Of a stretch of DNA of 64,000 nucleotides, positions 1 through 64,000 are shown piece by piece (position 1 is the first letter of the stretch; each line of letters opens with the position of its first letter). Origin of the DNA: an uncultured Rikenella sp. (lineage in GTDB: Bacteria; Bacteroidota; Bacteroidia; Bacteroidales; Rikenellaceae); NCBI GenBank assembly GCA_910577885.1, contig CAJTNK010000002.1:21580-85579 (forward strand). Direction: 5' to 3'. Made by a program: the position numbers and the translations under genes. Under the pieces are notes generated by a model, which saw only the letters and a list, made by a program, of their open reading frames with translations, was not told where the DNA came from and ran no database searches.

Positions 1-33
1 CCTGGTACTTTTGCAGCAAACAGGAGAGTATCG

Positions 34-3006
34 ATGGGTAATATCGTACAGCAGCCGCAGCAGTATAGTTTCGCCGGGAATTTGGGCGACCTCGTCGTGA
101 TGAGCGACCGGGCGATCGCGTTTGCCATCGACGGGCTGCTGGAGGAGCGGTATGAACCCGACGCCTCCGGGCGGGTTGTGATACCGTTAAGAGCCTTCTT
201 CGAGGCCCACCTGCACGCCCCCAGTCTCGATGAGGTTCCCGCCGAGGGGCTTCCCCTGACCACCTATACCTACCGTATCGACGGCGAAGAGGCCGGCACT
301 TTCTGCGTGCTGCCCGGCGGCGTGAACGCCGGGAGCATCGATACCCCGCTTTTCCTTAAATCCAACTTCCTGACCTGGCAGCCTCAGACCCGGTATGTCG
401 GGTATCACGAACCCCAGTGGTTGCGGTACGTCGCCCTGAACGATTGTGCTGTGCGGGTGAAAGGCTACTTCGCCCCGACCGGCGACGAGACCGGGGCGAA
501 TCCCCAAACCATCACTATCCAAGAGCTGACCGCCGGACGGGTATACAGCCTCGATGTGAACTACGGCCGTGTTCGGGGGCTGTTCGACCGGCAGCCGACC
601 TACTTCGACGTGTGGGTGGAGAACGCCGAGGGCGATCGTCAGAGCTTCGTGCAGCGGTACGTGCTACACGAGACCGGTGAAGAGCCGACCGCCGACTGGT
701 TCGTCTTCGAGAACTCGTTGGGCGGTTACGATACCATCCGGTTCACCGGAGACCGGAAAGAGGTCGGCGAGTCCGAGAGCCGGAACGCCGTCTTCGACGG
801 GGATACCTTTGAGTTCGGCATCGACTACGGCAAGGCGTGGACAAAGTATACCGGTTATCTGCCCGACGAACGGACACGGCAGTGGGTGCTGGAGTTCTTC
901 AGCAGCTGCCGCCGGTACCACCTCGCCGACTCCTCGCTGGAGCGCATCTACGTTTCCAAGCCCAAGCTGGAGGCGACTGCCGGAGAAGCCGCCGGATACG
1001 AGTTCACTTTCGCCTACTCCCATCAGTCCCGCTATCTGAATATCGCCCGCGACGAGCTGCCCGAACAGCTGGAGATCGTCGGGCCGGGTGCCGAACTTTT
1101 TTTTTTGACGCCCCGGCTGAATGAGTTTCCGCTGCTCGACCCGGAGAACGACGTGCTGATTCCTGCCCAGTACGCCTACTCCGGCCGATGGGGCGTGATC
1201 CCCGCCTCGGCCCTCGGCGGCGGCACGGGCGGCGGGGGAGACGTCGTGACCGGTACCACCCCGATCCGCGTCGATCGTACCAACCGTATCGCCCGCATCT
1301 CGCACGAGCCGCCGACGCTTCCCGACCCCGAACGTTTCAACCGCTACGGCAACGCCGACGAGTGGGGCCATATCGTCGAGGACTACCACCCCCACGGCGG
1401 CCGGGCCGATCTCGATTTTGTCGCACAGGACATCGCCGGGTGCGAGGTGTCGCTGACCGGCCCGATCGGGCATCCCGAGTATGTGCCGGGAGTGTTCGGC
1501 AGCGCATGGGGTGGCACCCCGGAGGGCGACTTCTGGTTCCGGACGATCGGCGCCCGGGACGGCATCACCACCACCGAGCTCATTTATAACCGGCAGTCGG
1601 TCGAGGGAAACGTCAAGTACTTCACCGACGGCATCGGCATCGAGCGGGTGAGCGACACCGCCCGGCTCGTCGATAACGCCGGTCGGTCGCTGCGGACGCA
1701 GCACGACGTGCAGCTCGTCACCTCCATCGGCCCCGGCATGTACCACATCGTGCAGAAGAGCTACGACGGCGACGATCGCGTTCCGTTTCGGACGGACGAC
1801 CTGCTGGTGGGCTACTTCCGCCACGACGGCGTGCTGCCCACCGCCACCTACCTGCGCGTGGTCTCCACCTTCGGCCCCGGCGAGGGGTTCACCGCCCGCC
1901 TCGTGCAGGGCGCACCGCCCCGGCCCCACATGGTACTCGCCCGTCGAGGCAACTACAGCGACCCCGCCCGGCAGAATTCCGTCTACGTGGACGGGAAAAC
2001 CGGCAAGATGGTCTTTCTGCGGGGCGTAAACGACACCGCCCTGCGTCCCTACAACACCGCTGCGCAGATCGGGTATATCGGCGACGTGGTCGATGGCGAC
2101 TTCCCCGATATCGCGCCGGAAGAGGTCGGCCTCTACACGCAGAATATCCGCGCCAAGGGCGACTTCGTCCTGCGCAACGGCAAGGACGTCGCCACCGAGT
2201 TCTCGGTGACCGCCGGCCGGATCGAGTCGGCCGTGTCGAGCATCGAGACCCTCGACGGACGCGTTACGCAGGAGGTTTCGCAGCTGACGCAGACCGCCTC
2301 CGACATCTCGCTCTCGGTGAGCAATCTCTCTACAGACCTGAACAACCGAATCGACATGGCCGAGTCGCGGATTACCCTCAATGCGCAGGGCATCGAGCAG
2401 AAGGTGGGGTTGAACGGTGTGATCTCGGCCATCAACCAGAGCGCCGAGGAGGTGAAGATCGAGGCGAACCGCATCCGGCTGATCGGCGAGACAACCTTGG
2501 ACGGTATCGTGAACCTGAACGGCACCGTCAAGGCCGAGTACATCGACGTGGAGAACCTGACCGTGCGGAAGTTACGGACGAAAGAGAGCGGTACCCGGAT
2601 CGAGATCGACGATCAAACACAGCAGATACGTGCCGTGGATTACCGGGATCGTGAAGTCTTCGAACTGTCCGGGTTCAATTGGAACGAACTCCCGTCGATG
2701 GCGTTTTACGATGAATACGACGGTGATTATTCCCGAATGACTAAAAACGGATTCTATGTCTGCAAAGGTAGCGGGAATCCATATGTTTCCGCCACGGCGA
2801 TCCTGACGGATCGTTTCGTCATTGTCAAATTGCCGGGAGGTGAGGATATGGGTAAAATGGGATGCGCGGACGGACTTGCTTTCCTTCAATTGAAAGCACC
2901 CCAAACGCTCGTCACTTTTTCCGGCCTCCAGTCGAAATCCGGCGTCGACGGGAACTGGAAACCGCTCTATATCGACATCGACACCGGAGACGTACGAACT
3001 GCCTGA
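34..3006 (+). CDS. phage tail anti-receptor / host-specificity-type structural protein (990 aa)
   Basis: Long ORF followed by tail-fibre genes. The C-terminal third has an extended coiled-coil segment (SVTAGRIESAVSSIETLDGRVTQEVSQLTQTASDISLSVSNL...EEVKIEANRIRLIGETTLDG) of the kind seen in phage minor structural/anti-receptor proteins. The family call is by resemblance only. Confidence 0.5.
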   Translation: MGNIVQQPQQYSFAGNLGDLVVMSDRAIAFAIDGLLEERYEPDASGRVVIPLRAFFEAHLHAPSLDEVPAEGLPLTTYTYRIDGEEAGTFCVLPGGVNAGSIDTPLFLKSNFLTWQPQTRYVGYHEPQWLRYVALNDCAVRVKGYFAPTGDETGANPQTITIQELTAGRVYSLDVNYGRVRGLFDRQPTYFDVWVENAEGDRQSFVQRYVLHETGEEPTADWFVFENSLGGYDTIRFTGDRKEVGESESRNAVFDGDTFEFGIDYGKAWTKYTGYLPDERTRQWVLEFFSSCRRYHLADSSLERIYVSKPKLEATAGEAAGYEFTFAYSHQSRYLNIARDELPEQLEIVGPGAELFFLTPRLNEFPLLDPENDVLIPAQYAYSGRWGVIPASALGGGTGGGGDVVTGTTPIRVDRTNRIARISHEPPTLPDPERFNRYGNADEWGHIVEDYHPHGGRADLDFVAQDIAGCEVSLTGPIGHPEYVPGVFGSAWGGTPEGDFWFRTIGARDGITTTELIYNRQSVEGNVKYFTDGIGIERVSDTARLVDNAGRSLRTQHDVQLVTSIGPGMYHIVQKSYDGDDRVPFRTDDLLVGYFRHDGVLPTATYLRVVSTFGPGEGFTARLVQGAPPRPHMVLARRGNYSDPARQNSVYVDGKTGKMVFLRGVNDTALRPYNTAAQIGYIGDVVDGDFPDIAPEEVGLYTQNIRAKGDFVLRNGKDVATEFSVTAGRIESAVSSIETLDGRVTQEVSQLTQTASDISLSVSNLSTDLNNRIDMAESRITLNAQGIEQKVGLNGVISAINQSAEEVKIEANRIRLIGETTLDGIVNLNGTVKAEYIDVENLTVRKLRTKESGTRIEIDDQTQQIRAVDYRDREVFELSGFNWNELPSMAFYDEYDGDYSRMTKNGFYVCKGSGNPYVSATAILTDRFVIVKLPGGEDMGKMGCADGLAFLQLKAPQTLVTFSGLQSKSGVDGNWKPLYIDIDTGDVRTA

Positions 3007-3034
3007 CGATTATTTCACTAAACCAATCCATACC

Positions 3035-3337
3035 ATGACACAACAGGAATTGCAGATCACCACCACCGCGACGGAGACCATCACCCACGCCAATGCCGAG
3101 CGGCACGGGCGGAAGTACATCTTTACCTACAAGCGGACGAACGGCGGCTCTCCCTCCGGCATCGACCTCGCCGTCCACGCGCCGACTCCGGACGGTAACT
3201 TCGAGCAGCTCGGCGTCGGTCAGCTGGCCAATGGCCGCCTGCTGCTCAACCTGAAAGAGGAGATCGGTGCCACGATCTACTGCGAGATCACCGCCGACAT
3301 CCTCGCTATCATCGAACAGATCAAACTGCAGGCATGA
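3035..3337 (+). CDS. hypothetical phage protein (100 aa)
   Basis: Compact ORF between two tail genes on the same strand. Its stop overlaps the next start (3334-3337). No recognisable motif. Confidence 0.4.
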   Translation: MTQQELQITTTATETITHANAERHGRKYIFTYKRTNGGSPSGIDLAVHAPTPDGNFEQLGVGQLANGRLLLNLKEEIGATIYCEITADILAIIEQIKLQA

Positions 3338-4017
3338 GTGCACAGGACTACACCAACGGCGCGAACCTCGCCGAAGGGGTTCGCGTCTTCGACGACCTGA
3401 CCCGGTTCGAGAACTCCGGATTGGAGTGCCCGGTACTCGTGGGCGATATGGGCGGCGGCATCGGTCAGGCCCGGCTGCGTGTCCTGCGCGATGTCTTCCG
3501 CGGGCTGATCGAGGCCGACAACGCCGGGTTCCCCACCGGCGGAGCGATTTTCATCGCCCTGCAGCCCATTTTGGAACACATCGAGGAGGCCCGGATACAC
3601 ATCACCCCGGAGGAGCGGACGGCATGGAACGCGAAGGCCGACGCCAACGCCGTGAGCGAAGCCCTCGCCGATACGCTGAAAGCGGCGAAGGAGTATGCCG
3701 ACGAACAGGCCCGGAACCTCGCAGACAGCTTCGCCGTCGCGCTGAAAACCGCCGTGGCGGAACTCAAGAACGAGATTCGCAACACCGTCGCCACGCTCAT
3801 CGACAATGCCCCCGAAGCCCTCGATACCTTGCAGGAGCTCTCCGCTGCCCTCGGCAACAACCCGAACTTCGCCACCGAGGTCGCTACAGAGCTGGGTAAG
3901 CGCGTAACGAAAGAGGCGCTGGCCGAAGAGCTCGCCAAGTATGTCCCGAAGAGCGGCGACACCACCATCGCCGGCACGCTCACCGCCACCGACTTCCGCA
4001 TCCCTGAATCCGAATAA
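3334..4017 (+). CDS. tail fibre protein (227 aa) with phage tail-fibre repeat motif
   Basis: Contains NAPEALDTLQELSAALGNNPNFATEVATELGKRVTKEAL, the conserved phage tail-fibre repeat signature (AP..LDTL.ELA.ALGNDPNFA). Coiled-coil region upstream. Confidence 0.65.
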   Translation: MSAQDYTNGANLAEGVRVFDDLTRFENSGLECPVLVGDMGGGIGQARLRVLRDVFRGLIEADNAGFPTGGAIFIALQPILEHIEEARIHITPEERTAWNAKADANAVSEALADTLKAAKEYADEQARNLADSFAVALKTAVAELKNEIRNTVATLIDNAPEALDTLQELSAALGNNPNFATEVATELGKRVTKEALAEELAKYVPKSGDTTIAGTLTATDFRIPESE

Positions 4018-4022
4018 CGACT

Positions 4023-5447
4023 ATGGCCATCACCCTGCGACAGATCATCGCCCGCAACGGCGGTACCACCGGCAGCTTTCGCGACCAGACCGAGAACTGC
4101 CGGAACCCCGACTACTTCGCCGATCGCGACATCCGCTCGATGGCCGCGTGGGAGGGGTACCGCTACCTGCTGCGCACCGACACCGAGAGCGAGACCCAAA
4201 CTCGCTATTCCGACTGGGCCTGCGACACCCCGGCCGTGAACGGCCGCAAGACTCGTGTCCGGTATACCGATTTTCGGAGCCGGACGCGGGCCGTCTGGTC
4301 GGACGGCACCACCGACGCGTGGGGCGAGTGGTCGGACTGGCAGCAGACCACCGCCGAGACCGAAGAGGCCTTCGACGGTACGAGCTGCCCCTACCGCACC
4401 GATACCGAATCGCAGTCCGAGTCCAAGACCGAGTACAGCGGCTGGACGTGCGACACCCCGGCTGTGAACGGGCGCATGACGCGCCATCGCTACACTTATG
4501 TTCGGTACCGCTATCGCGACATCTACAGCAACGGTACCACCGGCACGTGGAGCGAATGGGAAGGATGGGTACTGACCGCCGACATCATCGAGGAGTCGTA
4601 CGATGGCACGAGCTGTCCCTACCAAACCGGCACCGGCTCGCGCCACGTTTACGGCACGTGGGCCTATACGCTCCCCACCGGCACCGGCGCACAGGGGAGC
4701 CGCACCCGATCGCACAACCTCGTCACGTGGCCGATCTACAGCAACGGAACGACCGGGGCGGAAAGTTCCACCGCCCAGCCGAACGAGACCGAAACGGTTA
4801 CCTCCACCCGCGAAAGCCGGGGGAGCGGTTATTCCTGTTCCGGCACCTACAAACAGAACTACACGACGTACCGGAATGTCTTCAAGTTCAGCGACACGAC
4901 GCAGTACTCCGCCAACTACAACGTGAACAGCGGCTCGGCCGCACAGGTGGACGGCTATTGCGGCTATACGGCTACAAAATACTACATCTGCGGAGTGGGC
5001 GGGAACACCTTCGCCCAGTGTCCGGAATACTACTATTTCGGGATCGGCCTCTCCGCCAGCTGGCCGGGGATGAGATTCGAAGTTCCGAACAATGCCAAGG
5101 GGTGTCAGTGTCTGTGCTTCTACAAAACTACCGATACCTCCGCGCGGGTCAAGATTCAGAGCGCTCGGCTGGTGAACGTCTCCTCTCCGTTCTACCTGTC
5201 GATTCAGGAGAGATTCAGCTCCCCGCGCGACTACGTGACGATCGAGTGGAACCCGTATTACAACTCGAATGGCCCCGGTTCGACGGCATTCGGTCAGTCG
5301 TCGCTGAACTACGCCTATTTCACGCTTGAGGTGACGTTGGTAACCGGTAAGAAATTCAACATCGAAGGCATCATCACCCGCAACGACTACCAAGCGGGCG
5401 TCACGCCGTGGCAGACGCCCCCGCGCAACAAGAATACGCAATATTAA
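4023..5447 (+). CDS. tail-associated repeat protein, possible receptor-binding component (474 aa)
   Basis: Directly follows the fibre gene. Two clear 74-aa tandem repeats (RTDTES..Y/E-YS-W-CDTPAVNGR-TR..Y...SNGTTG-W-EW..W...DGTSCPY) plus a degenerate third. W/Y/T/S-rich C-terminal half. Confidence 0.5.
   Translation: MAITLRQIIARNGGTTGSFRDQTENCRNPDYFADRDIRSMAAWEGYRYLLRTDTESETQTRYSDWACDTPAVNGRKTRVRYTDFRSRTRAVWSDGTTDAWGEWSDWQQTTAETEEAFDGTSCPYRTDTESQSESKTEYSGWTCDTPAVNGRMTRHRYTYVRYRYRDIYSNGTTGTWSEWEGWVLTADIIEESYDGTSCPYQTGTGSRHVYGTWAYTLPTGTGAQGSRTRSHNLVTWPIYSNGTTGAESSTAQPNETETVTSTRESRGSGYSCSGTYKQNYTTYRNVFKFSDTTQYSANYNVNSGSAAQVDGYCGYTATKYYICGVGGNTFAQCPEYYYFGIGLSASWPGMRFEVPNNAKGCQCLCFYKTTDTSARVKIQSARLVNVSSPFYLSIQERFSSPRDYVTIEWNPYYNSNGPGSTAFGQSSLNYAYFTLEVTLVTGKKFNIEGIITRNDYQAGVTPWQTPPRNKNTQY
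4173..4622 (+). repeat. two tandem 222-nt coding repeats (74 aa each) inside the 474-aa protein
   Basis: RTDTES motif recurs at aa 51 and aa 125; DGTSCPY closes each unit. A degenerate third unit follows to about nt 4850. Confidence 0.6.
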
Positions 5448-5456
5448 GAGTGAACT

Positions 5457-5828
5457 ATGACCGAATGGCTAACGAATATCAGTAACCTGCTGAGTGTCCT
5501 CTCCGCCGCCGGCCTGCTGGGCGGAGGCGTGTGGATGTACCGACGCGAAAACCGACGCATCAAGCAGGCCGAAGCCGCCCGCGCCGAGGCCGACCTGAAT
5601 ACGCTCGCAGCACACGAATGGCGAGAAATCGCGGAAAACAGAGAAGTGAAGATTAATAAAAAGGATGAAAAGATAGAGGAACTGTACAAAGAGAATAGGG
5701 AGTGGCGCGACAAGTACAACGAACTCGAGAGCCAATTACATAGGTTGGAGGTGGAACGCATCAAGGAGCAAATCAGAATTTGCAATAAGCCGAAGTGCGC
5801 CGACCGGGAACCGCAGTCGGGGTACTGA
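5457..5828 (+). CDS. single-pass membrane coiled-coil protein, holin or i-spanin candidate (123 aa)
   Basis: N-terminal TM (ISNLLSVLSAAGLLGGGVWMY), then a charged heptad region, then C-terminal Cys pair (ICNKPKC). Sits immediately upstream of the endolysin. Confidence 0.45.
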   Translation: MTEWLTNISNLLSVLSAAGLLGGGVWMYRRENRRIKQAEAARAEADLNTLAAHEWREIAENREVKINKKDEKIEELYKENREWRDKYNELESQLHRLEVERIKEQIRICNKPKCADREPQSGY

Positions 5829-5909
5829 TAAGAAGAAACCGTTCGATGCCTTTACCTGTCGCTGGGATATGCAAAGAAAATCGCGCTTCTTAGCAAGTAG
5901 TAACTGAGA

Positions 5910-6341
5910 TTGAAAACAGATTTTAACATGACCTATTTTACCATCGAAGAGCTCTGCGCGTCGGACACCGCCCGCAGGCGAGGCATCGACAACAGACCCT
6001 CTGCTACGGTGTGCGTCCGGTTGACCCAACTGATCGAGCTGCTCTTGGATCCGATCCGCGCGGTATGGGGCAGCCCGATCGCCGTCAACAGCGGCTACCG
6101 CTCGCCGGCTTTGAATAAGGCAGTGGGCGGGGTTTCGACGTCGCAGCACCTTTGGGGCGAGGCGGCGGACATCTCGGTCGGATCGCCGGCCGAAAACAAG
6201 CGGCTGTTCGACCGGATCGTCGAACTCCAAAAGGACGGCCGCATCGCCTTCGACCAGCTCATCGACGAATCCGGCTACAAGTGGATCCACATCTCTTATC
6301 GCTCCGGGGCGAACCGGAACCAAATTCTGCACCTGAAATGA
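5910..6341 (+). CDS. peptidase M15A-type (D-Ala-D-Ala carboxypeptidase fold) endolysin (143 aa)
   Basis: Motifs SGYRSPALNKAVGGVSTSQHLWGEAADI and a C-terminal WIHISY (second His ligand) match the Zn-binding H..D..H pattern of the Peptidase_M15_3/M15A phage lysins. Confidence 0.8.
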   Translation: MKTDFNMTYFTIEELCASDTARRRGIDNRPSATVCVRLTQLIELLLDPIRAVWGSPIAVNSGYRSPALNKAVGGVSTSQHLWGEAADISVGSPAENKRLFDRIVELQKDGRIAFDQLIDESGYKWIHISYRSGANRNQILHLK

Positions 6342-6850
6342 AACGGATACCTATTTATAGTATAGTCGCGGTCGGTCTGCTATTGACCGGCTGCGCGACC
6401 TCGAAGCGGGTGCACGAAACGTTGCAGACCATGGATACGGCCACCGAGCAGGTCGACCTGCGCGCGGAATCCCGCGAGACCATCGAGGCGACCTCGCACA
6501 CCGCGACCGAGTCCACCAGCGCCGAGTCCGAAGATGCTCGCCGGATCGAGCTGGAGTTCGACACGACCCAGCCGGCCGATTCAGCCACCGGCCTGCCGCC
6601 CGTCAAACGCATCACCATTACCGACCGCCGCCGGAACCGCGAGACCGATACCCACCAACAGACCACCGACACGCTCACGCAACAGACAGAGATAACATTT
6701 CAAGACAGCACCCGCCGCGAATCCCAAATCGAGAGGATCGCCGAGCGGAATACCGAAAAGAAATCCCGCCCCAGCATCCTCCCGTGGCTGCTCGTCGGAA
6801 TCGTCCTCGTTGCCCTCGTCTGGGCGGCATGGAAGAGGTGGGGGAGATAA
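6338..6850 (+). CDS. lipoprotein with C-terminal transmembrane anchor, unimolecular-spanin-like (170 aa)
   Basis: Internal Met of track ORF 6152..6850. The start forms an ATGA overlap with the endolysin stop. Lipobox LLLTGC at the N-terminus, T/E/D-rich middle, C-terminal TM ILPWLLVGIVLVALVWAAW. Confidence 0.5.
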   Translation: MKRIPIYSIVAVGLLLTGCATSKRVHETLQTMDTATEQVDLRAESRETIEATSHTATESTSAESEDARRIELEFDTTQPADSATGLPPVKRITITDRRRNRETDTHQQTTDTLTQQTEITFQDSTRRESQIERIAERNTEKKSRPSILPWLLVGIVLVALVWAAWKRWGR

Positions 6851-6881
6851 AATATTCCCTCTTTTATTCCCTTCAAAAATC

Positions 6882-6918
6882 AAAAAGGTTGCTAATCAAA
6901 CGATTAGCAACCTTTTTT
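6882..6918. terminator. bidirectional hairpin terminator
   Basis: Stem AAGGTTGCTAATC / GATTAGCAACCTT, loop AAAC, flanked by an A-run on the left and T6 on the right. Lies between the last gene of the left phage block and the att core. Confidence 0.6.
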
Positions 6919-6939
6919 GTGCCCAGGACAAGAATTGAA
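6919..6939. repeat. attL core (displaced copy of the tRNA-Leu 3' end)
   Basis: GTGCCCAGGACAAGAATTGAA versus GTGCCCAGGACAGGAATCGAA at 43319-43339. The first 12 nt are identical. Confidence 0.65.
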
Positions 6940-6956
6940 TATTGCAATATTCAATT
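6933..6956. promoter_or_regulatory. perfect 24-bp palindrome overlapping attL; 15 bp of it recur at 7048-7062
   Basis: AATTGAATATTGCAATATTCAATT is self-complementary. TGAATATTGCAATAT recurs 112 bp downstream, just before the arm-type repeats and the int promoter box. Confidence 0.4.
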
Positions 6957-7060
6957 TTCGGTTTACGTGGCAAATTATATACAAATACGCTGTAATTAAG
7001 TGCTTTGTAAATTTTTCTTGGAGGTGATGTAAATTTCATTTTGTTGCTGAATATTGCAAT

Positions 7061-7084
7061 ATGTTGTGCAGATGTTGTGCAAAG
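7061..7084 (+). promoter_or_regulatory. tandem arm-type integrase-binding repeats (left arm)
   Basis: ATGTTGTGCAGATGTTGTGCAAAG. The same tandem TGTTGTGC-N3-TGTTGTGC arrangement occurs in the same orientation at 43241-43263. Confidence 0.5.
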
Positions 7085-7088
7085 AATG

Positions 7089-7096
7089 TATATTTG
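7089..7096 (+). promoter_or_regulatory. candidate Bacteroides-type -7 promoter box for int
   Basis: TATATTTG fits TAnnTTTG, 23 nt upstream of the int ATG. Confidence 0.35.
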
Positions 7097-7118
7097 CATA
7101 ACCGAACATTCTTTTGCT

Positions 7119-8444
7119 ATGGCGACCGTAAAAGCCTTTATCCGCACTTCTACCCGAAAAGCGACAACCGTCAATATCCGGTTCCGACTGAGTGCCGGGC
7201 GCGGTATTCAGCTGTTTCATTCCAGCGAAATCGAAGTCCCGCCCACCGTGTGGGATGACGTCCGGCAGGAAGTGAAAGCCAAGGTAGTTTTTGATAGTTC
7301 TAAACGGATCGAAATCAACCGGAGTGTTGCGGATCGGAAAAACCTCATTTTGGAGGTGTACGACGCCGTAGCAAATAAAGATGGGCTGACGTCCGGGTGG
7401 TTGGACGAACAAATTGACCGGCGATTGCATCCCGAAAAGTACACGGATGCCAGCGACAAGCAAACCTTTTTCGACGCCTTTGCCGAATTTCTGCGGGTGC
7501 ATAAATACTCTCAGTGGCGGCAACGAGCTTTTCAGGTAGTGATTCGTGCCTTGCAACGCTATGAACTGTACACCCGCAAAAAACAAGGTCCGGCCTTTGT
7601 CTTGTCGATGGATACGATCACCCCGGCCCTGTTGTCCGACTTCGAGGACTTTTTACGCAACGAATACCAGTATGCCGACCAACACCCCAATATTTACGAA
7701 GCGGTGCCGGAAAGCAGAACACCCGTACAGCGAGGGCAAAATACGATCAATGGTATCTTAATTAAGATTCGCACGTTCTTCATTTGGGCCAATAAGGTCG
7801 GGAAGACTGCGAACAACCCGTTTCGCAACTATTCGATTGCCGAAAGCGTCTACGGCACCCCCTATTACATCACCATCGAGGAGCGAAACAAATTATACCG
7901 GACCAATCTTTCGCGACATCCTCAACTGGCCATTCAGCGGGATATTTTCGTATTCCAATGCCTTATCGGCTGCCGGGTGGGGGACTTGTACCAAATGACC
8001 CGAAATAACGTCATAAACGACGCAATCGAGTACATCCCGCGGAAAACGAAAGAGGGACGCCCCGTAACCGTGCGTGTCCCTCTCAATGCGGTTGCGGCGG
8101 AGATATTGGACAAATACCCGTCCAATGGCGGCCCACTATTTCCATTTATGGCTCAGCAGCAGTATAACAAAGCCATCAAACGCATCTTTCTTGCAGCGGG
8201 CTTATGTCGCCCCGTGGTGGTCATCAATCCGACCACTCGCGAGCAGGAGATAAGGCCGCTGAACGAAATAGCCTCTTCACACTTGGCGCGGCGTTGTTTT
8301 GTCGGAAACCTGTATAAGCAGGTCAAGGATCCTAATTTGGTAGGTGCCTTGTCCGGCCACGTGGACGGCTCGCGGGCTTTCGCCCGCTACCGGGAAATCG
8401 ACGAAGAGATGAAACGTGACCTCGTCAAACTGCTGGAGAAATAA
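7119..8444 (+). CDS. int: tyrosine recombinase / phage integrase (441 aa) with N-terminal Arm DNA-binding domain
   Basis: N-terminus MATVKAFIRTSTRKATTVNIRFRLSAG is typical of Bacteroidetes Arm-domain integrases. The catalytic region has HLARRCF (H-x-x-R) and a C-terminal ARY tyrosine. Start taken at the internal Met of track ORF 7041..8444. Confidence 0.9.
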   Translation: MATVKAFIRTSTRKATTVNIRFRLSAGRGIQLFHSSEIEVPPTVWDDVRQEVKAKVVFDSSKRIEINRSVADRKNLILEVYDAVANKDGLTSGWLDEQIDRRLHPEKYTDASDKQTFFDAFAEFLRVHKYSQWRQRAFQVVIRALQRYELYTRKKQGPAFVLSMDTITPALLSDFEDFLRNEYQYADQHPNIYEAVPESRTPVQRGQNTINGILIKIRTFFIWANKVGKTANNPFRNYSIAESVYGTPYYITIEERNKLYRTNLSRHPQLAIQRDIFVFQCLIGCRVGDLYQMTRNNVINDAIEYIPRKTKEGRPVTVRVPLNAVAAEILDKYPSNGGPLFPFMAQQQYNKAIKRIFLAAGLCRPVVVINPTTREQEIRPLNEIASSHLARRCFVGNLYKQVKDPNLVGALSGHVDGSRAFARYREIDEEMKRDLVKLLEK

Positions 8445-8538
8445 ACAGAGGCTATCCAGTAGGTCGATTAAAAGGGGACTTTTGAGGTGAAGATTATAAA
8501 TTATAGCCTTTTAGTTGTCGTATCCGGTCTTCTTGCCG

Positions 8539-8546
8539 TAATTTTG
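8539..8546 (+). promoter_or_regulatory. candidate -7 promoter box for the Abi gene
   Basis: TAATTTTG fits TAnnTTTG, 20 nt upstream of the ATG at 8566. Confidence 0.35.
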
Positions 8547-8565
8547 CAAAGAAAATCGACCTCAA

Positions 8566-9528
8566 ATGACTACCTACAATAAACCTCCTTTGACATTTCA
8601 ACAACAAGTTGAGTTGTTAAAATCACGCGGTTTAGAAATCACTGATGAACAACGTGCGATTAGACACCTGACAAATATCAGCTATTACAGACTGAGTGCC
8701 TACATGTTGCCTTTTAAAATCAGAGAAAACGGGCAATATACGGATCAATTTATTACTGGCACTAAATGGGAAAACATACATGCTTTATATGTTTTTGATC
8801 GTAAATTACGACTATTAGTATTTGATGCAATTGAGCGAATTGAAATCGGCCTTCGTACACAAATCATATATCAACTCAGTTTAAAATACGGTTCTCATTG
8901 GCACGATCGCTCCGACATATTTAAGCTCAGTTCAAAATACAGCAAAAGAACCGGCAAAACCATAACTACGGATATTTTCCATGATTTACAACAACACATC
9001 CAGACGTTGTTGGTATCTAATCATGCCGAAGTATTTATCAAACACTATAAAGCACGATATGATGAGCCGGTAACTCCGCCCTCATGGATGTCCGTTGAAA
9101 CCTTATATTTCAGCCACCTGTCTAAAATTTGTGAAAATTTACGACAAAGAGCCGATCGGGTAGCTATTGCTTCACGATTTGATCTTCCCCCTGAAATATT
9201 TTGCTCTTGGCTTCACACAATCAATAATATACGCAATATTTGCGCTCACCATGGCAGGCTATGGAATCGAACGATCGACGTTGTTCCTGAAAAATTACAT
9301 GTATCAAAATCCAATGTAAAAATCTGGATAACAGAACCCGAAAGAGTTAAACGTAGTAAGATATATTATTTCTTATGCATGATTAATTATTTGCTTCAGA
9401 CGGTTAATCCGACAAGTGATTTCAAAAATCGTTTGAGCAAACTGCTATACGATTATCCGAATGTCGCACTCTGGGAAATGGGATTTCCTAAACATTGGCA
9501 ACGGGAAACCATGTGGAAAATTGATTGA
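8566..9528 (+). CDS. Abi_2 (AbiD/AbiF-like) abortive-infection family protein (320 aa)
   Basis: N-terminus KPPLTFQQQVELLKSRGLEITDEQRAIRHLTNISYYRLSAYMLPF and the later NNIRNICAHHGRLWN match the Abi_2 signature. The locus is markedly lower in GC than its surroundings. Confidence 0.8.
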   Translation: MTTYNKPPLTFQQQVELLKSRGLEITDEQRAIRHLTNISYYRLSAYMLPFKIRENGQYTDQFITGTKWENIHALYVFDRKLRLLVFDAIERIEIGLRTQIIYQLSLKYGSHWHDRSDIFKLSSKYSKRTGKTITTDIFHDLQQHIQTLLVSNHAEVFIKHYKARYDEPVTPPSWMSVETLYFSHLSKICENLRQRADRVAIASRFDLPPEIFCSWLHTINNIRNICAHHGRLWNRTIDVVPEKLHVSKSNVKIWITEPERVKRSKIYYFLCMINYLLQTVNPTSDFKNRLSKLLYDYPNVALWEMGFPKHWQRETMWKID

Positions 9529-9569
9529 AAATTTGGCACGGCATTTGGAATGATCCATAGAAAAAGATA

Positions 9570-9597
9570 CCTTTGTGCCCAGAAAGAGAATATGAAA
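9570..9597. repeat. degenerate third att-like site
   Basis: CCTTTGTGCCCAGAAAGAGAATATGAAA. TTTGTGCCCAG (11 nt) is identical to 6916-6926, followed by a GAAT..TGAA similarity. Confidence 0.35.
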
Positions 9598-9686
9598 TAA
9601 ATGTAAGCATTGTTACGTTAGCTGCTTACAGGGATAATAAGCTTTTCAGGCGTACTTATTAAGGTCGCATACTTGAGGAGCGTTTT

Positions 9687-9723
9687 AAGGATGATTCGAT
9701 TACGGGTCATCCTTCTTATTTTT
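9687..9723 (+). terminator. hairpin + T-rich tail downstream of the Abi gene
   Basis: AAGGATGA / TCATCCTT stem followed by CTTATTTTT. Confidence 0.45.
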
Positions 9724-9733
9724 ACAATAAATC

Positions 9734-9761
9734 GGGGCATTCTTGAAATCAAGAATGCCCC
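9734..9761. terminator. strong hairpin between the Abi and hicB 3' ends
   Basis: GGGGCATTCTTGA aa TCAAGAATGCCCC, a 13-bp perfect stem between convergent genes. Confidence 0.45.
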
Positions 9762-9792
9762 AGCCATTCATTGCGTAACAATCGTCAAACCA

Positions 9793-10200
9793 CTACAGCA
9801 ATGAAATGGCAGAGAGTTCAGCGGCCAACTTGCGCAACCCCGCTTGAATTTTTTCCAATTGCGCCGGACGGGGTTTCGATTTCCCGTGCGCATAGTTCCA
9901 AATCTGTTTCGGATTAATCCCGGACAGCCGCCCCAATGCCGCCGGGGTAATCACCCCTTCATAATATTGCAGGATGCTCGGAACATCCAATTGATACTCG
10001 ACATGGTAAGCCTCATCCAACCAAACTGGATACGCCTTTCCCTCCTCCTTGCAATGTTCCACATAGAAGTCTATTTGAGCCTGCATATCGTCTTTCGCCT
10101 CCTCGATCGTATCCCCGGTCCCGGAAAACATCTCTTCCAAACAATACACAGAGAAAGTCCCGTCCGTCGCCTGTTCTATTTTTGCCTTGATTGTTTTCAT
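9793..10200 (-). CDS. hicB: HicB-family antitoxin with C-terminal HTH (135 aa)
   Basis: N-terminal MKTIKAKIEQATDGTFSVYCLE...GDTIEEAKDDMQ (HicB RNase-H-like fold pattern). C-terminal HTH ITPAALGRLSGINPKQIWNYAHGK. Lies 35 nt downstream of hicA. Confidence 0.8.
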   Translation of the reverse strand: MKTIKAKIEQATDGTFSVYCLEEMFSGTGDTIEEAKDDMQAQIDFYVEHCKEEGKAYPVWLDEAYHVEYQLDVPSILQYYEGVITPAALGRLSGINPKQIWNYAHGKSKPRPAQLEKIQAGLRKLAAELSAISLL

Positions 10201-10235
10201 ATCTGTATTATTTATTAGGAGGAAAGTGGGGCCGC

Positions 10236-10424
10236 TTACAGCCCCATCTCCTTTTTGATTTTCAACTCCAGCCCTTTCCCAACTTCGGCACTTCCGTGAT
10301 CTGGCACCGGATAGGTTCGCCCGTCTTTTTCATAAATTACGTGACTGCCTTTGCCCCGTTGTTTTCGACTGATTTCCCGCCAACCTCGTCGGCGTATCAA
10401 TCTGTGTAGTTCGTTGTACTTCAT
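10236..10424 (-). CDS. hicA: HicA-family mRNA interferase toxin (62 aa)
   Basis: MKYNELHRLIRRRGWREISRKQRGKGSHVIYEKDGRTYPVPDHG matches the HicA/YcfA pattern (G-S-H...PvP.H). Start taken at the internal Met; a -7 box lies 21 nt upstream. Confidence 0.8.
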   Translation of the reverse strand: MKYNELHRLIRRRGWREISRKQRGKGSHVIYEKDGRTYPVPDHGSAEVGKGLELKIKKEMGL

Positions 10425-10444
10425 AGTGTAGTGGTTTGACACCA

Positions 10445-10452
10445 CAAAGGTA
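10445..10452 (-). promoter_or_regulatory. candidate -7 promoter box for hicAB
   Basis: Minus-strand TACCTTTG fits TAnnTTTG. Confidence 0.3.
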
Positions 10453-10517
10453 GATATATTTCTATTATTTGCAAAATAAAACCAAACTATTTTTCCACTC
10501 TTCTACAAATAGCGTGC

Positions 10518-10543
10518 AAAAAAAGACCTCGAAACGAGGTCTT
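10518..10543 (-). terminator. terminator of the prophage late operon
   Basis: Minus strand reads AAGACCTCG ttt CGAGGTCTT followed by T7, 25 nt after the last late gene. Confidence 0.65.
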
Positions 10544-10567
10544 ATTATCGGTTCCCGGCCACCGTCA

Positions 10568-11050
10568 TTATTTGCTCCAAAGGACAAACCCGAAGGAGAC
10601 GCCGAGATAGGGCTGGACGCCACGCGGCCCGTATCCGACCCCCGGCCCGACCGTTAGTGCCCACCGTCTTCGGTCTTTGACGACCCGCTCCGTGGTGGTT
10701 TGGATTGTTTGAAAGACCGTTCTCGGATAGACCTCCAGCCGGTCGAGTGAGACGCCGTAACCGCTGACGTCGAGGGCGTATAGGCTGTCTCGGAACTGGT
10801 ATTGCGCGATCGGCACTGGCACACGGACCGTGTCTTGGTCTCGGTAGACCGCCAGCGTGTCCGTCCGTTGTTCCACTACCCGCACCGGGACCGGCCTTTC
10901 GACCACCAGCGTGTCCACCCGCACGAGAGTAACCGTGTCGGACTTCACCACCTCCCGGACCACGACCGACGGGCCGGCGCAGTGGCGTATCAACAGAAGC
11001 GCGCCGAGCATTACCAAAATCGCAAGCAAGACAATAAGTATTCTTTTCAT
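10568..11050 (-). CDS. membrane-anchored protein at the end of the lysis cassette (160 aa)
   Basis: N-terminal TM MKRILIVLLAILVMLGALLLI, V/R/D/T-rich repetitive middle, Gly-rich hydrophobic C-terminus (WALTVGPGVGYGPRGVQPYLGVSFGFVLW). Position suggests a lysis accessory or spanin-like role. Start at internal Met. Confidence 0.45.
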   Translation of the reverse strand: MKRILIVLLAILVMLGALLLIRHCAGPSVVVREVVKSDTVTLVRVDTLVVERPVPVRVVEQRTDTLAVYRDQDTVRVPVPIAQYQFRDSLYALDVSGYGVSLDRLEVYPRTVFQTIQTTTERVVKDRRRWALTVGPGVGYGPRGVQPYLGVSFGFVLWSK

Positions 11051-11061
11051 CCAGAGAACCA

Positions 11062-11502
11062 TTAGAAATGAATATCCCACGCGCCGACCAAGGACATGTA
11101 TTGCGTCTTCTCTATGGGTTCCCGGACTTTGCGGGAAAAGAGACGACCATCCGCGGTATATAGCCCAAATTCCCGAATCGTCATCCCCACGGCATCGTCA
11201 TAACCGAACGTGAAGTTGAAACGGACCGTTGACGGGGTCGGATATTCGATGCTTTGCACATCGACCCGCACCGCATCCGCGATCTGCGTATCGTTGTCGG
11301 TCGGTTCGTTGCCCGAAGTACCCGCCCCCACCTGGGCAATACGAGCACCCGCCACCCCGGCCAGAGCTTCCGCCGCCGCGGCATACCCCGTGGCGACGAT
11401 CCGGTTACACGCGGCGGCGCGCCACAACTCAACGCCCCGGGCGTCATAGGCCCGGAGGGTCAGAATACCGACGGGCTGTTTCATGTTGTCTTTGTTCGTC
11501 AT
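11062..11502 (-). CDS. stand-alone tail-collar-fibre-domain-like protein (146 aa)
   Basis: IAQVGAGTSGNEPTDNDTQIADAV...IREFGLYTADGRLFSRKV resembles the N-terminal tail-collar domain of P2 gpH-type fibres (MAVGDGGG..P.P...T.L..E...E.GLYD..G.L). ATGA overlap with the endolysin stop. Confidence 0.45.
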   Translation of the reverse strand: MTNKDNMKQPVGILTLRAYDARGVELWRAAACNRIVATGYAAAAEALAGVAGARIAQVGAGTSGNEPTDNDTQIADAVRVDVQSIEYPTPSTVRFNFTFGYDDAVGMTIREFGLYTADGRLFSRKVREPIEKTQYMSLVGAWDIHF

Positions 11503-12023
11503 CCTTCAAAATGAATATCGTTCAAACGATTCATCCACCCCCGCCGGAATCGTTCGTTTGTGGGAGTGCGGCGGCATATGTCATCGATAAATTGCACGCG
11601 GGCCGTCATGATCGTATCAAATATTTTGTGCGGGTCTTTTGCGTTCAATGCCTCCAGTGTTACCGGCCCGACCACGCCATCGACGGCGACGCCCAACAGT
11701 CGCTGGGGAATCTTAATACCCCACACCCCGGATGCCCACACCCAATCGACCAAGATGTTTGCCACGGATTGCGACCGGATGCCATCCGCCCGCCAACGAT
11801 CCCAGTACAGTGTTTTGAATATCTCTTGCCACTCCACCGACGTCATACGTTTCAAGTCGTCCACGGAGGTCGTCGCATATCCTTTCTGTTTGCGATAGGC
11901 CCGATAGGTGGCAATCGTTACCCCAGCGTTCGTAGCACCGCCCTTGTCGTAGGGGTCGTTGACAAAGCCGCCTTCCCACTTCCGATAAACGGCACCAATA
12001 GTTTGTAGTCTGCCATAATTCAC
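11499..12023 (-). CDS. GH108-family lysozyme with PG_binding_3 domain (endolysin, 174 aa)
   Basis: WEGGFVNDPYDKGGATNAGVT is the GH108 signature (EGG-Y/F-V-N-D-P-x-D-x-GG-x-T-x-x-G-I/V-T). C-terminal GVAVDGVVGPVTLEAL is peptidoglycan-binding-like. Confidence 0.85.
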   Translation of the reverse strand: MNYGRLQTIGAVYRKWEGGFVNDPYDKGGATNAGVTIATYRAYRKQKGYATTSVDDLKRMTSVEWQEIFKTLYWDRWRADGIRSQSVANILVDWVWASGVWGIKIPQRLLGVAVDGVVGPVTLEALNAKDPHKIFDTIMTARVQFIDDICRRTPTNERFRRGWMNRLNDIHFEG

Positions 12024-12028
12024 GATGT

Positions 12029-12526
12029 TTATTCTCGAAAATCGGTCGGGATCGGACTTTGCACCGATCCGGTATCATCTGCAATCCCTTTGAGCGTTTG
12101 CAGAATTTCGGCTGCTTTGCCGGCATCTTTACACTGGACGATCTGCCGGATGGCATCGGGGATATTGGCGGCGGCGGACCGTTTCGCTTTCAGGTTCTCG
12201 AACATGCTTTTCAGCTCGATATAGATTACCCCGACAATTCCCAAAATGGAGATATAGGGGAACGCATACCAAGGAAAAACATTCCCGATCACGTCGAGCA
12301 ACAACAGCATAAACATGACGCTATAGTAGTCGGAGGCTTTGGAGAACGTCCGTCGCATACCTTGGCTATCTACTTTTTCATGCAAGGCTTTGGCCTTTTT
12401 GAGGCCGGTCCACATGTCGCAAAAGACCGCGATCAGCACCATGACCCACAAGATAAAGATGACGATAAACGTGCGCATCAATCCCTCGAGATTGATTACC
12501 TCAATAATCAGTTCGTTCATTTCCAT
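12029..12526 (-). CDS. phage holin (holin_4-type, 165 aa)
   Basis: Three hydrophobic segments (FIVIFILWVMVLIAVFCDMWTG, YYSVMFMLLLLDVIGNVF, ISILGIVGVIYIELKSMFEN) with a D..TG motif. Lies 5 nt upstream of the endolysin. Confidence 0.7.
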   Translation of the reverse strand: MEMNELIIEVINLEGLMRTFIVIFILWVMVLIAVFCDMWTGLKKAKALHEKVDSQGMRRTFSKASDYYSVMFMLLLLDVIGNVFPWYAFPYISILGIVGVIYIELKSMFENLKAKRSAAANIPDAIRQIVQCKDAGKAAEILQTLKGIADDTGSVQSPIPTDFRE

Positions 12527-12529
12527 ACG

Positions 12530-12727
12530 TTACGCCCCCTGTACTGAAATGTTGAAATACCGCTTTTCATTAGTTCCTGACTTGTTGGGTAGGAATACTT
12601 CTATCTTTCCTTCGTACAACTCACGCCAAACAACAGGAGCATAGTATTCAAAATTATTCCCTCCACTGGCCAATCGGGTTGCCTGTGCAGTCGCCATATT
12701 GACGGCTACCTTAGGGGTTATTGGCAT
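12530..12727 (-). CDS. hypothetical small protein (65 aa)
   Basis: Fills the gap between the fibre and holin genes on the same strand. No motif recognised. Confidence 0.3.
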   Translation of the reverse strand: MPITPKVAVNMATAQATRLASGGNNFEYYAPVVWRELYEGKIEVFLPNKSGTNEKRYFNISVQGA

Positions 12728-13734
12728 GTATATCCATTCCCGTTATCAACCCAAGCCACCGACTGGATCCAGTCACCGACCTGCCCGACGACATTTCCGT
12801 TCGGGTCGATCTGGGCGTAATACGTGGGCTTCAGGTTGCCGGAGTGGTAGAACTTTACCCAGCTTCCCCAAAATCCTCCGGTTTTTTCGCGCATATACAC
12901 CTCGTTTGAGAGAAAACGATAGTATATTTGGAAGGCGGCTCGGGAATCCCATTTATATTGCACCAAAGTGCTTCCTGTGCCGCTTCCTGAAAATGGAGCA
13001 TTGGACTGATCCCCGGTCAGGCGGAATACTCCGCTCCCTTCAACGGCATTCAGATCTCCCGTATAGTCTCCCAAAGGCATCTTGGTGGCTGGGTTGAAGT
13101 TCCCGGAGTGCCAGATCGTCCGCTTAATCCACTCTCCAACGCGCAGGAAGTACGGATCTTCTTTACTGATGAGGCCTGCCGCCCCCTTGTCGTGCCTCCA
13201 ATTGCATAGATATACATCATCAGGAGCGAGTGCGCTCGAGTAATCTCCTCCAACAACTCCTTTTACTTTATCTTTATCAAGAAACAGTCTGATTGCGTAA
13301 AACTCTTCCGAAACATTCCCGTTTGTATCCGCTTTTCCCGCCAACGCCTGGTTCAGGGCCTCGGTGGTAACCCGCTCGCCGATCATCTGCATCACCGTTG
13401 CCGAGAAGTTCGGATCATTGTTTAATGCCGTGGCAAGTTCTTCGAGCGTATTCAACAAATCCGGTGCGCTCCCTGCCAGGGCCGCCACGATCCGGTCGGA
13501 ATACTCCTTGGCCGTACGAAGCGTGTCGGCATCCTTGGTGTCAGCCGCCGCCAGGATGGCCGTTTCGCGGGTGTCGGTGTAATCCCGGGAATTACGCAAA
13601 GTCGCTTCGGCCACGGTGTCGGTGTGGTCGATCATTTTGTCGTTAAATCTTCGGTGCGCCTCCGGTTGGATCTCCCCCGTGTCGTTGTCGAAAAACGTGT
13701 CGTCCGACAACCGTTTCAACTCTTCTTTCGTCAT
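12718..13734 (-). CDS. tail fibre protein (338 aa)
   Basis: SAPDLLNTLEELATALNNDPNFSATVMQMIGERVTTEALNQAL is the phage tail-fibre repeat. Follows the baseplate genes. Confidence 0.75.
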   Translation of the reverse strand: MTKEELKRLSDDTFFDNDTGEIQPEAHRRFNDKMIDHTDTVAEATLRNSRDYTDTRETAILAAADTKDADTLRTAKEYSDRIVAALAGSAPDLLNTLEELATALNNDPNFSATVMQMIGERVTTEALNQALAGKADTNGNVSEEFYAIRLFLDKDKVKGVVGGDYSSALAPDDVYLCNWRHDKGAAGLISKEDPYFLRVGEWIKRTIWHSGNFNPATKMPLGDYTGDLNAVEGSGVFRLTGDQSNAPFSGSGTGSTLVQYKWDSRAAFQIYYRFLSNEVYMREKTGGFWGSWVKFYHSGNLKPTYYAQIDPNGNVVGQVGDWIQSVAWVDNGNGYTCQ

Positions 13735-13736
13735 GG

Positions 13737-14639
13737 CTATTTCTCTTTGTATGTGTTATAGGCCGGGCCGTACGCACGGCTGTATGCGTTCCAGTTCAAC
13801 AGTTGACGGATCCGGAGCGTTCCGAGCGTCCGGCCCGTAACGGCTCGGATTTCGACCGTCATTTCCCGACGGGCCGTCGTGTTCGGGTCCGAGGAGACAA
13901 GCAACTCCGAAGTGCCCGCCGCACCCGTAAACTCCAGCGTCACCGCATCGCCCGTACCGTCCTCCCACTCCTTCCGTTTCCGCTCGATCGTCCACGGCAC
14001 GGAGGCCGTTATCGTCACACGTTCGACGGTTCCGGTCTTACTCAGAACCACCGGGTTCGGACGGACCGCCAACGTCATTAGCTCCAAGTCATCCCGAGCA
14101 TCGACCGCAGGCCGGAACGCCTCATCGGCCAGCCGCTGAAAGAACCCAAGCGCGACGAGGTGCGACCGTTCGTTTTTGTAGAACTCGACAAACAGACGCA
14201 ATTTCCGGGCGTCGTCCTTGGTGATGTGGCGTCCCTGGTCGGCCTCAACCAACACTCGAAATCGCGCCCAATCATCCGGACTGGTCGGTCCGTCGGGGAT
14301 TGCCGTCACCCCCTCTTCCAGGACGATGACCGGAAAGCCGACGGTGCGGCATGCCTCCCGGATGGCCCAAGGCGTTCCGAGATATTTGTGCAGGGCTATG
14401 GATCTTTTGATGATGTCGCGCTGCTGTTGCTCGTTTTCTGCCATGGCGAACCCCTGCAAACCGTCCACATTGAACTGTTCGGCCAGGTATGGCAGTGCCT
14501 CCGGCGTACAGATGTCGACCAAATAGGCCATAAATGGGGCCAGGTCCCAGTTGTCCCACCGGTCGGCCACCAGCTCCGAGAAAGCCCGTGCCAATTCATT
14601 GTCGGATACGCCGCTCGCTATGACATGTTTGTTATCCAC
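13737..14639 (-). CDS. tail protein I (P2 gpI-like, 300 aa)
   Basis: LAPFMAYLVDICTPEALPYLAEQFNVDG...IIKRSIALHKYLGTPWAIREACRTVGF fits the Tail_P2_I pattern. Positioned after baseplate J. Confidence 0.75.
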   Translation of the reverse strand: MDNKHVIASGVSDNELARAFSELVADRWDNWDLAPFMAYLVDICTPEALPYLAEQFNVDGLQGFAMAENEQQQRDIIKRSIALHKYLGTPWAIREACRTVGFPVIVLEEGVTAIPDGPTSPDDWARFRVLVEADQGRHITKDDARKLRLFVEFYKNERSHLVALGFFQRLADEAFRPAVDARDDLELMTLAVRPNPVVLSKTGTVERVTITASVPWTIERKRKEWEDGTGDAVTLEFTGAAGTSELLVSSDPNTTARREMTVEIRAVTGRTLGTLRIRQLLNWNAYSRAYGPAYNTYKEK

Positions 14640-15729
14640 GATTGAACCCGGTTATGTTGACAGCGATTTCCGTACAGGTGGCAAATGCCGCGTCGGTAAC
14701 GACTATATTTTCGGCAGGTTCGGTAACTGCCACATCATACACCGCCCCGATCCGGCATATTTGAGCAATATGCGACCGGATGATGTCTTGTCCCAACTTG
14801 CGGCGTTTCTCGGCGGCATAGTCCCGCAAAGCGGCTGTAATGTCCGCTTGCGTACCGGTCGCATCGGCATTGTCGTACAAGGTGACATCTACCTGTATGG
14901 CATATTCCATTCGGGTCGGAGCCGCGACGATGACCGTATCGGTCAACGGTCGAACATCTTCGGGACTGCATGCCGCGTATACGTCCGTAATAATCTGCTC
15001 GGGGGTATCGTCGTTTTCGGTCAACGGGACGATGACCACCGTTCCGGGCGTCGGAGAGGTGATAGACACATCCGTTATCAACGGATTGGCCGAAGTGGCG
15101 TAAAACTTATAGCTCGACCGGGAACCCGCCGACGAATATTGCGACGGGGTCAGCTTGATACGCTCCCTCAACTGTTCGTCGGTTTCGACATCCGATCCCC
15201 CGCCGGTCGTGTCGAGGTTGGCGGCAGTCGAAACAAAGGCCAGCGGATCGAGGATCTTAGCGACAGTTCCCGGCGCATACCCGTTTCCGCCCTTCCCGGC
15301 GGTATCTGCCAACGCCTTGACTTCGACCGCATGGACATGATCCGGTATCGCTACATCGTCCACGGTCCGGAAAATCACATTGTCGTCCGTTGCCACCCGT
15401 GTCCCTTCGGGTATCAACACTGCACCGTGCCCATCGACCAAATCGAAACGCACCGTACAGCCGGCATACGCTGCTGGCAGGCGTTCGACGGCGACCAGCC
15501 CGGCGATATAATCCAGGATCGGGGCGCGGCTGAATTGATAGAGCATCTGAGCCATCCCCGCATTGAACCGGTTGGTCAAAAGCACTTCGCGGTAAACGAT
15601 GAATTGGAGCATCAGTTGTTCGACCTGGGCCGGTTGCAATTCACGCCCCAACAACTCCTGTAATTTGGCCTTGCATTCGGCCATAATCACATCCGGATCG
15701 CGTTCGACAAATACGGGGATTTTGTTCAT
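14632..15729 (-). CDS. baseplate J-like protein (P2 gpJ / Mu gp47, 365 aa)
   Basis: The N-terminal IPVFVERDPDVIMAECKAKLQELLGRELQPAQVEQLMLQ...NAGMAQMLYQFSRAPILDYIAGLVAVERL pattern and its position between gpW and gpI. Confidence 0.85.
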   Translation of the reverse strand: MNKIPVFVERDPDVIMAECKAKLQELLGRELQPAQVEQLMLQFIVYREVLLTNRFNAGMAQMLYQFSRAPILDYIAGLVAVERLPAAYAGCTVRFDLVDGHGAVLIPEGTRVATDDNVIFRTVDDVAIPDHVHAVEVKALADTAGKGGNGYAPGTVAKILDPLAFVSTAANLDTTGGGSDVETDEQLRERIKLTPSQYSSAGSRSSYKFYATSANPLITDVSITSPTPGTVVIVPLTENDDTPEQIITDVYAACSPEDVRPLTDTVIVAAPTRMEYAIQVDVTLYDNADATGTQADITAALRDYAAEKRRKLGQDIIRSHIAQICRIGAVYDVAVTEPAENIVVTDAAFATCTEIAVNITGFNRG

Positions 15730-15731
15730 GG

Positions 15732-16091
15732 TTAAATTTTTACGCTAATCGTCATTTGTGCCGCCGAAGCAATGGCCGTCGCCTCGATCTGCAAGCTTCG
15801 CCCTGCCGGACCATTCCCGACCAATCGGCAACGGGTCACGGTGACGCGCGGTTCCCACCGTTCGATGGCGGTAATCGCTTCGTAGACCAACCGAGGCTCT
15901 ACCTTGTTCGTCGGAGCGTCGATATAGCGATAAATACCGCTGCCGAATGCAGGCCGCAGCGGATCACTGCCCGGAATGGTATTCAGGATGATATAAATGC
16001 ACTGGGCAATATCCTCCGCCCCTTCGACTCGGGCCGTCGGATCGCTTATGCAGACTTGCCAGTTGCGGGTGTCGCCGGTTGTTCCTGTCAT
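15732..16091 (-). CDS. baseplate wedge protein GPW/gp25 family (119 aa)
   Basis: IAQCIYIILNTIPGSDPLRPAFGSGIYRYID matches the GPW_gp25 core motif. Confidence 0.85.
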   Translation of the reverse strand: MTGTTGDTRNWQVCISDPTARVEGAEDIAQCIYIILNTIPGSDPLRPAFGSGIYRYIDAPTNKVEPRLVYEAITAIERWEPRVTVTRCRLVGNGPAGRSLQIEATAIASAAQMTISVKI

Positions 16092-16098
16092 CTTTCGG

Positions 16099-16692
16099 TT
16101 AGGGTATGGGTGGCCCGGAAGGTCCTGCCGGGGTCGTGTGCTTGTGGGTGGTCAAAGCCAGTTTCAACGGACCGGCGGTTACCTCTCCGCTGGCCGACAC
16201 ATCGCCGTCAACGGAGGTATTTCCGGCAATACTGGTATCGCCCTTTATTTCCGTATCGCCCTTTATCTCTGTGTCTCCTTTTATTTCCGTATCGCCGGTT
16301 ATCGCCACATCGCCCTCAACGGTCAATTTCTTGCACCGGAAATTCAATTCCGCATCCGGGGCATTGACCGTCAGCGCGTGCGATCCGGCATCGTAGTATA
16401 TTTCGGTCCCGTCACCGAAGCGGACGCCCAGCGTGTCGGGCGTCGCCCAATCGGGCGGGGTGTCCGTTGCGCTCCACAGAACGGCCACAATGCAACCTTG
16501 CTCGCAAAAGTCGTCCATCAGGCAGGCCACCTGCGAATTGACCTCGACCGGCATCCACTGTTTGACCGTCCGGCTGTTGGACGACGGCAGCGACAGCCAC
16601 CCCGACACGATTTCGCTGTCGTCGAACGACACCCGCGCAAACCCCAGGTTCTCGCCCTCGCCTAACTCCGAAATGATCCCAAGTCTCAACAT
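16099..16692 (-). CDS. baseplate assembly protein V / central spike (197 aa)
   Basis: N-terminal MLRLGIISELGEGENLGFARVSFDD (OB-fold gpV start). C-terminal beta-helix repeats GDTEIKGDTEIKGDTEIKGDTSIAGNTSVDGDV. Confidence 0.8.
   Translation of the reverse strand: MLRLGIISELGEGENLGFARVSFDDSEIVSGWLSLPSSNSRTVKQWMPVEVNSQVACLMDDFCEQGCIVAVLWSATDTPPDWATPDTLGVRFGDGTEIYYDAGSHALTVNAPDAELNFRCKKLTVEGDVAITGDTEIKGDTEIKGDTEIKGDTSIAGNTSVDGDVSASGEVTAGPLKLALTTHKHTTPAGPSGPPIP
16235..16306 (-). repeat. four tandem 18-nt units encoding the GDTEIK spike repeats
   Basis: GTATCGCCCTTTATTTCC and three near-copies in tandem on the + strand. Confidence 0.7.
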
Positions 16693-16693
16693 C

Positions 16694-17692
16694 CTACGAT
16701 TGAACTATTTTTCTGACCGAAATGTCCGTTGTGTATCCACTGGCCGGATCTACGGTGTGGGTGCTTTGAGCGATGTGCCATTTCCCCGAAAATTCCCCCA
16801 CGCCGGTCAGTTCGATATTGACCCCGGCGACCAGCCGACAATTCCCCGGCAGGGTGATCGTTCCGGTTACCTTGTCTTTGTTTTTCTTCTTCAAAGCCCC
16901 TTTGGCCTTTGCCTGGGCCTGGCCGTCGTTTTCGACCCGCCCGCCGACAATCAACGTGTCTTTCTTGGCCAGATCGCCGGACGGTTTGATCTGCCATTTC
17001 TTGACCGTATTGGATCGTACGTCGCGCGTGGCCACCGTTGCCGCCGCATAGACCTGCGATGTCTTGTCCTGGAACCGGGCCTTGCTCATCTGAGTCTTAT
17101 CAACCGTCATAACCGTCGGCTTCTCCTCCAATTCATCGGTCGTCATAAATACCAGCTGCTGACCTCGCACCGAGAAAACCAATCCGTATTCCTTGGCCAG
17201 TTTCGCCAGGAACGAAATATCCGTTTCTTTGTCCTGGGTTTTCCGCTTGATCTGAATCTTGGCCAACTCACCCAAATTACCAGTCAGTTTCAAGTCGTGT
17301 TTGTCAGCAAAATACTGGGCGATCTTTTTCAAAGACTGCTTTTCAAACGCTTTGCTGTTCTTGGTTCGCAGACTCTTGGTGATGGCCGCCCCGATGGCTT
17401 TTACGTTGAACGTGTCCGGCGGAAATTCAAACTCGATTTGGTCGATCTCGAACAAACCGCAATCCACCATGTTCCCCGGCGTTCCCAAGCGAATGGACAG
17501 GCTATCGCCCTGTTGGGGATACCATGCTTTCTGCCACAGGGCCGCCGTGTCCTCGAAAGTCAGCGAAACATCGTCGCTCTCATCCTCCACCCGGTCCGTG
17601 TATGTGATCTTTGCGATGTAAGGGCTTACATCGCCGGTGATATTCCGCCCGGCGATCGTGATCTCAACAGCTATTTTACCGATTGTTTCCAA
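16694..17692 (-). CDS. late control D / tail protein gpD-like (332 aa)
   Basis: The pattern VEITIAGRNITGDVSPYIAKITYTDRVEDESDDVSLTFED...GLFEIDQIEF is typical of the Phage_GPD family. Sits between gpX and gpV. Confidence 0.8.
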   Translation of the reverse strand: METIGKIAVEITIAGRNITGDVSPYIAKITYTDRVEDESDDVSLTFEDTAALWQKAWYPQQGDSLSIRLGTPGNMVDCGLFEIDQIEFEFPPDTFNVKAIGAAITKSLRTKNSKAFEKQSLKKIAQYFADKHDLKLTGNLGELAKIQIKRKTQDKETDISFLAKLAKEYGLVFSVRGQQLVFMTTDELEEKPTVMTVDKTQMSKARFQDKTSQVYAAATVATRDVRSNTVKKWQIKPSGDLAKKDTLIVGGRVENDGQAQAKAKGALKKKNKDKVTGTITLPGNCRLVAGVNIELTGVGEFSGKWHIAQSTHTVDPASGYTTDISVRKIVQS

Positions 17693-17895
17693 GGCGGCAA
17701 ATTATCATTCGTTTCTATTTCCATATTTTCCACAATGGGAACGACCAACACCGTTCCCATCGGAAACACGGCATCGAGCGGCACGGCCGGATTGGCATCC
17801 GCCAGGACGGCGATCCCGGCCATGCTGCCGTAAAACTTGGCGGCCAGTGTGTCGATGCGGTCTCCCTCAACAGTCGTGTAATTGAAACTCGCCAT
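17671..17895 (-). CDS. tail protein X (P2 gpX, LysM-like, 74 aa)
   Basis: YTTVEGDRIDTLAAKFYG...ILADANPAVP...GTVLVVP matches the gpX pattern. Confidence 0.8.
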   Translation of the reverse strand: MASFNYTTVEGDRIDTLAAKFYGSMAGIAVLADANPAVPLDAVFPMGTVLVVPIVENMEIETNDNLPPWKQSVK

Positions 17896-17896
17896 C

Positions 17897-18772
17897 TCAG
17901 TTTCCCCCCTCTTTTGTAGCGGAAAACGCCGCCACCGGTGCGGCCGAAATCCCGACCTTTTCAGCCGCCGCGGCCATTCCGTCGATATTCAGTTGCACGA
18001 CCGACATATCGGCCACGTCATCCAATTTCAACAGGTTTTCGGCGTATCGGATGGCTTCGTCCAGCGAGGTCGGCAGCTGTTTAGCCCGCTGGATGATTTT
18101 CTTGGTGTTCTCGACCTTCGTTTTGGCAGAGCTATACGCCTGCTTCACCTCGTCGGCCAGCCGCCGGACATCCCGCACCCCGCGTTTTACCTGCGCGGTT
18201 CCCTTTTTTATCTTTTGTCCCACCTCTTTCATCTTGGCCACCGCGTTCCGCCCGGCACTCACATCCGCGGTAATACCGTCGGCCGGAGTCTCTACGGGCG
18301 CGGCCGGAGGTTGTGCGGCTGGAGGTTGCGTGATGGCCTTTGACGCGGTTGTCGAGTCGTTGTCGATGACGGCGATTCCTTTCGGTTCCGGCTCATCGCC
18401 CCCGGCAGATTCCACCAAATCGACCGAAACGCTGGCGGTTTCCAGCTCCCCGGTCGGCGAATACCGCTGCGGGGTTACGTCTACCGTGGTTATGACGTAT
18501 TTCCCCACCACCGTACCGTCGCCCATGATGAACGGCAGCACTTCGGCCGCTGTCATCGACTTTCGCAGGGCTTCGATCTCTTCGACCGGGTCGCAGAAAT
18601 CGATCGAAAGGAGCAACGAAAGGCGGATTTCGGCCAGCTCCTTGCCAGTGAATTGAAGAGCGTCTTTCCCGTTCACCAGGGCGATGCGGCCATAGCGTAC
18701 ACCGCGGTTATCGGATAACGATCCGGGCGACTTCAGCCCCTCGAACGTATGATTACCCAGCTGTGCAAACAT
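17897..18772 (-). CDS. gpU-like tail protein with extended C-terminus (291 aa)
   Basis: N-terminal 125 aa (ALQFTGKELAEIRLSLLL...EALRKSMTAAEVLPFIMGDGTVVGKYVITTVDV) follows the P2 GpU pattern. The C-terminal ~150 aa are extra (A/P-rich linker + helical). Confidence 0.6.
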   Translation of the reverse strand: MFAQLGNHTFEGLKSPGSLSDNRGVRYGRIALVNGKDALQFTGKELAEIRLSLLLSIDFCDPVEEIEALRKSMTAAEVLPFIMGDGTVVGKYVITTVDVTPQRYSPTGELETASVSVDLVESAGGDEPEPKGIAVIDNDSTTASKAITQPPAAQPPAAPVETPADGITADVSAGRNAVAKMKEVGQKIKKGTAQVKRGVRDVRRLADEVKQAYSSAKTKVENTKKIIQRAKQLPTSLDEAIRYAENLLKLDDVADMSVVQLNIDGMAAAAEKVGISAAPVAAFSATKEGGN

Positions 18773-18774
18773 AG

Positions 18775-21021
18775 CTATGCGAATGAAAGCCGGGTGCGGT
18801 TCGCCGCGGCGCGTTCGACAATCTCCAGGATGTCCCGTTCGTGCTCTTTCAGCAACTTGCGCAAATCCGTCTCGACACTCCCCGCGACCCCGGCCGCAAC
18901 CGTGATCTGCGGCGCATAGGTGATCGATGTTCCGCCGATGGTGTTGGCAATTTGTGATGTCGGGGTAGTAGCCGCTCGGTTCCCGGCGGCCATTTCCCGG
19001 TTCACCTGACCGATTCGGCCCCCGCCGCCCCCCTCGGTCTCGATCGACCGACTGAATCCGCGGTTGGCGTGTTCGGCCATCCGAGTCGTCGAACGCTCTA
19101 CCTTTCCTGTTCCGCCGTCAATCCCGACAGTCAGACCGGCCGTAATATTCGCACCGTATTCCGCGAACAACTTGGAGGGCGAATGAATGCCGAAAAACGA
19201 TTTGAACCCGTTGGCGATCTTCCGTCCGATGTTTTTGATTCCGTCGATTGCTTTTTGGGCCATCCCAGTGATCCCATCGATCAGCCCTTGGATGATCTGT
19301 CTGCCCCACTGTTTGAAGCGTTGCCAAAGACCGGAAAAGAACTCTGAAATACCACTCCACATGTCGGAGAGCCACTCCACGGGATTCATCTCGGAGAAAA
19401 ACCCTTTGATTCCGTCCCATGCGCCGACAAACACCCCCTTGACACCGTCCCATAGCCCAGAGAACCAGCCTTTGATCTTGTCCCAGTGTTTGATGACCAG
19501 CCCAACCGGCGTGTAGTTCAAAAACATCTTCTTGATCCACTCCCACACGGACCGGAAGACGTTCTTGACCCCCTCCCATAGCTTCGAGAACCAGGCTTTG
19601 ATCTTGTCCCAATGTTTGATGACCAACCCAGCCGGGGTATAGTTCAAAAACATTTTCTTGATCCACTCCCATGCGCTCCGGAAAACGTTCTTGACTCCCT
19701 CCCACAGCTTCGAGAACCAGCCTTTGATTTTGTCCCAGTGTTTGATAACCAGGCCGACCGGGGTGTAATTCAGGAACATGTTTTTGATCCATTCCCATAC
19801 GACTGCGAATATCTTTTTGATACCGTCCCACAGCCGTTTGAAAAAGGCCGAAACCTTATCCCAGTGTTTCACCAGCAGTACGACCGCAGCAATGACGGCC
19901 GCAATGGCGGCGATGATCCAAACAATCGGACAAGCGAACAGAGCTGAATTGAACAACCATTGCGCCGCCGCAGCCAACTTTTGCCAAATCACCATTCCGG
20001 CGTATTGCAAGCGGAATAACAACATGCTGTTTTTAGCGGCCAGTATGATTTTCTTTCCCGCCGAAAAAACGCCCATCAAACCGCCAAACACCCGCCTTAC
20101 CTTACCAACAACGGAAAGAATAGTACCAAAAATGAGCGACAACGCCCCCAACCCGAGCAGTAACGCGCTACCTCGTGCAGCTACTTTGCCAATGGTCGAT
20201 GCCAATTCCGGATTGGCTTTGAGCCAATCACCGACCTTGCCGATAACACCACTCACCCAGTCTTTCATCTCGGAAAGCACGGGAATCAATGCCGAACCCA
20301 ACTGCAACATGACCCCTTGGGCCTGTAATTTCACGGCGTCCAACGACTTTCCGAACTCATCGGCGGCGGTTAATGTCTCGTTCGCCAACACGTTTCCGGT
20401 CTCTTCTGCGGTTCTATACAGCCCTTGCAAACCATTCCGGCCCTCGTTCAGCATAGGCAACAGTTCCGCACCGGATTTGCCGAAAAAGGCGCAAGCAGCC
20501 GCCGTTTTGGTCGCGCCGTCCTCCACATTAGCAAGCAGCTCGGCCACATCTTCAAATACCGCTTCGGGCGCGCGCATCTTGCCGCTCGCATCCTTGATGC
20601 TAATCCCTAAATCTTTGAATATCTGCCCGGCTGTTTTCGATCCTCCGGCGGCGTCGGTCAACACCTTGTCGAACTTGACCATCGAAGTCATTAACTTCTC
20701 CTGCTCGATACCCGATATTTTCGCGGCATAGGTCATCTTTTGCCACGCTTCGGTGTTTACCCCCGTCGAGTCGGAAGCATCTTTGACCGATCCGGCATAG
20801 TCGGCGATCGACTTGCCCGCGCTGAATACCGCTCCGCCGACCGCAGCCCCGGCACCCATAATCAGGGCGCCGCCTTTCACCATGCCGCGACCAACTTTTG
20901 ACGCGTTCCGCTCGAAAGCCGACAGTTTGTCCGTGGATTTCTTTACCGCCGCGTCGATAACACGGCTCATCTTGTCCGTTGCGGACAAGATGAACGCTAA
21001 TCGCAGTGCATTATCAGCCAT
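18775..21021 (-). CDS. tail tape measure protein (748 aa)
   Basis: Size, position after the chaperone gene, helical N-terminus, TM-like central segments, and W-rich 42-aa tandem repeats. Confidence 0.85.
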   Translation of the reverse strand: MADNALRLAFILSATDKMSRVIDAAVKKSTDKLSAFERNASKVGRGMVKGGALIMGAGAAVGGAVFSAGKSIADYAGSVKDASDSTGVNTEAWQKMTYAAKISGIEQEKLMTSMVKFDKVLTDAAGGSKTAGQIFKDLGISIKDASGKMRAPEAVFEDVAELLANVEDGATKTAAACAFFGKSGAELLPMLNEGRNGLQGLYRTAEETGNVLANETLTAADEFGKSLDAVKLQAQGVMLQLGSALIPVLSEMKDWVSGVIGKVGDWLKANPELASTIGKVAARGSALLLGLGALSLIFGTILSVVGKVRRVFGGLMGVFSAGKKIILAAKNSMLLFRLQYAGMVIWQKLAAAAQWLFNSALFACPIVWIIAAIAAVIAAVVLLVKHWDKVSAFFKRLWDGIKKIFAVVWEWIKNMFLNYTPVGLVIKHWDKIKGWFSKLWEGVKNVFRSAWEWIKKMFLNYTPAGLVIKHWDKIKAWFSKLWEGVKNVFRSVWEWIKKMFLNYTPVGLVIKHWDKIKGWFSGLWDGVKGVFVGAWDGIKGFFSEMNPVEWLSDMWSGISEFFSGLWQRFKQWGRQIIQGLIDGITGMAQKAIDGIKNIGRKIANGFKSFFGIHSPSKLFAEYGANITAGLTVGIDGGTGKVERSTTRMAEHANRGFSRSIETEGGGGGRIGQVNREMAAGNRAATTPTSQIANTIGGTSITYAPQITVAAGVAGSVETDLRKLLKEHERDILEIVERAAANRTRLSFA
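19402..19869 (-). repeat. 3.7 tandem 126-nt coding repeats in the tape measure gene
   Basis: KHWDKI-x-x-WF-x-x-LWEGVKNVFRS-x-WEWIKKMFLNYTP-x-GLVI starts at aa 385, 427, 469 and 511 (the last copy is partial). Confidence 0.75.
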
Positions 21022-21027
21022 AGTTAT

Positions 21028-21479
21028 CTACTTTTCGATCCCCGCCAGCACTACCCGGCGGGGGTTATCGGTCTCTTGCCGGTATAACTCTATCGCTTCG
21101 TCCAGATAATCGAAAAAATCGTCCGTATCCAGATCCAAAATGTCATTCAGCCCGCTCCCGGTGAAGTGCGCCAGAAAGACGACGTCGGCGCGGGCTATTC
21201 CCCGTTTTTTTCGTTGACATCGTTGGCAAATTGGACGATCTGTTCCACCTCTCCGTCCGTGAAACCGTCCAACAAGTCGTCATATACGACCGTCGCGCCG
21301 TTCACCAAAATTTTTGCCGCCGTGATGTGAATCCCCCGTTCCATGTCCGACATCTTCTTGTCGTTGGCAATCGCCATCATTTTACGGGCCGGTATCCCGA
21401 CGACGTCGATCCGGGTGCCGTCGGGCAAATTCATCGTCTTCCGGACCGACAGGTCCGGTTTTCTGTTCAGTGCTTCCAT
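21028..21479 (-). CDS. tail assembly chaperone, predicted -1 frameshift fusion product (gpGT / E+E' analogue, ~149 aa)
   Basis: After a -1 slip on A AAA AAC, the -1 frame stays open for 58 codons (RGIARADVVFLAHFTGSGLNDILDLDTDDFFDYLDEAIELYRQETDNPRRVVLAGIEK). It stops 6 nt before the tape measure ATG. Confidence 0.55.
21195..21479 (-). CDS. tail assembly chaperone, frame-0 product (gpG / P2 gpE analogue, 94 aa)
   Basis: Small acidic ORF between the tube and tape measure genes. Ends ...NDVNEKNGE, with the slippery run inside the last codons. Confidence 0.65.
   Translation of the reverse strand: MEALNRKPDLSVRKTMNLPDGTRIDVVGIPARKMMAIANDKKMSDMERGIHITAAKILVNGATVVYDDLLDGFTDGEVEQIVQFANDVNEKNGE
21204..21210 (-). 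other. slippery heptamer A AAA AAC (programmed -1 frameshift site)
   Basis: Minus strand reads GTC AAC GAA AAA AAC GGG GAA TAG. X XXY YYZ is satisfied in frame 0. Confidence 0.55.
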
Positions 21480-21481
21480 GT

Positions 21482-21994
21482 TTAAATCCCCAAATTTTGA
21501 CGGCGTTCGGCAAGTAAGTCTTCACCGTCCACCTTGTAAATATTGTTCATCACGTCCAGTTCGACGATGGTTTCGCCATCGACCTCCTCTTTGTAGTAGA
21601 GGATGGAAAACGTGCTTTCGACCTCGGTATCCTCTCCTTTCTTGTAGCCGCCGCCCGGATGTTGCTTCGGATACCCCTTCATGTAGATGACAATAGGCGT
21701 TTCGGCCGTGATGCCGCCCGTGTCGTACTGGGCCTTGCTGGACCGCACCATAATGTCCACCGGCTTCAGGAAATTGGCACACGCTTTTTTGGCCTCGTTG
21801 TCCGGATAGGTCCACTTGATCGAAGCCTCCATCTTGTCGAACCCGTTGAAGAACTCCACGGAACCGACCATACCCAACGCTTTATATTCCGCCATCAAGG
21901 CGGCGATATTGGGGCATGTGATTTCCGATGCCAGCCCGTGTTTGCTGGCGTTGTTCAGATAGACATTCGCATCGAATACTTTGTTTACTTTCAT
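21482..21994 (-). CDS. major tail tube protein (P2 FII-like, 170 aa)
   Basis: MKVNKVFDANVYLNNASKHGLASEITCPNIAALMAEYKALGMVGSVEFFNGFDKMEASIKW follows the Phage_tube pattern. Start at the internal Met of track ORF 21482..22144. Confidence 0.8.
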   Translation of the reverse strand: MKVNKVFDANVYLNNASKHGLASEITCPNIAALMAEYKALGMVGSVEFFNGFDKMEASIKWTYPDNEAKKACANFLKPVDIMVRSSKAQYDTGGITAETPIVIYMKGYPKQHPGGGYKKGEDTEVESTFSILYYKEEVDGETIVELDVMNNIYKVDGEDLLAERRQNLGI

Positions 21995-21996
21995 GG

Positions 21997-23199
21997 TTAT
22001 GCAATGGTTGAAAGATTGGACAGGTCGATTTTGTACCGGAAGGTCAGCCGCTGCATCGGCAGGGCCGGGGTGAACTCGATGTCGAATGTCAGATGCCCCA
22101 ATGCCAACTCGCTGGCCGGATTGCTTTCGGCCCGGTAGTAACACTGTCCGGCGACGATCTTACCTTGTGCCACCAGGCCGTTCAGGTATTGATTGACGGT
22201 GTTACGGATCGCATCGACATTGGCCTGAATGAACGGTTTGTCGATGTACGGAATACACGCCTGCTCGATGGTGCGTTTCATGATGGCCCGTGTGCGGCGG
22301 ACGCACTCGAAAGCCTCCGTGTTGGTATTGCCCGGAAAACCGGTCGTGTAGTTCCCCCATTCGACAATGCCGTTTCCGAACAGGTTGACGGCGGTAGTGA
22401 TCCCCGCAGCGTTGAGCAAGTTTACCTCGCAAGTCGTGTCGCCCAGGGCGAACGTCAGTGCCACATCCGTCCCCTCGACCCCTGCGATTTGGTGGTTGGA
22501 GGACGAAACGTGCCAACCCTCCTCCAAATCGACTTTGGCCCGCAGACCGGCGGCATAAGCCGACATCGGAATGTTCAAATACTTATCCCCCGGCTCTTCC
22601 GCATCGGGGTTGTAATCGGGGTTAGCCACCAGGAAATGCGGGAAGAGCAATTTGGCCCCCTCGTCGAGCCGCGCAAACTCGCCGCTCGTGCCGCGGGATT
22701 CAAGGGCTTGGGAAAAGGTATAACCGTCCGGGGTGTCGATGTAGGCAACCGCTTCGGTCTTGTTGGTAATCACCACCAGTTCCGAGGCCACTGCGCTAAG
22801 AGCCGAATACCGCGGCGCGATGTAAATCATCGGTTCGAAACCGAAGCGGGGAAGGGCCGTTTCAAACAGTTTCAGCCCCGTACGGTTGCCCACCTCGTCC
22901 ACCGTGCCGATGATGTCGGCGGGGGTAATCTCCTCGGTGTCGGCCTTGACTTTGATAACCAATACCAGGGCACTCCCGCGGGAGCTGCTTTGTTTGCGGA
23001 TCGCGGCCAAGGCTTCCGGGATGGTACCGGCGGTACCGAATTGTGCATCGTCCTTTTCGGAGATACACAAGGTCAGTTCATTCACCGGCCCTTTGTCGGC
23101 TGTACCTACCAAACCGATGACCGCCGTTACCACGTCGTTGACGGGCGTAGAGTCGGCGGCAAGGTTCAGATGTTCGATGCCGTGCAGAAAACTACTCAT
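21997..23199 (-). CDS. contractile tail sheath protein (P2 FI-like, 400 aa)
   Basis: MSSFLHGIEHLNLAADSTPVNDVVTAVIGLVGTADKG is a typical sheath N-terminus. Size and position upstream of the tube gene fit. Start at internal Met. Confidence 0.85.
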   Translation of the reverse strand: MSSFLHGIEHLNLAADSTPVNDVVTAVIGLVGTADKGPVNELTLCISEKDDAQFGTAGTIPEALAAIRKQSSSRGSALVLVIKVKADTEEITPADIIGTVDEVGNRTGLKLFETALPRFGFEPMIYIAPRYSALSAVASELVVITNKTEAVAYIDTPDGYTFSQALESRGTSGEFARLDEGAKLLFPHFLVANPDYNPDAEEPGDKYLNIPMSAYAAGLRAKVDLEEGWHVSSSNHQIAGVEGTDVALTFALGDTTCEVNLLNAAGITTAVNLFGNGIVEWGNYTTGFPGNTNTEAFECVRRTRAIMKRTIEQACIPYIDKPFIQANVDAIRNTVNQYLNGLVAQGKIVAGQCYYRAESNPASELALGHLTFDIEFTPALPMQRLTFRYKIDLSNLSTIA

Positions 23200-23230
23200 G
23201 TCGTGTTTTTTGTGCCGTTTCCGGCGGTTG

Positions 23231-23422
23231 TTATTTCTTTGATTTGTGCGACCTGGCGGCTTCAACCTCTCGGATTTGTTTGCGGGCCAACATGGCCCGC
23301 ACGGCGACATGTTCTTCCGGCAACTCGACGACGTCGCCCCGTTTCAGCGTGTAATCCTGGGTGCCGTTTTCGCCGTGGAGGCCGAATACCAAGACCGGCG
23401 CAAGTACTTCGTATGATCTCAT
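23231..23422 (-). CDS. hypothetical small phage protein (63 aa)
   Basis: Same-strand ORF directly upstream of the sheath gene. No motif recognised. Confidence 0.4.
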   Translation of the reverse strand: MRSYEVLAPVLVFGLHGENGTQDYTLKRGDVVELPEEHVAVRAMLARKQIREVEAARSHKSKK

Positions 23423-23890
23423 GGTTCGTTGTTTTGAATCGTTATTCGTTTGATCCGTCCGACCGTTTCCGTCTCGTCCGGGTCGGCCTCGACCCGGTAG
23501 GTGTCGAACGAAAAGGTCAGGGCGTATTGCCAGTTATTCTGTATTCCGGCCACGTACCCAAACTGACTGAATGCGATCGGCGTAACGGCGTCCGGTAACT
23601 TGCGCCCCAAAAAGCCGCTCGCTTATCTTACCGTACAGGTCGAATATGCCCAGTCGTCCCCGACGGGTTTTCGCCCGGATGAAGACTTCGCATTGCAGGG
23701 TTTCCCGCTGGGCGGTCATCCCCATGTTCTCGGGTTCGCCGAAGTTGCCGCCATTGATAATGACATACAGCTGTGGCCGGGCCGTCGCACGCATCTCGAC
23801 CAATGCCGCCTCGTGCGGCAGGACCGAAACCGAAACGCCCGGTATGGCCAGCAGGTTGACAATCGCGTCTTCGTATTGTTCGTAAGTCAT
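23419..23890 (-). pseudogene. DUF1834 / Mu gp37-like tail-completion gene split by a 1-nt frameshift in a T5G4 run
   Basis: The N-terminal part (23534..23890, MTYEQYEDAIVNLL...ISERLFG) and the C-terminal part (23419..23610, track start is TTG; ..GRKLPDAVTPIAFSQFGYVAGIQNNWQYALTFSF) overlap. They join into one domain-sized protein if one base is removed from CTTTTTGGGGCG (23603-23614). Confidence 0.4.
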
Positions 23891-24243
23891 GCTTGCAGTT
23901 CGTCTACCGGTTCCAGATGGGCAACGAGCGTATTGCCGTCGAACCTCGTTTCGATGCTTTGCACCGAATATTTTACGCCGCGGATAATCAAGCACGCCTC
24001 TCCGCCGGAATCGACGACCTGTCGCAACCCGTCGAACGTCCCGGTGTAATACTCCGCCGTTGCCGTACTGGGCCGGTATTCATACCGTTCGGTGTCGCCG
24101 ATCTGTACCGGCTCGGTCGGATTCTTAAACAGGACTCGCCCCGGTATCTTTTTAGATTTTGACGCCGGCCAAACAGCGTCCTCACCGAGAAGGTTGGAAA
24201 TCTGCGAAAACGTCTGCTCGGCCAGCTCGTCAAAATCACTCAT
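23887..24243 (-). CDS. head-tail joining protein, lambda gpFII-like (118 aa)
   Basis: MSDFDELAEQTF... parallels the lambda FII start MADFDNLFDAAI, with the same length class (117-118 aa). Positioned after the capsid/decoration genes. Confidence 0.55.
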   Translation of the reverse strand: MSDFDELAEQTFSQISNLLGEDAVWPASKSKKIPGRVLFKNPTEPVQIGDTERYEYRPSTATAEYYTGTFDGLRQVVDSGGEACLIIRGVKYSVQSIETRFDGNTLVAHLEPVDELQA

Positions 24244-24244
24244 C

Positions 24245-24577
24245 TCAGCTCCTCAGTTTTACCACAACAGTTGCGTCACCGGCTGCCGCCGCGGCCCATA
24301 CGTAGCCAATGAACGTATTGCCGGTGTCGGTCCCGACAATCGTTTTGCCGGTCTCTTCGGAGACGTTCACGTACGCTTTCACGCCTTGCGCCAGCGCGCC
24401 GGATCCTTTCGGCAGCTCGTACACGCCTTCGACGGCCAAAGCAATCGTATCGCCGGTTTTTCCACCCGTGACGGCCACGCCGGCCATGTCGCCGACAACC
24501 ACGATTTCACCGCTTTCAACGGCCTCTTCCGTCAGGGTATAGTCAATGGTTTTACCCTCTTCGATCAAATTTCTCAT
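24245..24577 (-). CDS. DUF2190-family capsid decoration/cement protein (110 aa)
   Basis: The pattern GEIVVVGDMAGVAVTGGKTGDTIALAVEGVYELPKGSGALAQGVKAY is characteristic of DUF2190. Confidence 0.7.
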   Translation of the reverse strand: MRNLIEEGKTIDYTLTEEAVESGEIVVVGDMAGVAVTGGKTGDTIALAVEGVYELPKGSGALAQGVKAYVNVSEETGKTIVGTDTGNTFIGYVWAAAAAGDATVVVKLRS

Positions 24578-24649
24578 GTTTTTTCGTTGTTAGGTTGTGA
24601 AATGGAGCGGGGAGTTGTTCCCCGCTCGTTTCGTCCACGGTGGCCGGGG

Positions 24650-26773
24650 CTACTTCCCTCCTGCTGCCTTGACCATCCCGCGGTGGTCGATGGCCGACGC
24701 GCCGAAATCGCCGCGAACGGCATATTTCATGGTGTCGGTATTGAAGTCCTCTTCGCTGTTGACCCGCAAGGCTTCGTTCCCCTCCAAGTAGGCGTAATAC
24801 AGCGTATCCACGGCGTTCGGATCAGCCGACAGATACCAGGCCTTCGGGTCAGTCAAGCGCGGTTCGACAATGATGTCGAACTCGTTGGCAAACACGTTGA
24901 CGTCCGATACCTTGGCCGGAGTCGTCGCCGTTACCAGCTTCTTGGCCGTGGTTTCCAGCTCCGACGGTACGATCAGGTATTTCGGGAGTACCCGGATCGT
25001 CTTCCCGGCCATGTCTTTTTGTTTCGACAACAGCACTTTGGCCGCGGCAAGGCTATCTTCGCTCAATGCGCTGCCGGTTCCGGTAAGCAAGTTTCCGTGG
25101 TCGGCACAGAACATCGCCTTGCCGTCCGACATTCGGGCATTGTCAACGATCAGCCCCCACACCATATCGCCCCGCAAAATCCCCCAATCCCGAACGAAAC
25201 TCGACGGAATGACATCGAACGCCGACAGATCGTCATTGATGAACGCTTGCCGGGTGAACATGATACCTTCGGCGTAACTTTCCACCCGGATGGTCGATTT
25301 GCTTTCTTTCAGGGTGGTGTATTTGATTTCGCCGCCTTCGGGCACCTTCTTCATCCCGTTGGCCCCGCCGACCGTGTACAACCCTTTTTCCCGGAAATCG
25401 GAAACACTGGTCTGACGGGCGATCTTGTCCCAGTATTCCGGTGCGAACTCATACGGTTCACGCAACATCCGATCAATGACCCCTTCAAACAGCAGCTGAA
25501 AATCTCCGGTACTTTGCGACCGTTTGAAGACCCGATCAGCCAAGGCCATCTTGTCCATCCCGCGGGTGTTGATCCCCTGTTCGGCAAGCAGTTCCTTTCC
25601 CAGTTCAACGAGCGTCATCCCGCGATATTCACGGGCACCCGCATCGAGGGAGAATTTGGCCGGGTAGATTCGGTGCAACAGAGCGTTCTGTACGGCGGTT
25701 CGCTTTTTCGTCATGGCATCCAAACCGACACTGGCCTCATGTGCCCCGTTCGGCTTAGGATTCCGCTTCGCGAGCTTTTCAATCACAGCCGCCCGGCATT
25801 GGTCGATTGTCCTCTTGCTGTGGAACAACTCGATGGCATACGAATCCGGCAACCCGGCGGCACGGGTTGCACGCGTGATGGCCGACATCCGACGGCGCGA
25901 GCCGCTGCGCGCGCCGTCGTCTTCCTTCTTATCTTCTTCTCTGTCGTTTTCGTCGCCCTCCTCTTCCTCTCTTTCCTCTTCGTCGTTTTCGACCTCCTCA
26001 CCTTCGGCACCCGCATCGTGCCCTTCCTCTTCTTCGTTGGCGGGTGCCGGTTGCTCGATGATGGACACGGTGATTTCGTCCCCGACTTCACCGTCGGCCA
26101 GGGCGCCCCCCTCCACGCCGTCCACGGTGATGATGTCGCCCGCTTTCACCGCCTCGTCGGTAACGACATATTGGGTCGTTTGTCCGCGTTTTTTTGCTCG
26201 TTTACTCATAGTGGTTTGTTGTTTGTTGGAAATAATTTCGACCGCATGCGTCCGCTGACCTCCTCGGATTTCACTTTTGATGTCGGCTTGCACCGGGGCA
26301 AAGGATAGCTCGGTCGGCATCCAGTCGATCGCCCGATAGATGGGATTCTTACCGCCCGGCTGTTCGACGCGCTCGAACTTGAACACGTTGTAACCGACCG
26401 AAATATCTTTTACGATCCCGTCCGTGATGTCCTGGAACAGTTCGGCCACCTGCCCCCGCTGTGAGAATTTGATACGGGCGCACAATTCCCGCTTCTCGTT
26501 GATCCACACTTTCACCGTTCGACCGAGTTGCGCGAACACAGACCAGGTATTATGACAGTCCATCACCGGCAGTCCACGGTTGGCGCGCTCCATCCGGATC
26601 GCCCCGGCCTCGCAAACTAATACCTCGTCGTAATCCTCCTCCCAGCCGAACCGCGGCACGGGGGTTTCGGTGGCAAATACGACGTCGACTTCCCGCGCCT
26701 CCGTATCGAGCGACGCCGGTTGAACGAGTGCCCGGCCATACTGGGTGGATGCTGTTCTTTTCTGCTTAGCCAT
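24650..26773 (-). CDS. prohead protease (HK97/S78-type) - acidic scaffold - major capsid protein fusion (707 aa)
   Basis: The N-terminal ~180 aa have the S78 pattern (MDCHN..., DISVGYNV, ELSFAPVQAD). The centre has an extreme acidic run (NEEEEGHDAGAEGEEVENDEEEREEEEGDENDREEDKKEDD). The C-terminal ~400 aa resemble an HK97-fold capsid protein. Confidence 0.8.
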   Translation of the reverse strand: MAKQKRTASTQYGRALVQPASLDTEAREVDVVFATETPVPRFGWEEDYDEVLVCEAGAIRMERANRGLPVMDCHNTWSVFAQLGRTVKVWINEKRELCARIKFSQRGQVAELFQDITDGIVKDISVGYNVFKFERVEQPGGKNPIYRAIDWMPTELSFAPVQADIKSEIRGGQRTHAVEIISNKQQTTMSKRAKKRGQTTQYVVTDEAVKAGDIITVDGVEGGALADGEVGDEITVSIIEQPAPANEEEEGHDAGAEGEEVENDEEEREEEEGDENDREEDKKEDDGARSGSRRRMSAITRATRAAGLPDSYAIELFHSKRTIDQCRAAVIEKLAKRNPKPNGAHEASVGLDAMTKKRTAVQNALLHRIYPAKFSLDAGAREYRGMTLVELGKELLAEQGINTRGMDKMALADRVFKRSQSTGDFQLLFEGVIDRMLREPYEFAPEYWDKIARQTSVSDFREKGLYTVGGANGMKKVPEGGEIKYTTLKESKSTIRVESYAEGIMFTRQAFINDDLSAFDVIPSSFVRDWGILRGDMVWGLIVDNARMSDGKAMFCADHGNLLTGTGSALSEDSLAAAKVLLSKQKDMAGKTIRVLPKYLIVPSELETTAKKLVTATTPAKVSDVNVFANEFDIIVEPRLTDPKAWYLSADPNAVDTLYYAYLEGNEALRVNSEEDFNTDTMKYAVRGDFGASAIDHRGMVKAAGGK

Positions 26774-28142
26774 TTTGTGGTGGATTATCTACAAATACAT
26801 TCAGACTATCTACGGTAATGTCCATTTCCCGCAGTCGTTGGACATCCTGCTGGTACTCTTTGAAAAACTCGTCCGGTTCGCGCCCCATTTCGCGGATCAC
26901 TTCGCTAATCGTGGCCAACCCGGCCTTGATCCGTTTGACTTGCGCGTCCGTCTCTTTGGTCGGGTCCAGCTGCTGTACGCGCGGGGCCGTCCAATCGGCA
27001 CGAATAGGTTTCGTAATCTTGCCTGCGATTAGGCAGGCTTTCAAAAACCAGTTCCAAACCGGCGCGCACAACTGCGGTACGATCATGTTGTATTGCCAGC
27101 TTCGGAAGTTGGCGGTTACATCGATCTTGGCCATCCGACCGGAGGTGAAATTGACCCGGCTGTAGTCCATTGTCAGCATCTCATACGTGATACCGTACGC
27201 GGCGGCAATCCCCTGTAATATGCGGCTGGAATAGGGGTCGTAATCGCCGACAGCCGGAGGGTTGGCAAATTCGACCTTTTCGACGTCGCTCAGGTGTTCG
27301 ATGATCCCCGGCTCCAAAGCCTCGTAAGGCTCGGTGTCCGTATCTTCCGACCCCAGCACGAACGCGGCGAAACAAGCGGCGATCTTCTGTTTGACCAACT
27401 GGGCATCTTCGTAATCGCTGAAATCCCCCGTTTTCATGAAAGCGGCCACCCCGAACGGAACGCCCCGGCACTGTCCGGGCCTAAGAATCTCGAAAGCATG
27501 GGCCACGTCCGCTTTCTCCACGAATTGACTTTCGCAGCGGGTGCCGAAAAAGACGCCGTCGCCGGGGTGGTAATCGAAAACCCAATACCCAAGCACTTGG
27601 CCCTCCCGGTTGTATTGTACGCCCAGGCGCACAATCCCCCGGTCGTTAATCCCGTCCCGTGTATGGTCCAGTTGGTCGCCCTCCAGGATTTGGAGTTTGA
27701 TCGGGAGCGGGCAATCTTCATCCGGCATCACCCATCGACGCACGATCAGCACGTCGCCCCCTTCGGCAATGGTTCGCATGGCCAGTTCCTGCAACCCGTA
27801 GAAATTCAATTTGCCGTACCAGTCGCAAGCCGTGCTTTCCGCCCAGTCGTGCCAGATGTCTTTGATGTGGCGTATTTTGTCCAGATCACCAATCGGTGCG
27901 GGCTGGATACCCTCACCGATGGTGTGGCGGGCAATGACTTCGATGGCGCGTTTGGACCATCCGTTGTTTCGCACCAAGTGCCGCGACCGGTCCCGCAGCG
28001 TTACCAACGCTCCCGAAATCTCGCGATTGGCTCCGGTCGAACCGGCCAGCCGGAACGACTTGCCCCGGCGGCTTTTATCGGCGGCCTCATACGCGCGTCG
28101 CTTGGGCCGACTCCGTTTTATGTCCAACCCAAAGACTTTCAT
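26766..28142 (-). CDS. portal protein, lambda gpB family (458 aa)
   Basis: RAYEAADKSRRGKSFRLAGSTGANREISGALVTLRDRSRHLVRNNGWSKRAIEVIARHTIGEGIQP is a typical lambda-family portal N-terminus. Confidence 0.85.
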   Translation of the reverse strand: MKVFGLDIKRSRPKRRAYEAADKSRRGKSFRLAGSTGANREISGALVTLRDRSRHLVRNNGWSKRAIEVIARHTIGEGIQPAPIGDLDKIRHIKDIWHDWAESTACDWYGKLNFYGLQELAMRTIAEGGDVLIVRRWVMPDEDCPLPIKLQILEGDQLDHTRDGINDRGIVRLGVQYNREGQVLGYWVFDYHPGDGVFFGTRCESQFVEKADVAHAFEILRPGQCRGVPFGVAAFMKTGDFSDYEDAQLVKQKIAACFAAFVLGSEDTDTEPYEALEPGIIEHLSDVEKVEFANPPAVGDYDPYSSRILQGIAAAYGITYEMLTMDYSRVNFTSGRMAKIDVTANFRSWQYNMIVPQLCAPVWNWFLKACLIAGKITKPIRADWTAPRVQQLDPTKETDAQVKRIKAGLATISEVIREMGREPDEFFKEYQQDVQRLREMDITVDSLNVFVDNPPQNG

Positions 28143-28351
28143 TTTTTCGGGAAATAACCGCGATCGACCACCGCAAGCCGCCGCCGGTGCGTCGTACGTT
28201 CCGGAAACAATTCCGCCTCCATGATTCGCAAGGCTTCCTTCATGTCGGCAATAGAGCGATAGTTAACGGTTTTATCTCCGTACGTGACGGATTGGACGCC
28301 GCTAACTATGGCTCTTTTGAGTGTTTCGTATTGTTCGACAGTGAATGCCAT
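28139..28351 (-). CDS. head-tail joining protein gpW-like (70 aa)
   Basis: FTVEQYETLKRAIVSGVQSVTYGDKTVNYRSIADMKEALRIMEAEL matches the gpW pattern. Lies between the terminase and portal genes, as in lambda. Start at internal Met. Confidence 0.7.
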   Translation of the reverse strand: MAFTVEQYETLKRAIVSGVQSVTYGDKTVNYRSIADMKEALRIMEAELFPERTTHRRRLAVVDRGYFPKK

Positions 28352-28455
28352 TAGCGCATGTTTTGACGCTAATGTAGAGACCTCGCAAGTATCTAACAAT
28401 CAACTTGCGAAAACGTGGAAAGAACTTTCCAAGAAACGGGAAAATATGGAAAGTT

Positions 28456-30318
28456 TTATCTATCCCAAAAACTGCTGCGACGTCGTTTCCGTTCGCCTTT
28501 GGGCTTGGCCGATTTGCTCGGTTCTGCCTTGGTGGATAATCCGCCCAGGGCGGCCAGCTTTTCGGGCGACAAACGGTCCAAGCCGAGAATCGTTGCCGCG
28601 GCACGCGCGTATATCCGGCAGTCCAGCGGCTCGTTGCGCTCGTATTTCTTAACCCATACGGTATGGCGATAGCCGCGCACGATTTTGACGACCTGCTCTT
28701 CGGCGGTCAGGCCGCGGAAATAGTGTTCGTCGTACTCCGGGAAATGGCAGTAACCCGGCGGCGGGTTCCCGTCGCTGTCTTTTTCGAGCCGCAAATCCGA
28801 ATATAATTCGCCTTTGAGGAGCGACACCCCGATGTTCCAGAGCTTCGTTTTTCCGACACGCTTCCCGGCTTTGGTCACATCGACGGACTTGGGCGGCATG
28901 ACCGCCATTTTCTGCCCGTCCTGTCCCTTGGTCGGAATGACACGAGAACCGGAGAACCGACGGCAAAAAGTATAAACGTGCGTCGTGTTGTACCCGCTGT
29001 CCACGGCCATCAGTTGCATCGGCAGTTCCGCACCGTCCCGACGCTCCCACCGTTCGCCCACCACTTCGGCCAACTCGTCCCACACTTTTTTACCTGCCGT
29101 GTCGCCATCGATCACGCGGTAGTCGATGGAGTAGGAACGTTTGTCGGCACACCATCCCACAATCTCCAGCTCCAGCCGGTCGCGCTGGACGTCCACGCCC
29201 GCCGTGATGAAACAAACATCGTCCGGAACGCTGTTCGTCCGGTAGCTTTCCCGCCGGTTGTACAAATTCTTGAACGGCGGTGCCTCGCCCCGCTCTGCCC
29301 ACGTTTCGCCCAGGGTCGTGTTGACAAACACTTTCAGCCGGGATTGATTGTCTTTCGCCTTGACGAAGTCGGCGGCGATTTCGCCCCATGACTGCCACCC
29401 GAACGGAGAATACAGGGAATTGAGGTGGAACCCGATCGTATCCGGATTGGATTTTTCGGGTTTGCTGGCCACCCACTCGCCGTGCGCGAACATTTCGACC
29501 TTGTGCCGCTCTTCGATCCGCGCGCCGCAATGGACACACTCATAACGGGCCGTTTCCGGACGCCCATCGTCCCACTTCAACTGCGAGAAAGTCAGCGGCT
29601 GCATCCCGCCGCAATACGGACACGGGACATGGTAGTAGTTTTGATCCGTTTCCAGGAACTCGCTTTCGATGACAGACAGCCCGCTAATGGTCGGAGTGCT
29701 GACGATATAGATTTTCTTGTTCGGGAACGTGCGGGTACGGGCGATGGCCAGTTCGATCGGCGACCCTTCGCCATCCAAATCCTGCGGATACGCATCGACT
29801 TCGTCCAGGATCAGGAAACGAATCGGTACGGACCGTAGCCCGGCGGCACTGTTTGCGCCGGCGAACAGCAAAACCCCGCCGTCGAAACTCTTTTGCATGA
29901 TGGTGTTGTTGCTGTCCCTACTCTTGTTCACCGCCACGCGGGCTTTTACCTCCGGGCACATTTCGATAAGGGGATCGATACGGCCTTTGGATAACCGTTT
30001 GACCATCTCTTCCGTGGGTTGAACGAACATAGCTGGGGCCGGCGATATGTGCATGACGTAGCCGATGAAATTTGTTCCGCTTTCGGTTGCCCCGACTTGT
30101 GCCCCCTTCATGAAAACCACCTTCTTGTACGGCTCGTGAATGCTCAGACACTCCATGATTCGCCGTAGGTACGGAGTCCGGTCGGTACGATACCGCCCCG
30201 GCTCTGCCGACGACATGGGGGACAGGTATCGGTACCGGTCGGCCCATTCCGCAACCGAGATGCGCGGAACCGGACGTAGTCCCTGAAAAAATCTGCCTAT
30301 GCTCGTGTAATCACTCAT
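28456..30318 (-). CDS. terminase large subunit, lambda gpA family (620 aa)
   Basis: Walker-type FMKGAQVGATE, LILDEVDAY, and zinc-ribbon-like CPYCGG...CVHCG match the Terminase_GpA layout. Confidence 0.9.
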   Translation of the reverse strand: MSDYTSIGRFFQGLRPVPRISVAEWADRYRYLSPMSSAEPGRYRTDRTPYLRRIMECLSIHEPYKKVVFMKGAQVGATESGTNFIGYVMHISPAPAMFVQPTEEMVKRLSKGRIDPLIEMCPEVKARVAVNKSRDSNNTIMQKSFDGGVLLFAGANSAAGLRSVPIRFLILDEVDAYPQDLDGEGSPIELAIARTRTFPNKKIYIVSTPTISGLSVIESEFLETDQNYYHVPCPYCGGMQPLTFSQLKWDDGRPETARYECVHCGARIEERHKVEMFAHGEWVASKPEKSNPDTIGFHLNSLYSPFGWQSWGEIAADFVKAKDNQSRLKVFVNTTLGETWAERGEAPPFKNLYNRRESYRTNSVPDDVCFITAGVDVQRDRLELEIVGWCADKRSYSIDYRVIDGDTAGKKVWDELAEVVGERWERRDGAELPMQLMAVDSGYNTTHVYTFCRRFSGSRVIPTKGQDGQKMAVMPPKSVDVTKAGKRVGKTKLWNIGVSLLKGELYSDLRLEKDSDGNPPPGYCHFPEYDEHYFRGLTAEEQVVKIVRGYRHTVWVKKYERNEPLDCRIYARAAATILGLDRLSPEKLAALGGLSTKAEPSKSAKPKGERKRRRSSFWDR

Positions 30319-30917
30319 TTCTCCAGTCGTGCGCCGATGTCGGCCAGCTTCTCCAGCTCGTCCGCAATGGCGTTGTAGATGATGCCATGCGCTTTATTGC
30401 GGTTCGCAGCTTCCGCAATCACTTGGTCGATGATCCGATCCGGGATGACCAGCAGGGCGTTTCGTATCTCTTGTGCCGCGGCGAATAGTTCGGCATCTAT
30501 GGTTGCTTTCTCAACAAGCGATCCTTCTTTTTCCGCCAACTCCAGTTCGGCCAAACGCGCCTTGGCGATCTTCTCTTGTAGCTGAGCGTCTTCATAGGTC
30601 AAGGTTATCGCCGGATTTTCGACGTGTTTCTGTTCGGGGGTAATAAAAGCACTGTCGAAAGTTTTGATGTACCCCGCCAAAGTGAGGCGGATTTTACGGG
30701 ATGTCGGATGCGCGGCATTCATGGAGCAGTACCACGTTTTGGCCGCCTCGTGCGGGTCGAGATAGTACGGGGATGTCGCAGCGGTTCCGACACGGGCGGC
30801 AACCTGTTCCGGGATATGTCCGCGTTTGATGGCCGCAGCGATGGTCTTTGAACTTATGCCGGTCAGCTCCTCGAAATCCGATATTTTAACCCATCCCTTG
30901 GGTGCTCTCTTTTTCAT
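30315..30917 (-). CDS. terminase small subunit, Nu1-like (200 aa)
   Basis: N-terminal HTH (VKISDFEELTGISSKTIAAAIKRGHIP) plus the motif AKARLAELELAEKEGSLVEKATIDAELFAAAQEIRNALLVIPDR, typical of Nu1-type small subunits. 4-nt overlap with TerL. Confidence 0.65.
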   Translation of the reverse strand: MKKRAPKGWVKISDFEELTGISSKTIAAAIKRGHIPEQVAARVGTAATSPYYLDPHEAAKTWYCSMNAAHPTSRKIRLTLAGYIKTFDSAFITPEQKHVENPAITLTYEDAQLQEKIAKARLAELELAEKEGSLVEKATIDAELFAAAQEIRNALLVIPDRIIDQVIAEAANRNKAHGIIYNAIADELEKLADIGARLEK

Positions 30918-31030
30918 CCTCCGAACGCTTTCTGCTTCCTATGATAATTTTTCCCGCTAACTAACCGAAAACCGCGGTGCCGACTACCCCCGATGCGGAT
31001 CGCCGGAAAGAACCTACAAAAATTCGCTGC

Positions 31031-31648
31031 TCAACGATTTTGCGCGGCGATTTTAGCGACCCTATCGGTCAATATCCCGCGCACTCGTGCGGTTACTTCG
31101 TTCCCCATATACTGTTGAACATCCTGTGCGACCTCTTCGTTTACACCCATCGTGAAAGGCGATGCGGTGAATAGCTCCGTTATCCGAACCTTGCCTTTGT
31201 CGGTCTTTTCGCGCCCCGGGACAAAACCGACACGTTTCACATATCGGCCCCGGCTGAACACTCCCATGTGGCCGTTCGACATCGTTGCAATGAAAGCATG
31301 TCGAATGGCGACGGTCTTTCCTTTGTGGATGGCTACCGAGATAGAAGAACCGGTTTGTTTGGGCTTGAACGCGAATACCGGCAAACGACTTTCGTTGATT
31401 TTAATACCTCCCCACAATGTAGTACTGTTGGCTTTGGGCGATACAACAGCGACACGGGACAGGTATTTCTGCTTTATGTTGTACGCAGCCTTCACACGCT
31501 TATTTATCCGCGGAATCGATCGAGACAAGGCACTATTGATACCTTGCGCCGTTGCGCGTAATATTTCGTTCGGGGAAAGACTGTTGCGAAATTCCCGCTG
31601 GATGCGTTCGATCTCGCCCCGCTTTTCTTGGGTAAATTCAATCTTCAT
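31031..31648 (-). CDS. minor tail protein Z-like (lambda gpZ family, 205 aa)
   Basis: GINSALSRSIPRINKRVKAAYNIKQKYLSRV...INESRLPVFAF...AIRHAFIATMSNGHMGVFSR parallels lambda gpZ (AINRVASSAISQ...VNRGDLPVIKLG...IPGAFIQQLKNGRWHVMQR). Confidence 0.5.
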   Translation of the reverse strand: MKIEFTQEKRGEIERIQREFRNSLSPNEILRATAQGINSALSRSIPRINKRVKAAYNIKQKYLSRVAVVSPKANSTTLWGGIKINESRLPVFAFKPKQTGSSISVAIHKGKTVAIRHAFIATMSNGHMGVFSRGRYVKRVGFVPGREKTDKGKVRITELFTASPFTMGVNEEVAQDVQQYMGNEVTARVRGILTDRVAKIAAQNR

Positions 31649-31902
31649 CGGTTATCTGCTGTCTTTTCTTGTTCCATGGCCGTCAGTTGTTGTTCGATCT
31701 TGATGTAGGCTTCGACGGCCTTAGGGGTGCGTTTCTTAAGAAATTCAAACCAGCGGCGCGAAACACCGGCTTTGCGGCATAAGCTGGCAATGGAGATTCC
31801 GAGGGCGTTGGCCCGGCGTGTGATCTGTTGCGCCAATTCGTTCGGGGTTGGTTCTGCCATATTGTACGGGGGATTACTTCGTTCCATAATTGGCCGCCAC
31901 AT
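31645..31902 (-). CDS. small HTH protein, possible late-gene regulator (85 aa or shorter)
   Basis: The segment ISIASLCRKAGVSRRWFEFLKK is HTH-like. The true start may be an internal Met (MAEPTPNEL). Confidence 0.4.
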   Translation of the reverse strand: MWRPIMERSNPPYNMAEPTPNELAQQITRRANALGISIASLCRKAGVSRRWFEFLKKRTPKAVEAYIKIEQQLTAMEQEKTADNR

Positions 31903-32401
31903 AACGCAGCATAAATCGTTTGACTGTTCGCAACCATTCCCGGCGACTGGAACCCGCGCCGCTCAGATACGAATCTTTTGCATATTTGCCGCCTCGTTCG
32001 GCGTGTGCCCGATATTCCCGGATTTCACCGGTCAGGCACACACGTAACAGATAGCACCAATCCCATTCAAAGCATAGCGACAGTTTGTCGGCATAACAAA
32101 GCCGCGACGGCGCGACACCGTCTTTGCGGGCATAATACCGGGAATGGTAGCGGGTGAAATCGCCCCATGCCGGCCCGAACAATCGGGCCATGATCCGCGC
32201 GCCGGCCTCAACGTGCGTTTCCCCTTCCGGACCGTCCATATTGGTTTTCCCCCAATATCCCCAGTCATGTACGATGAATGCCATCCATAGCCGCGGGTCT
32301 GTCGGAAAGCCATAGAGCCGCCACCATGCCGCGGCTACCAACAGGGGGTGAATGAATAGGCAGTGCGCCCCGAACAAGAGACTTTTGGTACCGATTTTCA
32401 T
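31874..32401 (-). CDS. hypothetical protein with possible HD-type metal site (175 aa)
   Basis: The FIVHDWGYWGK...ETHVEAGARIM arrangement is H/HD-like. Start at the internal Met, forming a 1-nt overlap with the upstream stop. Confidence 0.35.
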   Translation of the reverse strand: MKIGTKSLLFGAHCLFIHPLLVAAAWWRLYGFPTDPRLWMAFIVHDWGYWGKTNMDGPEGETHVEAGARIMARLFGPAWGDFTRYHSRYYARKDGVAPSRLCYADKLSLCFEWDWCYLLRVCLTGEIREYRAHAERGGKYAKDSYLSGAGSSRREWLRTVKRFMLRYVAANYGTK

Positions 32402-32742
32402 TATTCGTTCAGTTTTTGGACAAATTGATTCAGGCGGGCGCAACCCTCGCAGTTTGGCTGACATCCGCCGTCCTGGAAGTGACACATTTGTTTGAAAGCC
32501 TCAACCGCCTTGGCCTGGCAATCGTTTACGAGGGCAAGATAGCGTTTTCGCTTGTTACAGACATCCGCAAACCGGCAATCATACTTGCCGCTGGTCCAGT
32601 CTCGCAAAAGATAAGTGCGACACTCCTTGCAATATTTGTGTATGTGGGGTTTTGTTTTCACTGTTCGGTTTGTTTCGTTTGTTTCCAGTTCTGCAATCCG
32701 TTTTTCCAACTTTCGATCTTCTTTCTTCTTCGTTTCGCTCAA
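32401..32742 (-). CDS. Cys-rich hypothetical protein (113 aa, 10 Cys)
   Basis: Charged N-terminal helix, then CKEC..x15..C..x5..C, CQ...C, GGCQPNCEGC. No family recognised. Confidence 0.4.
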   Translation of the reverse strand: MSETKKKEDRKLEKRIAELETNETNRTVKTKPHIHKYCKECRTYLLRDWTSGKYDCRFADVCNKRKRYLALVNDCQAKAVEAFKQMCHFQDGGCQPNCEGCARLNQFVQKLNE

Positions 32743-32844
32743 TACAAGATCGGCAACGCCACTGAGGGTAGGGGAAACTGTAATTTGTCGGTTCTAACTT
32801 TGCGCCACAGTGGGGGCATTTTGGTCTTCCGAAAAGTCCCATAG

Positions 32845-33447
32845 TTATTCGATTTTGATTTGCAGGTTTCGGGCCGTTACGTTTCGGCGGATGACGGTCG
32901 CGGCCAGCGGGTTGGTCTCGGCGGCGACGTGCCGGAGTAGCGTCGGGATCCCCCGGAGCCTGTCCGCCGTGTCGAACCGGAAGCGGGGACATAGCCGGTC
33001 GTTGTACTCGGTGATGAGTTCGACCAATGCCAGCGCGATGCTCTTGTACTTTGACACCTCCCTCGGCTCGGATACCCCTTCCACAGAGTCGTCGATGATC
33101 CGGTAGGCCGCTTCGCAGCGTTCGACATAGGGGCGACCGAGGTTTACTTTTCGCGTGAAGACCCGGTAGGCCGCCTCGCTGACCTCCGCCGTGAGGGCGT
33201 CCATGCGGTTCATGGCCTGTTTGGCGGCGTGGCGCAACATCCCGGCCTCCCGGAGCGCGCGGGTCAGGTCGCCCGTTGCGATGAGTAGGCATTGCACAAA
33301 GAGCAACATGTCGACTGCATAGTATGCCTGCTGCTGTTCGTCTACAGTTGGCGGCGATGGCTTCCGGTTCATTTGCTGCTGCCGAAGCAGCTGCAACCGT
33401 CCGTAATGCGTAAAGCGGGCGTGGGTTATCATTTGGTTTTTCATCAT
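32845..33447 (-). CDS. hypothetical helical protein, last gene of the ATGA-coupled modification operon (200 aa)
   Basis: The start forms an ATGA overlap with the radical-SAM stop. No motif recognised. Confidence 0.45.
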   Translation of the reverse strand: MMKNQMITHARFTHYGRLQLLRQQQMNRKPSPPTVDEQQQAYYAVDMLLFVQCLLIATGDLTRALREAGMLRHAAKQAMNRMDALTAEVSEAAYRVFTRKVNLGRPYVERCEAAYRIIDDSVEGVSEPREVSKYKSIALALVELITEYNDRLCPRFRFDTADRLRGIPTLLRHVAAETNPLAATVIRRNVTARNLQIKIE

Positions 33448-34358
33448 TGAAAATATTGTGCACACTTGAACCCCTTTCGTGGCTCAAAGTCGTTGAACTC
33501 AATCGAATTGAACAACCTTTTTTCGTTCACCCATTTCGCGAAATCGCGCTGGAATTGCGTCGGTTTGATATTGTGATCGAAATCTCGATACGGCTGCGCG
33601 AACGGCTCACATCCCGCGGCTCGAAGTTGTTCCACCCGGCGCATCGCGTCCGAAACATCCTTGACCAACACGTAGAACCACATTCGATAAGGTTGCACCC
33701 CGGCTGCCTTGAGGTTCTCAATAGCGCGCATGACCGGTTCTTCGTTCGTCGCGTGGTCATACGCCATGCGGATGTGTCGGATCCATTTCACCCGCGCCAA
33801 CAGCCGGGCGATGTCAGGACATTCGGCAATGATTCGGGCGTCCAATCCTTGGTTGAAGTCTACCCGAATACCGCGCCGGACGATCTCTTCGATTTGCGAC
33901 AGTCCGAAATCCGAAGCAAGCACGTTGTTATCAAGTAATATGGCCTGTTTGCGGTCTGCGATGAACTCCGACAACTCGGCGTGTGGGCGTATCGCACCCT
34001 CTTTCCGTGGAACCACGCACCACGGGCAGCGGTTCGGGCATCCGCGCGTCAGAAAGCCATACGCAGCCCGGAACTCCGGATACAACGAGTAATCCGGGCA
34101 GGTGTGTTCGATCTCTTCCGGCAAGGTGGTTTCGTAATCCCGATACCCGGTTCCACCCTGGACAATCCGGTCGGCGGACACAAAGAAGGTGCGTTCGGTC
34201 GAGAAGGTGAATACTTTCGACTTGTACAACACGTCGTAATGTCCGAACTCCCGCGCCCACTCCACAGCATCTCCCTGCGCCTTGTGCCATGCCGACAACT
34301 TCATCAACGCAAGATTCGGGAAATGGTGTCCGTCTATGTCGATCAGTCCGATTCTCAT
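33444..34358 (-). CDS. radical SAM enzyme with N-terminal B12-binding-like Rossmann segment (304 aa)
   Basis: CPNRCPWC (CxxxCxxC) at aa ~106-113 in GFLTRGCPNRCPWCVVPRKEG. The N-terminus MRIGLIDIDGHHFPNLALMKLSAWHKAQG resembles the cobalamin-binding-type domain of class B radical-SAM enzymes. Confidence 0.75.
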   Translation of the reverse strand: MRIGLIDIDGHHFPNLALMKLSAWHKAQGDAVEWAREFGHYDVLYKSKVFTFSTERTFFVSADRIVQGGTGYRDYETTLPEEIEHTCPDYSLYPEFRAAYGFLTRGCPNRCPWCVVPRKEGAIRPHAELSEFIADRKQAILLDNNVLASDFGLSQIEEIVRRGIRVDFNQGLDARIIAECPDIARLLARVKWIRHIRMAYDHATNEEPVMRAIENLKAAGVQPYRMWFYVLVKDVSDAMRRVEQLRAAGCEPFAQPYRDFDHNIKPTQFQRDFAKWVNEKRLFNSIEFNDFEPRKGFKCAQYFQ

Positions 34359-35638
34359 TTCCCATTACGCTCAAATAAATAATTCACATCTAACTCCCAC
34401 AGATCGTTCCAACGCCACAAAATCCACTTGATAACCTCTACCGTCCAGCCGTTGCCCAGCAGGCGGTATATCTGCGAGTCGCTGACCACCCATTCGTACC
34501 ACGTCGGAATCGTCTGCAACCGGGCGCATTCGGTCGGTGTCAGGCGGCGGATGCTGCGATCTGTGAGTATTTTAGCTTGCAAATTTCCGCCTGTGCCGGC
34601 ATTTAATGTCGGACTCTTGCCGGCCGGGTCATAAATTCGATTTTGCTGTCGGGGCTGACCTCCAAACTCTCGACTGGGGTTCAGTTGGACGACCATCGGA
34701 ATATGCCCGCCGCCCATACCTGCCGAAGCCAAAATCGGCGTACTTTTATTAACCGACACCGTGGCGTGTGCTTGGTTGGAACTTACACAAAGCAGGTTGT
34801 TTCGTTCCCATCCATTCGCCGATAAGGTCGGAACCTTGCCCACACGCTCACCACCCTTATTATAGCCCCGCGGACGTTGTACAATGAACGTTCCCGTCCA
34901 GCTGGCGACGCCTTTTGCGGTCAGACACACCGCCTTTTTGCTTCCGTCGTTCAAGTCCGTGTGTCTTCCAAGACGTTTCGGATCGGTGATATAGCGCGCC
35001 ATCTTCTCGCTGACATTATATTTCTCCGGCACCTCCGTTTCAAGGATGTCCCGAAGAAACACCCCCCGGTCTTCCGGTTGCGGGATATCGCTGTGCAGCT
35101 CTCCAAACAGACCTTCTCGTCGCGTCCGAATGTCTGTCCAGTACCATCTGTCGCGGTTCTGCGCGCTAACGAGCGACGAGTTGATCCGGACGGGAAATAC
35201 GCCGACGCGCTCCGAAATCACCCGCAGGTATTCCCGCTTCATATTGACGTTTTCGAGTAGGAAACGGACATCGGGGTTATGCTGCCGAACGTGGTTCAGA
35301 ATATCAACGAAAACAAAAAACAACCGGCTGCGGGGATCGTCGAACGCCATCTGCTTGCCGGCGAAACTGAATCCCTGACAAGGCGATCCGGCCAACACGA
35401 GGTCGATTCCCGCCCAATCGACCTCCCAATCCCGCCACCGCTCCACGTCGCCGAGCTGCACGGTGTCCGGAAAATTGTGCTGCGTCTGTCGGATCGGATA
35501 CTTGTCGATCTCGGCGGCGTAATAGATCTCCGGCTCCACACCGAGTTCCCGCAGGGCGATTTGTCCGCAGCTCATACCATCAAATAGGCTTAAAATCCGC
35601 ATTCTTTTGCAGTGTGGTTCGGGTGGCTTCATGGTCAT
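34355..35638 (-). CDS. DNA (cytosine-5)-methyltransferase (427 aa)
   Basis: Motif I LSLFDGMSCG, motif IV GSPCQGFSFAGK, motif VI FLLENV. C-terminal RRLTPTECARLQTIP and LLGNGWTV. Start fixed by an ATGA overlap at 35635-35638. Confidence 0.9.
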   Translation of the reverse strand: MTMKPPEPHCKRMRILSLFDGMSCGQIALRELGVEPEIYYAAEIDKYPIRQTQHNFPDTVQLGDVERWRDWEVDWAGIDLVLAGSPCQGFSFAGKQMAFDDPRSRLFFVFVDILNHVRQHNPDVRFLLENVNMKREYLRVISERVGVFPVRINSSLVSAQNRDRWYWTDIRTRREGLFGELHSDIPQPEDRGVFLRDILETEVPEKYNVSEKMARYITDPKRLGRHTDLNDGSKKAVCLTAKGVASWTGTFIVQRPRGYNKGGERVGKVPTLSANGWERNNLLCVSSNQAHATVSVNKSTPILASAGMGGGHIPMVVQLNPSREFGGQPRQQNRIYDPAGKSPTLNAGTGGNLQAKILTDRSIRRLTPTECARLQTIPTWYEWVVSDSQIYRLLGNGWTVEVIKWILWRWNDLWELDVNYLFERNGK

Positions 35639-38133
35639 GCCGTTTGAATCATGTCGAAAAGCGTAGGAGCATTGCGGTTTTGTTCTGCCTCTCGGAGGTA
35701 AGCCAACGAATCCCGCCAATAATCCGGATTCAGCTCCGTAGAAAGACCGAAACGCCCCATCTTGACAGCCGTGTACGGTACCGTGCCGATCCCTCCGAAC
35801 GGATCATAAACCACCTCGCCCGGATTGCTGTACCGATTGATGATCCGCTCCACGATGTCCAGCTGGAGCGGGCAGATGTGGTTTTGGAGCCTCTTTTGCT
35901 TCTGTCGGCTGTTGAGCGTCCGCATCCGGACGACATCGTCCCACACCCATTCCGACTTGCTGACCGGGTCCACTGCCATAAACGTCGCCGGCAACCGCCC
36001 TGCCGCATCCATCCGTTTGGCCAACTCCACGTGAGCCGCATAGTCGTACACCAGTTCCCAGGATTGGAGGCGAAAGAATCGGCGCGCCTTGTCCACGTCC
36101 ATGGCCGCAAACTCATCCGCCGACAAGAGCCGGTTGCCCGAACTGTTCCAAAAGGCGTGCGCGTCGATCTGCCATTGCGCCCGTGTGTACTCCTCTTTCG
36201 ACTTGCATACCGGAACATCCGCGTATGCTTTGCTCCCGTCCGTGGGCCGCTTGCGGAACAAAAGAATGTATTCCGGACACCCCACCCCCATTTTTGAGCC
36301 GTCTTTGCACTGCTCCGACCATCCGAGGCGGTAAGTCTGGTTGTTCTCCCGCACCACGTCCGTAACTACCGTAATCATCCCCACCATGTGAAACCCGTGT
36401 TTGAGGTAGTGCGAAATGCACTCCGAATGGAACGGGTCGATGGTCGGCATCCCGGTACCCGTGGCGTTGCCGAATAATACCCGGTCCTTGACATGGACCG
36501 CCGCGATCCGCCCCGGCTGGAGCACCCGCAACAGTTCCGGCGTCAGGTAATCCATCTGCTCGAAGAACTTGGCGTTGTTCTCGTTGTGGCCGAAGTCGTT
36601 GTAACTGGGCGTATATTCGTAATGGTTGCTGAACGGGATCGAAGTGTGGATCAGCGCGACCGAGTTGTCGGCCATCCGGGCCGTCTCGATCGTCGTGTCG
36701 TTGTGAATGGCCCGATAGTAGCGGCCGACCTCTTCCCGGCGTTCGACGCCGATAGAACGTTGCATTTTCTCGTAAATGTGAGTGGTGTTCAATCCGTTTT
36801 CCTGAATAATCCGCGTCATCTGCTCGACCAAATAGTCATGCTGTTTCCATTTCTTCTGCAAGGCTTTGAGGATTTCGCCCTCGCTTTCGGCATAGATGAT
36901 GTGTATTTCGACCTCCTCGGTTTGCAGGAAACGATACACGCGGTGGACAGCCTGAATGAAATCGTTGAACTCGTAACCGATGCCCGTGAAGATCGCCTTA
37001 TGGCAATGCCGCTGAAAGTTGCATCCCTGGCCGCTAATGCTGGGTTTGGTGGCCAAATATTTGATCCGTCCGTGCGAAAAATCGACGATTCTCTGTTCTC
37101 GCTGTTCGAGGTCTTGCGAACCGTACACCTCCGTGATCTCCGGGATGGCCGCTTTGAGTGCATGGCGTTCCGCTTCGAGGTCGTGCCAGATTACGTAATG
37201 ACTCTCCGGATCGGCCTCGATGATCTCCCGGGTCTTGGCGATCCGGGCCGCCATGCTGTCGCGCTTCTCGCGGGCCGCCTCTTTGAGGCCCAACGCCGCA
37301 TCGCGGAACAGCTGGCTTTGGCCGAACTTGTCCACCAATCCCGCATCGTGCTCGACCGCTACTTCATGGTAGATTACCCGCATCTCCGGCAGGTCATACC
37401 CTGCGTCGTCGAAACCCAGGTCGGACGGCTTGGTGATGAACAGAGCCCACGACGACAGCCACAACCAAAATTCACGCTCCTTGTGCGGATAGAGGGTCAG
37501 GTTGTTGGCCTTGGTGCTGTCGCGTTGGAAAAAGCGCGTCAGAGCCTGGCCGGTGTCCATGATACCGAGGAAACCGGCATAATGGATCAGCTCTTTGTAC
37601 TTGTTTGGCGACGGGGTGGCCGTGCAGACGAACCGGTATTTGACATCGCGGAACTTCGACAGGAAAGTTTGGTAGGTCTTCGAGCCGAACGACCGCAATA
37701 TCGATGCTTCGTCCAGGCAAACGACCGTATAGTCGTTCGGGTTTATATCCCCGTCCCGCATCCGCTCGTAATTGGTAATCTGTACGGTGGCGGTGCTGGC
37801 CAGCGATTCGGCCCGCGTGCGGACGTACTCGACCGTCAGCCCAAGCAGATTCCGGGCGTCCTGCGTAAACTCCTGCTTGACACCGAGCGGGCAGACGATC
37901 AGCGCGCGCCCTCCCTCCCGGGCGGTAATGATTCGGCATATCTCCAGCTGCTGGAGCGTCTTGCCAAGTCCGAAGCTCTCGAACAAGGCGCGGCAACCGC
38001 CGCGAACGGCCCATTTGACCGCTTCGCGCTGGTGCGGTTTGAGGATCGGGGATAATTCTCTCTCCTCAACTTCAAATCCGCTCTGTACGGCCAAATTGAT
38101 CTTGCTGTTCAAAAAATCCGAATAGTTTTTCAT
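35635..38133 (-). CDS. SNF2-family helicase fused to a beta-class N6A/N4C DNA methyltransferase (832 aa)
   Basis: N-terminal half: LKPHQREAV, GLGKTLQ, CLDEAS, TATPSPN, and C-terminal helicase motifs (SGQGCNFQ...). C-terminal half: IHTSIPFS (motif IV position) and VVYDPFGGIGTVPYTA (motif I), in the order typical of the N-4/N-6 methylase family. Confidence 0.8.
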   Translation of the reverse strand: MKNYSDFLNSKINLAVQSGFEVEERELSPILKPHQREAVKWAVRGGCRALFESFGLGKTLQQLEICRIITAREGGRALIVCPLGVKQEFTQDARNLLGLTVEYVRTRAESLASTATVQITNYERMRDGDINPNDYTVVCLDEASILRSFGSKTYQTFLSKFRDVKYRFVCTATPSPNKYKELIHYAGFLGIMDTGQALTRFFQRDSTKANNLTLYPHKEREFWLWLSSWALFITKPSDLGFDDAGYDLPEMRVIYHEVAVEHDAGLVDKFGQSQLFRDAALGLKEAAREKRDSMAARIAKTREIIEADPESHYVIWHDLEAERHALKAAIPEITEVYGSQDLEQREQRIVDFSHGRIKYLATKPSISGQGCNFQRHCHKAIFTGIGYEFNDFIQAVHRVYRFLQTEEVEIHIIYAESEGEILKALQKKWKQHDYLVEQMTRIIQENGLNTTHIYEKMQRSIGVERREEVGRYYRAIHNDTTIETARMADNSVALIHTSIPFSNHYEYTPSYNDFGHNENNAKFFEQMDYLTPELLRVLQPGRIAAVHVKDRVLFGNATGTGMPTIDPFHSECISHYLKHGFHMVGMITVVTDVVRENNQTYRLGWSEQCKDGSKMGVGCPEYILLFRKRPTDGSKAYADVPVCKSKEEYTRAQWQIDAHAFWNSSGNRLLSADEFAAMDVDKARRFFRLQSWELVYDYAAHVELAKRMDAAGRLPATFMAVDPVSKSEWVWDDVVRMRTLNSRQKQKRLQNHICPLQLDIVERIINRYSNPGEVVYDPFGGIGTVPYTAVKMGRFGLSTELNPDYWRDSLAYLREAEQNRNAPTLFDMIQTA

Positions 38134-38137
38134 AGTC

Positions 38138-38611
38138 TCAACGTTTTTCGTCTATCAATCGCCCGACAAGGGCACTGCATTCGTCCGGGTTTCGCGGCAG
38201 CTCGATTCGGGTTGTCATGCCCGCTTCGGCGAATTGCCGTTTTAAGAGTTTGATGCGTAACGTACCTTGTTGCGTCTTGTGGCCTTTGGTGTCGATCACC
38301 ATGTCGTGATCTGGCAACCAAAAGTCTGTGGTGTATGTTATGGGTCGTACCGTTTCGCCATTGTACCGGAATCCCTCTCGCAAGACGTACCGTTTCTGAA
38401 ACTCGAAACCGATTCCGTGCAAGGTCAGCAGGTCATACATGAAGCGTTCGACCTTGCTGGCGAAAACAACCCCGTCCCGCTCGATTCGGGTGGCATTCCG
38501 GACCTTCCGATTGCCGTTCGGACTTCCGCTTGACCACATCGCCCGAAGCTCCTCAACAGTCATCGTTTGGCTCTCCTTCCGGTTGCTCCTCTTCATCTTC
38601 GATCGGTTCAA
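38138..38611 (-). CDS. DUF1064-type PD-(D/E)xK nuclease-fold protein (157 aa)
   Basis: The pattern FASKVERFMYDLL...ITYTTDFWLPDHDMVIDTKG (S..E...Y..L; Y.aDF; v.E/D.KG) matches phage DUF1064. Confidence 0.6.
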   Translation of the reverse strand: MNRSKMKRSNRKESQTMTVEELRAMWSSGSPNGNRKVRNATRIERDGVVFASKVERFMYDLLTLHGIGFEFQKRYVLREGFRYNGETVRPITYTTDFWLPDHDMVIDTKGHKTQQGTLRIKLLKRQFAEAGMTTRIELPRNPDECSALVGRLIDEKR

Positions 38612-38819
38612 AAGACATGTCCGTTGCCGTACGGTGCGAGACTATCGCCCCTTCCTCTTCGAGTGTCGCCAATTGCTCGTTGATGCCTCCGGTTCCTCCG
38701 GCTGCCACATATTCCTGCCATATTTCCCGCCACAGGGCGAAAACCGGATCTTGTCGGGCTTCCCGCTTGCGGGCGACGATGCGGCGGATGATGTCGAGTA
38801 TTTCCATGGCATTACGCAT
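38553..38819 (-). CDS. small acidic hypothetical protein (88 aa)
   Basis: Internal Met of track ORF 38553..39005. Overlaps the replication gene stop by 8 nt. Acidic tail EPIEDEEEQPEGEPNDD. Confidence 0.35.
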   Translation of the reverse strand: MRNAMEILDIIRRIVARKREARQDPVFALWREIWQEYVAAGGTGGINEQLATLEEEGAIVSHRTATDMSFEPIEDEEEQPEGEPNDDC

Positions 38820-39696
38820 TGGGGGAGATGTCTTGTCGACGGGTGAATAGCTTTTTGCCGTTCGGGGTCGTCGCCACCGGTCCGAAATCGTCCATCGAAT
38901 ACCGCCCCGTGGATACCAGGTCGCAAACCTCGCTGTACGTGTACTGCTTCCCCGCTGCGGCCTCTTTGCGCTCACGTAGAATCGCATCCCGACCGGCAAA
39001 GGCAACGAAGGTGGAGTAAGCCGACTTGTTCTTGGTCGCCCCCTTGTTGTCCATGGCCATCACAATCCGCCGTATATCCTCGTCGGCGTATTTCCCAGCC
39101 AGCCATTCGGCCTGCTGCTCGGTCAGCGGGTCGGCCATGCGCTGCACGGTCGGATAGTTCGCTTCGATCCAGCTCAAAATTTCCGTCGCGCGCGATTTTT
39201 TCTTACGTTCTGTGGAAAAATCTGTGTGTGTGATATTCTTACATTCTATATTCTTTTCATTCTTACATTCTTGTATAGTGGTCACTTGCCGGTCAGTCGT
39301 TGTGCGCTCGATGGTCGGTCGTTGGTCATCGGTTGGGCGACGGTTGGCCGTTGGCTGGTCATTCGGCTGGTCGGCTCCTTGGTAGATCGCCCAGTTACAG
39401 ACTGAAATTAAGGTGCTTGTGTTGGTCGGTCGTTGTTCGATCTGTTGTTCACTCTCAAAGAGTTTCAGAATCCGGCGCACCTTACTTTCGTCTATGCGGA
39501 ACATTTCGGCGATTTTCCGCCGCCCAGTAATCAGCTGCCCCGGTTGCAGGGTAATTCGCTTGCCGTTGAACATGGCATCCGTGGGCGTATGCGCGGCGTT
39601 ATGCAGCAGATAGCCCCATACGGCGTAATGGTCCGCATCTTTGCAGACTATCGGATTATCGAGTATTGCCCTGTATGATTTGATCCAACCTTCCAT
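38812..39696 (-). CDS. phage replication protein / replisome organiser-like (294 aa)
   Basis: The N-terminal winged-helix-type pattern MEGWIKSYRAILDNPIVCKDADHYAVWGYLLHNA...LQPGQLITGRRKIAEMFRIDESKVRRILKLFE is common in phage replication initiators. The linker is T/Q/P/D-rich. Confidence 0.55.
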   Translation of the reverse strand: MEGWIKSYRAILDNPIVCKDADHYAVWGYLLHNAAHTPTDAMFNGKRITLQPGQLITGRRKIAEMFRIDESKVRRILKLFESEQQIEQRPTNTSTLISVCNWAIYQGADQPNDQPTANRRPTDDQRPTIERTTTDRQVTTIQECKNEKNIECKNITHTDFSTERKKKSRATEILSWIEANYPTVQRMADPLTEQQAEWLAGKYADEDIRRIVMAMDNKGATKNKSAYSTFVAFAGRDAILRERKEAAAGKQYTYSEVCDLVSTGRYSMDDFGPVATTPNGKKLFTRRQDISPNA

Positions 39697-39707
39697 CGTT
39701 TGTTCGT

Positions 39708-40019
39708 TTATTGGGCCGGTTCGTTTTTGGCATTCAAAATCCGGTCGATGTCCGATTTTCGGTACCGACGTTGCCCGCCGATCTCGATGACTTTCAAGTA
39801 GCCGTTTTTATCCCACCGCCAAAGCGTGCTGCGATTCACCGACAGCTTTTCCGCCACGTATTCGATTGTGTACAGCGTTTCCGTCTTTCCGTCGGCGATT
39901 TCCCGCTCGATTTGGAGGCGTGTGGCATCGGCGACGCTTTGGGCGAACTCTTTCAAATCCGCCGGCGAAATCGCCAGGGTGATGTTGGCCCCGCCGTTTA
40001 TCAATTCTTCGATTTTCAT
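39708..40019 (-). CDS. excisionase-family HTH (HTH_17/MerR-like) DNA-binding protein (103 aa)
   Basis: YTIEYVAEKLSVNRSTLWRWDKNGYLKVIEIGGQRRYRKSDI matches the excisionase-family DNA-binding domain. Confidence 0.6.
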   Translation of the reverse strand: MKIEELINGGANITLAISPADLKEFAQSVADATRLQIEREIADGKTETLYTIEYVAEKLSVNRSTLWRWDKNGYLKVIEIGGQRRYRKSDIDRILNAKNEPAQ

Positions 40020-40030
40020 AGCTGCCCTGT

Positions 40031-40237
40031 TTATGAATCGCGCATTACTTTGATACTGTCGGCCCTCAGGGTCGCGGCGACGACCAACCGAACTTTCTTG
40101 CGCTGCGAGTACCGAGACGCCGCCGACCGCACGTTCGATTCGGTGGCATCCGAAAGCCGGATTTCAACCGTATCGCCGGCCTTTTTGAGGTTGTCGAACG
40201 TGGCGATCAGATCGACTCTTTTTACAATTTCTACCAT
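40031..40237 (-). CDS. hypothetical early protein (68 aa), Cro-position gene
   Basis: First clear minus-strand ORF leaving the immunity region. No motif recognised. Confidence 0.35.
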   Translation of the reverse strand: MVEIVKRVDLIATFDNLKKAGDTVEIRLSDATESNVRSAASRYSQRKKVRLVVAATLRADSIKVMRDS

Positions 40238-40349
40238 GTGCGTTTTTTGAATTATCGTTCCCGCCCCGGTCTCGCTCCGGGTTGCCAGTCGTTAGCTGCC
40301 TACGGGAAAACACTTAACTTTGAGGTGTCCAATCTTAAAATCAAGTGTT

Positions 40350-40784
40350 ATGAATACTCAACAAACCACTGATCCTGTTGATCGCATTTCAGATTATTGT
40401 CGGGATCATCTAAATAAACTCGAACGGGTTTTTCAAAATCTTCTAATCGTATCGACAAGTATCCTTGGAATACTGGTTGCCCTTCCTGTAAACATTTCCA
40501 CCTTACCCACTCTCCGAGTTCTGTATCTTGTCGCTCTAATTCTATTGTGCATTTCCTGTCTGTTAAATGCGATTCAACTATACGCACTATCCAATCATTC
40601 GCTGAAAATGGCGCAGGTGTTAGTAAAACAAATCCGCCAGGTCTTAAACGGCTCTTCCGTTCACTGTACCATTTATCTACCCGTTCCCAAATGGATTGTA
40701 GTTTTTCAAAAAATCGTCTTGCTATGCTTTCCCGTTTCACTTGTTTTGTTGGCATCGTATTCGATTCTTAAAGCCTATTTATAG
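40350..40784 (+). CDS. three-TM membrane protein upstream of the repressor (144 aa); ambiguous with antisense ORF 40348..40755
   Basis: Hydrophobic segments LLIVSTSILGILVALPV, LRVLYLVALILLCISCLLNAIQLYAL and IVLLCFPVSLVLLASYSIL. The low GC matches the + strand immunity/cargo genes. The opposite strand also carries a 135-aa open frame with a soluble-protein composition. Confidence 0.35.
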   Translation: MNTQQTTDPVDRISDYCRDHLNKLERVFQNLLIVSTSILGILVALPVNISTLPTLRVLYLVALILLCISCLLNAIQLYALSNHSLKMAQVLVKQIRQVLNGSSVHCTIYLPVPKWIVVFQKIVLLCFPVSLVLLASYSILKAYL

Positions 40785-40864
40785 TTATCGCGCTCCGTTA
40801 ATTTGTTATCTTTGTTAATCGCTTTCTGTTGTAACGCCGTTATAACCGTGTTGCAAGGGCAAAG

Positions 40865-40884
40865 ATTGCGAATATCATCGCAAT
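40865..40884. promoter_or_regulatory. candidate operator (inverted repeat) upstream of the repressor gene
   Basis: ATTGCGA-ATATCA-TCGCAAT. The half-site TCGCAAT recurs at 40908-40914, overlapping the repressor ATG. Confidence 0.3.
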
Positions 40885-40912
40885 AAACAAATAATTCACT
40901 AAGATTTTCGCA

Positions 40913-41293
40913 ATGACAAAGCAAAGAATTTTACAATACATTGAATTTAAAGGGATTAGTAAGACTATTTTTTTTCAATCAACGGATATAAAACGGGGGT
41001 TGTTAGATGCAGACAAGATGAATGCAACTGTTTCCGATGTTGTTCTTGCGAAAATTTTAGCTGTTTATCCCGATCTGAATATCGAATGGCTTATTACCGG
41101 GAAAGGGGAGATGTTGAAAGAAGATAGTTTGAGTATTGCAAAAAATGACGTAAAATTGTGGACGGTGATCGAGTCGCAACAGCGCACGATCGAGCAGAAT
41201 GCCAATACGATTGCTGCATTGACTCAACAATTGGCGCAAAAGGGGGATGTGGCGGGTGTGCCGGGTGTTGCACCGACGGCGGCACGCGGATAG
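40913..41293 (+). CDS. CI-type phage repressor, HTH (126 aa)
   Basis: MTKQRILQYIEFKGISKTIFFQSTDIKRGLLD...VLAKILAVYPDLNIEWLITGKGEM matches the bacteriophage CI repressor HTH pattern common in Bacteroidales. Divergent from the early genes. Confidence 0.7.
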   Translation: MTKQRILQYIEFKGISKTIFFQSTDIKRGLLDADKMNATVSDVVLAKILAVYPDLNIEWLITGKGEMLKEDSLSIAKNDVKLWTVIESQQRTIEQNANTIAALTQQLAQKGDVAGVPGVAPTAARG

Positions 41294-41379
41294 CCTCGGC
41301 ACCTCAACGGCATGCCGCATTTCGGACATTCAAGAAAAGCGCGCTTTAACAATTAGAAATATCTACTAAAATTTTTCAC

Positions 41380-42474
41380 ATGGATTTTCAAGACATTATA
41401 CGGCAGTTGGTGGAACGCATCGAAAAGATGAAAGATAACGTTCTGACGGAAGAGGCGACAAAAAACGCTTTTATTATGCCGTTTATCAATGCGTTGGGTT
41501 ACGACGTTTTCAATCCGACCGAAGTCGTTCCCGAGTTCATCTGCGACATAGGCATCAAGAAAGGGGAGAAGATCGATTATGCCATTATGCAGGACGGGAA
41601 GCCTGTCATTCTTATCGAGTGCAAGCATTGCTTGCAGGATCTTAGCCTGCACGATAATCAATTGTTGCGGTACTTCACCGTTTCGCCGGCCAAATTCGGT
41701 GTGTTGACCAATGGTATCATCTATCGATTCTATACCGATCTGGAGAAAGAGAATGTGATGGATGAAAAACCGTTCTTGGAGGTCAATTTGTTGGAATTGC
41801 GGGACACACAGATCGAGGAGTTGCGCAAGTTCCATAAGTCGTATTTCGATGTGGATAACATCATGAATACGGCAAGCGAACTCAAATATACGAATGAGTT
41901 GAAACGGCTGATCGCTTCCGAGATGAGTAATCCGACGCCGGAATTTGTGAAGTTTTTCGCTCGGCAGGTGTATAGCGGCCAGATGAAAGAGCGGGCAATG
42001 GAGCAGTTTACCGGCTTGATGAAGCGTGCCGCCTCGCAGTGGAAAAACGACATTATCAATGAACGGTTGAAAGCCGCTTTAAATAATGACGTTCAAGTTT
42101 CGACCACCTCTTCAGCGGAAAAATCGGAACCAGAGGCGGAACATTGCGAAGATTCCGACAACGGTATCGTAACTACTGCGGAAGAATTGCAGGGCTATTA
42201 TATCGTTAAGTCTATTCTGGCGCAAAAAGTATCTTTGAATCGAGTTGTCGGGCGCGATACGAAGTCGTATTTCGGGGTTCTGCTGGATGACAACAACCGG
42301 AAGCCGATTTGTCGATTGTGGTTCAACCGGAGCAATAAATACGTCGGCACATTCGATGCGGAGAAGAATGAGACTCGACATTTGGTCAACAGCCTGGACG
42401 AGATTTATACTTTGGCGGAACCTATCTGTGCGGCTGTCGATTATTACGAAGGGACGACCAACGGCGGGGAGTAA
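41380..42474 (+). CDS. HsdR-N-type (type I restriction enzyme R N-terminal domain) PD-(D/E)xK protein with uncharacterised C-terminal domain (364 aa)
   Basis: LTEEATKNAFIMPFINALGYDVFNPTEVVPEF...GEKIDYAIMQDGKPVILIECK...FGVLTNGIIYRFY is the HSDR_N-type signature (D..E.K core). Confidence 0.7.
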   Translation: MDFQDIIRQLVERIEKMKDNVLTEEATKNAFIMPFINALGYDVFNPTEVVPEFICDIGIKKGEKIDYAIMQDGKPVILIECKHCLQDLSLHDNQLLRYFTVSPAKFGVLTNGIIYRFYTDLEKENVMDEKPFLEVNLLELRDTQIEELRKFHKSYFDVDNIMNTASELKYTNELKRLIASEMSNPTPEFVKFFARQVYSGQMKERAMEQFTGLMKRAASQWKNDIINERLKAALNNDVQVSTTSSAEKSEPEAEHCEDSDNGIVTTAEELQGYYIVKSILAQKVSLNRVVGRDTKSYFGVLLDDNNRKPICRLWFNRSNKYVGTFDAEKNETRHLVNSLDEIYTLAEPICAAVDYYEGTTNGGE

Positions 42475-42494
42475 TAGTAGACCCTGGGCGTTTC

Positions 42495-43235
42495 ATGCAA
42501 AGTATGATTGAATTTCGCCAGCGGATATACCAGATCGTAGAAAAGAGCGAGGGGCACAGCGGACTCAGTTACGGATACGACATATTCATGTCCGTTTGCA
42601 TCTGCCTGAGCTTGTTGCCGCTGTTCTTTCGGCAGCAGTATCCGGTGTTTTACTATTTCGACCTCTTCACCGTTATTGTCTTTATCCTTGACTATATCGC
42701 CCATTGGATGACCGCCGACCTGCGGCGGACTTACTCGCATCGGTGGGCGGCGTTCTTGCTGTATCCGGTTACGCCGATGGGGATTGTGGATTTGTTGTCC
42801 ATTTTGCCCGGCGTCAATCTGCTGCCGAACGGGTACAAGATTTTCCGGGTGTCGCGGCTGCTGAAGATCGTGCGGGTGTTCAAATTCTTTCGGTACTCCG
42901 AGCAATTCCAGCTGCTGTTTCGCGTCCTGCGGAACGAACGGAAGGTGCTGTTGTCGGTGTTGATGATCGCCGTGTTTTACATCATCGTCACCGCGCTCGT
43001 CATGTTCAATGCCGGGCAGGGAAGTTCTCATTTCGACTCTTACTTCGATGCGTTGTATTGGGCCACGACGACCTTGACGACGGTAGGATACGGCGATATT
43101 TGCCCGGCGAATGACTTGGGGCGGGTGATTAGTATGCTTTCTGCGTTGTTCGGCGTGGCGATCATTGCGCTGCCGTCGGGGATTATCACGGCTTCTTACC
43201 TGGATGAATTGCGCAAGGAGCGGGACGGAAAATAG
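42495..43235 (+). CDS. 6TM voltage-gated-type K+ channel (246 aa)
   Basis: Selectivity filter TTLTTVGYGD. S4-like helix FRVSRLLKIVRVFKFFR with R/K at every third position (6 charges). S5, pore helix and S6 are recognisable. Confidence 0.85.
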   Translation: MQSMIEFRQRIYQIVEKSEGHSGLSYGYDIFMSVCICLSLLPLFFRQQYPVFYYFDLFTVIVFILDYIAHWMTADLRRTYSHRWAAFLLYPVTPMGIVDLLSILPGVNLLPNGYKIFRVSRLLKIVRVFKFFRYSEQFQLLFRVLRNERKVLLSVLMIAVFYIIVTALVMFNAGQGSSHFDSYFDALYWATTTLTTVGYGDICPANDLGRVISMLSALFGVAIIALPSGIITASYLDELRKERDGK

Positions 43236-43240
43236 GGGAT

Positions 43241-43263
43241 TTGTTGTGCAAATGTTGTGCGGA
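43241..43263 (+). promoter_or_regulatory. tandem arm-type integrase-binding repeats (right arm)
   Basis: TTGTTGTGCAAATGTTGTGCGGA. Same tandem motif and orientation as 7061-7084. Confidence 0.5.
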
Positions 43264-43270
43264 TAGAAAA

Positions 43271-43313
43271 AGAAAGAGAGATAATCAACTGAATGTCAAT
43301 TATCTCTCTTTCT
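43271..43313 (-). terminator. phage-supplied hairpin terminator immediately 3' of tRNA-Leu
   Basis: AGAAAGAGAGATAAT / ATTATCTCTCTTTCT is a 15-bp perfect stem. On the minus strand it follows the tRNA CCA end and is followed by a T-run. Confidence 0.5.
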
Positions 43314-43316
43314 TCA

Positions 43317-43401
43317 TGGTGCCCAGGACAGGAATCGAACCTGCACGCCTTGCGGCACACGCACCTGAAACGTGCGCGTCTACCTATTCCGCCACCTGGG
43401 C
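43317..43401 (-). tRNA. tRNA-Leu (anticodon CAG), type II with long variable arm, CCA encoded
   Basis: Folded by hand: acceptor GCCCAGG/CCTGGGC. Anticodon stem CACGT/GCGTG with loop TT-CAG-GT. Variable arm TGCCGCAAGGCGT. T arm GCAGG-TTCGATT-CCTGT. Discriminator A plus CCA. Confidence 0.85.
43319..43339. repeat. attR core (within the tRNA-Leu 3' end)
   Basis: GTGCCCAGGACAGGAATCGAA, partner of 6919-6939. Confidence 0.65.
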
Positions 43402-43546
43402 CTATATAGCAATACAAAGTAAAGCGATGCACCCTCATCAGATGCAGGGACAAAAGTAGAATATTCTTCCGAAATCTGCAAACCCTCGTCGAAAAAATCT
43501 ATCGAAAAACACTCCAAAAACGATTAATCTCCTCAGAGACAGCAGT

Positions 43547-44242
43547 CTAAAAAATCTCCTTCAGCTCCCGTAAACTCCGCACCTCGTGCAACGGCCGTTG
43601 GTCGTGCTCCGCCCCCGTGGGGTTGACGAAAACCGACGGCATCCCCACCGTCGACGATCCGTAAATATCCGTGTAGACATCGTCCCCCACCATGATACAC
43701 TCCCCGGGCCCCACCTCCGCTTTGCGCATGGCGTATTCGAAGATCCCCGGATTGGGTTTCCCGATCCCCGCGAACTCGGACGTCGTGATGCGCTGGAAGA
43801 ATCGCCCCAAACCGCTGCACTCCACCTTGCGAAACTGCACCTCATTGAACCCGTTGGTGATGAGCGACATCGGATAGCCCTTGCCGTGGAGGTACTCCAG
43901 CGTCTCGATCGAGTGCGGCATCAGGGTATTGAACGTCGGCGAGATCCGCAGGTACTCGTTGCTCATCTCCATCGCCAACCGCGGGTCGTCGATCCCGGCC
44001 GAAGCCAGGAGCCGCACGAAGCGTTGATTCCGGAGCGTCTCGCGATCCACAATCCCGTCCCGGTACTCGATCCAGAGCCGTTGGTTGATCTCGCGAAACG
44101 TTCCGTAATAGGCGTCGAAATCCGGAAATCGGTCCGCCATGCCGAACGTCGCGAAGAGTTCGCGCTGAGCCGCCTCCTGATTGGCGCGGACATCCCAGAA
44201 AGTGTCGTCGAGGTCGAAGAAGATGTGTTTGTAGTGCAACAT
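43547..44242 (-). CDS. HAD-superfamily hydrolase (YjjG-like nucleotidase type, 231 aa)
   Basis: Motif [11 protein letters not shown], motif II LITNG, K in GIGKPNP, motif IV MVGDD. Start at the internal Met of track ORF 43547..44419. Confidence 0.75.
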
Positions 44243-44427
44243 ACCGAGCGAGAATTCAGAGTACAAAAATAGCGAAAAATCGGGTAAACGCGTCACTCCG
44301 CCCCGGGTCGGGCGAGATGACAGAAAAAGGTGACATTTTGGCAGCCCTGCGTTTTTGGCACAACAGTTGCAGGTTAGGCGGATACCGAAACGAAAATAAA
44401 GTAACAAATAAAAAACCAATCAATACT

Positions 44428-46350
44428 ATGGGAAAAATTATCGGTATCGACCTGGGGACGACCAACTCCTGCGTCTCGGTCATGGAAGGCAACGAACCCG
44501 TTGTGATTCCGAACAGCGAGGGGCACCGGACCACACCGTCGATCGTGGCTTTCACCGAAAACGGCGAACGCAAGGTGGGGGATCCGGCCAAACGACAGGC
44601 GATTACCAATCCGAAACGGACCATTTTTTCGATCAAACGGTTCATGGGCGAGACCTACGCCCAGGTGAAAGGCGAGCTCGACCGCGTGCCGTATGAGGTG
44701 AAAGACGAACACGGCGTGCCGCGGATCGCCATCGACGGACGGTTGTACAGTCCGCAGGAAATCTCGGCCATGGTGCTTCAGAAGATGAAGAAAACCGCCG
44801 AAGATTACCTGGGTCAGGAAGTGACGGAAGCGGTGATCACCGTACCGGCTTACTTCAACGACGCACAGCGGCAGGCTACCAAGGAGGCCGGCGAGATTGC
44901 CGGGTTGAAAGTGGCCCGGATCATTAATGAGCCGACTGCTGCGGCTTTGGCCTACGGGCTGGAGAAGTCAGACAAGGACATGAAGATCGCCGTTTACGAC
45001 CTCGGGGGGGGGACGTTCGACATCTCGATCCTGGAATTGGGAGACGGGGTGTTCGAAGTGAAGTCGACGAACGGGGACACGCACCTCGGGGGCGACGACT
45101 TCGACCACGTGATTATCGACTGGCTGGCCGGCGAGTTCGAAGCGCAGCACCATGTGGACCTGCGAAAGGATCCGATGGCCTTGCAGCGGTTGAAAGAAGC
45201 CGCCGAAAAGGCGAAAATCGAGCTTTCGAGCGCCACTTCGACGGAGATCAACCTGCCGTATATCATGCCGATCGACGGCATTCCGCAGCACCTGGTGACG
45301 ACCCTCACGCGGGCCAAGTTCGAACAGCTGGCCGACAAGCTGATCCACGCCACGATCGAACCGTGTCGGAAGGCACTGGAAGATGCCGGGCTGACCGCTT
45401 CGCAGATCGACGACGTTATCTTGGTGGGGGGGTCGACCCGTATTCCGGCCATCCAGCAGGTGGTGAAAGAGTTCTTCGGCAAGGAGCCGTCGAAAGGGGT
45501 GAACCCGGACGAAGTGGTGGCCATCGGGGCGGCCATTCAGGGCGGGGTATTGACCGGTGAGGTGAAAGATGTCCTGCTGTTGGACGTTACCCCGCTGTCG
45601 CTCGGGATCGAGACGATGGGGGGCGTGATGACCAAGCTGATCGACGCCAACACGACCATTCCGACCCGCAAGTCGGAGGTCTTCAGCACCGCTTCGGACA
45701 ACCAGCCTTCGGTCGAAATCCACGTCTTGCAGGGCGAACGACAAATGGCACGGGATAATAAGACCATCGGCCGGTTCCACCTGGACGGCATTCCGGCGGC
45801 GCCGCGGGGCGTACCGCAGATCGAAGTGACCTTCGACATCGACGCCAACGGGATTCTGAACGTCTCGGCCAAGGACAAAGGAACCGGCAAGGAACAAAGC
45901 ATCCGGATCGAAGCTTCGTCGGGGTTGACCGACGCCGAAATCCAGCGCATGCGGGACGAGGCCAAGGCCAATGAGGCGAAAGACAAAGAGGAACGCGAAC
46001 GGATCGACAAGATCAATGGCGCCGACTCGCTGATTTTCAGCACGGAAAAGCAGCTCAAGGAGTACGGCGACAAGATTCCGGCTGATAAGAAGTCGGCCAT
46101 CGAGACGGCACTGAACGGTCTGAAAGAGGCGCACAAGGCCCAGAACCTGGCCGACATCGACAAGTACTCGGAAGGTCTGAATGCGGCTTGGCAGGCGGCT
46201 TCGCAGGACATCTACAATGCGAACAACGCCGGCGGCGGAGCTGCCGGCGGACCGGGAGCCGGTGCTGCTGGCGCGGGCGCGGGCAATGCCTCGCAGAGCC
46301 AGCAGCAGGACGAAGGTCCGCACGACGTCGAATTCGAAGAGGTCAAATAA
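44428..46350 (+). CDS. dnaK: molecular chaperone DnaK (Hsp70, 640 aa)
   Basis: [35 protein letters not shown] and the full-length Hsp70 layout. Start at internal Met. Confidence 0.97.
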
Positions 46351-46378
46351 GAGCGGTTTTTGACTTCAGACCATGCAC

Positions 46379-46422
46379 AGCGTCCCGCCTTGGATAAGAT
46401 TCCAAGGCGGGACGCTCTTTTT
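46379..46422 (+). terminator. dnaK rho-independent terminator
   Basis: AGCGTCCCGCCTTGG / CCAAGGCGGGACGCT is a 15-bp stem followed by CTTTTT. Confidence 0.7.
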
Positions 46423-46804
46423 CTCGGCCCACGCGGGACAGGCTGCCTTCTGCGAGCCTTTCGACTCACCGGGCTTTGTCATGGGCTACCGAAGCACGCC
46501 GACTCTTGGGAGAGACGCAGTCCGTCCCCCAAGAAAATTGGCGAACTGCACCCTCAAAAGACGATACGCCGTTTCCATCCATTTTTCAGTGGATGGAAAC
46601 GGCGTATTTTCTATGCCAACGACTCCGCCGGAGAGACCCGATGCCTGGCCCGCTGACAAAAAGACGGCTGGCAAAAGGACGATCGACAAAAGGCGGCCCG
46701 ATGCCGGACACAAAAAAAGCTTCCCCCGGGTACAAAACCCGGAGGAAGCCTCTCTCTTTTAAAACAGCAGGCAGAAAAAATCCTTCCCGCCCCCTATGCC
46801 TAAA

Positions 46805-47959
46805 CTACTCCAGCCTCCTCGATCCGTCCGAAATGACCACCGGATAGACCTTGCAATCAATGCCGAACTTCGCCTTGTACTTAGCCCGCACCGTTTCGAT
46901 AAACGCCTCGTACTTCGGCACCGGCACGACATTGATCGTACACCCGCCGAATCCTCCGCCCATGATCCGCGATCCGGTCACGCCGCACTCCTTGGCCACC
47001 TCGTTGAGAAAATCGAGCTCCTCGCACGAGACCTCGTAGAGAACAGACATCCCGACATGCGTGCCGTACATCTTCCTCCCCACCGTCTCGTAGTCTCCCG
47101 CCTCCAAAGCCGCACAAGCGTCCAACAGCCGCTGCACCTCATCGATCGCATACTTGGCCCGGATATAGTCCTCCTGCGAGATCACCCCGATCACCTCTTC
47201 GAGCCACTCCGGCCGGGCATCCCTGAGGAACTCAACCCCCGGATGGCGCTGTTGAATCGCCTTGACCGCCCGTTCACAGCTTTCGCGCCGTTTGTTGTAC
47301 GGCGACCCCACCAGCTCATGCTTGACACACGAGTCGATCAGCACCACCTTGTACCCGTGCGCCTCCGGATCGAACGGCACGTACTGGAACTCACCGGTCT
47401 TGCAATCGAGCCGCATCAGATTCCCCGCCTTGCCATGCACCGAAGCGAACTGGTCCATAATCCCGCACTTCACCCCCACATAATTATGTTCCGTAGCCTG
47501 CCCCACCTGAGCCAGCGTCATTTTGTCGAGCCCGAGCCCGAGCATCTCATTGAGCGCAAAGGCATAGGTGCTCTCCAACGCCGCCGAACTCGACATCCCC
47601 GCCCCGAGCGGCACATCGCCCGAGAAGACGGTATCGAAACCTTTAATCGTCCCTCCCCGCTTAGTAAGTTCCCGGCACACGCCGAAGATATACTTCGCCC
47701 ATTGCTCCTTCGGCGCATCAGTCTCCGCAAGCCCGAACTCGGCGCTTTCGCCCAAGTCCAGCGCAAAAGCCCGAACCTTATCCGTCCCGTTGAAAATAAT
47801 CTCGGCCACCATCCCCTTATCCACCGCCCCCGGGAGCACAAACCCTCCGTTATAATCGGTATGCTCTCCGATGAGATTGACCCGCCCCGGCGAAGTGTAC
47901 ACCGCCCCCTGGGTTCCGTACAACTCCTTGAATTTTTCGCGAACTTTCGTAATATCCAT
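46805..47959 (-). CDS. galK: galactokinase (384 aa)
   Basis: GRVNLIGEHTDYNGGFVLP and the GHMP motif PLGAGMSSSAA. Confidence 0.93.
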   Translation of the reverse strand: MDITKVREKFKELYGTQGAVYTSPGRVNLIGEHTDYNGGFVLPGAVDKGMVAEIIFNGTDKVRAFALDLGESAEFGLAETDAPKEQWAKYIFGVCRELTKRGGTIKGFDTVFSGDVPLGAGMSSSAALESTYAFALNEMLGLGLDKMTLAQVGQATEHNYVGVKCGIMDQFASVHGKAGNLMRLDCKTGEFQYVPFDPEAHGYKVVLIDSCVKHELVGSPYNKRRESCERAVKAIQQRHPGVEFLRDARPEWLEEVIGVISQEDYIRAKYAIDEVQRLLDACAALEAGDYETVGRKMYGTHVGMSVLYEVSCEELDFLNEVAKECGVTGSRIMGGGFGGCTINVVPVPKYEAFIETVRAKYKAKFGIDCKVYPVVISDGSRRLE

Positions 47960-47990
47960 AAGTGTTTATTTAGAGAGGTATAAGGGTTGG

Positions 47991-49289
47991 TTAGTCTACG
48001 GGAATATTTTTGTTTACGTTTTTGCTCCCGATAAGAGCGTAGTACAAGATATAAGCTACGGCAGCGACAATCACCCAGTAGGAAGCCATATAGCTTTCGG
48101 TGAGGTCAGCCACTCCGCCTTGGATCAGCGGGAGAATACCGCCGCCGCACACCATCACCATGAACAAGCCCGACCCCATAGCAGTGTACTTACCGAGCCC
48201 TTCAACCGCCAGGTTGAAAATACCGCCCCACATAACCGAAGTGCAGAGGCCGCAGAGCACGAAAAACATAACCCCCATCGGAACAGCAGCCATGGCAAAA
48301 CCGGCTCCGGTGAAGACAGGCATCGAGACCGTGGTGGAAGTGGGCGCATACATGCCGACAAGCAAGAAAAGGATAGCGAGCGTGCTGACAAAGGCGATTT
48401 GTGCCTTAGCCGAGAATTTCCCGCCGAGTACGCCTCCGAGCAGACGACCGCACATCATCAAGAACCAGTAAGTTCCGACCACGGAACCGGCCAGTGCGGC
48501 ATCCAAGCCCATCCCCGGGGTTTCACCTGTAGCGGGATTGGTCAGGAAGAGGTTGATGAAGTTCGGAATCCCTACCTCTACCCCCACATAGAGGAAGATG
48601 GCAATCGTCCCCAGGAGAAAGTGACGGAACGAAAGAGCACTGTGTTTATCTTTGACTTGGGTTTCTTTTTTCTCCGCTTCGCGGTTGGGTTCAGGGAGCT
48701 GCATGATGGCCAGCACGATGAATGCCACAGCGAAGATCCCCATAGCAATGAAGAGGGCCGGCGCCGCATCGCTAATAGTCGCCTGCGCGGCATTCCCCAT
48801 GAGGTACCCGACCAGAATCGGGACAATCGTTGCCGAGATCGAGTTCAACGTACCGCCGAATTGGATCAACTGATTCCCTTTTTTACCCCCCCCCCCCAGG
48901 GTGTTCAGCAACGGGTTAACGACCGTGTTCAACATACACATCGAGAAACCGGAGACAAAAGCCCCGCAAAGGTATACTCCGAAACTACCGGCCTCGCCCG
49001 ACAGGAACTGGATACCGACACCGATAAAACCGACAGCAATAGCCAGCAGGGCTGTTTTTTTGTATCCGATTTTCTGGAGCAGCAGCCCGGCGGGAATCCC
49101 CATAAAGGCATAAGCAATGAAGTTCGCGGCATTACCCAGCTGCGACATCCAGTTGGCCACGGCAAACTGGTTCTTGACAATCACACCAATCGGGTTGGTC
49201 AAACCGGTCACAAACGAAATCATCGCAAAGAGCGCGAACATCATTGCAATAGGCAATGCATAGTTTTTTTTCTGTTGAGTTTGAGTCAT
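47991..49289 (-). CDS. MFS sugar transporter, glucose/galactose (GluP/FucP-like) type (432 aa)
   Basis: 12-TM layout. The N-terminus YALPIAMMFALFAMISFVTGLTNPIGVIVKNQF...NFIAYAFMGIPAGLLLQKIGYKK is typical of the family. Located between galK and galM. Confidence 0.85.
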   Translation of the reverse strand: MTQTQQKKNYALPIAMMFALFAMISFVTGLTNPIGVIVKNQFAVANWMSQLGNAANFIAYAFMGIPAGLLLQKIGYKKTALLAIAVGFIGVGIQFLSGEAGSFGVYLCGAFVSGFSMCMLNTVVNPLLNTLGGGGKKGNQLIQFGGTLNSISATIVPILVGYLMGNAAQATISDAAPALFIAMGIFAVAFIVLAIMQLPEPNREAEKKETQVKDKHSALSFRHFLLGTIAIFLYVGVEVGIPNFINLFLTNPATGETPGMGLDAALAGSVVGTYWFLMMCGRLLGGVLGGKFSAKAQIAFVSTLAILFLLVGMYAPTSTTVSMPVFTGAGFAMAAVPMGVMFFVLCGLCTSVMWGGIFNLAVEGLGKYTAMGSGLFMVMVCGGGILPLIQGGVADLTESYMASYWVIVAAVAYILYYALIGSKNVNKNIPVD

Positions 49290-49317
49290 CTTGATTTTGG
49301 TTTATTTTGAGTTTCGA

Positions 49318-50430
49318 TTATTTCGTTCCGAACCGATAGACAATATGCTGCTCATAAGTCTCCCCAGCCCTCAACACCACGCTCGGAAAATCCTTCCGAT
49401 TGGGCGAGTCCGGAAAGGCCTGGCACTCCATCGCCACCCCATCCCTGTCGGCATAAAAATGACCGGCCATTTTCGATTCCGGCGAGCCTGCGAGCCAGTT
49501 TCCCGTATAAATCTGTATCCCCGGCTGCGTCGTGGCCACCTCCACAAACCGCCCCGACTCCTCCGAGTACAACTCCGCCACCGCACGAACCCCATCCGTC
49601 AACCCCGGATCGATCACCCAACAATGGTCATACCCTTTCCCCCACTCCAACTGCTGAAAAGAGGTATCCCCGATACGTTCCCCGATTTTATGTGCGCTCC
49701 GGAAGTCCATCGGCGTCCCCTCCACCAGCGCCGGCGCCTCTCCTTGCGGCAAGGGTATCGCCGTCCGGTCCGTCGGCAGGTAGCGCGATGCGTTCAAAGT
49801 CAAAGTATGCTCCAACACCGACCCCGCGTCATGCCCATTCAGATTAAAATAGACATGATTGGTCAGATTGACAATCGTGGAGGAAGCAGCAGTATCCTCA
49901 CCCAACCTGGCATAATAGGTGATCTCCAGCCGATTATCATCCCCCCAGTCATAACACGCCTCTACGTACAAATCCCCCGGATAGCCCTCCTCCCCCGCCG
50001 CAGAACGGTAGCCGAACACCACCCGATCCCCCTCGACCCGTCCCTCCCACAGCCGATTGGCAAACCCGGTCGGCCCGCCATGCAAGTGATTGGGTCCATT
50101 ATTAATGGCCAACCTATACGTAGCCCCATCCAAAGCAAACGAGCCTTTGGCAATCCGGTTGGCATACCTCCCCACGCTCTTCCCCATAGCCGGTCCATCG
50201 GCCACATACGACTGCCACCGGCCATACCCCAACACCACATCCTCCATCCTCCCCTCCCGGTCCGGCACCGTCACCCCCACAATCGCCGCCCCGTAATTGG
50301 TCAGCTTCACCTGAGCCCCCGCCGCGTTGGTCATCGTATAGAGAATCACCGGCTCTCCCCCGCCGCTCTCCCCTCCCCCCGCGGAAGACTCGGGCGTGAA
50401 ACCCCATACCTGTTGCGTGATCTCGTTCAT
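49318..50430 (-). CDS. galM: aldose 1-epimerase / galactose mutarotase (370 aa)
   Basis: NNGPNHLHGGPTGF, TNHVYFNL and the overall length. Confidence 0.9.
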   Translation of the reverse strand: MNEITQQVWGFTPESSAGGGESGGGEPVILYTMTNAAGAQVKLTNYGAAIVGVTVPDREGRMEDVVLGYGRWQSYVADGPAMGKSVGRYANRIAKGSFALDGATYRLAINNGPNHLHGGPTGFANRLWEGRVEGDRVVFGYRSAAGEEGYPGDLYVEACYDWGDDNRLEITYYARLGEDTAASSTIVNLTNHVYFNLNGHDAGSVLEHTLTLNASRYLPTDRTAIPLPQGEAPALVEGTPMDFRSAHKIGERIGDTSFQQLEWGKGYDHCWVIDPGLTDGVRAVAELYSEESGRFVEVATTQPGIQIYTGNWLAGSPESKMAGHFYADRDGVAMECQAFPDSPNRKDFPSVVLRAGETYEQHIVYRFGTK

Positions 50431-50465
50431 CCTGATAATTTTATGTAAATCGATATATCTCTGTC

Positions 50466-50875
50466 GGGCACACCCGTTGGGTGTTTTATTTATTGGGTTC
50501 GAGCGGCAACGTGCCTGTGCTGCACGACACGCGGGATTGGCCCGCCGGACGAAATTTGCATGGACCGCGCGCCTTGCGATTCATACTCCATTCCGGCTTA
50601 CGCCGAAGTAGTTGAATCGCTCTTAAGGCGTGGCGCGCGCACCCACAGGGTGTTTTGCTGGCCTGCCGGTTGCAACTTACATTGTCCGCACGCTGGCGGA
50701 ACTTGGCCAAAACAACTCTCGGTTGTTCGATCCATTTCCTACTCCAGCAGTCGCGCGGTACCGCTCGGCACTCGAAAGCTGGAGTTGGCTCGGCAACAAG
50801 CTACGACTGCCCTACGCGGGCGGCGGCCTAAATAAGGCCGAGAGAACCCCAGCAAAACACCCAACGGGTGCGCCG
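50466..50875. repeat. intergenic repeat family B element bounded by inverted repeats
   Basis: GGCACACCCGTTGGGTGTTTT (50466-50487) is the reverse complement (20/21) of AAAACACCCAACGGGTGCGCC (50853-50875). Internal segments recur at 58862-58933 and 61634-61672. Confidence 0.5.
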
Positions 50876-50934
50876 GGCGGGCGCGCCCACAGGGCGTCTT
50901 ATTGGTCTACCCGACAAGCCCCCCCCCAAAAAAG

Positions 50935-51870
50935 CTACTCCCCCCACAGCCGCCGCGGATAAACCCCCGCGGCAATCAAATCCTCCACCCGCCGCACCGT
51001 CCCCGGCCGGTCCTCCTTATAAGTCACCCCGAACCAATCACTGGTCGTGTGCAACACCCGGAGTTTCGCCACCCGCTCCGACACCAGCTTATTGACCAGC
51101 AGCGGAATAAAGAATTCCGCTTTCAAGTTCCCCGACGCCAACGCCTCGTCCAAGAACCGCCGGAAATAATCGACCGAATGTCTGAAATAGTCGGGCGTAA
51201 ACCCGAACAAGTTCATCGACACCGGCGTATTCTCCGCCAACGGATGCTTCCCACACGCCTCATCGATATAGACGATCCCCCCTCCATCGCCGGAAGGCTC
51301 CCGTATAATTTTCGTCCGCTCCACAATCGACTCCAAGTACCCCTCCCCATCGATCGTACACACCCCGCGCGACACCGTCCCATTCTCCGACAGCGTCTTG
51401 CACACCTCGTACCCCACCATCGCATATTGCCCCTCAGCCCCCTCCGGCAACGCCGCCAGGTAACGCCCCATCTGCGCAATGGCATCCTGCCCGTAGAAGT
51501 CATCGGCATTAATCACCGCAAACGGCTCTCCGATCACCGCCCCGCCCATCATCAACGCATGGTTCGTCCCCCACGGCTTCTCCCTCCCCTCCGGCACGGC
51601 ATACCCCTCCGGCAACCCCGAGTCCAGTTCCTGAAACACATACTCCACGTCAATCTTATGTCCGAACCGTTCCGGATTGAAAACCTCCTTGAACTCCGCC
51701 CCAAAGCTGTTCCGAATCACAAAAACCACCTTCCCGAACCCCGCCCGAATGGCGTCATAAATCGAATAGTCGATAATCGCTTCCCCATTCGGCCCAATGC
51801 CATCCATCTGCTTGAGCGATCCATACCGCGACCCCATACCGGCCGCCAATACCAAAAGTGTCGGTTTCAT
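50935..51870 (-). CDS. sugar-phosphate nucleotidyltransferase (311 aa)
   Basis: LVLAAGMGSRYG (G-x-G-T/S-R nucleotide loop), KPWGTNHA, INADDFYG. Start at internal Met. Confidence 0.7.
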   Translation of the reverse strand: MKPTLLVLAAGMGSRYGSLKQMDGIGPNGEAIIDYSIYDAIRAGFGKVVFVIRNSFGAEFKEVFNPERFGHKIDVEYVFQELDSGLPEGYAVPEGREKPWGTNHALMMGGAVIGEPFAVINADDFYGQDAIAQMGRYLAALPEGAEGQYAMVGYEVCKTLSENGTVSRGVCTIDGEGYLESIVERTKIIREPSGDGGGIVYIDEACGKHPLAENTPVSMNLFGFTPDYFRHSVDYFRRFLDEALASGNLKAEFFIPLLVNKLVSERVAKLRVLHTTSDWFGVTYKEDRPGTVRRVEDLIAAGVYPRRLWGE

Positions 51871-52095
51871 ATCTATGCTTTCTGTCTCCTTAAATTCCTT
51901 ACTACAGACTGCTGCTTCACGCAACTACACTACAAATATACTATTTCCCCTCAATTTTCCCACCTTTTTTCTTTTATCTATTTCCTTCAAGACTTGTTCG
52001 AAACTATTCTTAGCAACAGGAGGGTACTGTTCTTTATTAACTGCGCTTCCCCCTCGTTTTGCTTTCGTATAGTTTGCAAACCGTGTTTTGCAACA

Positions 52096-52365
52096 GGAGG
52101 GTACTGTTCTTTTTGTGAACAAAAAGAACCAAAAAAACTTTCGGGAATGCTTCGCATTCCATGGGCTGCCGTAGTCAAGAGCCTTGAGTCCTTTCTTTTG
52201 GGCCGGGGATTTCTCGGCGGGCGCGGGTTATCCTCGAAAAGAATTGCGCCCGCCGGAAACCCCGACCCAACAAATGGTTTAAAGCATTAGCTTGCGGAGC
52301 TTAAGGCATAGCGTATGCTAGCTCAAAAGTTTTTGGTGCCGCTTTTTTCAACCGAGCAGCGTGCC
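52096..52365. repeat. intergenic repeat family A element (inverted relative to the two copies below)
   Basis: GGAGGGTACTGTTCTTTTTGTGAACAAAAAGAACCAAAAAAACTTT ... GGCATAGCGTATGCTAGCTCAAAAGTTTTTGG. The ends match the reverse complement of the 55018-55267 element. Confidence 0.55.
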
Positions 52366-52796
52366 GAGGGCAGAGACCGCTTGCGGGCTTTGCCGAGGTA
52401 GCGCGAGGAAAACGAAGTTAAAAAGCGGCAGTCCCGGCACGTAGCCAAAGACCGCTTGCATATTATGCCAAGGCAAGGCGCGAGGAAAACGAAGGTAAAA
52501 AGCAACAGTTCCGACCCGTAGCCAATGAATGAGCTTATAAGATCCTGAAAAGAAATAGCATATAGAAAAAGCATGGGCCTCATGATTTTCGTGAGTGGCA
52601 GACGTTGGCGGGGGTGTCTGCCCGAAAAGCACAAGGCCCATGCAAAAAGGTGTATCCGAGATCCGCTGTGTTTCGAAACGTTGCGGAGGATTTCTCATCG
52701 AACGATGACACAAAGGTAGTGAGAAAACTCGGATTCGCAAATTTTCTTTCGATTTTTTTATCAGGGGCGGCGAAAATCGGCAGAAAAACTCGTTTT

Positions 52797-54083
52797 TCAG
52801 CATTTTTCGCCGAGTCTGACCGCCACAGCCCGGGCATGTGCTTCGAGTCCTTCGGCCCGTGCCATGCGTTCGACGATGGGTCCGAGTCGTTGCAATCCCT
52901 CCGGGGTGAGGCGTTGGAGGGTGATTTTTTTGCAGAAGCTGTCCAGATTCACGCCGCTGTAGGCTGCTGCCCATCCGCTGGTGGGCAGCGTGTGGTTGGT
53001 CCCCGAGGCGTAGTCCCCCGCACTTTCGGGCGAGTAGTGGCCCAGAAAGATGCTCCCGGCCTGTTCGATGCGCTCGGCCACGGCCTCCGGTCGGGCCGTT
53101 TCGACGATCAGGTGTTCCGCCGCATAGCGGTTGGCCAGCTCGACCATTTCAGCCTCCGAGCGGACAACGACGATGCGGCTTTCGGCCAACGCGCGCGTGG
53201 CGATCTCCGCCCGCGGGAGGCCGGCCAGCTGCCGGTCGACCTCCGAGGCGACAGCCACGGCCAGGGCGGCCGAGGTGGTAATCAACATCGCCTGGCTGTC
53301 GGGTCCGTGTTCGGCCTGCGACAAAAGATCGGCCGCCACGAACTCGGCCCATGCCGTGTCGTCGGCCAGCACCAGCACCTCCGACGGACCCGCCGGCATG
53401 TCGATCGCCACGGCGCTCAGCCCCAACAGCTGTTTGGCCGCCGTGACATAGCGGTTCCCAGGCCCGAAAATCTTGTCCACCTTCGGTACGCTCTCGGTTC
53501 CGAAAGCCATCGCGGCCACCGCCTGCGCTCCGCCGACCTTGAAGACGCGTTTCACGCCACAGAGCCGCGCGGTCCAGAGAATCTCCGGAGCCACCGACCC
53601 GTCCCGCCGCGGCGGCGTGCAGAGGGTCACCTCGCGACACCCCGCGATACGCGCCGGCACGGCCAGCATCAGGACCGTCGAAAACAGCGGCGCACTCCCG
53701 CCCGGCACGTAGAGTCCCACCCGTCCGATCGGCACACTCCGCTGACAGCACTCCACCCCCGGCATGGTCTCGACCCGCACCGGCTCCATACGTTGCGCCC
53801 GGTGAAACGCCGCCACGTGGTCGAACGCCTGTCGGATCGCCTCTTTGAGCGCCTCGTCCACCCTTCTTTCGGCCTCCTGGAACTCCCGTTCGTCGACCTC
53901 CAGCCCCGTGAGCCGCACGCCGTCGAACTGGTCGGCCAGCTCCCGCAAAGCCGCATCCCCGTCCTCGCGGACCCGTTCGACGATGCTCTCCACCCGCCGC
54001 CGAACCTCCGCGGTCTCCTCTTGCAACGGCCGCGCGAGGAGCTCGTCCCACTCCTCGCGCGCCGGTTCGCTGTAAATTTTCAT
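52797..54083 (-). CDS. hisD: histidinol dehydrogenase (428 aa)
   Basis: Full-length match to the HisD pattern (GLYVPGGSAPLFSTVLM, QAEHGPDSQ, GDYASGTNHTLPT). Confidence 0.93.
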   Translation of the reverse strand: MKIYSEPAREEWDELLARPLQEETAEVRRRVESIVERVREDGDAALRELADQFDGVRLTGLEVDEREFQEAERRVDEALKEAIRQAFDHVAAFHRAQRMEPVRVETMPGVECCQRSVPIGRVGLYVPGGSAPLFSTVLMLAVPARIAGCREVTLCTPPRRDGSVAPEILWTARLCGVKRVFKVGGAQAVAAMAFGTESVPKVDKIFGPGNRYVTAAKQLLGLSAVAIDMPAGPSEVLVLADDTAWAEFVAADLLSQAEHGPDSQAMLITTSAALAVAVASEVDRQLAGLPRAEIATRALAESRIVVVRSEAEMVELANRYAAEHLIVETARPEAVAERIEQAGSIFLGHYSPESAGDYASGTNHTLPTSGWAAAYSGVNLDSFCKKITLQRLTPEGLQRLGPIVERMARAEGLEAHARAVAVRLGEKC

Positions 54084-54102
54084 CCCCCTGACCCCCAATT
54101 TG

Positions 54103-54966
54103 TTACAAAATCATTTTTTCCAGCGCCAACACCAGGATATCCTCCGCCCCGATCTCCTTGAGCCGTTCGATCTTCCGCCACAACTCCCGTTCGTCCACCA
54201 CCGCGTGCATCGAACTCCACCCCGGCTCCGCCAGCGGCAGAATGGTCGGACTCTTCACCCCCGGCAAAATCGCCGCCGCATCCGCAATCCGGTCCGTGGG
54301 CAGGTTCATCAGGATATACTTCTTGCCCCGGCTCCGCTCCACGGCCTCGATGCGGAACAACAACTGGTCCAACAACGCCTGTTTCTGGGCCGACAACTCG
54401 CGCGTGGCAATCAACACCGCCTCCGAGTGCATGGCCACTTCGACCTCTTTCAACCCGTTGGAAACCAACGTCCCACCGCTGCTGACGATATCGAAAATCG
54501 CATCCGCCAGCCCCACCGCCGGCGCAATCTCCACCGAACCGGCAATCTCCTCGATCTCAGCCCCGATCTGCTTCTCCGCCAAGTACTTCCGCAGAATCAC
54601 CGGGTACGACGTCGCAATCCGCTTCCCCGCAAAATAGGTCGCATCCGTATAAGCCTCTCCCTTCGGCACGGCCAACGACAAACGACACTTCCCGAACCCG
54701 AGCCGGTGAACGATCGCAGCCCCGCACTCCCGCTCCTCGTACTCGTTCAACCCCACGATCCCGAGATCCGCCACTCCACGCTCCACGGCATGCGGAATAT
54801 CGTCGTCCCGCAAATACAGAATCTCCACCGGAAAATCCTCCGACCGAGCCAACAACTTCCGCTTGCTCGACTCGAAACCGATACCGGCCTCGCGCAACAA
54901 CTCGATGCTCTCTTCATTCAGCCGACCTTTCGACTGCAACGCTATACGTATCATTCGCTTCTTCAA
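54103..54966 (-). CDS. hisG: ATP phosphoribosyltransferase, long form (287 aa; start may be the Met 4 codons in)
   Basis: IRIALQSKGRLNEES, DIVSSGGTL, and a C-terminal regulatory domain. Confidence 0.9.
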   Translation of the reverse strand: MKKRMIRIALQSKGRLNEESIELLREAGIGFESSKRKLLARSEDFPVEILYLRDDDIPHAVERGVADLGIVGLNEYEERECGAAIVHRLGFGKCRLSLAVPKGEAYTDATYFAGKRIATSYPVILRKYLAEKQIGAEIEEIAGSVEIAPAVGLADAIFDIVSSGGTLVSNGLKEVEVAMHSEAVLIATRELSAQKQALLDQLLFRIEAVERSRGKKYILMNLPTDRIADAAAILPGVKSPTILPLAEPGWSSMHAVVDERELWRKIERLKEIGAEDILVLALEKMIL

Positions 54967-55017
54967 TGTTATTTTTTCACCCCTACTTTTTTTATTCCAT
55001 ACTGGTCTTTGGCGACA

Positions 55018-55267
55018 GGAGGGTACTGTCCCTTTTCTGAAGAAAAGGGACCCAAAAGACTTTCAGATAGCATACGCTATGCCTTAGGCTCCGCAATCCT
55101 TAGGATTATGGGTGGGGTTCTTTTGGGCGCGCTTCATGCGAGCTAAAACTTAGGCGCGCCCAAAAAGAATCCCCACCCAAAGCACGAGGCAGACACGGCC
55201 AAAGCATCCCAAAGGGATGCGTGCTAAAGTTTTTTTGGTTCTTTTTGTTCACAAAAAGAACAGTTCC
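55018..55267. repeat. intergenic repeat family A element
   Basis: Near-identical to 57136-57385 over ~250 bp. Terminal hairpins (CCCTTTTCTGAAGAAAAGGG; GTTCTTTTTG ttca CAAAAAGAAC) and a central 24-bp hairpin TGGGTGGGGTTCTTTTGGGCGCGC / GCGCGCCCAAAAAGAATCCCCACCCA. Confidence 0.6.
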
Positions 55268-55310
55268 TGCTCGTAGCTAAAGAAGAGAGTATTGAATAAA
55301 AGTATGTGAT

Positions 55311-56999
55311 TTAAAGTAATCCTTTAGAGGAAGGCAGGTTGAAGTCGAGCGGTTTTCGTTCGACCGCCATTCGCAAGGCCCGTGCAAAAGCCTTGAAGAT
55401 CGCTTCGACCTTGTGGTGTTCGTTTCGGCCCCGCGCCACGATATGGAGGTTGCAGCGCGCCGCCTGGGCGAAAGAGTCGAAGAAGTGTTCGAACATTTCG
55501 GTAGGGACCTGTCCGATTCGTTCTCGGCGGAGTTTGACCTCCCAGCGGGTGGCGATTCGTCCGCCGAAGTCGAGCAGCACCAGGGCTCGACTTTCGTCCA
55601 TCGGCAAGGCGAAGCCGTAGCGTCCGAGGCCGCGTTTGTCTCCCAAAGCCAGACGGAAGGCCTCGCCCAGCACCAAGGCCGTATCTTCGATCGTGTGGTG
55701 TTCGTCGACCCCGAGGTCGCCCTGCACGGAAAGCCGCAGGGAAAATCCGCCGTGGTGGACGATTTGTTCGAGCATGTGGTCGAAGAATCCCAAGCCGGTC
55801 GCCATGCTCGACTCTTCGCCCGACGCTGGGTCCAGGGCGAGCGTCACCGAGATGTCCGTTTCCCGGCTCCGGCGCACCACCGTCGCCCGGCGGGCGCTAC
55901 TCATCGTCGCCGCCGGCCGCACCGCCGCCAAAGAAGAGGCACCGGAGTTGGAGACAGGCTCATGCAACCGGGTCAAAGCGTCGATCAAGGCGGCGTTTTC
56001 GTCCGGCGTCCCGACCGTCAGCCGCAAACACCCTTCGCATCCCGGGATCTGCGACCGGTCCCGAACAATGATCCCCCGTTCGATCAACCGTCCGTAAACC
56101 GCCCTCGGCTCGTCCACCCGCACCAGCACAAAGTTCGCATCCGACCGGTAGACCCGCCTCACCATCGGCAGCCGTTCCAGAGCCTCGACCAACCTGTCGC
56201 GCTCCCGCACCAGAATCCCGATCTGCTCCCTGCGCACCGCCTCGCGCTCGAGTTCCTGCAAAACGAGACGTTCGGTAACGACATTCACCGAATACGGGTA
56301 TTTGATCCGCTCCATGGCCCCGACAATCTCCGGCGCTGCGAAGGCAAAGCCGATCCGAATGCCGGCCATCCCCCACGCCTTGGACAACGTCCGGAGCACC
56401 ACCAGGTTCGGGAACTCCGCCAGCCGCGGCAGAAACCCCTCATGCTCCGCGAAATCGATATAGGCCTCGTCGAGCACCACCACTCCGCCGAAACCACGGA
56501 TCACCCGCTCCACCTGCTCGGGATCGAGCAGATTGGCCGACGGATTGTTCGGCGAACAGAGAAAAGCCAGCTTGGTCCGTGGCGTCGCCGCGGCCAAAAA
56601 TCGGTCGGCGTCGAGCTCAAAATCCTCGGTCAGCGGAACTTCCGTCAGCTGCACATCGTTCGTCGCCGCAGCCACCCGATACATCCCGTAGCTCGGCGCA
56701 ATGGCCAGCGCCTGGTCCCTGCGCGGCTCGCAAAAAACGCGAAACAGAAGGTCGATAGGCTCGTCACTGCCGTTCCCGCCGACAAAAATACGATCGGACG
56801 CCACTCCCCGCCGCTCGGCCACCCGCTCGCGAATCCGCCGGTTGTGCGGATCGGGATACCGATTGAACCCATTCTCGAACGGATTCTCATTGGCATCCAG
56901 ATAGATCCCCAACTCGCCGTCATACTCGTCGCGAGCCGTCGAATACGGAGCCATCTCCCGTATATTCTCCCGAAATAATCGCTCTATTTCCAAGATCAC
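55311..56999 (-). CDS. hisC-hisB: fusion of histidinol-phosphate aminotransferase (N) and imidazoleglycerol-phosphate dehydratase (C) (562 aa)
   Basis: N-terminal ~350 aa: YLDANENPF, TLSKAWGMAGIRIG (PLP lysine region). C-terminal ~195 aa: RETDISVTL, GFFDHML, DEHHTIEDTA, NEHHKVEA (IGPD metal motifs). Single open frame with a 20-aa S/A-rich linker. Confidence 0.85.
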   Translation of the reverse strand: MILEIERLFRENIREMAPYSTARDEYDGELGIYLDANENPFENGFNRYPDPHNRRIRERVAERRGVASDRIFVGGNGSDEPIDLLFRVFCEPRRDQALAIAPSYGMYRVAAATNDVQLTEVPLTEDFELDADRFLAAATPRTKLAFLCSPNNPSANLLDPEQVERVIRGFGGVVVLDEAYIDFAEHEGFLPRLAEFPNLVVLRTLSKAWGMAGIRIGFAFAAPEIVGAMERIKYPYSVNVVTERLVLQELEREAVRREQIGILVRERDRLVEALERLPMVRRVYRSDANFVLVRVDEPRAVYGRLIERGIIVRDRSQIPGCEGCLRLTVGTPDENAALIDALTRLHEPVSNSGASSLAAVRPAATMSSARRATVVRRSRETDISVTLALDPASGEESSMATGLGFFDHMLEQIVHHGGFSLRLSVQGDLGVDEHHTIEDTALVLGEAFRLALGDKRGLGRYGFALPMDESRALVLLDFGGRIATRWEVKLRRERIGQVPTEMFEHFFDSFAQAARCNLHIVARGRNEHHKVEAIFKAFARALRMAVERKPLDFNLPSSKGLL

Positions 57000-57135
57000 A
57001 CAAAATTAATTACCCCCCCTACTCCTACTTTCGGCTATTGACAAACCGTGTTTGACAACCGGAGGGTACTGTACCTTTTATCTTCAGTCCCCTCGCGTTA
57101 CTTCTCGGTATAATCTGCTAATCGCTCTTTGTGCT

Positions 57136-57385
57136 GGAGGGTACTGTACCTTTTCTGAAGAAAAGGTACCCAAAAGACTTTCAGATAGCATACGCTACGC
57201 CTTAGGCTCCGCAGTCCTCAGGTTGTGGGTGGGGACGTTTGGCGTGGGCGCGCTAAGGTTGTAATTGCATTACGCGCCTCGCCGAACGCCCCACCCAAAG
57301 CAGGAGGCTGACACGGCCAAAGCATCCCAACGGGATGCGTGCTAAAGTTTTTTTGGTTCTTTTTGTTCACAAAAAGAACAGTTCC
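57136..57385. repeat. intergenic repeat family A element
   Basis: Same ~250-bp unit as 55018-55267. Extra solo copies of the GGAGGGTACTGT head motif lie at 57061 and 52018. Inverted partial copies lie at 57440-57490, 52400-52455 and 52478-52530. Confidence 0.6.
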
Positions 57386-57521
57386 ATACGGTTCACCAAG
57401 CACGGTTCGCAAACTACACGAAAGCAATACGAGAGAAGCGAAAGTAAAAAGAACAGTTCTATACCGTAGCCAAAGACCGATTGCACACTTGGCCAAACAG
57501 CGAGTGAGGGAGGGGAAGGAT

Positions 57522-58583
57522 TTATTGGGTGATGGAATCGAGTTTGGTTTGGAGGTTTTGGATTTGTTTTTTGAGTTCCGCGACCTGTTTACGGAGTTCG
57601 GGGAGCTGTTTGACAGAGGCTTGGATGCGGTGTCCTTCGAGCCCCGGATAGGCAGGCGAGCCGAAGACAGTCACCCCCGGCGTCAGAATATTGTTCGGGA
57701 TCCCCGACTGCGAGCCGATCTTGACCCCGTCCGCAATCGTGATGTGACCGACCACCCCCACCTGACCGCCCATCATCACATGGCTCCCCACCTTCGTAGA
57801 CCCCGCGATACCGACCTGCGCCGCCATCACCGTGCTCTGCCCGATCACCACGTTGTGAGCCACCTGAATCAGGTTGTCGAGCTTCGCCCCGCGACAGATC
57901 CGTGTCGAACCCATCGTCGCCCGGTCGATCGCACAGTTCGACCCGATCTCCACATCCTCTTCGATAACGACATTCCCGATCTGCGGAATCTTCTGGAACG
58001 TACCCTCTTCGGTCGGCGCGAATCCGAAGCCGTCGCCGCCGATCACCGTTCCGCCGTGGACCGTCACCCGGTCGCCGACCACGCAATCTTCGTAGACCTT
58101 GACCCCCGGATAGAGTTTCGCTCCGGCCCCGACCCGCACCCGGTCACCGACATAGACCTGCGGCCAGATCTCGGCCCCGTCGCCCACCGTCGCATACTCA
58201 CCCACCACCGCATACTCGCCGATATAGACATCGGCCCCCACCGTCGCAGTCGGATGAACAAAAGCCAGCGAACTGATCCCCTGTTTTCGGGGTTTGTTGG
58301 CCACATACAGGTCGAGCAACGACGCAAACGCCTTATAAGCATTGTCGACCTTCACCAGCGTCAATCCTTCGGGCAACGCCTGCTGGGGTTCGAACTCCCG
58401 GTTGACGATGGCAATCGTCGCCCCGGTATGATAAATATGCTCTTCGTATTTCGGATTCGAGAGGAAGACGAGATCTCCCTGCTTGGCTTCTTCGATTTTG
58501 GCGACGGCTCCGACCGCTGCTTCCGGCCGGCCGTCGACCGCCCCGCCGAGGTAACCGGCAATCATCTCTGCTGTAAACTGCAT
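57522..58583 (-). CDS. lpxD: UDP-3-O-acylglucosamine N-acyltransferase (353 aa)
   Basis: N-terminal LpxD domain ([15 protein letters not shown]) followed by long left-handed beta-helix hexapeptide repeats. Confidence 0.92.
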
Positions 58584-58861
58584 GACTCTATGATATACTA
58601 CTTTGTGTGTGTACTATATTATCACCCGCCGCCCGGGCGAGCGAACCGGGCCGAAGCCTGCGAGTTGCCGCCAGCGGGCTTTGCAACGAAAAACCCAGCC
58701 TTCGGGTACCGAGCCTACCGGGCGAGAAAAACGGTCATTGTCCGCGCGCCTTTTCCCACACAGCCGTCTCGAAGAGACGGGCGGCCGACGCCACCCCCGG
58801 CGGCGAGCCGGTGCCTCCCGGCACTCGGTACTGGCCATTCGGGCGAGAAAACAGTCTTTGC

Positions 58862-58933
58862 CCGCGCGCTGGCGGAAGTTGGCCAAACAATGAAAATTGT
58901 TTGGCCAACTTCCTACTCCAGCAGTCGCGCGCG
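58862..58933. repeat. repeat family B segment with 18-bp perfect hairpin, overlapping the 3' end of the TlpA-like gene
   Basis: CGCGCTGGCGGAAGTTGGCCAAACAAT gaaa ATTGTTTGGCCAACTTCCTACTCCAGCAGTCGCGCG. The homologous segment is at 50688-50758. Confidence 0.55.
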
Positions 58934-60136
58934 GGTCGAGCTATCCCGACGAGCTGGAACTGCCCTTCTACTTCTACCCACGAGCGAGTCGAGGGTGGTG
59001 TAAAAGGCCGGATCCTCGCCCGTATAGCGAGCGACGATCTTGCCCGACGGATCGAGAATCATCTTCGTCGGAAAACCCTCAATGCCAAAGCGAACCAAAA
59101 TCTCATCATCCGCCGCACGTACGTTGATCCAAGGAAGCTGCTGTTTTTCGACGGTCGCCCGCCACACCTCCTCCTTATCGCCGCAATCGATACCGACGAA
59201 CTCGACCGCCCCCCGGTGCTTTTCGTAAGCCTGCTTCATGGCCGGCATCCCCTTCATGCACCAGCCGCACCACGTCCCCCAAAAGTCCAGGACGATATAT
59301 TTCCCCGTGCCATAGAGCGACGACAAGGTAAAGTCCCCACCCGTCCGATTCGGCAGCGTGAAATCCGGTGCCGAGCCCCCCTCGACAACCGCCTCGCGAG
59401 CCTGTTCCGTCGCCGACTGCTTGGCCAGGAACTCCAACTGAAGATCCATCCACTCGCGCAAAACGCCCTGTTGCACCGCCGGATCGAGCGTCCGGTACAA
59501 GCTGTCGAAGCGTTCGGCATTCGGCAGCGAGATCAAGTGGTAGGCCGAAGCCGGATCAGCCGGATGGGCCGCAATGTACGCCTCCTTGTGGCGTTGGATA
59601 CTGTCCGAGAGGCGCTGCATCTCGCGCATCACCGTATCGCTGTCGTTGCGCCGGTAGGGCGAGATCATCCGGGCCGTTCTCCCCAGCATTTCGAGCTGCA
59701 GGCGGAGCGGCTCGAGCTTCTGTTCATCGTCGCGCCACCGCTGCTGAGCCTCCGAACCGGCCAAGGTGTATTCAATCACCCGACTCTTCGGATCGTACGT
59801 CGCCCGGACGGCGATCCGCTCACCCGGCCCCAAGTAGAGTTCCATGCCCTGCTTCGGTCCGTCGCCCCGGAAGCTCTGCGGCGCCAGGAAAATCCGATAC
59901 AAATGTCCGTCTTCCGGCAGGTCGATCGAAAACTCGGTCTTCTCGCCGTGTTTTTCGCCTCCGACAAAGAGTGTGGTCACCTCCTCCCGCTCGCGAATGG
60001 TAGCCGGCGTAAAGTAGGAGCAAATCAGGCTGTCGTCCGCCAGCCCTTCGATGCTGACCGTCACACGCCCCCGGCCGCCGCTGCAAGCGGTAAAAAACAA
60101 TCCGGCGAACATCAGGCCGACCCATATCTTTTTCAT
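58913..60136 (-). CDS. TlpA-like thioredoxin-fold lipoprotein (thiol-disulfide oxidoreductase, 407 aa)
   Basis: Lipobox LFFTAC. Thioredoxin motif DFWGTWCGWC in the C-terminal domain. Confidence 0.75.
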   Translation of the reverse strand: MKKIWVGLMFAGLFFTACSGGRGRVTVSIEGLADDSLICSYFTPATIREREEVTTLFVGGEKHGEKTEFSIDLPEDGHLYRIFLAPQSFRGDGPKQGMELYLGPGERIAVRATYDPKSRVIEYTLAGSEAQQRWRDDEQKLEPLRLQLEMLGRTARMISPYRRNDSDTVMREMQRLSDSIQRHKEAYIAAHPADPASAYHLISLPNAERFDSLYRTLDPAVQQGVLREWMDLQLEFLAKQSATEQAREAVVEGGSAPDFTLPNRTGGDFTLSSLYGTGKYIVLDFWGTWCGWCMKGMPAMKQAYEKHRGAVEFVGIDCGDKEEVWRATVEKQQLPWINVRAADDEILVRFGIEGFPTKMILDPSGKIVARYTGEDPAFYTTLDSLVGRSRRAVPARRDSSTRARLLE

Positions 60137-60246
60137 AGAAATCCTTGTTTTTGTGTGTAAAAAATCTTTCCCTGCGCCTCCGCGTTGGTCAAAATCCCTG
60201 CGCGCCCCGTGTTAGTCAAAATCCCCGCGCCCCTCAAAAAATCCCG

Positions 60247-60867
60247 TCAGAACCGCAGCCCGACACTCACCGACCAGTTGCTGTTCTTGGCCCGGTCTTT
60301 CGAGTCTTCTGAGGTCCGAATGGTCGAGATGTCATACCGCACCCCGATATCGAAGAGCTTGGAGAACTGGTAGTTGATCCCCATCGGTATCGAGAAGTCG
60401 AACCGCCGACTGTCTTTCAGCAAGTTTTCGCTGTGGTCGATCTTCGTAAGATTTTGGTCCGCATCGTACGAGTCGCTGGTCCACTTATGCTGTGCCCGCA
60501 CGAGCCAGTCGAACGACACCCCCGCTTCGATATTCAGCCCGCCGATCAGGAAAACCTTGGCCAGTAGCGGGATTTTGATGTAGTTATACGAGAAGACATC
60601 GTTCTTGTTTGTCATCTTGCTCCCTTGCATGGAGTACAGCGCCTCGACCTGCAAGCCGATCAGGTCGTTGATTTTGTAGCCGGCCATCATCCCGAAATTG
60701 GCTCTGGCCCGTGCCTTGGCATAGGTGGTTTTGGTGATCGAGCTCACGTTGAGCCCGGCCCGCGGCCCCCAGTAGAACCCCTGGGCCGACGCGGTATGAC
60801 GAATCGCCGGCCCGAGCAACAGCACGGCCACGAGCGGCAACATTCGTTTCAAGGTTTGGATACGCAT
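60247..60867 (-). CDS. outer-membrane beta-barrel protein (206 aa)
   Basis: Signal peptide, alternating amphipathic beta-strand pattern, C-terminal SVSVGLRF (terminal aromatic). Confidence 0.65.
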   Translation of the reverse strand: MRIQTLKRMLPLVAVLLLGPAIRHTASAQGFYWGPRAGLNVSSITKTTYAKARARANFGMMAGYKINDLIGLQVEALYSMQGSKMTNKNDVFSYNYIKIPLLAKVFLIGGLNIEAGVSFDWLVRAQHKWTSDSYDADQNLTKIDHSENLLKDSRRFDFSIPMGINYQFSKLFDIGVRYDISTIRTSEDSKDRAKNSNWSVSVGLRF

Positions 60868-60968
60868 AGCGAACTTCTTGTGTTTTAACTGTCAAAGATA
60901 ATATTTATTCCGGATTTTCCGGGGTTCGGGGATCGAAAAGGCGTTTTTCGGAGCCGTTCGAACGACAC

Positions 60969-61006
60969 GGAGGCGAGGAGCGTTTCATGAAACGCTCCTC
61001 GCCTCC
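60969..61006. terminator. 19-bp perfect palindromic hairpin downstream of the PepSY-like gene
   Basis: GGAGGCGAGGAGCGTTTCA / TGAAACGCTCCTCGCCTCC. Confidence 0.6.
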
Positions 61007-61047
61007 GGTCCCGATGTCCGTCGGGATTCTTACCGGATACCGCGCGA

Positions 61048-61503
61048 TCAATCGATCCGCAGGAACTCGTACCGACTGTCGAACTCCAGGTCCAAATCGT
61101 GCTTCAGGTCGATGCTCCGCACTTCGACATCATACCCGCCGTTGTCTTCCAACTCGATGGACGAGATGAAGTGGTTCGGGTAGTTCTGCTGAACGTACTG
61201 GAGGATCTTGGACGGAAGCGCCGACTCGGGAATGGCGTTCCGCTGGCAGTCGATCTTGGTCCAGACGCCGTTCTTGTCGAACTCGATCTCGCCGCCGCCG
61301 GCGAGTTTGACTTCATACTCCTTGCCGAAGAATTTGTTTTCGACAGTCACCTGATTGACGGTCAGGGTCGAAAAATGTTTCTTCAAGAAACTCTGTGCCG
61401 TAGCAGGCAGGTCGGCGGTCCGAATCACGGCCGGTTTCGAGTCGGCGCAGGCCGTAGCACACAACGCGAAGCCGACTAACAAACTAAGAATCAATCTTTT
61501 CAT
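61048..61503 (-). CDS. PepSY-like (DUF2874-type) periplasmic protein (151 aa)
   Basis: Signal peptide followed by two repeats of the LP..A..F...HF/YP......V......YEV.L..G.E.EFD..G.W pattern. Confidence 0.7.
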   Translation of the reverse strand: MKRLILSLLVGFALCATACADSKPAVIRTADLPATAQSFLKKHFSTLTVNQVTVENKFFGKEYEVKLAGGGEIEFDKNGVWTKIDCQRNAIPESALPSKILQYVQQNYPNHFISSIELEDNGGYDVEVRSIDLKHDLDLEFDSRYEFLRID

Positions 61504-61868
61504 GGTTGTCTCTGTTTTTATAATTTGTTTACTGACAGTTAATCATAACAAATACCGTGCAAAATTCGCGTTTCTTGGGAGGGAGTACGGATTTTTCACC
61601 GCTTATTCTCTTGAGTCCGTCAGGGTGCCGCCTACTAAGGTCGAGAGAACCCCGACAAAAGCCCCAACGGGGCCTCGCGGTGAGCCGGCGATGCTACGCA
61701 TCGCTGGGGTCTGGCGGAAGAGAAACCCGGCATGGGCCTTCCGGCAGCGAATTCCCCCCAAAAAAACCGGACTCGCAAAACAAATCGCGAATCCGGCACG
61801 TCCCCTAAACAAACTCCCGCGACGAAAAAAACGCACGAGAGAAAAAGGCTTCCTTTATTATATAAGGA

Positions 61869-62939
61869 TTAGATGTTCGAAGCTACGAAATCCCCGACCT
61901 GAGTCGTCGTACAAGCCTTTTGCCCCGTCGCCGAAGGATCGATCAGATCCTCCGTCACCACCCCCTCGGCAATAGCCCGTTCGACCGCCCCCCGCACAGC
62001 CGCTCCCTCTTTCGCGAGCCCCACATGCTCCAAGAGCATGGCCGCACTGAGAATCGTCGCCATCGGGTTAGCGATATTCTTGCCGGCCGCCTGCGGATAC
62101 GAGCCGTGGATCGGTTCGAACAAAGCCACCTCGGCACCCAACGACGCCGACGGCAACAGCCCCAGCGAGCCGCTAATCACGCTCGACTCGTCGGTCAGAA
62201 TATCTCCGAACAGATTTTCGGTCACCAGGACATCGAAATACGTCGGCCGTTGGATAATCTGCATCGCAGCGTTATCCACGAACATGTAATCCACCTGCAC
62301 ATCCGGATACTGCGGCGCCATCTCTTTAGCAATCTGCCGCCACAGCCGCGAAGTGGCAATGACATTGGCCTTGTCGACCACCGTGAGCAATTTGCGCCGC
62401 TTCCGGGCCTGTTCGAAAGCCACCCGAAGGATCCGTTCGACCTCCTCGCGCGAATAAACGCACGTATCATACGCCGTATTCCCATCCTCACTCCGTCCCT
62501 GAGGCCGTCCGAAGTACATCCCTCCCGTCAGCTCGCGAATACAGACGAAATCCGCTCCCCGCACCCGATCGGCCTTGAGCGGCGAGCGTTCGACCAGCGA
62601 GTCGAAAACCACCAGCGGCCGCACGTTGGCGAACAACCCCAACGATTTCCGCATCCGCAACAGCCCCTGTTCCGGTCGCACCTTGGCCGAAGGGTCGTTG
62701 TCATACTTCGGATCGCCGATCGCCCCGAAAAGCACCACCCCGGCTTCACGACAAATCGCATGCGTTTCGGCCGGGTACGGGTCTCCCGTCGCATCGATCG
62801 CACAAGCCCCTACCAGCCCCTTGCGATACGTAAACCGGTGGCCGTACTTCGCCCCCACGGCGTCCAACACTTTCACCGCCTCGCCCACGATTTCCGGCCC
62901 GATGCCGTCGCCGGGCAACAACGCAATGTTCAAATTCAT
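61869..62939 (-). CDS. leuB: 3-isopropylmalate dehydrogenase (356 aa)
   Basis: [23 protein letters not shown], and the overall isocitrate/isopropylmalate dehydrogenase layout. Confidence 0.93.
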
Positions 62940-62969
62940 GATCTTTTTTAGTTCCGTTTCTTTATCTGG

Positions 62970-64000
62970 TTAACACTTGGTTTCTATCTTATTGAGCATC
63001 TTGATCGTCGCCTTGATCGCCGCAAGCGTCTGGTCAGCATCCAACCCCCGGGTCTTGAACCGCACACCGTCCTGTTCCCACGTGATGAGCGTCTGCACGA
63101 AAGCATCCGTCCGCCCCCCCGGCGGAATGCTCACCGAGTAGTCGGCCAACGTCGGAAACTCACGCCCCAGCTGTTCCTTGTAGATCGCCCGCACCGCAGA
63201 CACGAACGCATCGTACTGACCGTCCCCCGCCGAAGTCTGCTGATAGCTTTGGCCATGAATCTCCATCTTCACCGTAGCCACCGGGCGCAGCCCCTGCGCC
63301 ACCGAAAGCGAGTAGTTCAAGATCCGCACCGCCTCGGCCTGACCGTCGCCCGCGCTCCCGAGGAGGTCCGAGACGATGTAGGGCAAGTCCTCTGCCGTCA
63401 CAATCTCCTTTCGATCCCCCAGTTCGACGATGTATTGCGTCACGCGCGTCATCGAAGCCTCGTCCAACTCGATCCCCAACATTTCGAGATTCTTCCGGAT
63501 ATTGGCCTTTCCGGAACTCTTCCCCAACGCATACTGCCGCGTCCGGCCGAACCGCTCCGGAAGCAAGTCATTGAAGTAGAGATTGTTCTTATTATCCCCG
63601 TCGGCATGAATCCCGGCACACTGCGTAAAGACATTCTCGCCGATGACCGGTTTGTTGGCCGGAATCCGGATGCCGGAATAGCTCTCCACCACCGTCGCCA
63701 CCTGATTGGTCCGCCCCTCGTCGACAGCCAGTTCTGCTTTCAGATGGTCCCGCAAAGCGGCGATAACCGACGAGAGCGGCGCATTCCCGGCCCGCTCGCC
63801 CAACCCGTTGACCGTCGTATGCACCCCCTGAATCCCCGCTCGCACGGCCGCCACCGTATTGGCCACCGCCAGGTCGTAGTCGTTGTGGGCATGGAAGTCG
63901 AACCGCAGCTCCGGATAACGCTCCACCATCGCCCGACACGCCTCGTAACACTCCCACGGTTCGAAAATCCCGAGCGTATCCGGCAGCATGAACCGACGAA
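62970..64000 (-). CDS. 2-isopropylmalate synthase / citramalate synthase family protein, C-terminal part (N-terminus lies beyond the window)
   Basis: HxH motif region FHAHNDYDLAVANT, GERAGNAPL, and the C-terminal LeuA-dimer regulatory domain. The open frame runs off the window end. Confidence 0.8.
   Translation of the reverse strand, partial: RRFMLPDTLGIFEPWECYEACRAMVERYPELRFDFHAHNDYDLAVANTVAAVRAGIQGVHTTVNGLGERAGNAPLSSVIAALRDHLKAELAVDEGRTNQVATVVESYSGIRIPANKPVIGENVFTQCAGIHADGDNKNNLYFNDLLPERFGRTRQYALGKSSGKANIRKNLEMLGIELDEASMTRVTQYIVELGDRKEIVTAEDLPYIVSDLLGSAGDGQAEAVRILNYSLSVAQGLRPVATVKMEIHGQSYQQTSAGDGQYDAFVSAVRAIYKEQLGREFPTLADYSVSIPPGGRTDAFVQTLITWEQDGVRFKTRGLDADQTLAAIKATIKMLNKIETKC

Follow-up and report, generated by a model that had tools for sequence, protein, structure and literature searches.

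The orphan C5 cytosine methylase and the radical-SAM enzyme that lie side by side in this phage region are independent, swappable accessory genes, not one pathway. Together they fill a variable accessory-gene slot of 2.2 kb (33433..35634, no strand assigned) in the window, by which we mean the entire 64,000-nucleotide stretch of Rikenella DNA that was analysed. The region belongs to the early/middle operon of a temperate phage with a lambda-like terminase, living in a Rikenella-type host. The radical-SAM protein most likely works by itself, as an enzyme with which mobile elements of anaerobes modify nucleic acid or counter restriction. We put the probability of this explanation, taken as a whole, at roughly 0.6.

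Four open reading frames on the minus strand are involved. The first (38133-35635, 832 aa) encodes a SNF2-type helicase fused to an N6/N4 DNA methyltransferase (PF00176, 41.6 bits, residues 34-196; PF01555, 57.8 bits, residues 492-807; phrog_16, E=7e-125). The second (35638-34355) is the orphan Dcm-type C5 methylase, 427 aa when counted from the ATG within the ATGA overlap, with matches to PF00145 (131.9 bits), TIGR00675 (119.9 bits) and phrog_116 and the motifs GSPCQGFS, ENV, QNRDR and GNGW; a domain scan of ten genes (38812-39696, 38138-38611 and 30315-38133) turned up no restriction endonuclease. The radical-SAM gene (34358-33444, 304 aa, CPNRCPWC) and a gene for a helical protein (33447-32845, 200 aa) complete the set. 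Positions, sizes, cluster motif and domain assignments all agree with the sequence-only reading of this DNA, and the ATGA tetranucleotide it reported is present at all three junctions (35635-35638, 34355-34358 and 33444-33447).

As real translation starts, the overlaps fare less evenly. The one between the C5 methylase and the radical-SAM gene uses a start confirmed by homologues, but the starts required for the other two are not those found in homologues. Alternative starts for the methylase lie at 35632 and 35602, and a remnant of the gene in one relative (L171) begins at the second ATG (35632). The true start of the helical protein is likely the ATG at 33432, 11 nt past the radical-SAM stop codon: the MIT at this point (Met6 of the window's frame) is the start in 18 of the 21 aligned homologues, the remainder including two that start 4-5 residues upstream, one that starts at the next residue and one that is truncated.

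The same reading had treated the four genes as an operon of their own; they are instead a slice of a longer co-directional early/middle phage cluster. ATGA overlaps recur downstream, at 31645-31648 and between terS and terL (30315-30318), and on the upstream side only 4 nt separate the SNF2 start from the end of a DUF1064/Holliday-junction-resolvase-like gene (38138..38611, minus strand; PF06356, 57.9 bits; phrog_190), so the four-gene boundary is arbitrary. The DUF1064 gene is the upstream backbone of the same run and is syntenic in four relatives (L164-L167). The genes are tightly packed and, like the remainder of the phage, presumably co-transcribed. Because this packing is common to the whole phage, the overlaps probably reflect genome economy, not a special stoichiometric complex.

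The slot lies between two backbone genes that are kept in related Rikenella-type prophages. The SNF2-methylase gene is 95% identical in DNA to that of L164, and its protein is 98% identical to that of L084. The helical protein, of 195-200 aa depending on the start, forms the downstream border of the slot. It gave no matches in Pfam, PHROGs, NCBIfam or PADLOC, and its AF2 model, an all-helical bundle (pLDDT 85.8), found no match in a fold search (best E=0.67). Its homologues form only 23 clusters, those with names being Rikenella, and the gene that precedes it in relatives may be a PAPS reductase, a Dcm or a radical-SAM gene. As such a lineage-restricted backbone gene, it was rejected as a pathway partner.

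What lies between the backbone genes differs from relative to relative. In a blastn comparison with L164, homology ends at 35634 and restarts exactly at 33432, the second candidate ATG of the helical protein, and these breakpoints fall at gene ends. L164-L167 carry neither radical-SAM gene nor Dcm in the slot, and have instead a 137-aa open reading frame and a PAPS-reductase-like gene. L084 carries Dcm, a radical-SAM gene (89% identical to the window's) and a PAPS reductase; L175 carries the PAPS reductase and the radical-SAM gene. In L171, one of the nearest relatives, Dcm has been reduced to its first 46 nt beside an intact, 86% identical radical-SAM gene. P0001, also among the nearest, has likewise lost Dcm and kept the radical-SAM gene intact (91% identical), with a second, different C5 methylase formerly upstream of it. 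At the equivalent position in a second backbone, again upstream of the helical protein, the occupant is the radical-SAM gene in L173 and L174 and Dcm in L168. Three self-sufficient cassettes can occupy the slot, in any combination: an orphan C5 methylase, a radical-SAM protein of the phrog_9298 family, and a DndC-like protein of the PAPS-reductase family. These cassettes are exchanged by recombination at gene boundaries. Their common role would most likely be to protect phage or plasmid DNA, while it replicates, against the host's restriction or defence systems, which the methylases would do through methylation.

The radical-SAM protein matches phrog_9298 over its full length (E=4.5e-103, positions 1-304 of 305), and scores 23.6 bits against Pfam Radical_SAM, under the Pfam cut-off of 29.5. 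Its radical-SAM core follows a short alpha/beta domain at the N-terminus (about residues 1-75), and the three cysteines of the cluster motif, C107-x3-C111-x2-C114, are the only invariant ones in a 21-sequence alignment. The AF2 model (pLDDT 88.7) is closest in the PDB to the radical-SAM enzymes BlsE and EpeE (best E=4e-3, TM 0.36), and the fold search gave no close solved structure and no functionally informative neighbour. No cobalamin domain was detected: the N-terminal domain matches neither PF02310 nor any PDB sequence, and no class B structure occurs among the top 50 PDB fold matches. Nor do the 304 residues contain a recognisable DNA-binding domain. With three invariant cysteines, no cobalamin domain and no close structure, the earlier description of a B12-type, class B enzyme acting on 5mC is therefore unsupported.

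phrog_9298 is annotated "radical SAM domain protein", and public records of its members say just "radical SAM protein" or "hypothetical". Anaerobes carry this large family on their phages and plasmids, often beside DNA-modification genes; members occur on phages, prophages and conjugative elements of Bacteroidales, Clostridia, Thermotogae and Methanomassiliicoccales, four groups that we regard as anaerobic. So wide a host spread favours a universal target, for example nucleic acid. The enzyme is predicted to bind one [4Fe-4S] cluster through C107, C111 and C114 and to cleave SAM to a 5'-deoxyadenosyl radical. It would most likely modify a nucleic-acid target alone, DNA being the leading candidate, and would need neither 5mC, cobalamin nor an auxiliary cluster.

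A survey of gene neighbours at 78 dereplicated radical-SAM loci bears on this proposal; its counts are approximate, since genes were called by a crude longest-ORF method that dropped the window's own Dcm. No partner is conserved, the commonest neighbour cluster occurring in 7 of the 78 loci. Of the 154 positions flanking the radical-SAM gene, 16 hold a C5 methylase, an N6/N4 methylase or a DndC-like PAPS reductase, compared with 17 of the 1117 more distant ones (odds ratio 7.5, p=2e-7). N6/N4 methylase, radical-SAM and C5 methylase genes form a sandwich in two distant loci (L107 and L003), and single cases of fusion join the radical-SAM protein to Dam (P0276) and, on a relaxase/ParA element, to ParB_N-HTH (P0169), although each fusion is a singleton and could be an artefact of assembly or gene calling. 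Single instances of ArdA and of Tad3 were seen among the neighbours. The family's linkage to methyltransferases is thus found elsewhere too; given the flank enrichment and the fusions, DNA modification or anti-restriction, independent of Dcm, stays the best guess for the radical-SAM enzyme.

About 80% of the loci have no recognisable DNA-modification gene adjoining the radical-SAM gene, and the association could therefore merely reflect a shared accessory-gene hot-spot, where unrelated cargo gathers. The enzyme might then have nothing to do with nucleic acid, and be an auxiliary metabolic gene, an activase for a glycyl-radical or other enzyme of the host, a SAM-consuming enzyme, or a prophage defence or superinfection-exclusion factor. 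Its want of a conserved partner and of a DNA-binding domain fits such cargo, and any Fe-S radical enzyme would be expected to be confined to anaerobes. We consider this unlikely, as the PADLOC search gave no match, the gene lies in line within a lytic early/middle operon and is not a separately transcribed moron, the surroundings show no recurrent glycyl-radical enzyme or metabolic gene, and the enriched neighbours and fusions are all DNA-related.

Modification of tRNA or rRNA, in the style of MiaB/RimO/MtaB or RlmN/Cfr, whether for adjusting translation or for weakening defences that target tRNA, is a still more doubtful role. The best PDB sequence-profile match is indeed MiaB (E=0.007), followed by RimO, across the RGCxxxCxxCxVP cluster motif and the LLxxN region; viral fold matches include an MtaB-like methylthiotransferase and COG1032 proteins (TMq 0.51-0.58), and in LoVEphage an RtcB gene lies 1.2 kb downstream. 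However, the invariant cysteines expected for a methylthiotransferase auxiliary cluster, or the two extra ones of RlmN/Cfr, are missing, no TRAM domain was matched, and neighbours and fusions (Dam, ParB, C5 and N6/N4 methylases) indicate DNA enzymes.

The sequence-only reading had favoured a dedicated pathway, in which Dcm makes 5mC and a stoichiometrically coupled radical-SAM enzyme converts it, or a neighbouring position, to a hypermodified base. This would make it an anaerobic analogue of phage C5-MT/TET modules. Such pairs are a precedent (PMC8256090); the two genes adjoin with an ATGA overlap in both the window and L084, C5 methylases are 5.6 times enriched at radical-SAM-flanking positions (p=0.004), and the 91% identical gene of P0001 once had a different C5 methylase upstream. 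We nevertheless judge it very improbable. A C5 methylase adjoins the radical-SAM gene in only 6-7 of the 78 loci, 71 having none alongside, the radical-SAM gene outlives the loss of Dcm in L171 and P0001, and the two genes are alternative occupants of one slot in L173 and L168. The adjacent methylases belong to unrelated lineages, found on either side of the radical-SAM gene and mostly 22-45% identical to one another (one trio reaches 59-66%), unlike co-evolving C5-MT/TET pairs, and the enzyme has neither a cobalamin domain nor an extra conserved cysteine for methyl transfer. Least probable of all is a sulfur-insertion DNA modification made with the PAPS-reductase-like protein: the latter directly adjoins the radical-SAM gene in 6 of the 78 loci, L084 and L175 being further instances, the core is nearest to methylthiotransferases, DndC/SspD proteins transfer sulfur in phosphorothioation and Dnd itself has been suggested to use a radical-SAM mechanism (PMC12707154), but the PAPS reductase is missing from most radical-SAM loci, the window included, L164-L167 carry it without a radical-SAM gene, auxiliary-cluster cysteines are absent, and no DndA/D/E-like genes occur among the surveyed neighbours.

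Among known proteins, the window's radical-SAM enzyme is 33-48% identical to the phrog_9298 members of Bacteroides phage LoVEphage (QVQ57207.1), Clostridium phage phiCT453B (gp19) and a Methanomassiliicoccales virus (vir215_00033). Size and cluster motif are alike, the gene lies between the replication and packaging modules in these phages as in the window, and there is no family-level difference. COG1032 or "B12-binding-like + radical SAM" proteins and MiaB/RimO/MtaB have the same order of N-terminal alpha/beta domain and radical-SAM core, and the RGCxxxCxxCxVP and LLxxN motifs are common to both; the N-terminal domain here has just one helix and is small, at about 75 residues, and the auxiliary-cluster cysteines and TRAM domain of methylthiotransferases are absent.

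Radical-SAM enzymes named as working on DNA are spore photoproduct lyase (SPL) and gp53 of Pseudomonas phage M6, a phage-encoded isomerase of thymidine hypermodification (Lee et al., PMC8989533). In contrast to the window's enzyme, gp53 is SPL-like and needs the help of a 5-hmdU kinase, an aGPT-Pplase and a PLP enzyme. A scan of ten genes around the slot found none of these domains, the top 50 fold matches include no SPL structure, and tblastn did not retrieve phage M6. Phage pairs of C5 methylase and TET, a 5mC dioxygenase, are consistently linked and have nearly congruent trees (Burke et al. 2021, PMC8256090). Here too a phage C5 methylase adjoins a potential modifier of the methylated base amid other DNA-modification genes, but methylase and radical-SAM gene are inherited independently of each other, the methylases found next to the latter are unrelated, and the potential modifier is a predicted Fe-S radical enzyme with DNA as a candidate substrate. 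The slot also resembles the orphan methyltransferase islands of phages and plasmids, among whose genes are ParB-methylase fusions and DndC-like PAPS reductases, in having interchangeable DNA-modification genes directly after the replication module. To our knowledge, radical-SAM enzymes are not counted among the components of these islands. ParB-methylase fusions are common on phages and plasmids, and the fusions of the radical-SAM protein to ParB_N-HTH and to Dam mirror them.

The four genes under study lie on the minus strand and encode an SNF2-N6/N4 methylase (38133-35635, 832 aa), a Dcm C5 methylase (35638-34355, 427 aa), a radical-SAM protein, here rSAM, with the motif CPNRCPWC (34358-33444, 304 aa), and a helical protein (33447-32845, 200 aa). 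A sequence-only reading of this DNA had taken them for an ATGA-coupled four-gene operon, in which a B12-type radical-SAM enzyme might, for example, elaborate 5mC. ORF calls, together with Pfam and PHROGs searches, bear out the four ORFs, their sizes and their domains, and an ATGA tetranucleotide is present at each of the three claimed junctions. The observation was largely accurate, and it drew the limits of the unit too narrowly. The stop codon of a DUF1064 gene falls 4 nt before the SNF2-methylase start on the upstream side, and two more ATGA overlaps occur beyond the four genes, at 31645-31648 and at the terS/terL junction (30315-30318). Since ATGA overlaps recur along the phage gene run, they are a feature of the whole run and not the marker of a four-gene unit. 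Among the three overlaps, only that of Dcm and rSAM has a homologue-confirmed start codon. For the helical protein, 18 of 21 aligned homologues begin at window Met6 (ATG 33432), and DNA homology to a relative resumes exactly at that codon. The Dcm remnant of a close relative (locus L171) begins at the second ATG, 35632.

The phage region runs in the order DnaD-like loader, DUF1064 gene, the four genes, small ORFs, gpZ-like tail-completion gene, terS, lambda-type terL, portal and capsid gene. The closest genome to the window is an uncultured Rikenella MAG. Beyond the phage genes, the window encodes an Abi_2 abortive-infection-like protein (8566-9528), an HSDR_N-domain (PD-(D/E)XK-like) protein (41380-42474), an ion-channel protein (42495-43235), tRNA-Leu(CAG) (43317-43401) and DnaK (44317-46350). 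The ORF at 41380-42474 is ruled out as an integrase beside tRNA-Leu by its HSDR_N assignment in Pfam, and no integrase was identified among the window ORFs scanned.

Architecturally the locus is ordinary for a phage: backbone genes enclose a slot for accessory genes. Among relatives that share the backbone, the differences begin precisely where the SNF2-methylase stops and end where the helical protein starts (33433..35634). The window carries Dcm and rSAM in this slot. Loci L164-L167, with 95% DNA identity over the SNF2-methylase and 90% over the helical protein, carry a 137-aa ORF and a PAPS-reductase-family gene instead. L084 holds Dcm, rSAM (89% identical) and the PAPS-reductase-family gene, L175 holds the latter with rSAM (82%), and L171 retains the first 46 nt of Dcm beside an intact rSAM (86%). 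In the rSAM homologue P0001 (91%, on a 1.3-kb contig), 20 residues left over from a different C5 methylase (LFSGIGG) are fused in frame to the rSAM N-terminus. The P0001 N-terminus, MTHGSLFSGIGG..., corresponds to motif I of that other methylase, 20 residues ahead of the rSAM start: nearly all of an upstream methylase has been deleted and rSAM kept. On a second backbone, SNF2-Lin1244_N-DUF6633, a helical-protein homologue again follows directly downstream of the slot, which contains rSAM alone (L173/L174) or a 558-aa Dcm alone (L168). Because slot contents vary across both backbones, Dcm, rSAM and the PAPS-reductase-like gene assort independently as cassettes, and rSAM persists without Dcm. 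A dedicated four-gene operon is ruled out, as the cluster runs on at both sides, ATGA overlaps occur elsewhere, and the inner genes are swapped in relatives. We put the probability that this gene set is a modular slot and not a pathway at about 85%.

Several further features of these loci were seen. The second-backbone SNF2 helicase is 904 aa long in L173 (1818-4532) and 553 aa in L168; the longer protein has a weak Hom_end (homing-endonuclease/intein) match, which suggests an intein insertion. In L175 and L168, YopX genes occur close to the rSAM slot. The 90%-identity cluster of P0056 is represented by a 293-aa rSAM homologue and includes 145-199-aa proteins named YopX family or TIGR01671, a mixture which suggests either that the clustering is heterogeneous or that rSAM and YopX are frequently adjacent or fused in Alistipes prophages. 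Downstream of the helical protein comes a mosaic gene: window 32404-32793 alone matches residues 117-253 (the C-terminal half, 63% identity) of the 253-aa product encoded at this position in L164, whereas the window gene opens at 32842 with a short zinc-ribbon-like ORF (CPHC...CRSC) read in a different frame.

As to the helical protein, it belongs to the backbone and is no partner of rSAM. Searches of Pfam, PHROGs, NCBIfam and PADLOC gave no match to it. A role as partner or regulator of rSAM is ruled out by its range, 23 clusters of which the named ones are Rikenella, and by the three different genes found upstream of it across relatives. Its AlphaFold2 model is confident and all-helical, and retrieved no fold relative in a structure search.

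The two methylases are readily assigned. In the 832-aa protein both domains score above threshold in one chain (PF00176, 41.6 bits against a cut-off of 24.9; PF01555, 57.8 against 26.7), and the best PHROGs match is phrog_16 (E=7e-125), so that it is a predicted SNF2 helicase-N6/N4 methyltransferase fusion of the phrog_16 type. The canonical motif IV of N6/N4 methylases is (D/S)PP(Y/F). Here it reads T-S-I-P-F (window 36640-36660, residues about 496-500). The SIPF form is kept in homologues from an Agathobaculum MAG (L140:5435-7927) and a Bacteroides MAG (L155:5488-8001), which makes it a family trait rather than decay. In both of these loci the SNF2-methylase is directly upstream of rSAM. The 427-aa protein scores 131.9 bits against PF00145 (cut-off 22) and 119.9 against TIGR00675 (cut-off 100.65), and its translation contains GSPCQGFS (PCQ), LLENV (ENV), QxRxR and GNG motifs, as predicted for a C5 cytosine DNA methyltransferase of the Dcm type.

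The rSAM protein matches phrog_9298 end to end (E=4.5e-103). Its match to PF04055, over residues 103-233, falls under the gathering cut-off (23.6 bits against 29.5; E=6.7e-5), and some close homologues have a precomputed PF04055 match. The cluster motif, C107-P-N-R-C111-P-W-C114, holds the only invariant cysteines in a 21-sequence alignment, and is a CX3CX2C motif of the type predicted to ligate a [4Fe-4S] cluster. The AlphaFold2 model (pLDDT 88.7) consists of a short beta-alpha-beta-beta-beta N-terminal domain with one helix (about residues 1-75), alternating beta and alpha elements from residues 99 to 256, and a short helical segment at the C-terminus; a partial TIM-barrel core is thus present in the predicted structure. 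The best PDB fold matches were the radical-SAM enzymes BlsE (prob 1.00, E=4e-3, TM 0.36) and EpeE (prob 0.99), all matches being weak with E of 4e-3 and above.

These results do not support a class B or cobalamin enzyme. Pfam gave no PF02310 (cobalamin-binding) match at E<=0.01, the N-terminal domain is only about 75 residues long with one helix, a profile of this domain alone matched no PDB chain, and the top 50 PDB fold matches include no class B structure. For the label "B12-type" given to rSAM in the sequence-only reading, only a loose architectural likeness to viral "B12-binding-like" proteins (TMq about 0.5) was found. Among viral predicted structures, rSAM has a looser, whole-length likeness to COG1032, "B12-binding-like" and MtaB-like proteins (TMq 0.51-0.58). 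A single-sequence search of the PDB returned noise only, and the family profile matched MiaB (E=0.007), followed by RimO, both matches being limited to the stretch around the cluster motif and the LLxxN strand after it. Methylthiotransferases have an N-terminal UPF0004 domain with three cysteines for an auxiliary [4Fe-4S] cluster, and a C-terminal TRAM RNA-binding domain. No invariant cysteine occurs outside CX3CX2C in the alignment and Pfam found no TRAM domain, which rules out a methylthiotransferase of the MiaB, RimO or MtaB kind. As rSAM resembles COG1032 and methylthiotransferase proteins but has neither class B nor methylthiotransferase hallmarks, it is a divergent relative of that branch. 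A methyl-transfer mechanism is not indicated by these sequence features.

The rSAM family is very large, with at least 8,000 candidates at 90% clustering and, at 50% clustering, at least 4,329 representatives at E<=1e-3 (791 at E<=1e-30). Its carriers are phages, prophages and conjugative elements of anaerobes from the gut and elsewhere, with archaeal viruses among them. Cultured or assembled examples come from phages of Bacteroides and Phocaeicola, Clostridium tetani phage phiCT453B, Marinitoga camini virus 1 and Methanomassiliicoccales viruses. Genomes of Bacteroidales, Oscillospiraceae, other Clostridia, Collinsella, Spirochaetales and one Paceibacterota MAG also carry it, all of which we take to be anaerobes. 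Among the longer family members are rSAM fusions to a phage Dam domain (P0276), to ParB_N and HTH_ParB (P0169) and to ERF, each a singleton. In P0169 (L178:5001-7439) the parts are joined through a Cys-rich linker, on a contig that also encodes a relaxase and ParA. The Dam and ParB fusions, if genuine, are Rosetta-stone hints that the target is DNA, but artefacts of assembly or gene calling could equally have produced them.

To survey neighbours, 160 loci were fetched, ORFs were called, and dereplication at 85% rSAM identity left 78 loci. HMMs were iterated from single seeds. The crude longest-ORF caller dropped the window's own Dcm (85-nt ORF overlap), so all counts are approximate lower bounds. 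The commonest neighbour cluster within four genes of rSAM occurred in at most 7 of the 78. A Pfam scan of the immediate ORFs found C5 methylases (1 upstream, 5 downstream), N6_N4 methylases (4), PAPS-reductase-family genes (3 upstream, 3 downstream), D12 Dam (1), SNF2 (3 upstream, 1 downstream) and plasmid or ICE genes (RepA_N/DUF6017 in 4, TraG/T4SS, ArdA, Tad3). With the iterated HMMs, C5, N6N4 and PAPS-reductase-family genes took up 16/154 positions at the rSAM flanks versus 17/1117 positions two to ten genes off (OR 7.5, p=2e-7); for C5 methylases alone, OR was 5.6 (p=0.004). An N6N4-rSAM-C5 sandwich recurs in two distant loci, L107 and L003. The rSAM family is borne on mobile elements and enriched beside DNA-modification genes; it has no obligate partner, yet sits preferentially among such genes.

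A role of rSAM in DNA modification or anti-restriction is a possible reading, which we offer tentatively. The slot cargo would protect the DNA of the replicating element, and the 5'-deoxyadenosyl radical of rSAM would modify a universal target unaided, most probably DNA. In a bolder form, which we rate as unlikely, the phrog_9298 enzyme would modify the DNA of mobile elements in anaerobes on its own and without need of oxygen. It might, for example, abstract an H atom from a pyrimidine C5-methyl (of thymine or 5mC), or from some other position on a base or sugar, and the new mark would give evasion of restriction or defence without a partner.

A role unrelated to nucleic acid is also unlikely. 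The neighbourhood of the family is enriched in DNA methylases. RNA modification, to which the MiaB and RimO profile matches would point, is quite improbable for a protein with no TRAM domain. Elaboration by rSAM of 5mC made by Dcm, as first proposed, is very unlikely. C5 methylases are over-represented beside rSAM, and they adjoin it in 6-7 of the 78 loci with no consistent pairing, on either side and from unrelated lineages, being mostly 22-45% identical to one another (one group of three at 59-66%). A two-step module of a C5 methylase and a second, hypermodifying enzyme is contradicted by this sparse adjacency, the unrelated methylases, the survival of rSAM where Dcm is lost and their either/or occurrence in the slot. 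Only in its broadest form, a link to DNA modification, is the first interpretation partly supported; the coupling of Dcm and rSAM in a pathway gives way to independent cassettes. Sulfur chemistry shared with the DndC-like PAPS-reductase-family protein, a recurrent neighbour that also occupies the slot without rSAM, is hardly credible.

The part of the locus worth pursuing is rSAM, whose very large family travels on mobile elements and has a statistical association with DNA methylases and DndC-like genes. The family is a reasonable place to look, in anaerobes, for a new activity in DNA modification or anti-restriction. If DNA is the substrate of rSAM, just one radical-SAM enzyme known to install a DNA modification would precede it, and rSAM could account for restriction evasion in anaerobic microbiomes. 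If it is not, the finding still corrects a tempting error, that of inferring a pathway from overlapping genes.

Our literature search found no characterised phage or plasmid radical-SAM enzyme of the phrog_9298 type, and the LoVEphage paper leaves the rSAM gene unmentioned. In public records the family goes only by the name "radical SAM protein". A known defence system is unsupported, as PADLOC models matched rSAM and the 200-aa protein in 0 families; the Ophion radical-SAM defence system combines three genes as rSAM/PHP/PRTase, an arrangement not seen at the window locus. The radical-SAM isomerase gp53 of phage M6 is SPL-like and needs 5-hmdU pathway enzymes (PMC8989533). In contrast to this thymidine hypermodification, the window rSAM had no SPL among its fold matches, its homology search did not retrieve phage M6, and Pfam found no 5-hmdU DNA kinase, aGPT-Pplase or PLP-enzyme domains across ten genes at and near the slot (38812-39696, 38138-38611, 30315-38133). 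The C5-MT/TET modules of phages show tight linkage and congruent trees (PMC8256090). Those pairs are linked and co-evolving, whereas Dcm and rSAM of the window type have neither tight linkage nor congruence. Should the stand-alone DNA-modifying reading prove true, rSAM would play in anaerobes the functional part that TET/5-methylpyrimidine dioxygenases play in other phages.

Follow-up and report, generated by a model that had tools for sequence, protein, structure and literature searches.

The repressor-strand arm of a tRNA-Leu prophage in Rikenella carries a nuclease gene and a voltage-gated K+ channel gene, and each of these, alone, is a recurrent occupant of the slot between repressor and integrase in unrelated temperate phages. 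Both genes are intact and under strong purifying selection, with dN/dS of 0.03-0.09 across the two (0.03-0.09 for the nuclease and ~0.03-0.04 for the channel). We consider it probable that the lysogeny arm, which ends at a hairpin and attR, consists of a CI-like repressor and two independent accessory (moron) genes, each of which protects the lysogen alone. Our confidence is high for the architecture and for the independence of the two genes. The protective role we infer tentatively.

The window, meaning the whole 64,000-nucleotide stretch of DNA that was analysed, contains three plus-strand open reading frames at 40913-41293, 41380-42474 and 42495-43235, separated by gaps of 86 and 20 nt. These coordinates, taken from an earlier note on this DNA, agree exactly with the list of open reading frames. 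The group is the repressor-strand arm of the tRNA-Leu prophage and lies just inside attR; the genes are the prophage's own, as the note had proposed. Its remarks on composition and termination also held: the GC content of the three-gene region (0.42-0.50) is below that of the phage body (0.52-0.59), and a terminator scan found no hairpin with a T-run between any of the three genes. The sole strong hairpin, at 43270-43314, lies 3' of the channel gene.

The attL core (6912-6939) is a displaced tRNA 3' fragment that lies right after a host terminator hairpin. It forms a direct repeat with the attR core (43312-43339), which overlaps the 3' end of a tRNA-Leu(CAG) gene placed by tRNA search at 43317-43401 on the minus strand. 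A plus-strand arm-type repeat pair, TGTTGTGC-N3-TGTTGTGC, at 43241-43260 is a probable integrase arm site of attR, and a second such pair lies inside attL at 7061-7080 (2 matches versus 0.02 expected). The integrase is a tyrosine integrase (7041-8444, plus strand; Pfam Phage_int_SAM_5 and Phage_integrase), and in the excised circle it is the next gene after the channel, on the other side of attP. The repressor-strand arm of the circle runs on across attP into int and then into an Abi_2 (AbiD/AbiF-like) abortive-infection family gene at 8566-9528, on the integrase's plus strand (Pfam Abi_2, 2e-54). A third att-like copy is found at 9572-9591, 3' of the Abi_2 gene. The accessory genes are also in defence company, with Abi_2 on the same strand across attP.

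The hairpin at 43270-43314 is long and conserved. It forms 19 pairs in an alignment fold, with compensatory changes at 4 of the 19 (5 sequences), and the segment that contains it (43225-43330) has a fold energy of -31.9 kcal/mol. Together with a T-run on the minus strand, the hairpin probably serves as a phage-supplied terminator of the rebuilt tRNA-Leu, and it may mark the end of the repressor-arm transcript too.

The first gene of the arm (40913-41293, plus strand) encodes a 126-aa protein with a predicted N-terminal HTH domain and a coiled-coil-like C-terminal tail. Its earlier description as CI-like is supported by its first 70 residues, which align with the N-domain of an HTH + Peptidase_S24 repressor at 31% identity (E 3e-12); the two proteins have the motif WL(I/L)TG(K/Q)GEML in common. 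There is also a weak match (3e-3) to phrog_2328, 'transcriptional repressor'. A Pfam search of the protein returned neither an HTH match nor a C-terminal Peptidase_S24 autocleavage domain, and the related phage L003 has S24 proteins in its place. The repressor gene is divergent from the minus-strand early genes, which include an HTH_17 gene at 39708-40019.

The model behind a sigma-70 promoter scan is not applicable to Bacteroidetes, and a search with the pattern TAnnTTTG gave suggestive sites only. One is a candidate Bacteroidetes-type -7 box, TATCTTTG, at 40807-40814 on the plus strand, ~100 nt upstream of the repressor gene. Inverted repeats built from palindromic TTGCAA/TTGCGAA-type motifs at 40829-40856 and 40865-40914 are suggestive of putative operators. 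Judging from the shared strand, the spacing and the lack of a terminator, the nuclease and channel would be transcribed together with the repressor in the lysogen.

The final prophage gene (42495-43235, plus strand) encodes a minimal 6TM voltage-gated K+ channel of 246 aa. Pfam assigns it to Ion_trans (1e-27, 97.2 bits against a cut-off of 25) and Ion_trans_2 (8.5e-17, 61.2 bits against 22.5), and it aligns with S1-S6 of Kv7 (~1e-23) and S4-S6 of Shaker (~1e-20). From its sequence, the protein is predicted to be an S1-S4 voltage sensor joined to an S5-P-S6 pore. The selectivity filter, TTVGYGD at residues 195-201, is invariant in 21 homologues and aligns with the Kv7.2 filter. S4 has a basic residue at every third position (K115, R118, R121, K124, R127, K130 and R133), and these charges are invariant. 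The cytoplasmic parts are short, with ~25 residues at the N-terminus and ~12 at the C-terminus. The full S1-S6, the TVGYGD filter and the periodic S4 charges are features that the protein has in common with Kv7/KCNQ, Shaker and the ~245-aa Bacteroidales 'ion transporter' family. Unlike cellular Kv channels, it is phage-borne, and no further gene separates it from attR.

A single-sequence scan of viral contigs for the channel found nothing; the viral channel loci described here came from an alignment-based scan of viral contigs. An integrase-like open reading frame was present at 38 of 80 viral channel loci, mostly directly downstream, versus 1/80 chromosomal loci. HTH_3 lay immediately upstream of the channel in 28/57 viral loci; counted by viral lineage, an XRE/CI gene preceded the channel in 16 of 47. 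Dulem virus 33, Lactobacillus PLE2 and JNU_P5 have the order repressor, channel and, further downstream, integrase. The genes upstream of chromosomal channels were housekeeping genes.

These settings bear on the possibility that the channel is a lysogenic-conversion gene, which would provide K+ channel activity for ion homeostasis, membrane-potential control or gut electrical signalling and would have no anti-phage role. We regard this as possible but rather unlikely. Consistent with it, the channel most resembles ordinary Bacteroidales channels that are encoded on chromosomes among housekeeping genes (55-63% identity), and it has no match among PADLOC defence models. In addition, at locus L089 an intact, conserved channel sits beside an apparently rearranged or decayed prophage, with a repressor fragment and a tape-measure-like gene only ~3.5 kb off. 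However, a second copy would bring little gain to a host that already has this channel family. Repeated independent placement after the repressor (the 16/47 lineages), with Abi_2 beside it, is the classic position of an exclusion gene, although it suits conversion genes too. As a separate observation, the chromosomal location of the closest relatives was counted against a protective role, and the channel could simply give the host K+ channel activity.

The middle gene (41380-42474, plus strand) encodes a stand-alone HsdR-type PD-(D/E)xK nuclease of 364 aa that belongs to the phrog_4225 family, as judged from Pfam, PHROG and an AF2 model. It matches HSDR_N (2.3e-16, 60.7 bits) and HSDR_N_2 (1.8e-8, 34.9 bits) in Pfam, where the cut-offs are ~25, and it matches phrog_4225, 'endonuclease', from end to end (1e-137). 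The assignments to HSDR_N and to a Kv channel, both made in the earlier note, are right, with Pfam scores above gathering. Alignments of 35 close and 73 diverse family sequences show no variation at the catalytic residues D66, E80 and K82.

A first AF2 model of the nuclease, built with the 35 close homologues, was too poor (pLDDT 64.7), and Foldseek searches with it against PDB and BFVD returned nothing significant. A second model built with the 73 diverse sequences reached a pLDDT of 92.3. It shows a nuclease domain at ~1-140, a long helical linker and a C-terminal alpha/beta domain at ~265-360. The top Foldseek match of this model in the PDB was 3H1T, an HsdR nuclease fragment (probability 1.00, E 0.011, 121 columns), followed by EcoR124I HsdR (2W00); none reached E <= 0.001. 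Even with this model the C-terminal domain had no confident PDB match, and sequence and profile searches of the nuclease against the PDB gave no match at E values up to 10. The phrog_4225 family comprises 1815 clusters at 50% identity with a fixed ~360-aa architecture, and it has no solved structure. HSDR_N and the invariant D-ExK residues are common to the window nuclease, type I HsdR (3H1T, EcoR124I 2W00) and Mrr-type type IV nucleases, and the best fold matches of the model, all above E 0.001, are to HsdR nuclease fragments. In contrast to type I restriction-modification, the window nuclease lacks helicase/translocase domains and has no hsdM or hsdS nearby; where HsdR has these domains, it instead has the long helical linker and its C-terminal domain.

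The nuclease is closely tied to phage repressors. A same-strand CI/XRE gene precedes the nuclease by no more than 1.3 kb in 73/79 viral loci, which correspond to 36/40 lineages. The CI-then-nuclease arrangement is found in at least four phyla, between which the nucleases are 41-61% identical. The nuclease directly follows CI, with or without ImmA, in Streptococcus, Corynebacterium, Fusobacterium and Enterococcus phages, and it comes after HTH-S24 repressors in Bacteroidales prophages. In other prophages the position after HSDR_N is taken by a CAP12/Pycsar-type TIR protein in one case and a DpnII REase in another.

A nuclease that was part of the phage switch or of the recombination/excision machinery, and no defence gene, would explain this tie. 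A position directly after CI or CI-ImmA, held so tightly across those 36 of 40 lineages, is unusual for cargo. We nevertheless judge this reading unlikely. Many related phages lack the nuclease, Porphyromonas phages carry their phrog_4225 nuclease in a different cargo island, after HicAB, and further copies are found on long chromosomal contigs of Bacteroidales (prophage or otherwise). The invariant catalytic D-ExK and the lack of DNA-binding regulator features also fit a nuclease.

The earlier note had joined the two accessory genes into one module, with the nuclease-fold protein as sensor and the Kv channel as effector. This proposal was not supported, as the genes separate in both directions outside this lineage. 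None of the 159 viral nuclease loci had any channel (0/80 and 0/79 in two sets), a single viral channel locus of 80 had the nuclease family, in convergent orientation, and no chromosomal channel locus had it (0/80). When nuclease relatives with 87-90% identity were examined, 3 of 4 had no channel, and unknown small genes or an integrase came next. Conversely, a 96% identical channel at another tRNA-Leu had no HSDR_N gene within 10 kb, and locus L008 combines an intact HSDR_N with a split channel ORF. Each gene is found alone beside the repressor in many unrelated phages, which argues against a linked sensor-and-channel defence pair. An obligate pair was rejected on the nuclease loci (0/159), the chromosomal channel loci (0/80) and the channel-less 87-90% relatives.

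Some observations would still suit a RexA/RexB-like abortive infection in which the channel is opened by the nuclease-fold protein once this has detected phage DNA. The two genes are neighbours, separated by 20 nt that contain no terminator, and the pair is kept together with that gap, under strong purifying selection, in this phage lineage and in the diverged but related phage L003. Nuclease-fold genes also lie directly before Kv channels at L224 (HSDR_N_2), L226 (Mrr_cat) and L174 (DpnI), and the first two overlap the channel start. The only two HSDR_N-domain ORFs among 1894 at viral channel loci are both within two genes of the channel. Hailong likewise places an ion-channel effector under the control of a nucleic-acid enzyme (PMC13434031). 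When HMMs were used to search for the nuclease, a local HMM of its N- and C-domains from the close alignment found nothing among the channels' upstream neighbours, and an HMM from the diverse alignment found L224 and L239 only among the viral channel loci. Against such a mechanism stand the channel-less nuclease loci, the near-identical proteins that occur singly in both directions, the common placement of phage channels directly after a repressor, and a channel with no cytoplasmic domain for a signal or a soluble gating partner. We consider it quite improbable. The proximity of nuclease and channel would instead follow from a shared, small repressor-to-integrase slot, although, with nuclease-fold genes before other channels, an optional coupling is conceivable.

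The right att boundary drawn in the earlier note stood up to a comparison across two tRNA-Leu sites: the channel 3' end, arm repeats, hairpin and core GGTGCCCAGGACA are kept beside two different tRNA-Leu genes, related sequences diverge only past the core, and the arm-type repeats of attR are kept in related loci. That the channel, and perhaps the nuclease too, is host DNA with a misplaced att boundary is extremely improbable: a 96% identical channel does adjoin tRNA-Leu in another Rikenella genome, but that tRNA differs (anticodon GAG, beside thrS), the similarity runs from channel through arm repeats and hairpin to the core and stops there, arm repeats lie inside both att sites, and the left host flank is closed at attL by its own terminator. 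For the channel, host origin was ruled out by the arm repeats in both att sites and by the divergence only past the core.

Returning to two independent accessory genes, each could protect the lysogen in its own way. The nuclease may act on incoming DNA as a methylase-less restriction-like or abortive nuclease, possibly on modified DNA or replication intermediates. As for the channel, depolarisation of the membrane by an infecting phage would open it; the ensuing K+ flux would reset the membrane potential or else drain K+, and the superinfecting phage would fail at injection or during its development. Such an action might resemble chlorovirus Kcv exclusion or lambda RexB, through a self-contained voltage sensor and with no partner protein. 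A broader version of this idea is speculative and, in our view, more doubtful than not: minimal voltage-gated K+ channels would form an unrecognised, recurrent class in repressor operons that serve as self-contained exclusion devices, and phrog_4225 would be a near-universal, CI-linked, methylase-less nuclease defence. The range concerned covers Bacteroidales and Lactobacillus, plus contigs that are Actinobacteria-like and Firmicutes-like by base composition. In minority lineages, a membrane- or DNA-associated nuclease-fold protein might also modulate the channel.

Lambda RexB is a membrane protein and a proposed ion channel that is triggered by RexA; the membrane potential collapses and superinfection is aborted. 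The resemblance to cI-rexA-rexB seen in the earlier note is one of position: accessory genes lie directly downstream on the repressor strand, one product is an ion-conducting membrane protein, and expression in the lysogen is likely. The window proteins, however, have no RexA/RexB homology (Pfam, PHROG, PADLOC), the two accessory genes are separable in nature, and the window channel, of the canonical tetrameric Kv type, contains a K+ filter and its own voltage sensor. No PADLOC system matches the locus. In PADLOC-DB v2.0.0, the defence models searched, the predicted lack of any match held for the channel and the repressor but not for the nuclease, which weakly matches a type IIG REase model (2.7e-4).

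Greiner et al. are said to have reported in 2009 that Kcv-driven depolarisation excludes further infection. Kcv and the phage K+ channels listed in a later survey are, like the window channel, viral K+ channels with a canonical filter. Kcv and most of those listed are 2TM, pore-only channels of lytic viruses that act at entry, whereas the window channel is 6TM, voltage-gated and part of a lysogeny module. The survey (Greiner et al. 2018, PMC6163359) includes a Lactobacillus phage PLE2 protein; genomic position is undiscussed there and the word 'prophage' is absent from its text. The PLE2 and window channels are homologous (26.5% identity).

Ion-channel effectors have a precedent in the anti-phage system Hailong, in which HalA is a tetrameric ion channel that depolarises the membrane and HalB is a nucleotidyltransferase (Tan et al. 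2025, via PMC13434031). HalA has a large cytoplasmic DNA-binding crown, and it is held shut by HalB-made oligo-dA. An IRK potassium-channel domain has been described in a Hailong-like protein (PMC13586616). As in Hailong, the window channel gene adjoins the gene of a nucleic-acid enzyme. Unlike in Hailong, its neighbours have no NTase domain, the channel has a voltage sensor, short termini and no cytoplasmic domain, and the adjoining gene encodes a PD-(D/E)xK nuclease that also occurs without a channel.

Prophage defence or exclusion genes are known from the repressor/integrase region, among them lactococcal Sie2009 and S. thermophilus Ltp (PMC3952083) and BstA (PMC8585504), and P2/P4 have defence hotspots (PMC13586616). 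These resemble the locus studied here in having a variable slot beside lysogeny genes that holds swappable protective genes; in the window and its relatives the slot contains Abi_2, a TIR protein, a DpnII REase, the nuclease and the channel. In contrast to Sie2009, Ltp and BstA, the protective role of the window families is predicted, and PADLOC v2 gives no more than the nuclease match mentioned above. Our literature searches on prophage K+ channels in exclusion, on an 'ion transporter' in lysogeny modules, on phrog_4225 and on 'Prophage Lp2 protein 6' (the SEED-style name of the Javan316 homologue) turned up no functional work. Neither phrog_4225 nor the channel family has a known defence phenotype, and the literature searched contained no defence system with a 6TM K+ channel effector, in agreement with the earlier note.

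If the protective role is true, a eukaryote-like voltage-gated K+ channel would join the known anti-phage effectors, and a concrete, testable function could be given to prokaryotic Kv channels, about whose part in physiology little is known. As a very large family that is almost always found right after a phage repressor, phrog_4225 is an obvious candidate for a single-gene prophage defence. Read conservatively, the locus still illustrates how swappable cargo, including Abi_2, TIR proteins, restriction nucleases and channels, gathers between repressor and integrase.

Three plus-strand ORFs described in an earlier note on this DNA were confirmed: a CI-like repressor gene (40913-41293; 126 aa), an HsdR-type nuclease gene (41380-42474; 364 aa) and a Kv channel gene (42495-43235; 246 aa), separated by 86 and 20 nt. 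A terminator scan found no hairpin with a T-run between them, and GC content is lower in the three-gene region (0.42-0.50) than in the phage body (0.52-0.59), both as the note had said. On the circular phage, the order on the + strand is repressor, nuclease, channel, attP, integrase (7041-8444, +) and Abi_2 gene (8566-9528, +; Pfam Abi_2, 2e-54).

The nuclease fold and K+ channel identity that the note had assigned also held. The 364-aa protein matches Pfam HSDR_N and HSDR_N_2, both above gathering scores, and matches phrog_4225 ('endonuclease') over its full length (1e-137). The 246-aa protein passes for Pfam Ion_trans and Ion_trans_2. It can be aligned with Kv7 structures over S1-S6 and with Shaker structures over S4-S6, its TVGYGD conduction motif is intact, and its S4, as read from the sequence, carries 7 basic residues, one every third position. 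The 126-aa protein has no Pfam HTH match; over residues 1-70 it aligns to the N-domain of a repressor that combines an HTH with Peptidase_S24 (E = 3e-12), and it weakly matches phrog_2328. PADLOC, expected to give no hit, returned no strong match; its sole match was a weak one of the nuclease to a type IIG model (2.7e-4).

Between the early lytic genes and the repressor, two ORFs overlap: 40320-40784 (+), with a hydrophobic 154-aa product, and 40348-40755 (-), with a soluble-looking 135-aa product. Neither product has a family match. Both ORFs are intact in the comparison locus L008, and gene callers differ, choosing the minus-strand ORF in L335, a + strand ORF of 144 aa in L336 and neither in L008. 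The phage early region includes a gene (35635-38133, -) for an 832-aa protein in which an SNF2-type helicase domain is fused to an N6/N4 DNA methyltransferase domain, as assigned by precomputed Pfam matches on identical-length homologues in L008 and L334. This fusion may be relevant to self-protection against nucleases.

The earlier note proposed that nuclease and channel form a Rex-like two-gene module, and it held that a lack of co-occurrence outside this prophage would speak against this. Close relatives keep both genes at the same site. A diverged relative, L003, also has both, with S24-type repressors in place of the 126-aa protein and a DUF4236 gene between nuclease and channel. A channel was found within 8 kb in 0 of 80 IMG/VR nuclease-homologue loci (~60% identity; best 80 matches). 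None of another 79 nuclease loci (40 lineages), from a second scan that started from a Streptococcus phage member, gave a match to a panel of ~70 channel proteins. When channel homologues were used instead, the nuclease family was present in 1 of 80 viral loci (47 lineages; best 80 matches), where it lies two genes downstream and is convergent, and in none of 80 genome loci (best 80 matches). Downstream of three near-identical nucleases (88%, 90% and 87% identity with the window protein) come, respectively, an unknown gene of 153 aa, an unknown gene of 167 aa and an integrase, and in no case a channel. A channel 96% identical to the window's lies at another tRNA-Leu in a Rikenella MAG (L089), with only a repressor fragment and a 113-aa ORF upstream. 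In L008, the channel ORF is split (7627-8381; 71 aa + 180/217 aa), either by a real frameshift or by an assembly error, and the nuclease is intact and 99% identical. Outside the window's phage lineage, nuclease and channel are separate, and the two-gene module fails on the very co-occurrence that the note had singled out. Overall, the earlier interpretation is partly supported, the observation itself being confirmed.

With 1815 clusters at 50% identity (E <= 1e-30), the nuclease family is very large. The ~360-aa architecture is common to nearly all members, and D66, E80 and K82 are invariant across the family alignments, leaving the catalytic motif intact. In the AF2 model, which is of good quality (pLDDT 92.3), a long helical linker joins an N-terminal nuclease domain of alpha/beta type to a C-terminal alpha-beta5-alpha domain. 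Fold searches of the PDB with the model matched the nuclease domain best to HsdR fragments (3H1T, probability 1.0, E 0.011; 2W00) and gave no confident match for the C-terminal domain; by sequence, the nuclease has no relative in the PDB. The gene keeps a very constant position in genomes. It directly follows a CI-type repressor or CI-ImmA, is divergent from cro and lies upstream of the integrase in Streptococcus Javan316, Corynebacterium Juicebox, Fusobacterium FNU_1P and Enterococcus EG-TP1. In Bacteroidales prophages an HTH-S24 repressor precedes it by 13-46 nt, and in 36 of the 40 lineages of a diverse set there is a same-strand CI/XRE gene within 1.3 kb. The gene after the nuclease varies, encoding a CAP12/Pycsar-type TIR protein, a DpnII REase, an ORF6N protein, an integrase or small unknown products. 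We found no study of phrog_4225 function.

In one Bacteroidales prophage (L027, 9089-9916), the gene for a 275-aa CAP12/Pycsar-effector TIR-domain protein overlaps the 3' end of the HSDR_N gene, and the same arrangement occurs in five others (L039, L042, L044, L048 and L054). In another group, a DUF4062 protein gene lies upstream of the HSDR_N gene (L056, 6949-7905). Defence-type domains gather at positions adjoining the phrog_4225 nuclease.

The channel family has thousands of chromosomal Bacteroidales members at 55-60% identity. The genes upstream of these are housekeeping genes, and 1 of 80 chromosomal loci (best 80 matches) has an integrase-like ORF within 10 kb. Phage-borne copies differ in neighbourhood from the chromosomal ones. 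The channel of Dulem virus 33, Lactobacillus PLE2 and JNU_P5 lies after a CI-like HTH gene, directly or with one gene between, is divergent from cro/antirepressor and lies upstream of the integrase. Of the tightly linked ORFs upstream of viral channels, 28/57 match HTH_3, 6/57 Peptidase_S24 and 2/57 Phage_CI_repr. After dereplication, an XRE-type HTH is immediately upstream in 16 of 47 viral lineages. Of 80 viral channel loci (best 80 matches), 38 contain an integrase-like ORF, mostly directly downstream on the same strand. Within the window's lineage, channel and nuclease are both under strong purifying selection (dN/dS 0.03-0.09 for the two genes).

Directly upstream of Kv channels, in phages and chromosomes alike, genes for DUF4236 proteins (94 to 446 aa) turn up repeatedly. 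They were found in 4/57 viral and 2/64 chromosomal loci, plus L003 (9703-9987); L172, L183 and L238 are examples. DUF4236 is a more consistent channel neighbour than the HSDR_N nuclease.

We infer that the lysogen expresses nuclease and channel along with the repressor and that each would protect it. The nuclease would be a methylase-less HsdR-type enzyme, for which the simplest model is restriction-like or abortive action on foreign DNA, with the C-terminal domain probably picking the target. Since the channel has a complete voltage sensor and essentially no cytoplasmic domain, it is most likely triggered by a change in membrane potential and not by a partner protein. When phage DNA enters, cells depolarise and release K+, as noted for T4 and T5 (PMC6163359). 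The Kv channel could turn this entry depolarisation into a large K+ flux, which would either block phage entry or starve the infection. The main alternative to protection is that the channel serves plain lysogenic conversion, acting in host K+ physiology. L089 (JAIDFC010000139, 2861-10723) bears on both. This locus has the same att arm at a tRNA-Leu(GAG), adjoins thrS, has a tape-measure-like gene about 3.5 kb away and looks like a rearranged or decayed prophage. An intact channel in such a setting fits either view.

Optional coupling of the channel to a nuclease has a low probability. In three viral lineages, the channel is directly preceded by another nuclease-fold gene: one for a 250-aa HSDR_N_2 protein in a high-GC phage (L224, 7169-8786) and a membrane-anchored Mrr_cat protein, with an integrase following (L226, 7097-8630), both with ORFs that overlap the channel start, and a DpnI homologue (L174). 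Moreover, only 2 of 1894 ORFs in viral channel loci have an HSDR_N domain, and both lie <=2 genes from the channel. Both families share the same small slot between repressor and integrase, so proximity is expected anyway, and we keep coupling as a low-probability rival. L224 and L226 are unrelated viral contigs (high-GC and low-GC) with the order repressor, PD-(D/E)xK protein, Kv channel; at the C terminus, both channels have an additional CxxC zinc-ribbon-like tail, which is absent from the window channel.

The 3' end of tRNA-Leu(CAG) (43317-43401, -) recurs at 6912-6939. Just inside both prophage ends lies the arm-type repeat pair TGTTGTGC-N3-TGTTGTGC (7061-7080 and 43241-43260; 2 matches versus 0.02 expected). 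Four related loci share the 3' end of the channel gene, the arm repeats, a long hairpin and the core GGTGCCCAGGACA; past the core, two of them enter tRNA-Leu(CAG) and the other two a different tRNA-Leu(GAG). These data indicate that the channel is phage DNA and that the note had placed the att boundary correctly. A host origin of the channel is ruled out by this shared arm up to the core at two different tRNA-Leu genes.

The hairpin (43270-43314; L089 counterpart 10758-10802) lies between arm sites and att core. Its 19 pairs are kept, with compensatory changes at 4 of them among five sequences (window, L089, L003, L004 and L334). Since a T-run follows it on the minus strand, the hairpin most likely terminates the rebuilt tRNA gene, a terminator that the phage itself seems to supply; it may serve to end the repressor-arm transcript as well. 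Directly after the Abi_2 gene, at 9572-9591, lies a third att-like copy, TTTGTGCCCAGAAAGAGAAT (compare 6916-6935 and 43316-43335), which matches attL at 17 of 20 positions, with none expected by chance. The int-Abi_2 block thus has att-like sequence on both sides, which may stem from tandem integration or from the separate acquisition of a cassette.

The locus is a set of cargo or defence genes in the prophage repressor-integrase slot, an already known kind. Its gene position resembles that of lambda cI-rexAB, but the genes are not homologous, and the window nuclease and channel are not an obligate pair. Hailong is a described defence with an ion-channel effector and a nucleic-acid enzyme partner (PMC13434031), and an IRK K+-channel domain has been noted in a Hailong-like protein (PMC13586616). 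Hailong differs in pairing its channel, ligand-gated via a cytoplasmic crown, with a nucleotidyltransferase. A 2018 catalogue of phage K+ channels that includes the PLE2 protein assigns them no function (PMC6163359), and we found no study of Kv channels in lysogeny modules. As repressor-linked genes, the Kv channels and the phrog_4225 nuclease provide two testable leads.
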